A stretch of 17,262 nucleotides of DNA, from positions 1 through 17,262 of the forward strand of contig JAYUGC010000023.1 of NCBI GenBank assembly GCA_043767805.1, given 5' to 3'. Source of the DNA: Pseudomonadota bacterium. GTDB taxonomy: Bacteria; Bdellovibrionota; FAC87; UBA2466. Shown here one piece after another: positions 1 through 17,262 of this stretch. Under the pieces are notes generated by a model. That model was not told the DNA's origin. It searched no databases and saw only the letters and a list, made by a program, of their open reading frames with translations. The translations under genes were made by a program, and so were the position numbers. The first letter of the stretch is position 1, and each line of letters begins with the position of its first letter.

Positions 1-439
1 GCCACAGCGCGGAGGTAAGCTTCGAGGCCGCGTCTTTCAAACCGGCATCTTCCGGCACTTTACCGAGCGTGAGTTGCCCGAAGTACCGGCGCTCGGAAGC
101 GTCCGTTTTCGCCTCGCGGTCCACGAGCTCGGAGCAGTAAGCGGAACCAAGCGCGATGGAAGCGGTCACCACCGGTTGAGTCAGCTGATCGGGCGCATTG
201 TTCGCCGGTAGCCGGTCTTTGAGCTCGTTGAACGCAACGTCCAACGGTAGGCTGTAAGGATCGAGGCCCGTCGCCGAAGCCCATGCCGCCCGCATCTGCC
301 GAAAGTTCATCAGCCCTTCGGTCCCTCCCAACAAAGCTGTTCCCGTCTGAATCTGGGTCGCAAGTTTTTCTCCGCTACATTGAAGGAGAACCAATAGGGC
401 CGCCCCGACGAGCGACAGGCGCCACGGAGATCGTTTCAT
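1..439 (-). CDS. Putative lipoprotein, partner of the DUF1585-like protein (runs off the window start, C-terminus missing)
   Basis: Not in the ORF track. ATG at 439 overlaps the TGA of the upstream gene (ATGA). Manual translation: MKRSPWRLSLVGAALLVLLQ-C-SGEKLATQIQ...GLMNFRQMRAAWASATGLDP...RLPANN...ALGSAYCSELVDRE..., open to position 1. Basic N-terminus, hydrophobic stretch and Cys21 resemble a lipobox. Confidence 0.75.
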   Translation of the reverse strand, partial: MKRSPWRLSLVGAALLVLLQCSGEKLATQIQTGTALLGGTEGLMNFRQMRAAWASATGLDPYSLPLDVAFNELKDRLPANNAPDQLTQPVVTASIALGSAYCSELVDREAKTDASERRYFGQLTLGKVPEDAGLKDAASKLTSALW

Positions 440-1617
440 GGGTTCCTCTTACTGCCCAGGCACTGGGGCAAAACCGCGGTTTTCTCGAAGAGCCGCCGCA
501 TCCGGTACCCATCGGCCTCAAAGCCATCCGCCAAAGTGGCGAGACTGCCGTCGTCCTCGGCGGTAGGCGGCCGCAAGCAAACTTGAGTAAAGACTCGCTT
601 GGCTTGGCAGCGCGAAAAGGCCTTGGTCTCGGAGAGCATTTTCCCCAGCTCGTGTATCCCGTGCCCGCTCGTGGGGCCTCGCCAACCAAGATCCGCGTTC
701 TTGCCCGTCGTCCAAAGATTGATCCAGCTATCGTCGATGGTGACGTAGCCCTGAGCAAATACCTCGCCGTTCTTGTTCATGCGTTTGACGACGCGCTCGT
801 CTTTCACGGTGGTGGGTAGCAGAAAGAAGGCTCCGGTGTCCGAGATCAAGAAGCGATCGTCTGAACGATAAAACGCATAGGCTCCGGCCAAGGCGTCCAT
901 GCCCGCGTGACACCGCCGGCAAGTTTGGGCGTAGGTGCCGGGTAAACCGCCGGGCGCCCGGTCGACATCGCGGTGCACGCGAAAGTCGGGAACCGTTCCA
1001 TCCGCAAGCTCGTCGATGGAGCGGCAAAGAAACTCACGAAAGGCGAACGCAATGGCGCGCCGGTTGGTGCCGTCGTTAAGATGCTGGGATCCCCAGCCGT
1101 CGGAGGTGAGCACCCCCGCGGCTTCCGATCGATTCAAGACCTGAGGGGTTCTTCGCCGTAAGACGAGAGACGGATTGAGCTTCTCGACCTCGGCATAATA
1201 ACGAGGCCCGTACTCGGGCGTCATCTTGTTTCCCACGACTGGGGGACCCAAGTAAGTGAAGTCGTCGAAGAGAATTTCGCGAAAATCCCGATCGTCTCTG
1301 ACCGTGCCCAAAATCATGGCTTCGAAATCCGAGAAATCGCCCTGCGCGTCTTCCGCCCGCCGCCCGAGTGGCGCCGCCCAATGGCGTACGGTGGTGTTGA
1401 TGAAGCCTTCATCTTCGGTGGCGATACGCGCGGCCTTGTCCCATTCGCCGAGTTCGATCCAGCGCTCCATCAGAGGGCGGCGAGGATCAGTGAGCGAAAG
1501 GGGCACACCCGACAGTCGATGAAAAAGCCGCGATGCCTGCTCTTGGGACGCGCTCGGAGCGGCCGAGGCAGAGACCGCCCAAAGTAGAAGAGACACGGCC
1601 AATATCGCTTTAGTCAC
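436..1617 (-). CDS. Secreted DUF1585/DUF1588 (PSD)-like protein with one CxxCH heme c motif
   Basis: GTG start overlapping the upstream stop (GTGA), GGAG RBS, Sec signal peptide (ASA-A). Motifs RLFHRLSG, AAGVLTS, GTNRR, REFLC, RDVDRAPGG, CRRCHAGMD (907-921) and C-terminal FSRCQAKRVFTQVCLRPP...YRMRRLF. Confidence 0.75.
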   Translation of the reverse strand: MTKAILAVSLLLWAVSASAAPSASQEQASRLFHRLSGVPLSLTDPRRPLMERWIELGEWDKAARIATEDEGFINTTVRHWAAPLGRRAEDAQGDFSDFEAMILGTVRDDRDFREILFDDFTYLGPPVVGNKMTPEYGPRYYAEVEKLNPSLVLRRRTPQVLNRSEAAGVLTSDGWGSQHLNDGTNRRAIAFAFREFLCRSIDELADGTVPDFRVHRDVDRAPGGLPGTYAQTCRRCHAGMDALAGAYAFYRSDDRFLISDTGAFFLLPTTVKDERVVKRMNKNGEVFAQGYVTIDDSWINLWTTGKNADLGWRGPTSGHGIHELGKMLSETKAFSRCQAKRVFTQVCLRPPTAEDDGSLATLADGFEADGYRMRRLFEKTAVLPQCLGSKRNP

Positions 1618-2903
1618 TTAACCACTCCTTGATTCGGCCCGAGGAAAGCTCCCTTGGCGTCAAAGCGCACGAGTACGAGGCCTGCCTGGGGACGGCCCAC
1701 CGTCGCTTGCGCGATCCAGTCCGTGCCGTCCGCGACGAGAGATAGGGGAGAGCCGAAAGTTTTTCCCGGAAAGTCCTTCGCCGCGATTCCCGCTTTACCA
1801 AACGCGGGATCGAGACTTCCGTCCGCGGCGAACTTGAAAAACATCAGACTATTTTGGTTGTCCGCGAAGTAACCCCCCATGCCGACAAAGCCACCTCCGT
1901 CGGCGGGCTGAAGCGCTTTCAGCAAGTTCAGTTCATCTTTCTCATCCCGGGATGCCACGACACCCGCTTTCCCGAAAGTGGCATCGAGGCCGCCAAGCTC
2001 ATTTACCCGCGCTATGAAAGTTCTCTCCTTCGAGTTAGCCGTCTCCGTGTACTGGCCGAGAGTCACGTAGCCGCCGGAAGCCGCCGGAGCGACATCCAAC
2101 CAGCGTTCCGTCGGTTGAGGGGTGAAGTCATACTCAATGAGGCCCCCTTTCCCGTACGTGGGGTCGAGCTTACCATCCAAAAAGAAGCGCGTGCTGAAAA
2201 GCCCGCCGGTAAAAGTGGACCCAAAGATTACGAGCGTCCCCTTGGGGCCTGGAAAAACGAATTGAGAGTTGGCGCCCTTGGGAATCGGAAGGTCGACGGC
2301 GCCGTTATGACCGAAGAAGGGATCGATTCCGCCATCGGCATTGAGCTTTATGAGCAGATGCCTGACCACCGTTTGGTCGGTGCTCGCGCCGATGAGGAGC
2401 ATTTCGTCGCCGGGCAGCGGAATAATTTCGGTAGGCTGATCTTCGGTCCCAAAATCGAAATCGATCCGAACCTCGCCACCCTGGCCGAAACTCTTGTCGG
2501 AGATTCCCTTCGCCGAAGTGCGGTAGAGCATGATATCGAAATCTTCCGTCATCCCCGCCCGCTTCACCCCCAGAAAAACCAGTTTCCCTGAGAGCAGGGC
2601 TCGAGGCCGCACGTAAATGCTTTGGCCTTTCAGCGGGAGCGAGATTTGTCCCGCGGTCCCAAACGACATGTCTCTCACCCCATCCAAACCATAGCGAAGG
2701 ACGTCGAACGTGCCAGGGTAGAGGAAAAGAAATTTTGACGTCGTGGCGGCAAGGATAAGCCCATCGCCCGCGCGAAGTAGCGGCGTGCCGAACGCGGCGG
2801 ACTTAGACCAATTAAACTCGACGGCTCCCTGGTCTTTGAAGCCCGCGCCGAGCGCGGAGACGGAAAAAAGGAGCGAGACTAGGAGTCCGATGAAGTAAAT
2901 CAA
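1614..2903 (-). CDS. Secreted delta-60-repeat-like beta-propeller protein
   Basis: TTG start preceded by GGAGG, then a signal peptide. Six repeats of the type R-x-x-x-DG-x-LD-x-x-FG-x-x-G: DGVRDMSFGTAG, KGISDKSFGQGG, DGGIDPFFGHNG, DGKLDPTYGKGG, LGGLDATFGKAG, DGSLDPAFGKAG. Confidence 0.8.
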   Translation of the reverse strand: MIYFIGLLVSLLFSVSALGAGFKDQGAVEFNWSKSAAFGTPLLRAGDGLILAATTSKFLFLYPGTFDVLRYGLDGVRDMSFGTAGQISLPLKGQSIYVRPRALLSGKLVFLGVKRAGMTEDFDIMLYRTSAKGISDKSFGQGGEVRIDFDFGTEDQPTEIIPLPGDEMLLIGASTDQTVVRHLLIKLNADGGIDPFFGHNGAVDLPIPKGANSQFVFPGPKGTLVIFGSTFTGGLFSTRFFLDGKLDPTYGKGGLIEYDFTPQPTERWLDVAPAASGGYVTLGQYTETANSKERTFIARVNELGGLDATFGKAGVVASRDEKDELNLLKALQPADGGGFVGMGGYFADNQNSLMFFKFAADGSLDPAFGKAGIAAKDFPGKTFGSPLSLVADGTDWIAQATVGRPQAGLVLVRFDAKGAFLGPNQGVVK

Positions 2904-3043
2904 GATGCCTCCGACGACGAGGTAACCAGGCTAACACGGGACGAGAGAGCCGAGGCACTCGCGTCGAGTCATGCTTTTATGAAGAAAAAGCTTGGTTGCA
3001 AAGAGGACGCACAGCCAGCGATAAACGTGATGTTTAAGATACC

Positions 3044-4096
3044 TTAAGCGGATCGCGCGAGGACGATTTTGATCCGTTTTCCGCCGAGCCGAAGACTCAG
3101 CGCGCCAACTCCCCAGCAGGCGATCGCCATCAAGCCGGGATAGAGCACCAAGCCGGCCCATGGAGAGAGCCGAGGGCTCACCCACTCTCCTAAGCGTTCG
3201 GCGAGGGAAACGTGAAAGAGATAAATCCAGAGCACGCCTTTTGAAAAACTCTGCACTAGACCGTATTTCGAAAAAGTGAGCCGCGCCGCGGCCCATTCAC
3301 ATCCCGCCATCAAGACGCAGAAAAATCCGGCGAGTCCCACGACGAATCCGAGAGACGGTTGAAAGATGGTGGCTCCCCAGAGATGCCCTTCATCGAGGTC
3401 GATGTGGAAGTAGCCGAGAGAGAGCGTCGCGACGACCGTCCCAAGTCCCACTAGACCCAGCACGGTGGCAAACCAGGGGGGATCGTCGAGCCGAAGCCGT
3501 AGGTCAGCGATGAAAAACCCGAAGACGACGATGAAGAACCACGGGAAAAACGGCCAATAACCGTCCGCCAGCCGGCTCCCCACTAAAAAAATGGAGAGAA
3601 GCGTGTCTTTCCCCGCAAATAAGGTCCGGAGCCACGGCGTGAGAAGCAGAGTTACCGCCCCAAGTCCGTAAACCAAATAGAGGTTGGTGTACTTGAGTAA
3701 CAAGGTGATGAGCAAAAAGGAGAAGCCAACGAATTGTAAAACGTCCCACTGAAACGTTTCGCCCGCACCCCAAGCGAGAAAATTCATGAGGAAACCGAGC
3801 AGCGTGATGGCGATGCTCACTTTCAAGATGGTGACGAAGGAGTACCCTTCGATCTTCAAGCCGGACCAGTACCGCACGAAATGAAGCCGAAGATTGGCGC
3901 CCGCCGTGGCGGGAAGGCTCATGGGGAAAATACCCAGCAGAGCAGCGCTAGCCAGATAGGGAACGATCGGGTTCGCCATGTTGATCTGTTCGTCACCGTT
4001 CGCAACCAAAGCGAAGGCCGAGTGGATGAAGACCATCATGAGGACGCAGAGAAATTTCGCGACGTCCAGGGCTGGCCATTCGTGGGAGGCTTTCAT
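3044..4096 (-). CDS. DUF1624 / heparan-alpha-glucosaminide N-acetyltransferase-like multi-pass membrane acyltransferase
   Basis: GAGG RBS. N-terminal ALDVAKFLCVLMMVFIH, WDVLQFVG, YWPFFPWFFIVVFG and LWIYLFH motifs. About 9-10 hydrophobic segments. Confidence 0.75.
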   Translation of the reverse strand: MKASHEWPALDVAKFLCVLMMVFIHSAFALVANGDEQINMANPIVPYLASAALLGIFPMSLPATAGANLRLHFVRYWSGLKIEGYSFVTILKVSIAITLLGFLMNFLAWGAGETFQWDVLQFVGFSFLLITLLLKYTNLYLVYGLGAVTLLLTPWLRTLFAGKDTLLSIFLVGSRLADGYWPFFPWFFIVVFGFFIADLRLRLDDPPWFATVLGLVGLGTVVATLSLGYFHIDLDEGHLWGATIFQPSLGFVVGLAGFFCVLMAGCEWAAARLTFSKYGLVQSFSKGVLWIYLFHVSLAERLGEWVSPRLSPWAGLVLYPGLMAIACWGVGALSLRLGGKRIKIVLARSA

Positions 4097-4308
4097 AGGG
4101 AAGACCTCTATTCTAACGGACGCAAGTCAAACGCGCTAATACCTGACACCCAAAGTCAGTCCGTGTTTCATCTTTAGCCCCTCTCAAAAGGCGAGCGATG
4201 TTTTTTGTCATTAGCGTAGCCCGGAGAGAGCCGGGCAAGACAAACCTTCAGGGGTCCAAGCTGACGCAAAGCATGGTAATTGAGGCCATTTGTGGGTATA
4301 CCTTGGCG

Positions 4309-5157
4309 ATGACCCGTTCCCTCATTGGTGGTTTGCTCGCTCTTGCCTTGGCCTTGCCTCTTCCGGCCCGAGCTTCAGTCACGGAAAAGCACGAGCTGAT
4401 CCCTTTTCGATCCGGGGAGTACTACGCGCTACCGGCCCTGGCTGCCGCCAATCTTTTTCTCATTTTCGACGTCTCTCCCTCGCATTCCCATTGGAGCGGA
4501 GGGGTGCTATTCGACGGCCCCATCCGGGACGCCCTCAGAGTGAAGACCCGGTCCGAGAGAGATGGGGTCGCCCTCGCGGGGGATCTCATGCTCTACACGC
4601 TGATTGCGTATCCAGGGGTGGTCGATGCCGGGCTCGACGCCGCTTGGTCGAAGCACGACATGAGAATAGGCACCCAGCTCTTTCTCATCAACATGCAGGC
4701 CTATCTGCTTTCGGGTGTCGCCTCCTTCGTGGTGAAGAAATTGACCGCGAGACAGCGGCCATTCGAGCAAGAGTGCAACGGCGATCCCAATTACGACATC
4801 GGCTGCCACCAGAAGGATAGCCGTCTCAGCTTTTATAGCGGGCACGCCGCCTTTTCCTTCACGGCGGCGGGACTCATTTGCGCCCATCACGAAAATCTCG
4901 AGCTTTGGGGGCAGATGACGCCTTGTTATGTTTCCATCGGAGCCGCGGCCGCGGTCGGCCTCACCCGCATTATCGCGGACCGCCACTACGCGACCGATGT
5001 GTTAGTCGGTAGCCTCGTCGGCTGGCTCTCGGGCTATACGATTTCACGCCTCTATCATTACAAAGAGGAAAGCGCCGCCGGTAAAGTGCAGATGTCCATT
5101 GTTCCCGTCGTGTACCCCGAAGGGCTCGGCGTGAACTTCGCCTTCGCCGGGTTTTAA
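4309..5157 (+). CDS. PAP2 family phosphatase (membrane-associated, signal peptide)
   Basis: All three PAP2 motifs are present: KKLTARQRP, SFYSGH, TRIIADRHYATDV. Preferred start is ATG 4309 (MTRSLIGGLLALALALPLPARA, signal-like) rather than 4198. Confidence 0.88.
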   Translation: MTRSLIGGLLALALALPLPARASVTEKHELIPFRSGEYYALPALAAANLFLIFDVSPSHSHWSGGVLFDGPIRDALRVKTRSERDGVALAGDLMLYTLIAYPGVVDAGLDAAWSKHDMRIGTQLFLINMQAYLLSGVASFVVKKLTARQRPFEQECNGDPNYDIGCHQKDSRLSFYSGHAAFSFTAAGLICAHHENLELWGQMTPCYVSIGAAAAVGLTRIIADRHYATDVLVGSLVGWLSGYTISRLYHYKEESAAGKVQMSIVPVVYPEGLGVNFAFAGF

Positions 5158-6176
5158 GTCTTAGGAAAGAACGCGAGACGGCGGTGGCGCTCCAGAAAAT
5201 ACGCCAGAGCCTGCCCTGCCCCGTCTCTAAGTAAAAACCGTCCAGCGAAAGTCCAAAGACGCGAGCGAGGGACCAGAGGAAAAAGACCTCGGCTCAGTCG
5301 ACGCAAGAGCGCGCGCCGGAGACCACTCACGCGTTCTTCGAGCTCGGTCAAAACGAAAGCGGGAACTTCGGCCCGGCTTAGAGTCAGCACGAACCAGGCC
5401 GCCGAGGAAAAACGAAAGCGTTCGGCCCGGGCGAGGAAACGAGACCAATCAATCGTCTCTTTTTGTATCAGTTGGCGAACGTCCAGAAGCCAAAGCGGCG
5501 ATTCGACGATGTGTTGAACTCCGGCGTGACGAATGAGGTAACTCAGATTGTCGGTCGCTTCCAGTACACGCACGGGGCAATCCAGGTCGGGAAAGACGAC
5601 GCTCTCGCTACGGCGCCAGTAGCCCTCGACTTCGGAAGCCGTCTCTCCGGCCAAAAGTCTCGCGTGCACTTCCACCACGGGATTTCCGTCGCGCGAGAGC
5701 TCGGTCCGAAAACGGCCGGGATAATCCCGGCCCACGGCCCGAAAGCCCTGGGCTATAAAGAGCGAGAGCGTCCGCGCGAAATCAGCGTCCCGCACCAGGA
5801 GATCGATGTCGGTCATGGGCCGTCTCAAACGTTCGGAGTAGTAGCGGCGGCCCAGCTCGGCACCTTTGAGGAGCAAAACGTCGACGCGTTCGCGCTTCAA
5901 TATCCCCAGAGCGAGCGAAAGCTCGTGATCGAGAAGCGCCTGCACCATGCGGCCTCGCCGAAGCTCTGATTCAAATTTTTCCTGGGTGCTCGCCGGCAGC
6001 TCGCCATTCCACGAACAGCTATCCAAGGTCAGAAGAAAGGGAAGCGTCGCGTGAAGGGAGCGGGAATAATCCAAGGCGGCGGCCCAACGGTTCGCGTCCG
6101 CGACAAAGCCGGGTTTCGCCGGAACTTTGCCCTCGATCAAAGCGAGAACGACCATTGAAAGCTGTCGCGCCGTCAA
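5154..6176 (-). CDS. Nucleotidyltransferase family protein (NTP_transf_5-like)
   Basis: LLLKGAEL...YY...RRPMTDIDLLV, VEVH and YLIRHA...WLLD motifs. Likely TTG start at 6176 overlapping the peptidase stop (TTGA), with GAGG upstream. Confidence 0.85.
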   Translation of the reverse strand: MTARQLSMVVLALIEGKVPAKPGFVADANRWAAALDYSRSLHATLPFLLTLDSCSWNGELPASTQEKFESELRRGRMVQALLDHELSLALGILKRERVDVLLLKGAELGRRYYSERLRRPMTDIDLLVRDADFARTLSLFIAQGFRAVGRDYPGRFRTELSRDGNPVVEVHARLLAGETASEVEGYWRRSESVVFPDLDCPVRVLEATDNLSYLIRHAGVQHIVESPLWLLDVRQLIQKETIDWSRFLARAERFRFSSAAWFVLTLSRAEVPAFVLTELEERVSGLRRALLRRLSRGLFPLVPRSRLWTFAGRFLLRDGAGQALAYFLERHRRLAFFPKT

Positions 6177-6616
6177 AGCCAGCGCCTCAACCACGATAGG
6201 GCTCGCGTGGCCCTTCGCCAAAAGGGAGCGCCGAATTTTCCTGAGCGAAGACTTAAAAAGGAAACGCGCGCAATGAGCCTATCGAGAGCGCCTCGCGAGA
6301 AAGGACGAGCGGCCCCGCCACCGGGCGATTTCAGAGAGACCACCTTGCCCCAGATTTGCTTGGTTTCAAACGACTCGGAGAGAAACCCGGAATCGCCTTT
6401 CACAATCCAATGAGGTCCCTCTGCAGCGAGCAGCCGATGCAAAATCCAATCGCCGTGCCCGTCGCGGCAAAGCACGAGATCTCCCGCCTCCGCTTTGGCG
6501 TCGGGGGAAGCAAGCCACTCCACGCCGACGAGACTTCCGGGGCGAAGAAAAGGGCACATACTCTCGCCTTCCACCCGAAGCCACGGAGCGGAATCAGGAC
6601 TTGAGCTTGGCGGCAT
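6173..6616 (-). CDS. S24/S26 family peptidase (soluble signal-peptidase-like), candidate leader peptidase
   Basis: LRVEGESMCPFLRPG (catalytic Ser), GDLVL, ILHRL, IVKGD and IWGKV motifs. No N-terminal TM anchor. Start probably ATG 6616; the 6670 extension overlaps the precursor core. Confidence 0.82.
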   Translation of the reverse strand: MPPSSSPDSAPWLRVEGESMCPFLRPGSLVGVEWLASPDAKAEAGDLVLCRDGHGDWILHRLLAAEGPHWIVKGDSGFLSESFETKQIWGKVVSLKSPGGGAARPFSRGALDRLIARVSFLSLRSGKFGAPFWRRATRALSWLRRWL

Positions 6617-6764
6617 TACAGGCGGGCACTCCACCGGTGGAAACCTTTCTGGAAGCGGTGGTCGTGCCATTGCACAAGGCCGCCACTGCGGTCAGAGGTT
6701 CCGTTTTTACGACGGGCTTTCGGTACGGCTTCTTTTCCGTATCGACTTTTTTCTCTTCAGACAT
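6594..6764 (-). CDS. 56-aa RiPP-like precursor peptide: MSEEKKVDTEKKPYRKPVVKTEPLTAVAALCNGTTTASRKVSTGGVPACNAAKLKS
   Basis: Read manually; absent from the ORF track. ATG at 6764 overlaps the kinase end, GGAGA lies upstream, TGA at 6594-6596. The leader has the YxxP RRE-binding motif (KPYRKPVV), the core has two Cys, and it lies between maturase genes. Confidence 0.85.
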   Translation of the reverse strand: MSEEKKVDTEKKPYRKPVVKTEPLTAVAALCNGTTTASRKVSTGGVPACNAAKLKS

Positions 6765-7704
6765 GGTGACTTCTTTCTCCCTGAATTAAGGGCCAAAATC
6801 CGGAATCCATGCGGAAATGAAGGCGGGAGATTCCTGCCGGCGCCGAGGCAAAATGGATCGCCAAATCGAAACGCGTTTCGATGAAACTGTCGAAACCGGC
6901 CATCATGGTGCTCGCCAGTAAAGATCGCACCCCTTCGGCAACGCTCAAGGACTCCACTTCGTGGGCGGCGGACTGAGAGAGCGAATAAAGTCCCGCGAGA
7001 GGCACTTTCGCGGGAACCGGCGCTTCCTTCGTCCACGCGGAGCCGAGAGGTGCAGCGTGAAGCCAGTATCCGCTTTCCGTTTTCTGAATGATGGCGGCGT
7101 CGTCACCTAAAATCACGGCCAGGGGATCGGCTTCGGAAATGAGGCGTACCGTCGTCGATTTTCCCGCCCCGCTTTGCCCGAAGAAAAGATAACCTCGGCC
7201 CGCCCGTTGCACGCTAGCGGCGTGAACGAGAAAAGCGGAGGTTTCCAGTAAAAGATCGGGCAGCGTCCAGCGGAGCAGATTCAAGATCGAGTCCGAAAGC
7301 TCTTCGGGATTCACGCCACCGACCACGGAAAGCAATCGCTCACCGGGGATGGCGGGAAACCGGCGAGCCGCAAAGTCTCTTTGTACCACCCGATCGCCCC
7401 GGCAATCGAACTCCGGATCCGCGTCTTCCCAAAGATCCGCCGCTCCGCCCTCTTTTGGCTCGACGAAAAGAACCGCTTGGGCCGGCAAATCGGAAAGGTA
7501 CTGCCGGAAGTACCGCTTAATTTCCGTCGCTAACGCGGAGGAGCTGGTAACGAAAGCCAGAGTAAGTCCGGCGAGCTCGATTCCGATCCACTCTCCCTGC
7601 CCACCCACCTCGGGAAGCGAGCGAGCTGCGAGCCAATCAAAAAGAAAAACCCGGCGCGGGCTCGTCGGCACTTGGGAAGAGAGATGAGAAGTGGAGTGAA
7701 GCAA
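6757..7704 (-). CDS. HPr-kinase-related P-loop kinase (ScmC-like / peptide kinase)
   Basis: LVHAASV, Walker A GQSGAGKSTT, ILGDD acidic pair and PLAGLYSL. Start uncertain (TTG 7704 or GTG 7671). Confidence 0.8.
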   Translation of the reverse strand: MLHSTSHLSSQVPTSPRRVFLFDWLAARSLPEVGGQGEWIGIELAGLTLAFVTSSSALATEIKRYFRQYLSDLPAQAVLFVEPKEGGAADLWEDADPEFDCRGDRVVQRDFAARRFPAIPGERLLSVVGGVNPEELSDSILNLLRWTLPDLLLETSAFLVHAASVQRAGRGYLFFGQSGAGKSTTVRLISEADPLAVILGDDAAIIQKTESGYWLHAAPLGSAWTKEAPVPAKVPLAGLYSLSQSAAHEVESLSVAEGVRSLLASTMMAGFDSFIETRFDLAIHFASAPAGISRLHFRMDSGFWPLIQGERSHHV

Positions 7705-7839
7705 AAAATTCTAAAAAGTTTTGAGCCCGAGTATAGCGCGCGCCCGAGAGCCTGCCTATCGCCTTGCTTGCCATCCCGCGTTGGAACGGGCCCGGCAACT
7801 CGCCTTGCCCTGGCGGATCGCCTTTGTTTTAATGTCCCC
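7705..7839. promoter_or_regulatory. Divergent promoter region of the RiPP-like cassette
   Basis: Minus strand: -10-like hexamers TATACT (7730-7735) and TAGAAT (7708-7713). Plus strand: TTGCCC (7805-7810), 17 bp, TTTAAT (7828-7833, preceded by TGn), ending 6 nt before the PqqD ATG. Confidence 0.45.
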
Positions 7840-8100
7840 ATGACACCAGTGCGAGAGCCCAATCTCCCTTGGAGAGAGGTAGGCGGCCGAGCCATCATTC
7901 TTTCTCCGAAGCACGGCAGCATCCACGAGCTAAACGACGTCGGCACTTTGCTTTGGACGCATGCCGACGGCGAGACCTCGATCGAAAGCCTCGCGGAGAC
8001 ACTCGCCGCTTCCTTCGATATCGAGCCCGCGACCGCCGAGGCGGACGCCCGCGTATTTTTCGCCGAGCTGGAAACTCTCGGCCTCGTCCGCTTGCATTAG
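7840..8100 (+). CDS. Stand-alone PqqD family RiPP recognition element (RRE), 86 aa
   Basis: WREVGGRAIIL...IHELNDVGTLLWTHADGETSIESLAETLAASFDIEPATAEADARVFFAELETLGLV matches the PqqD pattern LN-x-x-G-x-x-(I/L)W...DG...F...L...GL. Start ATG 7840 rather than 7672. Confidence 0.92.
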   Translation: MTPVREPNLPWREVGGRAIILSPKHGSIHELNDVGTLLWTHADGETSIESLAETLAASFDIEPATAEADARVFFAELETLGLVRLH

Positions 8101-8107
8101 GAGCTCC

Positions 8108-9151
8108 ATGTCCATCTTGTCCGACTTCCGCGAAGTCACCCAGGAAAAGCTCATCCCGCTGCAGGTGACCCTCGAGCTCACTTACCGGTGCAACGAGCGT
8201 TGCGGGCATTGTTATCTCGCGACTTATGACGACCGCGCGGACGGACGCCCCACGTTGACGCTTTCCGAATGGCAAAGAATTTTAGACGAGCTGGCTTTGG
8301 CCAAGACCCTTTATCTCATCCTCATCGGCGGCGAGGCCATGATGCACCCTCAGTTCTGGGGCATCGCCGAGTACGGGGCCAAGCGAAACTTCGTTTTGAG
8401 TCTCATCACCAACGGCCTCTTAGTCGACGAGCGCGCGGCCGATCGCTTTAGCGATCTCAATTTTTATCAAGTGACGGTCAGCTTCTATTCCCTCGATCCC
8501 GCGATCCACGATCGCATGACCCGCCGAGTGGGCTCGCACGCGGCGACTCAGGCCGCCATCAAGCGGCTTCAGAAAAAGGGCGTCGGCGTCGGTTTGAACT
8601 GTTTACTCACCCGGGAAAATATCGAAGGCTGCTTCGAGCTCGAAGCCTGGGCTAAAGCGAATGGTCTCGTCATTCAGTTCGATCCCATGGTCACGCCAAA
8701 GTCAGACGCCTCGCTCGCCTCGACGGTAACGCGCGCCTCGCGCGCACAGCTGACAACGTATTTCACCACTTTGAAGCAGCTCGGCCGAGGGCACGGCCCG
8801 CAGCCCAAGGCGGAAGCAGTGGATCCCGTGTGCAATGCCGGCCGCGGCAAATGCGCCGTGAACCCTTACGGAGATTTACTCACCTGCCTCGAAGTCAGAG
8901 AGGCCATTGGGAACTTGCGCGAGAAATCTTTCGCCGATTTATGGCACTCCCCTAAAGCGCAAGAGTTGCGCGGCTACCGCGTCCGCGATTTGAAGTTCGA
9001 CTCGTCTTGCGGCGACGGCGCCTTCTGCGATCACTGTCCCGGCATGGCGGGCGCCGAGGTGGGAGACCGTATGGCGCCGATTCCCTTCCTCATGGAACTT
9101 GCCCAAATCAAGCGCCAGGTTTTCGAGTCCGACTCGCCGGGCCAGCCATAG
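8108..9151 (+). CDS. Radical SAM/SPASM-domain peptide maturase, 347 aa
   Basis: AGGAG RBS and ATG 8108. Radical SAM motifs: LELTYRCNERCGHCY (CxxxCxxC), GGEA, ITNG, HDRMTR..GS. SPASM-like tail: CNAG...NPYGDLLTC...IGNL...LW...C-x5-C-x2-CPG. Confidence 0.93.
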   Translation: MSILSDFREVTQEKLIPLQVTLELTYRCNERCGHCYLATYDDRADGRPTLTLSEWQRILDELALAKTLYLILIGGEAMMHPQFWGIAEYGAKRNFVLSLITNGLLVDERAADRFSDLNFYQVTVSFYSLDPAIHDRMTRRVGSHAATQAAIKRLQKKGVGVGLNCLLTRENIEGCFELEAWAKANGLVIQFDPMVTPKSDASLASTVTRASRAQLTTYFTTLKQLGRGHGPQPKAEAVDPVCNAGRGKCAVNPYGDLLTCLEVREAIGNLREKSFADLWHSPKAQELRGYRVRDLKFDSSCGDGAFCDHCPGMAGAEVGDRMAPIPFLMELAQIKRQVFESDSPGQP

Positions 9152-9316
9152 CTCCCGCCGAGTGTTCGAAAGTTAGCTGACCCCCCGCCCAATCTTTTTC
9201 CACTCCCTAGCCTAACCCCTTGGATCAGCGGCGGTTTCAAATTGTCGGGGGATCTTCATCCTTAAGCGCTACGCATGGAGTTAAACTAGGATCATGAAGT
9301 AATTCACGCTTTTTTA

Positions 9317-9368
9317 GATTTCAGGACCATCGCCTGCCTTCCGAGAGGATTAGGTATGGTCCCGAATC
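9317..9368 (+). other. Predicted long stem-loop upstream of the giant gene
   Basis: GGACCAT (9324-9330) pairs with ATGGTCC (9356-9362). Outer extension GATTTC/GAATC; inner stems GCCTG/TAGGT and CCT/AGG. Confidence 0.45.
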
Positions 9369-9404
9369 ATTTGTGGGACGTCTGTTGCAGAGGAACGTTT
9401 AGCG

Positions 9405-12400
9405 ATGAATTTCGTTCGGCAAACATTTTCGCGCGCGCCCCTGTTTTTGATCGCGGCGATCCTGTTCTCCGCGCAGACGGCTTTTGCCGCGTGCACGACC
9501 GGCACGAACGCGTGTTGCCTTGCGGGCGGTGGTACGGGCGATAGCTCCGCCACTCGTCGCACCTGGCAGCCTACCTCCGGCACCGTGACCTGGATCGATA
9601 CCGCCAACTGGGCCACGGCGAACATTCCCGACACGAGTGTCGAAGAAGCTTACATTCAATCGGACTGGCAAATTCCCGCGTGGCCGAACACCAGCTATTC
9701 GCTCGCTTGCGTTCAGGTGCCTTCGGGCGCCTTTACCGCGACTCCGGCGGCGGTCTCGGTCACCATGGCCAATACGAGCGCGGCCGTCACCATGTCTGCC
9801 CCGACGGCGACCGTGACCATGGCCGCCCCAACGGCAACCATCACGGGCAACACGCCTTCACTCAATGTGACGTTTCAGGCCGGATCCGCGATTACTTTTA
9901 CCATCCCGAGCGCCACCATCACCATGACGAGCGCAAACCCGGGCGTCGTGACCTGGACGGCACACGGAATGGTATCGGCCGATACCCCCGTTCAGTTCAC
10001 CACCACAGGGGCGCTCCCGACAGCGATCGCCCAAAACACCACGTATTACGTCAGAAATATCGCTGTTAATACTTTCCGATTGGCTTCAACACCGGCCGGC
10101 GCCGCCATGAGTACCCTTGCGGGAACTCAGTCTGGCATCCATACCGGCCGTCAAGCTCTGCAAATCAATTGGACCGGCCATGGTTTGGCGGCGAGCGATC
10201 CCGTGGTATTTACCAACACCGGTGGCGCTCTTCCTACAGGCCTCACCGCGGGGACAACCTATTACGTGGCCTCCCTTCCCGCGTTGACCGCGAATACCTT
10301 TTCAGTTTCCGCGACGGCGGGCGGTGTTGCTATCGTTTCCACTTCGACGGGCTCAGGCACTCAAAAGGGTTTTAAGAGGGAAGTGGTCACTTGGACCTCT
10401 CATGGGCTCGCGGCAAACGACCCGGTCGTCTTTACGAACTCGGGCGGTGCGCTCCCCACCGGAATTACGGCCGGCACCACCTATTACGTGGCGGCCACTC
10501 CCGCCCCGACAGTCAATACGTTTGCCATCTCGGCGACGGCGGGGGGCACGGCCATCTTTGCGACATCGGACGGGACAGGAACTCATACCGGGTCGAAAAC
10601 GCTCATCTGGACATGGACGGCGCACGGGCTTCTCGCCGGCGCGCCCGTAAGCTTTACGAACTCGGGTGGCGCTCTGCCTGCTCCGCTCGTCTCCGGAACC
10701 ACTTATTACGTGGCCGCCTCCCCGGCGCCTGCAGCCAATACTTTCTCGGTGGCAACCACGGTGAACGGCACGGCCATCATGGGAACTTCGGCCGGCACCG
10801 GAACGCATACCGGACGAAAGCCCTCTTTGGTCACGTGGACCGCTCACGGTCTGTCTGCGGGATTCACGGTTAGCTTCACGAACTCAGGCGGCGCTTTACC
10901 CACGCCGTTCGTGGCCAGCACGGTTTATTACGTTGCCGCCGTCCCGGCTCCCACCGCGAATACTTTTTATGTGACTGCCACCGCGGGCGGTGAAGCCATC
11001 ATCAACACCGTGGCCGGCTCCGGAACTCATACTGGCAATAAGACTACGACGATTACTTGGACCGCTCATGGCCTTGCCGCTGGAACTCCGGTGAAATTCA
11101 CGAACTCGGGCGGCGCTCTGCCTTCTCCCTTGGTCGCGGGGACCATATATTACATCGCGAGCACTCCTGCGCCGGCAGCCAACACCTTCTCTGTGGCGGC
11201 GACTGCCGGTGGCGACGCCATCATCAACACCTCGGCGGGCTCCGGAACTCATACGGGGTACAAACCGACCACCGTGACCTGGACGGCGCATGGACTCACG
11301 GCCGGAGCCCCCGTGAGATTTGCGGGAACAATGCCGACGGGTCTTACTGCCGCCACCATTTATTACGTTGCCGCCCTCCCCGCCCCCGCGGCGAACACCT
11401 TTTCGATAGCAGCGACGAACGGGGGCGTCGCTCTTTTTAGCACTGGCACCGGTGCCACGATTACCAACGACGCTTTCTTCTTGAGCGTTGCCTCCGAGTA
11501 TTTCGAGAATCTCAACGCGGGCTCGCTCACCACGAACGCGAACTTTTTCATTCGCATGAACGGCGCCTACGCGCAGAAGTTCAACAACGTAGACCCCATC
11601 AACAACCTCATCATCTCGAACGGCACCACCGTCACCATGCCGAGCAATTTTACGATTAGCTCGAGTATGGTCATCGATTCGGGCGCGGGCACCACTCTGA
11701 TCGATGGCGGACTGACCCTAAGCTATACCGGCACCGCTTTAACCATTCCCGCGAGTGCCACGGTCGAAGTGGGCAGTGGCGCTACCTTCACGGCTATGGG
11801 CGGAATCATCGTCAACGGCGTTTTGAAAATCGACGCCGGCGCCCGTGTCCTCATCGGCAACGGCAAAACCCTGCAAGTCAATGCGGGCGGCCTTCTCCAA
11901 ATGATCGGAACTTCGGGTAACGTCGCCACCCTCGATGCCGCCCAAGGCGGATCGACTTACGCCCTGAACGTGGCCGGTTCGATCAACGCCAACTATTTCT
12001 CCATCAGCCGCACTACGGCCAGTGGTTTGAATATCACCACGGGTGGCTCCGACTCGATTCAAACCCTTTCGAACGGTGATTTTCACTACCCGGCCACTGG
12101 CGGCGCGGCGATTACGCTCAATACCGCCAAGAATTTACCAAGCCCCGATCCGAGCGGCCTAGGCTTCTTCGACGAGTTTGCCTACGGCAACACGAAGAAC
12201 ATAGACGCCACGAGCTATACGGGAACCGCTGTCACCATCAATAGCTACTCGGGCCTAGGCGGAGTGGCGAACGAAGTCGATCCAGGAAGTAAGATCGCCT
12301 GGGGAACGACCGCGGCCTTAGCCCTTCAGGTCACTAATCGTACCGCCTCGGGCGCTCCCGCCTCTACTATCGCAAAGGGTGCGGCAGCTACGCTCTTCGC

Positions 12401-15400
12401 CACCTACGGATTCGCCCTGAATGGAACTGGCACCAGTACCGACCTGACTTCCCTCACGCTCACTTTGGATGGCGTCAACGTCGCCTCCGACGTGAATTAC
12501 ATACAGGTCTTCAACGACACTTCGGCGAACTGCGCCTATAACTCCGGCGTCGATACGCAAATCGGTAGCAACTTGACGATGACGGGCAGCCCGCCCACCG
12601 CGACCCTCACGATTCCGGCGAGCACCCTCTCTCTCTCAAATACGACGCAAAAGTGTTTGCACGTATTGCTGTCGACCAACTCGAACGCGCGCACCGGCGA
12701 TACGCTCCAGATGACTATTTCTGGAACCGCGGACGTCAGCAATAGCCAAGCGTATAGTTTTTCGAACTCGGGGGGCCCTCCGATCTCGGGCACCGTCTCC
12801 ACCATCACGGGTACCGCGGTCAAGAAGTGGAACGGCGGCAACGGTGCCATTGGCGCCTCACAAAACTGGAACGCCAACGGAGGCGACTGGACGCCCACCA
12901 CCGCGCCGGTCTCGACGGACGATTGTCAGATCGGTCCCGCACACTCGTACCCGGCAGTGAATGGCAACTACACTTGTACAAACGTGACGCTCCCGACGAA
13001 TGGGCGCATGAACTGGGCGAGTACCGCCAATACCCTCACCGTTCTGGGTGCCTTGTCCATCGGCTCGACCTACACTTTCTTGAACGCGACGACTGGCAAC
13101 ATCACCATGGGTGCGACGACCGCCTGGCAGGCCATCGACGCCGCCACCGCGATCCCCGGAAACCTAATCATCAACAATACCTACAACACCGACGGGCTGG
13201 TGGCGATTAACACCGACCTTACCGTGAACGGAAACCTGACCCTCACGCGCGGTATCCTCACGGTAACTACCGGACATACGCTTACCGTACTCGGCACCAT
13301 TACCGTGAACGGCGGTACCCTCGACATCGACCCGGGCGGCACACTCAACCTCGGCGACGGCCGTACGATGACCATTAATACCGGCGGTACTCTCAACATA
13401 GTGGGTGACGCGACTCAATCAGCGAGGTTTACCTGCAACGGCACGGCCACCGGGTGCGCGATTTCCGTCGCCGGCACCGGCACCATCGCCGCTCGCTACT
13501 ATTCCATGAGCCGCATGGCGGTTGCCGGCCTTACGATTGCCTCGACCGCGAGCATCGATGCCACGAACCATCTGCAAGACGGCTCGTTTACCTATCCCAT
13601 CGGTGCGAGCCCGATCCTGCTGACGTTGAATCGTCAGGTCCCGACCAATGCCTTGGCCAACATGACGTTCGACACGGCTAGCTCGGCGGCCACCAGCCCT
13701 AAGTCCATTCTCACCAGTACGTCGGCGGGGACGCTTACCATTTCCGCTTACAGCGGCGATCTCACGAACTGCTGCACGACGGCGCCGACCTACCTGGTTT
13801 CCTGGACAGCCCCCACGACGACTTTGAAGCTGACTCTCGAGGCTTCCGCTCCCGGCGCAGTCAACCAGGGTGCCACGGGCGTGACTCTTGCCCGCTTCGG
13901 CCTGCAACAGACTCAAGCCGGCGCCTACAGCGATACCGACGTCACCTCGATGAAGGTGACGATGCAGGGCAGTCAGAACTCGGGCGATATTTCCGCGGTT
14001 CGGCTTTACTACGACTCCGCTTGCAGCGGAAGCGGCGGCGTTCAAGTGGGCAGTACGCTAACCTTCTCGGGTAGCCCGCCGACTGCCAACTTCACGAGTC
14101 TGACCTCGGCGACCGTCCAGTATAGTTTGACCTCTCCGCCGAAGCGCTGTTTCTACGTGCAGGCGGACGTCGCCTCCGCGGCGACCGTGGCCAATACCAT
14201 TGGCGTCAGCATTCAATCGAACGCGGATGTCGTTAACAGCATCGGTTATTCGTTCAACGGCTCTTATGCACCGCCCCTCGCGGCCGGAACGTCAGTCATC
14301 AGCGGTAATTCCATCACCTGGACGGGCGCGACGAACACGGACTGGAATACGACCTCTAACTGGAACTTGGCCCGCGTCCCGTTGACGACTGACAACTGCA
14401 TTATCAACTCGGTCACCAACAACCCGGTCATCAGCGCGGCGACCGCCAACTGCAAGTCCCTCACCATCGGTAACGGCACGCTCACGATCAATACGGGCCA
14501 AACCGTGGAGGTGTACGGTTCGTTCACCAACACCGGCACTCTGACGTTGACCGGCACGGCCTCGGTCACCATTCGGGACAACGGCTCAACAACGACCAAC
14601 CAGACGCTGCAAAGTTCTTCCCCTCTGACTAAAGTGGTCTTCAACAAGACGGCCGGCGGTTACGTCTACATCGGTAACCAAACCCTCACCATTGACCCAC
14701 TTACCATCCCGGCGAGTCAGAACTTCACATTCGACGTGCGTAACGGGAATACACTCACGCTTCCCTCGGGCGCTACCGTTACCTCCGCCACGTTCCAGGC
14801 GGACGACGCGGCGCTGGTAAAAATAGGTAACGCACAGACTTTCCTCGTAAACGGCGGTACCCTTTACTCGAACGGCGTGAACGACGGCTATCCCCAGCTC
14901 ACCACGAACAAATCCAAGTTCACGGTAAACGGCTCCGGAACCTGGTCCCTTACCGCCACGAGCGGCACCATCAACATGACCGGATTCCTTTTGGATTATC
15001 TGGACACGAACGGTTTTCAAATCAACGGAACGACCGGTGTCACGAACTTCAACGGCGGCCAGTTCACTAACTTGTCGAACACCTACGCGAGCGTGAAGGC
15101 TCTCCAAGTCAATACGAGCGGCAGCTTCCCCGCCTCGGGAGCGTTCGACTACATCGGCTTCAACTGGGGCGCGAACAATACGCCTCCCGGACCCGCGGCC
15201 GCCTACCTACTTGCGAGCTCCACGGGGTGCTCGAGCCGAACGCTCAATCTCACAAACTGGTTCGGCGACTTCTTCTACGCCGTGGACATGCCGGTCCCGT
15301 CGACTAAGATTTCGAACACGAGCTGTAACATTACGATGACGGCGGCTGCTTCCGCCGTCACTCTGACCCAGTTCAAGGTCACGCCGTATAACGCGAAGGT

Positions 15401-17262
15401 AGTGCTCGACTGGACTACGGGTCTCGAAGTTGCGCATCAAGGCTTCAATGTATATCGCAGCACGGATCCAGAAGCGGGTTTCGTGCAGATTAATCCTTTC
15501 CTGATTCGCAATCCAGTCGCGACGGGATCGATTCACGGCCGATATCAATTCTATGATGGCAGCGTAGCCAACGGAAAAACCTACTACTACAAGCTCGAGG
15601 ATATCGCCTCGAACGGCCATCGTACGCTTCACGGTCCGCTCGAGGCGACTCCGGATGCGTCGCTAGGCGCAGCCCCGGCCTCGGCCTCCGACGCGATCGT
15701 CGCGGGCGATACGTTACCAGCCCCGGTACCGACGGCGCCGGATCCGGACACTCTCGCGGGCGCCGGTCAAGTCATCGCCCCCGGGATCACGATTTTAGCG
15801 AAGACCAATCACTCCCTGCGGTTAAAAATCGACGTGCCCGCTTCCATCAGAGGCGCGTCGGATTTGAGCCCGTACGAAGCCGTCACCATTCCTGGTTATT
15901 CCTCCTCCACCGAAGCCAATCGTCCGGAGCTTCCGGAACGCACCGTTTTGGTGGAAGTCTCCGAGGCGCTCACCGCCACTTTCCGTGAAGTGAGCCGAAG
16001 CGCCTCCATGATTACCCGCATCGATGTAGTGCCGGCGAAAGCCTGGACCGTGGTTGGCGGGAACCTAGTCCCCTCCCCCCCGGTGGTGGACGCCGCGTTC
16101 TACGCCCTGGATCAAAGACTCCCGTCGGCGGCGATTGAACTGGGCGCCATCGTTCAGAATCAGGGATTGAGTTATCTGCCCGTGAAAATCCGGCCTCTCG
16201 CCTACAACCCGATGCAGAGAGACATCAACGCGCTTTCTCAAATCGTCGTCGACATCTCGCTCTCCGGCGTACCGGACTGGAACACGGGAGCTCCCGTGGT
16301 GGAGAGCGGCGCCTGGGGTTATGAGGGCGCTCTTAGAGTTCACATCAAGAAGGCCGGTCTCTATCAGATTCGTTACGAGGACCTAGTTTCGCTGGGACTC
16401 GAAGGCCCGTTCGACGAAGCGAACATGGCCAAGCTCCGGCTCTTCAACGTTTCCGGAGAGCTTCCGCTCGAAGTCACCACCACTACCGGCTTCTTCTCGA
16501 CGGGCGATTTCATTCGGTTCTTCGCGCCCTATGTCGAGAGCCCCAGCTCCGACCGCAATACTTTGGTTCTGATCGCCGATTCCGTCGCAGGGCTCCGTAT
16601 GAGGTCCGTTTCGGGCGCGGTCACCGGATACGCCAGCACGCAAGCGAGCTTCGAGCGACGCATTCAGGTCAAAACCCCGACGTACGGCCTGTTCCAAGAG
16701 GCTTATGGAGAAGGTCTCGATCACATTTTCTGGGGCGGCATCTATTCTCCGCCGCAAAATCCGGGCGAAGACCGTATCGATGCGTCGATGAGGCTTCCGA
16801 ACCTCGCCAGCACGGGTACGGCGCGCCTGAAGATTTACGCCAAGGGCAGCCCGGGTGGACATCTTCAGAATCCGAACCATCACGTGCGCATTTTCGTGAA
16901 TGGTTCCGCCGCGCCTCAGGGCGACGTCACCTTCCAGAGCAACGAAGCTCAGGTTCTGATCTTCAACGTCCCGGCCTCGGGACTCGTGGGCGGCTTGAAT
17001 CACGTTGAAATCGTGGCCGTGGGCGACCTGACCCCGGGAGACTACGACTTCATCAATATCGAGAAAATCGTGGTCGATTACCCTCACGAGTGGATCGCGG
17101 AAGCTGGGTACGCCGACCTCTTGAATTATCAGACGGGTTCCACGCTCACAGTAAAGGGTTTCGGCAGCGAGCCCATCGCCGTCTATGACGTGACCAATAC
17201 TGCCCACACGGCGGTTCTGACGGGCGTGAATGCCGTCGATGCCGGCGCGGACGGGCACGAAG
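9405..17262 (+). CDS. Giant secreted multidomain protein with C25 (gingipain/PorU-like) peptidase architecture, at least 2619 aa, 3' truncated
   Basis: Missing from the ORF track, consistent with no in-frame stop in the window. GAGG RBS, ATG 9405, Sec signal (…SAQTAFA-A). Thr/Gly/Ala/Asn-rich beta modules, then an FN3-like domain AVTLTQF...LDWTTGLE...GFNVYRS...YYYKLED..NG..T.HGP (~15354-15653). C25-propeptide-like RPELPERTVLVEV...FYA...PLAYNP (~15780-16265). PorU-like LRVHIKKAGLYQIRYEDL...LRLF...GDFIRFFA (from ~16326). The catalytic His/Cys region is not in the window. Confidence 0.85.
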   Translation, partial: MNFVRQTFSRAPLFLIAAILFSAQTAFAACTTGTNACCLAGGGTGDSSATRRTWQPTSGTVTWIDTANWATANIPDTSVEEAYIQSDWQIPAWPNTSYSLACVQVPSGAFTATPAAVSVTMANTSAAVTMSAPTATVTMAAPTATITGNTPSLNVTFQAGSAITFTIPSATITMTSANPGVVTWTAHGMVSADTPVQFTTTGALPTAIAQNTTYYVRNIAVNTFRLASTPAGAAMSTLAGTQSGIHTGRQALQINWTGHGLAASDPVVFTNTGGALPTGLTAGTTYYVASLPALTANTFSVSATAGGVAIVSTSTGSGTQKGFKREVVTWTSHGLAANDPVVFTNSGGALPTGITAGTTYYVAATPAPTVNTFAISATAGGTAIFATSDGTGTHTGSKTLIWTWTAHGLLAGAPVSFTNSGGALPAPLVSGTTYYVAASPAPAANTFSVATTVNGTAIMGTSAGTGTHTGRKPSLVTWTAHGLSAGFTVSFTNSGGALPTPFVASTVYYVAAVPAPTANTFYVTATAGGEAIINTVAGSGTHTGNKTTTITWTAHGLAAGTPVKFTNSGGALPSPLVAGTIYYIASTPAPAANTFSVAATAGGDAIINTSAGSGTHTGYKPTTVTWTAHGLTAGAPVRFAGTMPTGLTAATIYYVAALPAPAANTFSIAATNGGVALFSTGTGATITNDAFFLSVASEYFENLNAGSLTTNANFFIRMNGAYAQKFNNVDPINNLIISNGTTVTMPSNFTISSSMVIDSGAGTTLIDGGLTLSYTGTALTIPASATVEVGSGATFTAMGGIIVNGVLKIDAGARVLIGNGKTLQVNAGGLLQMIGTSGNVATLDAAQGGSTYALNVAGSINANYFSISRTTASGLNITTGGSDSIQTLSNGDFHYPATGGAAITLNTAKNLPSPDPSGLGFFDEFAYGNTKNIDATSYTGTAVTINSYSGLGGVANEVDPGSKIAWGTTAALALQVTNRTASGAPASTIAKGAAATLFATYGFALNGTGTSTDLTSLTLTLDGVNVASDVNYIQVFNDTSANCAYNSGVDTQIGSNLTMTGSPPTATLTIPASTLSLSNTTQKCLHVLLSTNSNARTGDTLQMTISGTADVSNSQAYSFSNSGGPPISGTVSTITGTAVKKWNGGNGAIGASQNWNANGGDWTPTTAPVSTDDCQIGPAHSYPAVNGNYTCTNVTLPTNGRMNWASTANTLTVLGALSIGSTYTFLNATTGNITMGATTAWQAIDAATAIPGNLIINNTYNTDGLVAINTDLTVNGNLTLTRGILTVTTGHTLTVLGTITVNGGTLDIDPGGTLNLGDGRTMTINTGGTLNIVGDATQSARFTCNGTATGCAISVAGTGTIAARYYSMSRMAVAGLTIASTASIDATNHLQDGSFTYPIGASPILLTLNRQVPTNALANMTFDTASSAATSPKSILTSTSAGTLTISAYSGDLTNCCTTAPTYLVSWTAPTTTLKLTLEASAPGAVNQGATGVTLARFGLQQTQAGAYSDTDVTSMKVTMQGSQNSGDISAVRLYYDSACSGSGGVQVGSTLTFSGSPPTANFTSLTSATVQYSLTSPPKRCFYVQADVASAATVANTIGVSIQSNADVVNSIGYSFNGSYAPPLAAGTSVISGNSITWTGATNTDWNTTSNWNLARVPLTTDNCIINSVTNNPVISAATANCKSLTIGNGTLTINTGQTVEVYGSFTNTGTLTLTGTASVTIRDNGSTTTNQTLQSSSPLTKVVFNKTAGGYVYIGNQTLTIDPLTIPASQNFTFDVRNGNTLTLPSGATVTSATFQADDAALVKIGNAQTFLVNGGTLYSNGVNDGYPQLTTNKSKFTVNGSGTWSLTATSGTINMTGFLLDYLDTNGFQINGTTGVTNFNGGQFTNLSNTYASVKALQVNTSGSFPASGAFDYIGFNWGANNTPPGPAAAYLLASSTGCSSRTLNLTNWFGDFFYAVDMPVPSTKISNTSCNITMTAAASAVTLTQFKVTPYNAKVVLDWTTGLEVAHQGFNVYRSTDPEAGFVQINPFLIRNPVATGSIHGRYQFYDGSVANGKTYYYKLEDIASNGHRTLHGPLEATPDASLGAAPASASDAIVAGDTLPAPVPTAPDPDTLAGAGQVIAPGITILAKTNHSLRLKIDVPASIRGASDLSPYEAVTIPGYSSSTEANRPELPERTVLVEVSEALTATFREVSRSASMITRIDVVPAKAWTVVGGNLVPSPPVVDAAFYALDQRLPSAAIELGAIVQNQGLSYLPVKIRPLAYNPMQRDINALSQIVVDISLSGVPDWNTGAPVVESGAWGYEGALRVHIKKAGLYQIRYEDLVSLGLEGPFDEANMAKLRLFNVSGELPLEVTTTTGFFSTGDFIRFFAPYVESPSSDRNTLVLIADSVAGLRMRSVSGAVTGYASTQASFERRIQVKTPTYGLFQEAYGEGLDHIFWGGIYSPPQNPGEDRIDASMRLPNLASTGTARLKIYAKGSPGGHLQNPNHHVRIFVNGSAAPQGDVTFQSNEAQVLIFNVPASGLVGGLNHVEIVAVGDLTPGDYDFINIEKIVVDYPHEWIAEAGYADLLNYQTGSTLTVKGFGSEPIAVYDVTNTAHTAVLTGVNAVDAGADGHE
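9744..9932 (+). repeat. Seven short (~9-aa, 27-nt) beta-strand-like repeats
   Basis: PAAVSVTMA / NTSAAVTMS / APTATVTMA / APTATITGN / TPSLNVTFQ / AGSAITFT / IPSATITMT, directly preceding the seven 74-aa repeats. Confidence 0.75.
9945..11470 (+). repeat. Seven tandem ~74-aa (222-nt) coding repeats, FCCH-like / phage-virion-type small beta domains
   Basis: W-T-x-H-G codons start at 9954, 10170, 10392, 10614, 10836, 11058 and 11280 (spacing 216, then 222 five times). Consensus VTWTAHGLxAGxPVxFTNSGGALPxxLxAGTxYYVAxxPAPxANTFSVxATAGGxAIxxTxxGSGTHTG, diverged at synonymous sites. Confidence 0.93.

Follow-up and report, generated by a model that had tools for sequence, protein, structure and literature searches.

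The window, a 17,262-bp stretch that is the entire contig of its assembly, holds a genuine, conserved and uncharacterised locus in which a cassette of six small genes (5154–9151) is followed by the open reading frame of a giant surface protein (9405–17262, plus strand, running off the contig). Comparison with related loci gives good support to describing it as a kinase- and transferase-tailored RiPP variant with an unprecedented genomic tie to a PorU-like giant; a literature search, which did not extend to the supplement of PMC13381572, found no paper on a system combining a radical SAM enzyme, an HprK-like kinase and a C25 protein. From residue conservation and by analogy, we hold with high confidence that the product of the cassette is a modified peptide, and it is probable that the RiPP-type maturation cassette and the giant, a PorU-like surface lipoprotein, constitute one functional unit.

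The genes for the kinase, the peptide, the peptidase and the nucleotidyltransferase are closely packed on the minus strand, from 7704 down to 5154, and diverge from those for the PqqD protein and the radical SAM/SPASM enzyme on the plus strand, which are followed by a 253-nt gap and the giant gene. All six cassette genes named in the preliminary description were present at the places it had given, and the features of the locus are as follows:

5154..6221, minus strand: NTP_transf_5 nucleotidyltransferase (PF14907, E 4.6e-35)
6173..6670, minus strand: leader-peptidase candidate of the S26B (archaeal/SipW-like) signal-peptidase type (PF00717, 27 bits, cut-off 23.3)
6594..6764, minus strand: 56-aa precursor peptide (no family match; homologues in related loci)
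6757..7704, minus strand: P-loop kinase of the HprK/PEPCK superfamily (by fold and P-loop; NCBIfam matches under cut-off)
7705..7839: divergent intergenic region separating the kinase operon from the PqqD/radical SAM/giant genes
7840..8100, plus strand: PqqD-type RiPP recognition element, 86 aa (PF05402, E 1.7e-15)
8108..9151, plus strand: radical SAM/SPASM enzyme, 347 aa (Radical_SAM E 5.9e-19, SPASM E 9.4e-10)
9405..17262, plus strand: giant surface protein, 2619 aa up to the contig end (one open frame, incomplete)
9405..9494, plus strand: signal peptide ending ...AFAAC, lipobox-like (read from the sequence, no predictor)
9936..11474, plus strand: seven tandem repeats of ~74 aa (W-T-x-H-G-L ... 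Y-Y-V; no family match)
15285..15734, plus strand: domain (aa 1961–2110) common to Acidobacteriota-type giants (tblastn matches in >20 loci)
15879..16262, plus strand: Propeptide_C25 domain, aa 2159–2286 (PF08126, E 2.7e-6)
16320..17262, plus strand: first 313 residues of a PorU-like module (61% identity to residues 1–313 of the module of the same-genus orthologue)

The four minus-strand genes had been described as overlapping, and this holds for the kinase stop and the peptide ATG, which share 8 nt (ATGTCTGA) in the sole overlap that is certain. Those of peptide with peptidase and of peptidase with transferase hinge on the choice of start codon, the likely peptidase start being ATG 6616 or GTG 6574 and that of the nucleotidyltransferase being uncertain between TTG 6221 and ATG 6155; in relatives, the peptidase starts directly after the peptide stop codon. 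A GGAG-like ribosome site was located ~10 nt upstream of the peptide gene. A promoter/terminator scan of 5000–9500 gave counts at the level of shuffled sequence, and the one promoter-like site in the divergent region (7758–7730, minus strand) likewise represented no excess over shuffles; a search against Rfam returned no match anywhere in the window, and inspection of both intergenic regions for repeats gave nothing of note. The genes upstream of the cassette encode PAP2, Acyl_transf_3, a delta-60 repeat protein and a PSD2 protein. Membership of PAP2 and Acyl_transf_3 (3044–5157) in the system was weighed and dismissed, since a counterpart was absent from six related loci, and for lack of counterparts the upstream genes are not counted as system parts.

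The precursor peptide, MSEEKKVDTEKKPYRKPVVKTEPLTAVAALCNGTTTASRKVSTGGVPACNAAKLKS, matched none of the protein family models searched, NCBIfam included. It has a Lys-rich leader with Y14-x-x-P17 and a core with C31-N-G, R39-K40, C49 and a C-terminal S56. Each of the four syntenic loci has a homologous peptide, as do two paralogous loci, and only two peptides of the family are present in the window's genome. Of the 40 census loci, which come from other genomes of the phylum, 36 encode a family peptide, with Ser at the end of 35 and Thr at the end of one, and a motif search in which the last residue was left unspecified yielded 42 distinct peptides, all of which end in Ser. Their alignment revealed that P17, C31, G33, K40, C49 and S56 are invariant, both core cysteines thus being retained in 42/42, and that N32, G37 and R39 are nearly so. 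At loci from other phyla, the tails of motif-bearing ORFs near the cassette end in Ser in 36 of 45 cases, versus 9.7% of all ORF tails; the nine others are mostly noise-like, and two of them may be other precursor types. When the 42-peptide profile was run against 1.84 billion representative proteins, 74 clusters were obtained at E <=1e-3 (36 of them at E <=1e-10), of which two long repetitive proteins were set aside; the 72 short representatives that were counted end in Ser (48), Thr (21) or another residue (3). Because Ser or Thr ends recur across the phylum, cross-phylum and library sets, a C-terminal hydroxyl residue is, as judged from these alignments, the hallmark of the peptide family.

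The PqqD protein, whose gene was found in 28 of the 40 census stretches, has as its best solved relative a lasso-peptide PqqD chaperone (9x90_B, E 2.5e-4). In the radical SAM/SPASM enzyme, both domain models were matched above their cut-offs; the CX3CX2C cysteines (C28, C32, C35) and C242 and C260 are conserved in 68/68 sequences, and the further SPASM cysteines (C249, C301, C307, C310) in 41 to 63 of the 68. The best 25 of its 57 NCBIfam matches all fall below cut-off, the top one being MftC (111.5 bits, cut-off 265). Since a radical SAM/SPASM enzyme is encoded in all 40 census loci, the product is probably not linear.

Foldseek comparison of the kinase model, which was built from an alignment (pLDDT 93.4), placed ATP-PEPCK at the top (E 5.7e-9, TM 0.42–0.53) and HPr kinase 1knx at rank 40 (E 9e-5); the greater nearness to PEPCK than to HPr kinase counts as a point against the mechanism proposed below. 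The model supports an assignment to the HprK/PEPCK kinase superfamily but to no narrower group. The P-loop residues G176, S178, G181, K182 and T184 together with D201 are invariant in 70/70 homologues and D202 is retained in 69/70, and 44 of 45 kinase homologues have a precomputed assignment to PF27840. In the transferase, which was found in 36 of the 40 census loci, D138 and D140 are invariant among 46/46 aligned homologues. The peptidase, in which S37, H78, R79 and D93 are invariant (58/58 aligned homologues), also matched sigpep_I_arch below cut-off (E 3.4e-4); no hydrophobic segment was found in the window's copy (maximum Kyte-Doolittle score 0.76), and therefore this predicted enzyme probably acts in the cytoplasm. 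The invariance of the catalytic residues of all four enzymes supports the view that the cassette is a peptide-maturation system. The locus had originally been put forward as one for a modified peptide; its maturation cassette is borne out by the conserved peptide and these invariant residues, the chemistry being assigned by analogy.

Among described systems, the nearest by analogy is a pathway of Bacillota that makes linear polyphosphorylated peptides (LPP; LppA/B/K/S/N/D; Popov et al., Nat Commun 2026, PMC13381572). As described there, the pathway combines an HprK-like kinase and an uncharacterised NTP transferase with a discrete recognition protein and a SipW-like leader peptidase, and the leader of its precursor has YxxP, the motif bound by PqqD-type proteins; phosphorylation and leader removal were demonstrated, and the role of the product was left open. 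By family, fold and residues, a discrete PqqD protein, a YxxP leader, an HprK-like kinase and an NTP transferase are found here as well, and S37/H78/D93 of the peptidase correspond to S29/H68/D93 of LppS, which mutation showed to be needed (PMC13381572). Polysaccharide genes adjoin some LPP loci, as they do the second cassette of the window's genome. The available text also points to several differences: 1) a radical SAM/SPASM enzyme accompanies the present system, whereas the LPP product is linear, 2) of the LPP leader motif YxxPxVLxHQxIxFETxxS only YxxPx[VI] is common to both, the remainder here reading K-T-E-P-L-T-A-V-A-A, 3) the conserved hydroxyl residue is C-terminal instead of Ser3, 4) the window has no MsbA-like pump, relatives having an ABC-2 pair in 20–23 of 45 loci, 5) the present system is linked to a giant PorU-like protein, and 6) it occurs outside Bacillota, to which LPPs were said to be restricted. 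LppK phosphorylates core Ser3 and rejected Thr, and LppN was inactive in the heterologous host (PMC13381572). That the nearest characterised kinase of the kit acts on Ser3 and not on the C-terminus is an observation that stands against the proposal.

Precedent for chemistry at a C-terminal Ser is offered by paeninodin and pseudomycoidin: according to the part of PMC6993621 available, PsmK and PadeK phosphorylate the C-terminal Ser side chain, PsmN adds a hexose to the phosphate, and D158/D159 of PsmK and D134/D136 of PsmN are needed, as revealed by mutation. The corresponding DD (kinase) and DxD (transferase) motifs are conserved in the present enzymes. Unlike in lasso peptide loci, an Asn-synthetase-like cyclase and a transglutaminase-like B2 peptidase are absent from the conserved clusters of 45 loci. 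In agreement with the preliminary description, a scan of 12 ORFs of the window gave neither of these and no ABC transporter. No exporter was found in the window, an observation that also goes against the proposal. A resemblance to SynChlorMet (TIGR04248–TIGR04251) had been noted too. Its gene logic, an HprK-like protein with PqqD and radical SAM/SPASM, is indeed shared, as is that of GeoRSP and HPr-rel-A, and models of these systems are the best or near-best NCBIfam matches of the kinase and the PqqD protein. The closeness did not hold up: every Scm model lies far below its cut-off (ScmC 43.4 bits vs 125, ScmD 34 vs 100, ScmE 70.2 vs 400, ScmF 59.9 vs 400), the GeoRSP radical SAM model (65.2 vs 400) and HprK_rel_B (35 vs 200) likewise, and no NCBIfam model among the matches listed for the cassette proteins reaches its cut-off. 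For this reason the likeness to SynChlorMet, for which a literature search found no paper, is judged from the sequences to be distant only, and LPP is the better comparison. With sactipeptides and ranthipeptides, the system shares a CX3CX2C radical SAM enzyme with SPASM (68/68) and a Cys-containing core (42/42).

The neighbouring gene had been described as encoding a giant C25-type protein, and the Propeptide_C25 domain and 313 residues of a PorU-like module do lie in the window; the catalytic C25 domain is situated beyond the contig end and was seen in orthologues only, and none of the other contigs of the genome was found to carry the missing end. Of the families that the preliminary description had listed for HMM searches, PF14907, PF00717, PqqD and SPASM were matched, the SynChlorMet models stayed below cut-off, and for C25 the propeptide domain was matched in the window. 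Full-length orthologues of 3172, 3318 and 2553 aa carry Propeptide_C25 and the C25 domain (PF01364, E 1e-63 to 6e-75), and their last ~720 residues align to positions 8–738 of NF033707 (E 5e-50 to 1e-68). PorU, the C25-family sortase of type IX secretion, is the best solved relative of the module (6za2, E 6.2e-9 with that of the same-genus orthologue, which matched NF033707 below cut-off with E 5.4e-50). The present proteins differ from PorU in that the orthologues' modules score 168–232 bits against the NF033707 cut-off of 420 and form the tail of a lipoprotein-like giant of 2500–3300 aa. The catalytic His and Cys of C25 are invariant in 38/38 modules. In all six giants inspected, the signal peptide ends with [GA]-A-C, and the five complete ones share a C-terminus in which a Cys-containing stretch is followed by a hydrophobic helix and then a basic tail, the last residue of the giants inspected being neither Ser nor Thr. 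Searches of the window's genome for Por_Secre_tail, SprA and GldM, which had no positive control, gave no match.

The tie between cassette and giant was examined at three distances. Among nearer relatives, a seven-gene synteny was observed in four of four genomes (one of the same genus, two of the family and one of another family). Within the phylum, 401 genomes were sampled, 54 of which matched the kinase profile; for the census, ~20 kb round the best kinase match was taken from 40 of the other 49 kinase genomes, excluding the window's own genome and the four relatives already examined and leaving out the nine weakest. The neighbourhood analysis called for at the outset showed the partners to be co-conserved: all 40 stretches encode the radical SAM enzyme, 36 the transferase, 36 the peptide, 28 PqqD, 26 the peptidase and 24 the C25 module. 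Of the 16 that lack a C25 module, 10 end at a contig end, and by clustering the giant is present in 32 of 45 loci. There are five C25 genes in the 4.5 Mb of the window's genome, so that a random 20-kb stretch would hold one in ~2–3% of cases by a rough estimate. A full PorU-like module was found in 40 of the 401 genomes, 37 of which also have the kinase, as compared with 17 of the 361 genomes lacking the module (both, 37; giant only, 3; kinase only, 17; neither, 344); this 2x2 table and its Fisher value overstate the significance, because kin are not independent. Two of the three giant-only genomes are fragmentary assemblies. Among the genomes having both, several have kinase and giant on different contigs and one is a single contig, and at least ten families of the phylum show the pattern. 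Outside the phylum, 51 loci were retained after one of 52 was dropped as a duplicate of a locus already counted; by their record titles they include Acidobacteriota, Chloroflexota and a Dongiaceae MAG, and the radical SAM enzyme was found in 36 and the C25 module in 23. A single uninterrupted frame of 2100–2850 codons encodes both peptidase domain and C25 module in 14 of these loci. The four fusions that were read have basic residues and then a signal-peptide-like hydrophobic segment after the peptidase domain, and the peptidase would therefore stay on the cytoplasmic face with the remainder outside. Based on the synteny across families, the 14 fusions and the 37/40 co-occurrence, we consider with considerable confidence that the cassette is functionally tied to the giant, as these comparisons suggest and in support of the earlier idea that the product could serve the adjacent surface protein. 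As the pairing recurs across bacterial phyla, peptide and protease probably work together in a manner not yet described.

Taken as one unit, the system would operate as follows. The PqqD protein would bind the YxxP leader of the 56-aa peptide, and the radical SAM/SPASM enzyme would cross-link the core via the two invariant cysteines, most likely as thioethers, a bond type to which we give about an even chance. The HprK/PEPCK-fold kinase would phosphorylate the invariant C-terminal Ser, a target that we consider somewhat likelier than not, and the PF14907 transferase would add a further group, probably a sugar, onto that Ser phosphate. Leader removal would fall to the soluble Ser/His/Asp signal-peptidase-like enzyme and take place in the cytoplasm, the cut probably following the small-residue A-x-A motif that directly precedes C-N-G. 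The mature peptide, of ~28 residues, would then act together with the C25 (PorU-like) protease module of the giant, toward which it may be a substrate, a ligand or an anchor. A modelled complex of the same-genus orthologue's PorU-like module with the peptide had a score of 0.01 and is counted neither for nor against. A stronger version, which we regard as unlikely, is that the C25 domain is a sortase-type transpeptidase working without type IX secretion, with the matured peptide as its covalent partner: the giant or its cleaved C-terminus would be joined to the free N-terminus of the cross-linked peptide, and the PF14907 transferase would link the C-terminal phospho-Ser to a sugar or a cell-surface glycan. 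If so, the ribosomal peptide would be a purpose-built linker anchoring the giant adhesin-protease to the cell surface.

About equally unlikely, or slightly more so, is that the cassette stands alone and makes an ordinary RiPP, a phosphate-tailored antibiotic resembling sacti- or ranthipeptides, the giant being merely a frequent neighbour without shared function. The tie is indeed not obligatory in cis. No giant module was found in 17 of the 54 kinase-bearing genomes, and a second cassette in the window's genome (contig C134), with its own peptide, adjoins an SLBB export protein and four GT4 glycosyltransferases but no giant; two further complete giants of that genome (contigs C110 and C197; 2526 and 2535 aa) have no adjoining cassette. 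In addition, an ABC-2 type ATPase and permease, as in exported RiPPs, occur in 23 and 20, respectively, of 45 related loci, the window having neither. An accidental neighbourhood is nevertheless hard to reconcile with the concentration of the kinase in giant-bearing genomes even where the two genes are on different contigs, with the recurrence of the pairing in loci titled Acidobacteriota, Chloroflexota and Dongiaceae, and with the peptidase-giant fusions.

It is improbable that the peptide is the precursor of a small mycofactocin- or PQQ-like cofactor or signal made from its C-terminal residues, with the giant as its user or an unrelated neighbour. The logic of PqqD, radical SAM/SPASM and peptidase is the same, a mycofactocin maturase is the best NCBIfam match of the radical SAM enzyme, if well short of its cut-off, and the C-terminal residue is the most conserved feature of the peptide. 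However, it is the whole core, and not the tail alone, that is conserved, with C31, G33, K40 and C49 invariant and N32, G37 and R39 nearly so, and no oxidoreductase partner was found among the conserved genes of the loci. Finally, that the cassette enzymes modify the giant itself, the small ORF being a decoy or regulator, is very improbable: the fusion of the peptidase domain ahead of the giant's signal-peptide-like segment in 14 loci and the conserved Cys that directly follow the signal peptide or lie in the C-terminal tail (6/6 giants inspected) would fit it, but it is the small peptide, conserved in 36/40 census loci, that carries the YxxP which the available text of PMC13381572 gives as bound by PqqD-type proteins, and the inspected giants have no C-terminal Ser/Thr.

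With 54 of the 401 sampled genomes of the phylum, whose members are mostly predatory, and MAGs labelled Acidobacteriota and Chloroflexota, the system is widespread, and the cassette is small enough for reconstitution. The roles of phosphorylated LPP and paeninodin peptides were left open in the 2026 paper, as far as its available text goes (PMC13381572), and the present system offers a testable setting for the function of these peptides and of PF14907 transferases. If the reading of cassette and giant as one unit holds, RiPP-type machinery would serve a giant surface protease rather than making a diffusible antibiotic. Modified peptides would thereby gain a function of a new kind, and PorU-like enzymes a context, also new, that does not involve type IX secretion.

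The genome to which the window belongs (G000) carries a paralogous second cassette on another contig, C134 (locus L016), with every gene on the same strand; its peptide is 59 aa long and ends in Ser, and the 184-aa ORF is weakly S24-like. It is adjoined on one side by the gene for an SLBB export protein together with genes for four glycosyltransferases of the GT4 family, and on the other by a Fic-domain gene. Two further giant genes were located on contigs C110 and C197, neither with an adjoining cassette:

L016:5362-9705, second cassette: kinase, PqqD, rSAM, 59-aa peptide, 184-aa ORF, transferase
C110:12004-19584, complete giant, 2526 aa, full PorU-like module
C197:10659-18266, complete giant, 2535 aa, full PorU-like module

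Since C110 and C197 add two complete giants, the genome holds three giants and two cassettes in total.

In the window, the cassette is abutted by two genes that lack conservation across related loci:

window:3044-5157, Acyl_transf_3 membrane acyltransferase and PAP2 phosphatase

Beside the cassette in related loci of the phylum, an ABC-2 type ATPase (approximately 210 aa) was present in 23 of 45 and an ABC-2 type permease (approximately 270 aa) in 20 of 45. The pair was recorded at L015, L111 and L115-L146 (for example, L111:5788-7271 and L122:10073-11465), and at L111 it occupies the position that the giant holds in the window. Locus L112 (G301:C19) is rearranged, in that the C25 module of the giant separates the kinase, peptidase and transferase genes from those for PqqD and rSAM, and searching it with the family-peptide motif revealed no family peptide.

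Among the precursors, a sub-family was recognized in which a poly-Gly insert precedes the C-N-G (or C-D-G) motif and a C-terminal Thr replaces Ser; it includes an ORF at L138, library proteins P0071 and P0081-P0085, and others. In records titled Actinomycetota and Myxococcales, short YxxP-bearing ORFs adjoin distant kinase homologues; both end in a residue other than Ser or Thr and may be precursors of another type.

L138:11627-11830, poly-Gly/Thr sub-family peptide
L026:8211-8384, short ORF bearing YxxP
L060:9455-9649, short ORF bearing YxxP

Near its N-terminus, the window's giant contains tandem repeats with the pattern W-T-x-H-G-L ... F-T-N-S-G-G-A-L-P ... Y-Y-V, for which Pfam gave no match:

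window:9936-11474, seven tandem repeats of approximately 74 aa each

At the other end, all five complete giants (those of relatives, L070, L071 and L072, and those on C110 and C197) share a Gly-rich stretch with one Cys, after which a hydrophobic helix leads into a basic tail. Acidobacteriota-type giants are without this arrangement. The arrangement resembles a C-terminal sorting signal and has a likeness to MYXO-CTERM; an NCBIfam search returned no match.

Follow-up and report, generated by a model that had tools for sequence, protein, structure and literature searches.

The question raised by this locus was whether a 56-codon open reading frame (ORF) lying across the junction of a kinase gene and a peptidase gene encodes a peptide substrate for the modification enzymes around it, and what kind of pathway these enzymes would then form. 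The window, i.e., the whole stretch of 17,262 nucleotides analyzed here, contains this small unannotated ORF exactly at 6594..6764 of the minus strand, as reported in the first-pass annotation and with the same translation, MSEEKKVDTEKKPYRKPVVKTEPLTAVAALCNGTTTASRKVSTGGVPACNAAKLKS. The features on which the analysis was built are as follows.

5154..6221, minus strand: NTP_transf_5 (PF14907) nucleotidyltransferase (Pfam, 4.6e-35; syntenic in relatives)
6173..6616, minus strand: archaeal/ER-type signal-peptidase-I-like (S24/S26) peptidase (Pfam Peptidase_S24; open frame to 6670)
6594..6764, minus strand: candidate gene for the precursor peptide, 56 aa and a stop (ORF and translation, conservation, synteny, codon-position bias)
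6777..6781, minus strand: GGGAG run resembling a ribosome-binding site, 12 nt 5' of the peptide ATG (putative function, from sequence)
6757..7704, minus strand: HprK-like (PEPCK-fold) P-loop kinase, 315 aa (NCBIfam below cut-offs; invariant motifs; AF2 model)
7840..8100, plus strand: discrete PqqD-family RRE, 86 aa (Pfam PqqD, 1.7e-15; divergent from the kinase gene)
8108..9151, plus strand: radical SAM (rSAM)/SPASM enzyme, 347 aa (Pfam Radical_SAM, 5.9e-19; SPASM, 9.4e-10)
9405..17262, plus strand: giant secreted repeat protein, 5' part, 2,619 aa (truncated where the contig ends)

The described overlap with both neighbors was found as well. The peptide ATG and the stop of the kinase ORF share 8 nt (ATGTCTGA), and the 3' end of the peptide gene shares 23 nt with the S24 peptidase ORF when the latter starts at ATG 6616, the predicted start, which agrees with the N-termini of the relatives; the overlap reaches 77 nt only under the over-long start at 6670. 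The rSAM gene starts 8 nt past the PqqD stop. The true start of the PF14907 nucleotidyltransferase may be downstream of TTG 6221. Between 5000 and 9500, one promoter-like site (shuffle mean 0.9) and eight terminator-like sites (shuffle mean 7.6) were predicted, numbers like those of shuffled sequence. Four DNA runs from sediment metagenomes, all belonging to one study, contain the region 5154-9151, with no RNA run listed.

Judged by comparative sequence data, the ORF is protein-coding and conserved far beyond chance, since its relatives occupy the same syntenic place and the differences between them fall mainly at third codon positions. The peptide genes of the window and of genome G001 differ at 12, 15, and 29 sites in codon positions 1, 2, and 3, respectively (20 synonymous and 18 non-synonymous codon changes), and those of G004 and G020 at 15, 10, and 41 (28 synonymous and 18 non-synonymous). 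That the ORF is short, overlaps both neighbors, and was skipped by gene callers would fit a chance, untranslated frame inside an operon junction. However, the peptide is conserved with synteny over many families of Bdellovibrionota, its substitutions are biased to third positions, and the same peptide is retained in rearranged gene orders, so that a chance origin is hardly credible.

The peptide profile matched 47 of the 401 sampled Bdellovibrionota genomes and 71 representatives in a library of 1.84 billion proteins, with five of the latter judged to be chance matches, while a word search returned only 6 clusters among 5.8 billion. The matches to the long proteins P0007, P0040, P0049, P0056, and P0062 (573-3,464 aa), consisting of many short repeated hits to the profile, were rejected as chance matches to Thr/Gly-rich 'CNG' repeats. 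These five, together with the over-long or odd sequences P0014, P0015, P0025, P0032, P0035, P0045, P0061, P0065, P0067, P0068, P0070, P0072, P0074, and P0077, were excluded from the wide peptide alignment (A2). Scans with two narrower alignments gave 9 loci in genome contigs (A1) and 4 short metagenome contigs (A7), with the kinase and/or the rSAM enzyme beside the peptide in three of the latter four. None of the Pfam and NCBIfam models searched covers the family, in line with the initial remark that the peptide belongs to no recognized precursor family.

In the window copy, a Lys-rich leader (approximately residues 1-29) carries Y14-x-x-P17, and the core, from about residue 30, contains C31-N32-G33, R39-K40, C49, and the C-terminal S56. 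The two Cys could form a plain disulfide. Over 58 representatives, P17, C31, and C49 are invariant, Y14, G33, and K40 are each at least 90% conserved, a Val or Ile stands two residues after P17, and all but one of the sequences (57) end in Ser or Thr; the conservation proposed as a check for YxxP, both Cys, and the terminal Ser was thus observed. The features shared by the family are the leader YxxP, the two Cys, a CNG...G-R-K loop, and the C-terminal Ser/Thr. Other details of the earlier description are confined to the window copy. Both Cys-Asn pairs are present there, and only the first, as C-N-G, is conserved; the twin motif is not a family feature, since the residue after the second Cys may be N, L, D, T, S, Q, G, or R. 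Aromatic and acidic residues are lacking after Leu24 of the window copy; in relatives, the second Cys is often preceded by Phe, and Asp or Glu is sometimes present.

The peptide gene nearly always sits with genes for the kinase, the PqqD RRE, the rSAM/SPASM enzyme, the S24 peptidase, and the PF14907 nucleotidyltransferase, which agrees with the earlier description of a precursor-type peptide. Among 20 loci from 20 genomes searched by tblastn with the window proteins, the rSAM enzyme was detected in 19, the kinase in 18, PqqD in 17, the nucleotidyltransferase in 14, and the S24 peptidase in 12. By Pfam annotation, the nucleotidyltransferase was added in three further loci and a weak S24 match in one, and a profile search recovered the kinase in both genomes that tblastn had left without one. 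The same genome contains the whole cassette a second time, in rearranged form and with a separate peptide, and this copy is embedded in a polysaccharide locus. The PAP2, acyltransferase-3, delta-60-repeat, and DUF1585 genes at 436-5157 were not counted as cassette parts, because they do not accompany it in relatives.

The annotation of the individual enzymes relied on profiles, invariant motifs, and modeling. The kinase matched ScmC (2.6e-11), HprK_rel_B (8.2e-9), and hpr-ser (0.003) in NCBIfam, all under the curated cut-offs. In 18 relatives, H161, the G-x-S-G-x-G-K-x-T P-loop (G176, S178, G179, G181, K182, and T184), and D201-D202 are invariant. Its AF2 model (pLDDT 90.9) was matched best by ATP-PEP carboxykinases in Foldseek (E 1.4e-8, TM 0.4-0.5), and no HprK chain was among the 48 matches listed; HprK has a PEPCK-like fold. 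PDB sequence searches with the kinase and the nucleotidyltransferase gave nothing useful. The S24 peptidase, presumed to be the leader peptidase, matched Pfam Peptidase_S24 (3.8e-6) and NCBIfam sod_Ni_protease (3.6e-5) and sigpep_I_arch (3.4e-4), and 13 relatives share G-x-S-M-x-P, H-R, and G-D, with the Ser, His, and Asp kept. The PqqD RRE matched ScmD (2.5e-8) and lasso_PqqD_Bac (3e-7), both under the cut-offs. In the 58 representatives, the leader fits the motif [Y/W]xxPx[L/V/I/F/A], defined for RRE-dependent precursors in the text of PMC13381572. A model of the leader-RRE complex reached an ipSAE of 0.52 versus 0.00 for the best control, with a partner pLDDT of at least 52 and run-to-run agreement in 95% or more of contacts. 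Of 157 solved complexes, 116 attain the mark applied, as do 2 of 215 mismatched pairs; only 18 of the 157, together with both mismatches, do so at scores up to 0.60. The model gives weak support to binding of the peptide leader by the RRE.

Among the closest known systems is the pathway of linear polyphosphorylated peptides (LPP) encoded by lppA-K-B-S-D-N of Paenibacillus alginolyticus (Popov et al., Nat Commun 2026; PMC13381572), in which, as described there, LppK, LppB, LppS, and LppN constitute a proven set for phosphorylation and leader cleavage acting with a YxxP leader, and the phosphorylated residue is core Ser3. Both systems have an HprK-like kinase, a discrete PqqD RRE, a signal-peptidase-I-like enzyme of archaeal type with a Ser-His-Asp triad (LppS in LPP), an uncharacterized NTP transferase, and a leader with YxxPx[V/I]; LPP clusters, like the second cassette here, often lie in polysaccharide loci. 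The two systems also differ. An rSAM/SPASM enzyme accompanies the peptide in 19 of the 20 loci, whereas the words radical, rSAM, and SPASM do not occur in the text of PMC13381572; the definition of LPP by a linear product, with no further class-defining cross-linking enzyme, does not fit these loci. Apart from YxxPx[V/I], the LPP leader consensus YxxPxVLxHQxIxFETxxS is missing. At the spacing of LPP core Ser3, the peptide has A-A-x-C-N-G with an invariant Asn at +3, and its core combines two invariant Cys with a terminal Ser/Thr, whereas the LPP C-terminus is variable. No counterpart of the MsbA-like exporter, or any other exporter, was detected among the 10 main window ORFs scanned with Pfam and NCBIfam or in the giant, and ABC-2 type pairs occur in only two of the four Pfam-annotated relative loci (L064 and L066). 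Finally, the present cassettes belong to Bdellovibrionota instead of Bacillota and are linked to a giant C25 gene. The literature listings and abstracts searched contained no report of such a cassette with an rSAM enzyme or a C25 protein; the supplements of PMC13381572 could list SpI clusters outside Bacillota.

Phosphorylated lasso peptides (paeninodin with PadeK, ThcoK, and SyanK; pseudomycoidin with PsmK/PsmN) share with the cassette a C-terminal Ser, an HPr-kinase homologue with a His-Lys-Asp-Asp motif, a nucleotidyltransferase decorating the phosphate, and a B1-type RRE reading YxxP. According to PMC9266682 and PMC8498205, PadeK and ThcoK use this motif in phosphorylating the Ser at the C-terminus of lasso precursors, and PsmN adds a hexose to the phosphate. 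The YxxP leader, discrete PqqD RRE, kinase, PF14907 nucleotidyltransferase, and C-terminal Ser, all of which occur in paeninodin-type clusters, might suggest that the peptide is itself a lasso precursor. Against this, the 10 main ORFs of 1..9400 include no Asn-synthetase-like cyclase or transglutaminase-like B2 protease, neither was seen by Pfam among the neighbors in four annotated relative loci, and the window core has no Asp or Glu for macrolactam closure, a residue that lasso peptides carry at core position 7-9; an rSAM enzyme and a serine peptidase are present instead. With no acidic residue in the core and no cyclase among the genes scanned, this identity is refuted, and we give it next to no weight. 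The SynChlorMet (SCM) system supplied the best matches of the kinase (ScmC) and the RRE (ScmD), and ScmE and ScmF were among the rSAM matches, but the scores are far from the equivalog cut-offs (ScmC 43.4 vs. 125, ScmD 34 vs. 100, ScmE 70.2 vs. 400, and ScmF 59.9 vs. 400 bits), and a single rSAM is encoded here. No paper on the SCM cassette was found in the portion of the literature searched.

Because of the set of kinase, nucleotidyltransferase, and signal-peptidase-like enzyme, the locus was assigned to an LPP/phospho-lasso-type pathway with an added rSAM. The reading that we favor, and hold to be probable by a narrow measure, is that the product of the ORF is the precursor (A) in an uncharacterized RiPP pathway, each chemical step of which we infer as follows. 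The discrete PqqD RRE would bind the Lys-rich leader through Y-x-x-P-x-[VI]. The HprK-like kinase would then phosphorylate a hydroxyl residue, by analogy with lasso-peptide kinases most likely the terminal Ser/Thr (S56); the choice of site is a guess between two precedents, C-terminal Ser and core Ser3, because the LPP phospho-residue is Ser3 and the peptide has the invariant Asn32 at the equivalent spacing. The PF14907 enzyme would add a sugar or a nucleotide to the S56 phosphate. One or two intramolecular cross-links would be made by the rSAM/SPASM enzyme via C31 and C49, most likely thioethers to carbons in the loop with the conserved G-R-K. The RRE-guided Ser-His-Asp signal-peptidase-like enzyme would cleave the leader near A28-L30, releasing a core of about 27 residues beginning with x-C-N-G, and the product would finally act with the giant PorU-like C25 surface protein from the same locus.

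The cross-linking step is the one for which the first-pass annotation had offered specific analogies. A SPASM rSAM beside a Cys-bearing core (two invariant Cys), which is the gene criterion of sactipeptides and ranthipeptides, was found at the peptide locus. As in the SkfB and CteB pathways, an RRE-guided SPASM enzyme would act on a Cys-bearing core, and both enzymes are near in the PDB; the similarity is weak, the RRE is a separate protein here, and the kinase, nucleotidyltransferase, and signal-peptidase-like enzyme are foreign to the sactipeptide and ranthipeptide classes. In 12 relatives of the rSAM, C28-x3-C32-x2-C35 (CX3CX2C), C242, C260, and C307 are invariant. The rSAM enzymes of the loci are of two types, with 40-70% (type A) and 21-25% (type B) identity to the window enzyme. 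Its best curated matches were mycofactocin MftC (111.5 bits; cut-off 265) and NirJ, with the sactisynthase StsB at 84.6 bits (cut-off 625), and the nearest solved relatives were SkfB (1.5e-8), CteB (6.4e-6), PqqE, and SuiB, a mixture of thioether, C-C, and Lys-Trp enzymes. Since these matches are weak and mixed, enzyme similarity does not speak in favor of thioethers, and their formation at C31/C49 is plausible from the two invariant Cys and the SPASM enzyme. NxxcB-type peptides carry repeated conserved Asn-x-x-Cys motifs. The suggested analogy with the NxxcB family (named in PMC11851443) is not supported, as the conserved C-N-G, with Cys before Asn, differs from that arrangement and the second Cys-Asn varies.

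Two alternatives accept the cassette and dispute what it makes. In one, the pathway is the same, but the Cys pair is a disulfide or a metal ligand, and the rSAM performs another reaction: epimerization, a C-C or C-N cross-link at Lys40/Arg39 or Asn32, or MftC-like chemistry at the C-terminus. The best curated match, MftC, does have a C-terminal residue as its target and a discrete PqqD-like protein as its partner, the distant members P0072, P0074, and P0077, which are without C-N-G and Arg, still retain K40, and PqqE and SuiB are among the PDB neighbors. Yet all rSAM matches are far under the family cut-offs, and no conserved aromatic is available in the 58 representatives for links of the Lys-Trp or Glu-Tyr type. 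In SPASM substrates, a pair of invariant Cys within the core usually signals thioether classes, which also counts against this alternative; both the altered role of the Cys pair and the other rSAM reactions appear rather unlikely to us.

The second alternative shifts the emphasis to the giant protein, with the peptide being mainly its partner and the cassette only preparing the peptide. The window giant contains Propeptide_C25 (2.7e-6) at residues 2159-2286, and full-length relatives (repeat proteins of 1,400-3,500 aa) end with a PorU-like Peptidase_C25 domain (1e-61 to 1.2e-76) and a tail consisting of a Gly-rich-Cys stretch, a membrane helix, and a basic segment. The best match of this domain was PorU (6za2, 7.1e-19), the sortase-like type IX signal peptidase, with the G-H-G and catalytic Cys motifs aligned, as compared with 8.5e-7 for gingipain R; unlike PorU, the domain terminates a long repeat protein with its own tail. 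An open frame for the giant C25 protein was present in 37 of the 47 peptide-bearing genomes, its C25 domain lying no more than 16 kb from the peptide in 28, and a listed giant without the peptide occurred in only 3 others of the 401. The linkage persists though gene order varies: at locus L057, the peptide starts 12 nt past the stop of the giant, and in G356, the giant is placed between the peptide and the kinase. Judged from these neighborhoods, some functional partnership of the cassette and the giant is likely. The stronger claim of a mainly partner role is doubtful, because ten peptide-bearing genomes are without the giant C25 protein, the second cassette in the genome has none within 20 kb, and linkage alone is no proof of contact. 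We regard two forms of it as possible and each as tentative: a loop-presenting inhibitor or regulator with R-K between the bridged Cys as bait, or a molecule that the PorU-like domain would cleave as substrate or ligate as nucleophile. To our knowledge, the specificity of PorU is not for Arg/Lys, which counts against a partner role, and we know of no use of type IX secretion by Bdellovibrionota.

It is accordingly with reservation that we raise the possibility of the cassette yielding a dedicated partner of the giant PorU-like C25 surface protein and no free antibiotic-like RiPP. In the milder form of this reading, the bridged G-R-K loop would be a tight substrate-like regulator of the protease. 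In its boldest form, by analogy with type IX anchoring, the peptide would be a ribosomal linker built from a RiPP: the cross-linked mature peptide would be joined to an envelope polysaccharide via the phosphorylated and glycosylated or nucleotidylated C-terminal Ser, and the sortase-like C25 domain would ligate the giant or a cargo to a free amine of the peptide (N-terminus or Lys40).

On the favored reading as an RiPP precursor, the peptide represents a new precursor family, overlooked by gene callers and curated libraries, and the missing substrate of a peptide-modification cassette that is widespread and unstudied and often occurs in predatory Bdellovibrionota, usually beside a giant surface protease gene. 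The module of kinase, RRE, and signal-peptidase-like enzyme, described in Bacillota only in 2026, would here be coupled to radical SAM chemistry. The conserved positions Y14, P17, C31, N32, G33, R39, K40, C49, and S56 provide targets for mutation. In the portion of the literature searched, no work was found on ribosomal peptides that help to mature, anchor, or control surface proteases; the persistent linkage of the cassette to the giant PorU-like protease suggests that ribosomal peptides may serve one of these functions.

The ORF at 6594..6764 on the minus strand is a genuine conserved precursor peptide gene, as the first-pass annotation had identified it, and direct reading of the sequence gave an identical translation. 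It overlaps both neighbours, as had been described: the 315-aa kinase ORF before it ends 8 nt into the peptide gene, past the ATG, and the peptide's own end overlaps the S24-type ORF by 23 nt, the most likely start of the latter being the ATG at 6616. A longer S24 frame from 6670 was probably over-called, since relatives begin only about 8-17 residues before the G-x-S-M-x-P motif. A GGGAG run lies 12 nt 5' of the peptide ATG. The kinase, peptide, peptidase and nucleotidyltransferase (NTase) genes follow one another on the minus strand, and the PqqD-type RRE, rSAM and giant genes are divergent:

6757-7704, minus strand: HprK-like kinase, 315 aa, with family matches below curated cut-offs
6594..6764, minus strand: peptide, ORF and translation
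6173-6616, minus strand: S24/S26 peptidase with conserved Ser, His-Arg and Gly-Asp; sigpep_I_arch is among its NCBIfam matches
5154-6221, minus strand: PF14907 nucleotidyltransferase
7840-8100, plus strand: PqqD RRE
8108-9151, plus strand: rSAM/SPASM enzyme with CX3CX2C and three more Cys, all invariant
9405-17262, plus strand: giant ORF running off the contig end, with a signal peptide, Thr/Ala-rich repeats and a Propeptide_C25 match

The peptide ORF is not a chance frame; third codon positions hold most of the differences between orthologues. The counts at positions 1/2/3 were 12/15/29 against genome G001 and 15/10/41 between genomes G004 and G020, with 15-28 synonymous codon changes per pair among orthologues from three related genomes. 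An antisense 129-aa ORF (6495-6884, plus strand) crosses the peptide gene and its junctions and is probably a by-product of the GC-rich sequence.

A six-frame search of 40 relatives revealed clear orthologues in G001 (1.1e-18), G004, G020 and G035 (9.5e-8). The window's genome (contig C134, 7e-4) and G001 each also carry a second, diverged copy. The profile built from 11 closer peptides matched 47 of the 401 sampled phylum genomes, in 30 of 204 genera, and 71 representatives at E <= 0.001 in a 1.84-billion-protein library, of which five were long repeat proteins taken as spurious. The word-indexed library contained only six peptide clusters, including the window's own. Family loci are labelled Pseudobdellovibrionaceae, Oligoflexia, Bacteriovoracaceae and Bdellovibrionota; two others (L050 and L049) carry the public labels 'candidate division WWE3' and 'Pseudomonadota', probably outdated or wrong, versus a genome-collection placement in the window's phylum. 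The earlier remark that the peptide fits no recognised precursor family agrees with the absence of any Pfam or NCBIfam model match for the window's copy and of any NCBIfam match at E <= 0.1 for 28 diverse relatives.

P17, C31 and C49 do not vary across 58 representatives, in which Y14, E22, G33 and K40 reach at least 90% conservation and 57 of which end in Ser or Thr, so the anticipated conservation of YxxP, both Cys and the terminal Ser was borne out; N32, R39 and S56 are also invariant in the closer set. The family pattern comprises a Lys-rich start, Y-x-x-P-x-[IV]-x-[ST]-E and a short hydrophobic stretch ending in [AG]-A-x, followed by C-N-G-x3-G-G-R-K-x-S/T-x-G-x-P-x-F-C-x3-[KR]-L-x-S. The proposed twin Cys-Asn motif did not hold, the second Cys-Asn being no family feature in the aligned relatives, and the described lack of aromatic and acidic core residues applies to the window's copy but not to the family at large.

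All six fetched regions placed the peptide among the same enzymes, in two gene orders: kinase-peptide-S24-NTase with divergent PqqD-rSAM, or kinase-PqqD-rSAM-peptide-S24-NTase. When the window's proteins were run by tblastn against 20 loci, each from a different further genome, the rSAM enzyme was detected in 19, the kinase in 18 (both remaining genomes being positive by the kinase profile), PqqD in 17, the NTase in 14 (Pfam adds three loci) and the S24 peptidase in 12 (Pfam adds one weak match). A kinase and/or rSAM gene also adjoined the peptide in three of four short metagenome contigs with distant family members. The genes at 436-5157, encoding a DUF1585 (PSD2) protein, a delta-60-repeat beta-propeller-like protein, an acyltransferase-3 membrane protein and a PAP2 phosphatase, showed no synteny with the cassette in six relatives checked.

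An ABC-2 type transporter pair (ATPase and permease; L064:9162-10618, L066:2735-4187) is present in some relatives but not in the window, and in L064 a class I methyltransferase, likewise missing from the window, adjoins the rSAM gene. Loci of the largest family (f10) have two PqqD genes each (L066:5231-5536 and 6801-7079). The rSAM enzymes of these f10 loci (L057-L059, L061 and L066) are only 21-25% identical to the window's, versus 34-69% in other loci; two rSAM lineages may serve one peptide family.

The kinase matched ScmC (2.6e-11), HprK_rel_B (8.2e-9) and hpr-ser (0.003), all under curated cut-offs. His161, the P-loop G-x-S-G-x-G-K-x-T and Asp201-Asp202 are invariant in an alignment with 18 relatives. 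The best fold matches of its AF2 model (pLDDT 90.9) were ATP-PEP carboxykinases, which have the same fold as HprK; HprK itself was absent among the 48 matches listed. In the S24 peptidase, Ser (GxSMxP), His-Arg and Gly-Asp are invariant in 13 relatives and correspond to the triad of archaeal/ER-type signal peptidases.

Given the two invariant Cys beside a SPASM enzyme, thioether cross-linking is the likeliest predicted rSAM chemistry. The specific thioether partners put forward in the first-pass annotation are putative and draw no support from conservation. The best curated matches of the enzyme were MftC, NirJ and then StsB, all far under cut-off, and its nearest solved structures were SkfB, PqqE, SuiB and CteB (E 1.5e-8 to 6.4e-6). 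A real rival is that the Cys pair forms a disulfide and the enzyme performs another reaction. The leader-RRE complex was modelled with ESMFold2 from the PqqD and 58-peptide alignments in three runs with three controls. The ipSAE was 0.52 in the three runs (best control 0.00), a score to which resemblance to already solved RRE-leader complexes may contribute; partner pLDDT did not fall below 52, and the runs had at least 95% of their contacts in common. In the benchmark, 116 of 157 solved complexes and 2 of 215 mismatched pairs attained the ipSAE mark, but both mismatched pairs and only 18 of these solved complexes did so at <= 0.60. The verdict was weak support for the complex as modelled.

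Full-length giants (1,834-2,503 aa) end in a Peptidase_C25 domain (1e-61 to 1.2e-76):

L057:581-8035: secreted repeat protein with a PorU-like C25 end
L066:8197-15705: secreted repeat protein with a PorU-like C25 end
L064:10664-16165: secreted repeat protein with a PorU-like C25 end

The C25 domain most resembles PorU, a type IX sortase-like enzyme (7.1e-19 versus 8.5e-7 for gingipain R), and its G-H-G and catalytic Cys motifs align with PorU. Some C25 domain occurred in 123 of 401 sampled genomes and, among the 150 of 221 matches listed, frames of at least 1,400 aa in at least 40 genomes, 37 of them among the 47 peptide-bearing ones, although kin genomes are non-independent and such statistics are overstated. 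The ten other peptide-bearing genomes, searched again, had no giant C25. In at least 28 genomes the peptide and a C25 domain share a contig and are no more than 16 kb apart. The giant is adjacent to the cassette, downstream of the rSAM gene and cut by the contig end in the window, precedes the peptide in L057 (peptide start 12 nt 3' of its stop) and lies between peptide and kinase in genome G356; because the link survives these changes in gene order, it speaks for a functional connection. Within the final ~60 residues of the three full-length giants, a Gly-rich stretch containing an invariant Cys (GGGC[S/Q]) is followed by a hydrophobic helix and basic terminal residues, which we take to resemble a C-terminal sorting signal of the MYXO-CTERM/GlyGly-CTERM kind; this ending suggests a dedicated sorting protease.

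The literature search found no publication on the present cassette. Among HPr-kinase homologues, PadeK, ThcoK, SyanK and PsmK phosphorylate lasso precursors, often repeatedly, at the conserved C-terminal Ser, with the linear precursor as substrate (PMC9266682, PMC8498205). Linear polyphosphorylated peptide (LPP) clusters of Bacillota encode a precursor, the HprK-like LppK, the RRE LppB, the archaeal-type signal-peptidase-like LppS (Ser-His-Asp), an exporter and the NTP transferase LppN, and are often hosted by capsular polysaccharide loci (Popov et al. 2026, PMC13381572). The LPP leader YxxPxVLxHQxIxFETxxS is cleaved after Thr-1, and Ser3 of the core is polyphosphorylated (PMC13381572). The present cassette has the LPP enzyme set but adds the rSAM enzyme, of which a term search of that paper's text returned no mention (PMC13381572). 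YxxPx[V/I] is the sole part of the leader shared with the present peptide. LPP spacing (Tyr at -16) would place the cut after A29, with Val at -3 in the window's copy; many relatives have Phe at this position, which may recall the LPP Phe-3. Position +3 would be an invariant Asn, so the LPP phosphosite has no counterpart, and the near-universal terminal Ser/Thr therefore appears the better phosphosite candidate, as in lasso systems.

The second cassette of the same genome (C134, L014:8575-12305 plus flanks) is rearranged to kinase-PqqD-rSAM-peptide-S24-NTase, with a 59-aa paralogous peptide and no giant C25 gene within 20 kb. Next to it lie genes for five GT4 glycosyltransferases, an SLBB protein of polysaccharide export and an FkbM methyltransferase, surroundings that echo the polysaccharide context of LPP. 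The cassette as a whole is best seen as a relative of the LPP/phospho-lasso tailoring module that is extended by an rSAM enzyme; its precursor family is uncurated, and a giant PorU-like protease is linked to it.

Follow-up and report, generated by a model that had tools for sequence, protein, structure and literature searches.

A predicted nested array of seven FCCH-like barrels in a loop of a giant PorU-like protein

The window analyzed here is a whole contig of 17,262 nucleotides that ends within a giant open reading frame (ORF) of 2619 aa. Early in this ORF, seven short head strands (S1 to S7) are followed by seven repeat bodies (B1 to B7). This block is very probably a nested loop insertion of seven barrels, with the strands in the order S1 to S7 and then the bodies in the order B1 to B7, in a giant PorU-like protein. 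A first-pass annotation had proposed that each domain is inserted in the loop between strands 1 and 2 of the preceding one, and this topology is supported by relatives in which strand and body alternate, by the even increase in insert length per body among orthologs, and by two structure predictors.

Sequence organization of the array

The strand and body array lies within residues 114-690 of the ORF (Table 1), and nucleotides 9744-11470 correspond to residues 114-689. It is composed of seven 9-aa strand units and seven bodies of 72-74 aa, as delimited by a hidden Markov model (HMM) built from the seven, that abut with linkers of 0 aa. The strands VSVTM, AAVTM, ATVTM, ATITG, LNVTF, SAITF and ATITM end at residues 121, 130, 139, 148, 157, 165 and 174, which gives a period of 9 aa with one step of 8 aa. 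All seven bodies carry a W[TS]xHG motif (starts at 184, 256, 330, 404, 478, 552 and 626). Pairwise identities between bodies are 42-73 % in protein and 54-69 % in DNA, so the repeats are old and real. A contiguous head strand (ATITMTSANPGVVTW) is found only before B1, and B2-B7 directly adjoin the GxHTGxK or GTQKGFK end of the preceding body. Both the succession of seven short strands by seven repeats and the restriction of a contiguous head to the first repeat, as originally noted, are therefore confirmed.

DNA identity between strands is uninformative. Neither the strands nor the bodies receive a family name from Pfam or NCBIfam, and a sequence search of PDB chains with the block returns a chance-level row alone (E 0.32).

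Table 1. Features of the giant ORF and of the putative nested array (nucleotide positions in the window; residues of the ORF)
Feature	Position	Residues	Strand	Basis or remark
Giant ORF	9405..17261		+	N-terminal signal-like segment, three similar beta-rich modules, Propeptide_C25 match
Host strand before insert, SGAFTAT	9723..9743	107-113	+	Conserved C..SG.FT motif, in orthologs with and without insert
S1 TPAAVSVTM	9741..9767	113-121	+	Predicted partner B7; residue 121 touches 622-625
S2 ANTSAAVTM	9768..9794	122-130	+	Predicted partner B6; 128, 130 touch 550-551, 618
S3 SAPTATVTM	9795..9821	131-139	+	Predicted partner B5; 137-139 touch 474-478, 498-499, 542-544
S4 AAPTATITG	9822..9848	140-148	+	Predicted partner B4; 145-146 touch 403-404, 469-470
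S5 NTPSLNVTF	9849..9875	149-157	+	Predicted partner B3; FCCH domains align to model range 1/2..251
S6 QAGSAITF	9876..9899	158-165	+	Predicted partner B2, also by elimination; strand, pLDDT block 74; two weak rows (12..177, 10..179)
S7 and turn, TIPSATITM-TSAN	9900..9938	166-178	+	Contiguous with B1, the canonical unit form; FCCH aligns (72..157 in 7+7 model, 22..104 in 3+3 model)
B1	9939..10154	179-250	+	Innermost, most divergent body; HMM
B2	10155..10376	251-324	+	HMM
B3	10377..10598	325-398	+	HMM, FCCH superposition
B4	10599..10820	399-472	+	HMM, ESMFold2 contacts
B5	10821..11042	473-546	+	HMM, ESMFold2 contacts
B6	11043..11264	547-620	+	HMM, ESMFold2 contacts
B7	11265..11474	621-690	+	Outermost; 71 % identity to last body of P0002
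Host strand after insert, FFLSVASEYF	11475..11504	691-700	+	Equivalent to xLTIxGDYF of insert-free orthologs
Propeptide_C25 match	15879..16262	2159-2286	+	Pfam, 27.1 bits (cut-off 22)

Host protein and insertion site

The giant ORF is cut at its 3' end by the end of the contig, and its catalytic domain would fall beyond that point. The Propeptide_C25 match marks the protein as a member of the C25/PorU-like giant family. Full-length orthologs have 2770-3318 aa and a C-terminal Peptidase_C25 / PorU-like domain. In the ortholog P0002, Peptidase_C25 scores 231 bits, and two PorU models score 170 and 162 bits, under their respective cut-offs of 420 and 450. Residues 693-800, just past the insert, resemble residues 1217-1334 (E 2e-4) and 1707-1818 (E 1.4e-5) of the same protein, which fits an organization into three modules. 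Pfam has no name for the three-module regions of the ORF, and a search of the genome contigs with the post-insert module gave 69 pattern matches and no confirmed relatives.

Strands and bodies are both lacking at this position in 33 of the 43 further representatives examined, where the flanking motifs (C..SG and GDYF-like) are 12-18 aa apart; eight of the other ten are without the first motif (N-terminally cut or unrelated) and two are regular expression (regex) misfires. Five orthologs with an insert have both motifs, separated by 182-663 aa. This comparison upholds the initial claim that the block interrupts module 1 between SGAFTAT and FFLSVASEYF. The spacing of these motifs places the array in a loop or a turn of its host domain, with its ends adjacent.

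Six orthologs have 2, 6, 7 (1+6), 7, 7 and 8 bodies and strand regions of 24, 62, 19+59, 67, 68 and 73 aa. After subtraction of a 14-aa baseline, the insert per body is 82 aa in P0001 (7 bodies), 81 in P0002 (8), 81 in P0004 (6), 82 in P0005 (7) and 84 in P0009 (2). Set against the 74-aa body HMM, these steps of 81-84 aa imply approximately one strand of 8-10 aa per body. The expectation that strand number tracks body number among homologs, zero included, holds by this measure over the six orthologs. An ad hoc regex gives equal strand and body counts in two of the five ortholog arrays with a usable anchor (8/8, 7/7, 7/6, 5/6 and 3/2), and its P0001 anchor misfired; because this regex is too crude, the region lengths are relied on instead. 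Single strand and body units also occur at other sites in P0004, P0005, P0009 and the G026 ortholog.

The same body in other proteins

Non-orthologous carriers of the body have their own look-alike strand directly before each body (S-B-S-B), whereas the orthologs collect the strands upstream. Examples, with a hyphen between strand and body, are stvtmtias-PGVVAW in P0013, vtitsan-PGVVYW in P0008 and sstisvasp-AVVST in P0010. Bodies that abut without upstream strands occur in the unrelated proteins P0106, P0161 and P0176, so the fold does not require the strand. The body can also be split elsewhere. The break follows strand 2 in P0096 and YYV in P0084; in P0113 it precedes the last hairpin, and this protein has four truncated bodies, one complete body and four extra hairpins. 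Precomputed PF16190 matches are present on the homologs P0006, P0007 and P0022, and many body homologs (carriers of PF07880 and PF12195) occur, like the phage endosialidase barrel, in phage host-recognition proteins.

Predicted structure

The AlphaFold2 model of the inner three strands and three bodies (3+3) has a mean pLDDT of 81.3 and a pTM of 0.71, and S5, S6 and S7 each appear in it as six-residue strands. When this model is compared with solved structures by VIA-align, 46 of 50 rows span residues 1-4 to 251 and the other four span 21/22 to 104 (S7+B1), where the ranges give the first and last aligned residue only. Among the longer spans are contiguous 77-83-residue FCCH domains of Uba1/Uba6 (Z 7-8.2, rmsd 2.2-2.8 A, 71-75 aligned residues). 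A single solved FCCH domain, itself contiguous, can be superposed on S5+B3 with all the intervening sequence skipped, and also on S7+B1. The rows for S6+B2 are weak (Z 3.4-3.5).

The outer layers were modeled with ESMFold2 as complexes in which S1-S4 is a separate partner of B4-B7. The resulting ipSAE values are 0.67, 0.67 and 0.64 (best of three controls, 0.00), a mark that 116 of 157 solved complexes and 2 of 215 mismatched pairs reach; the alignments were self-made with 5-6 rows, and this outcome may stem from complete FCCH-like barrels that the model has memorized. At least 97 % of contacts are common to the runs, and the partner pLDDT is at least 82. Contacts to the first and last strands of each body have expected errors of 1.2-1.6 A.

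The first-pass annotation had suggested that anti-diagonal contacts would pair strand i with body 8-i. All 25 of the lowest-error ESMFold2 contacts listed follow this pattern (S1-B7, S2-B6, S3-B5 and S4-B4), as do S5+B3 and S7+B1 in the AlphaFold2 3+3 model, so this pairing is borne out at the level of prediction. It is likewise in prediction only that the domains are assembled from segments distant in sequence. The AlphaFold2 model of all seven strands and bodies (7+7) is poor (mean pLDDT 63.4, pTM 0.36, strand region below 50) and too uncertain for pairing; in it, B2 alone matches FCCH without a head strand (rows spanning 156..230). Foldseek gives no PDB match at E <= 0.001 for either the 7+7 or the 3+3 model.

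Model of the nested array

The host would be a giant surface protein of the PorU-like (peptidase C25) type, and the block a single insert in a loop of its first beta-rich module. Seven copies of a small beta-barrel, both FCCH-like and endosialidase-like, would make up this insert; the canonical form of the barrel is head strand, turn and body. If the array is nested, the head strand and body of an outer domain are parted by all of the inner domains, such that S7 would complete B1, S6 would complete B2, and the series would end with S1 and B7. As an edge strand, each head strand would lie against both the first (xVTW) and the last (GTHTG) strand of its own body. The chain would then run outward as a strap with approximately 9 residues per layer and return through the bodies, and its two ends would come together at the host module's turn. 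The product should be a stiff, zipped stalk of seven barrels, for which 9 extended residues per layer suggest a length of approximately 15-20 nm. The likeliest role for such a stalk, although a doubtful one, may be that of a projecting arm that shows lectin-like barrels and binds surface polysaccharide, as suggested by the match to the endosialidase barrel fold.

The array may have grown by literal insertion of one unit into another or, equally, by stepwise tandem duplication of a strand and then a body, with the counts kept equal by selection. It seems an even bet that the FCCH-like barrel is a naturally recursive block that accepts copies of itself in several of its loops, namely those that follow strand 1 in the present array, strand 2 in proteins of the P0096 type and the YYV strand in P0084, and the one that precedes the last hairpin in P0113. 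Bacteria and phages could in this way build zipped rods or even branched trees, as deep as desired, for the surface loop of any host protein, and depth (0, 1, 2, 6, 7 or 8 layers in close relatives) could be tuned quickly as a reach or spacer.

Alternative explanations

The strongest alternative retains the nested topology and differs in how the array arose. A 27-nt strand unit would be duplicated in tandem first, as a harmless extra loop, and a 222-nt body later, and selection would re-equalize their numbers as both ends must meet at the host turn. The chances of this route are slightly below even. In P0003, two strands form an 18-aa block that has been duplicated in tandem and whose copies match at 48 of 54 nt, with all six differences synonymous, and the partner bodies of this duplicate are just 66-73 % identical in protein. 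P0009 may carry three strands for two bodies by the regex count, and Tandem Repeats Finder detects a 27-nt period over S2-S4 and nothing else. However, the synonymous difference of the strand duplicate (6/18) is not clearly below that of body pairs (0.39-0.64), and consequently the ages of strand and body duplication are inseparable. The other split points in P0096, P0084 and P0113 are also easier to explain by true insertion of one domain into another.

The short strands could instead be a mere return strap, a spacer outside the barrel folds that is matched to the length of the rod so that its ends meet. Geometry alone would then couple strap length to body number, and both the headless bodies of other proteins and the low pLDDT of the strand region in the 7+7 model are compatible with this explanation. 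It is nonetheless improbable, because the strands resemble the canonical head strands found in S-B-S-B relatives, S5 and S7 each coincide with the first strand of solved FCCH domains on superposition, and the predicted contacts to the first and last strands of the bodies have low expected errors.

An ordinary tandem of seven complete domains that follows an unrelated Thr/Val/Ala-rich low-complexity linker, with equal counts by coincidence, would agree with the good HMM obtained from the bodies alone and with the lack of a Pfam model that names the strand region. This reading was already disfavored and has very little probability left, given that strand-region length follows body number (2, 6, 6, 7, 7, 8) and is zero at zero bodies, and that both predictors place the strands in barrels. 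Donor-strand exchange, in which the head strands complement the bodies of a neighboring molecule and link copies into a polymer or lattice, is just as remote, for although S1-S4 as a separate chain docks on B4-B7 in ESMFold2 and trans complementation is thus sterically possible, the insert is tethered at either end to a single turn of the host module, confidence in the intramolecular 3+3 model is good, and there is no sign of oligomers here.

Implications

Repeat proteins are nearly always simple tandems whose ends are far apart, so they cannot be placed in a loop, whereas a regular nested array has adjacent ends. Each layer of the nested array would be clamped by a strand of the outgoing chain, and this should stiffen the rod. 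It also poses a folding puzzle, since the outermost domain could not be completed before the whole chain is made. The close relatives with 0, 1, 2, 6, 7 and 8 layers at one site are a natural series for studies of folding and growth, and a loop-insertable spacer with a length of choice may be of use in protein engineering.

Comparison with known systems

The best structural matches of the 3+3 model are FCCH-type barrels, and the FCCH domain (first catalytic cysteine half-domain) of the ubiquitin E1 enzymes Uba1/Uba6 (PF16190) is the best match of one strand and body unit (11-30 % identity; Foldseek probability 1.00, E 0.02). As modeled, the fold is the same as that of solved FCCH over most of the domain (71-75 of approximately 79 residues). 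At the sequence level, no PF16190 match is found at E <= 1 for the window's protein (P0001) or for the units S7+B1 and B2. FCCH occurs in a cytosolic eukaryotic enzyme as one contiguous domain, whereas the barrels predicted here are nested in a secreted bacterial protein. No paper containing E1_FCCH was found in a literature search that combined it with tail fibers.

The model also has the same fold as the phage endosialidase barrel (PF12195) of phi92 (4hiz) and K1F (1v0e/3ju4), to judge from matches with Z 6.8-7.4 and rmsd 2.2-2.6 A over 67-71 residues (4hiz, Z 7.4, rmsd 2.2-2.6 A, 69-71 residues; 1v0e, Z 6.8). Pfam finds no PF12195 sequence match in the protein of the window. The phage endosialidase beta-barrel binds carbohydrate. 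Like the barrels described here, it is itself inserted in another domain, but it is present as a single, un-nested copy. In chaperone-usher pilins, the next subunit supplies the edge strand that an incomplete beta fold needs (donor-strand complementation), whereas the completing strand here is predicted to come from an upstream part of the same chain.

The accessible portions of the literature on nested or Russian-doll domain insertion in barrels contain no description of such an architecture. The nearest precedent that we found, and the sole solved one, is Si3 in the trigger loop of the cyanobacterial RNA polymerase beta' subunit. According to the report on TelSi3, SBHM-2 to -5 are built from sequence-distant parts, four of eight domains are discontinuous in an arrangement described as non-tandem, and the elongated array measures 150 A for seven SBHMs (PMC10895346). 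The Si3 chains 8gzh_Z and 8emb_D match the 7+7 model with a probability of 0.01-0.04 and are absent among the rows listed for the 3+3 model. Both Si3 and the array predicted here are long series of one small beta domain in a loop of a host domain, with a chain that folds back over itself. They differ in that Si3 is made of sandwich-barrel hybrid motifs in RNA polymerase, whereas the present array would have an FCCH-like fold in a secreted C25-type giant protein, and in that the grammar here is strictly regular (n strands followed by n bodies, S^n B^n, with n up to 8), with the split always after the first strand.

Strand and body array of the giant protein

The giant protein P0001 is encoded by a single ORF of 2619 codons that fills the final 7.9 kb of the contig, whose entire 17,262 bp make up the window, and that is open at the contig end (see table). 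The first-pass annotation had placed seven short strands followed by seven repeats at 9744-11470, which corresponds to residues 114-689 of this ORF, and both motif positions and an HMM built from the repeats agree. The seven head strands (S1-S7) recur with a period of 9 aa and end at residues 121, 130, 139, 148, 157, 165 and 174. Downstream lie seven bodies of 72-74 aa (B1-B7), in which a W[TS]xHG motif starts at residues 184, 256, 330, 404, 478, 552 and 626. The HMM sets their limits at 179-250 through 621-690, with zero linker residues. A strand stands immediately ahead of a body at B1 only (ATITM-TSANPG-VVTW), confirming that a contiguous head is limited to the first body. Judging from their sequences, the repeats are old and real, with identities of 42-73% in protein and 54-69% in DNA, and stem neither from recent expansion nor from an error of assembly.

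Features of the giant ORF and of the genes upstream of it
Feature	Position	Strand	Remark
Acyl_transf_3 acyltransferase gene	3044-4096	-	upstream of giant ORF
PAP2 phosphatase gene	4198-5157	+	upstream of giant ORF
NTP_transf_5 protein gene	5154-6221	-	upstream of giant ORF
S24-like peptidase gene	6173-6670	-	upstream of giant ORF
Radical SAM/SPASM protein gene	7961-9151	+	directly upstream, same strand as giant ORF
Giant ORF	9405-17261	+	open at contig end
Cys-rich N-terminal motif AACTxGTxxCC	9486-9530		residues ~28-42, after signal-like segment

The Cys-rich motif is found in insert-bearing orthologs, while representatives that lack the insert show just AACG(A/G)T.

The canonical domain

The body is present in 40 of the 40 proteins from the first homology search, often in phage baseplate and fibre-like proteins. 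In carriers unrelated to P0001, including proteins with PA14/DUF1800, T4 gp9/10-like, Kelch or endosialidase-barrel domains, a separate short strand of this type stands immediately ahead of each body, the linkers measuring 7-17 aa, with junctions such as 'stvtmtias|PGVVAWTNHGL', 'vtitsan|PGVVYW' and 'sstisvasp|AVVST'. Because of this arrangement, the normal domain, as read from sequence, is a head strand, a tight turn and a body, in the order S-B-S-B. P0001 and its orthologs differ in having abutting bodies, with all head strands gathered upstream.

Two unrelated proteins, P0095 (~203-450) and P0100 (~108-357), have three look-alike strands (e.g. KTATITG x3) directly before three abutting bodies, so the S^nB^n form extends beyond the C25 giant proteins. 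Runs of four to seven abutting bodies lacking any head strand occur in P0106 (601-884), P0161 (135-423) and P0176 (347-871). Apparently a head strand is dispensable for a body, or the last strand of the preceding body may serve instead.

Layer counts in orthologs

The first search returned five orthologs of 2770-3318 aa that carry the insert (see table), and the Propeptide_C25 and Peptidase_C25 pair is precomputed on all of these except P0003. When 38 genomes from the same order were searched, six (G000 included) gave matches, and these span two genera. The sister genome G008, in the same genus, has two paralogs (L003 on C26 and L008 on C52), one with eight layers and one with seven; in the window's genome the body-array query found a single copy. 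The G025 ortholog, split over two contigs within the repeats, was left out of the counts.

Bodies and strand regions at the insertion site
Protein	Bodies at site	Strand region (aa)	aa per layer
P0002	8	73	81
P0001 (window)	7	67	82
P0003	7	68	
P0004	6	62	81
P0005	1 + 6	19 and 59	82
P0009	2	24	84

To obtain the length per layer, 14 aa were subtracted as a baseline from the distance between the flanking host motifs and the remainder was divided by the body count; the measure is free of strand assumptions. With 74 positions in the body HMM, each layer therefore amounts to a body and 8-10 further residues. Residues 1-1200, used as query against the whole library, matched 4097 proteins at E <= 0.001, from which 43 further representatives (P0041-P0083) were examined. 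In 33 of them the site is insert-free, with the host motifs 12-18 aa apart and zero bodies between; the other ten comprise eight without the first motif (truncated or unrelated) and two regex misfires. The predicted equality of strand and body numbers in homologs, including zero, is supported by layer length and by these insert-free sites, but of the five arrays in which a crude strand regex had a usable anchor, just two show a strand count equal to the body number (8/8 and 7/7), the others giving 7/6, 5/6 and 3/2.

Single strand-body units also occur at other sites in later modules of the orthologs (G026:C43, L007; P0004 1412-1497; P0005 1523-1689; P0009 ~598-681), which means that insertion hot spots in this family are several. 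The later modules of the window's own protein have no such unit.

Predicted nested structure of the array

The outer four layers were modeled with ESMFold2 by entering B4-B7 and S1-S4 as separate chains with self-made alignments. The ipSAE values are 0.67, 0.67 and 0.64, and the best of three controls scores 0.00; this is a mark that 116 of 157 solved complexes reach, as against 2 of 215 mismatched pairs. Agreement in contacts between the runs is 97% or higher, with a partner pLDDT of 82 or more. All 25 of the lowest-error contacts listed follow the anti-diagonal scheme that had been proposed, strand i with body 8-i. S1 (121) touches B7 at 622-625, S2 (128, 130) touches B6 at 550-551 and 618, S3 (137-139) touches B5 at 474-478, 498-499 and 542-544, and S4 (145-146) touches B4 at 403-404 and 469-470. 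Each of these strands adjoins the first and last strands of its own body. Part of this score may come from the model's familiarity with complete barrels that have this fold.

For the inner three layers (S5-S7 and B1-B3, residues 148-398), AlphaFold2 was run on an alignment with the equivalent inner layers from four orthologs plus three other proteins, and the model has a mean pLDDT of 81.3 and a pTM of 0.71. S5, S6 and S7 each form a six-residue strand (pLDDT blocks 58, 74 and 76). Strand-body pairing in the AlphaFold2 models was read from the residue ranges of structural alignments. The FCCH domains of the ubiquitin E1 enzymes Uba1/Uba6, contiguous stretches of 77-83 residues, and a phage endosialidase barrel align over 67-75 residues (rmsd 2.2-2.8 A, Z 6.6-8.2), and in 46 of 50 rows the match starts at model residue 1-4 and extends to 251, which joins S5 to B3 and skips 165 intervening residues. 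Four of the 50 rows span S7+B1 (21/22..104), and two weak rows (Z 3.4-3.5) span S6+B2 (10/12..177/179). The whole-block model (residues 95-720, six-row alignment) is poor, with a mean pLDDT of 63.4, a pTM of 0.36 and a strand region below 50. DSSP assigns a strand or bridge to every short strand in it, and its S7+B1 stretch (72..157) is where these FCCH domains align.

Because the sequence, comparative and structure-prediction results concur, the seven domains are very probably nested, with seven head strands running outward, seven bodies running back, and both ends coming together in a host-module turn. The proposed out-and-back stalk with adjacent ends is thus supported by ortholog layer lengths, insert-free sites and both predictors.

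Growth of the array

In P0003 (L008, G008:C52), two head strands are tandemly duplicated as an 18-aa block. The copies are identical at 48 of 54 nt, with all six differences synonymous, whereas their partner bodies are 66-73% identical, which hints that strands and bodies were duplicated separately. At synonymous sites, however, the strand duplicate (6/18) does not diverge clearly less than the body pairs do (0.39-0.64). The splitting of this body at other points in other proteins would instead favour insertion of one domain into another. Two whole units are inserted past strand 2 in P0096 (span 636-871), P0103 and P0160; four first halves precede the second halves in P0084 (231-620); and in P0113 (362-750) four bodies without the last hairpin and one complete body are followed by four extra 'LVATSGSQSGTH' hairpins. 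P0111 (354-590) is also among the unrelated proteins with the same barrel nested at other split points.

Comparison with known systems

The predicted fold resembles the barrel of phage endosialidases, and phage proteins of baseplate and fibre-like type often carry the body; both points suggest that the stalk may be a projecting arm displaying lectin-like barrels. No description of nested FCCH-like barrels was found in a search of literature listings. Among solved structures, the closest precedent is the Si3 trigger-loop insertion of cyanobacterial RNA polymerase, in which SBHM-2 to -5 are assembled from distant parts of a chain that folds over itself (PMC10895346). Si3 has a different fold, however, and is less regular than the array in the window. 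In Uba1/Uba6 the FCCH is a single contiguous domain, whereas its predicted counterpart in the window's protein is built from the separated S5 and B3.
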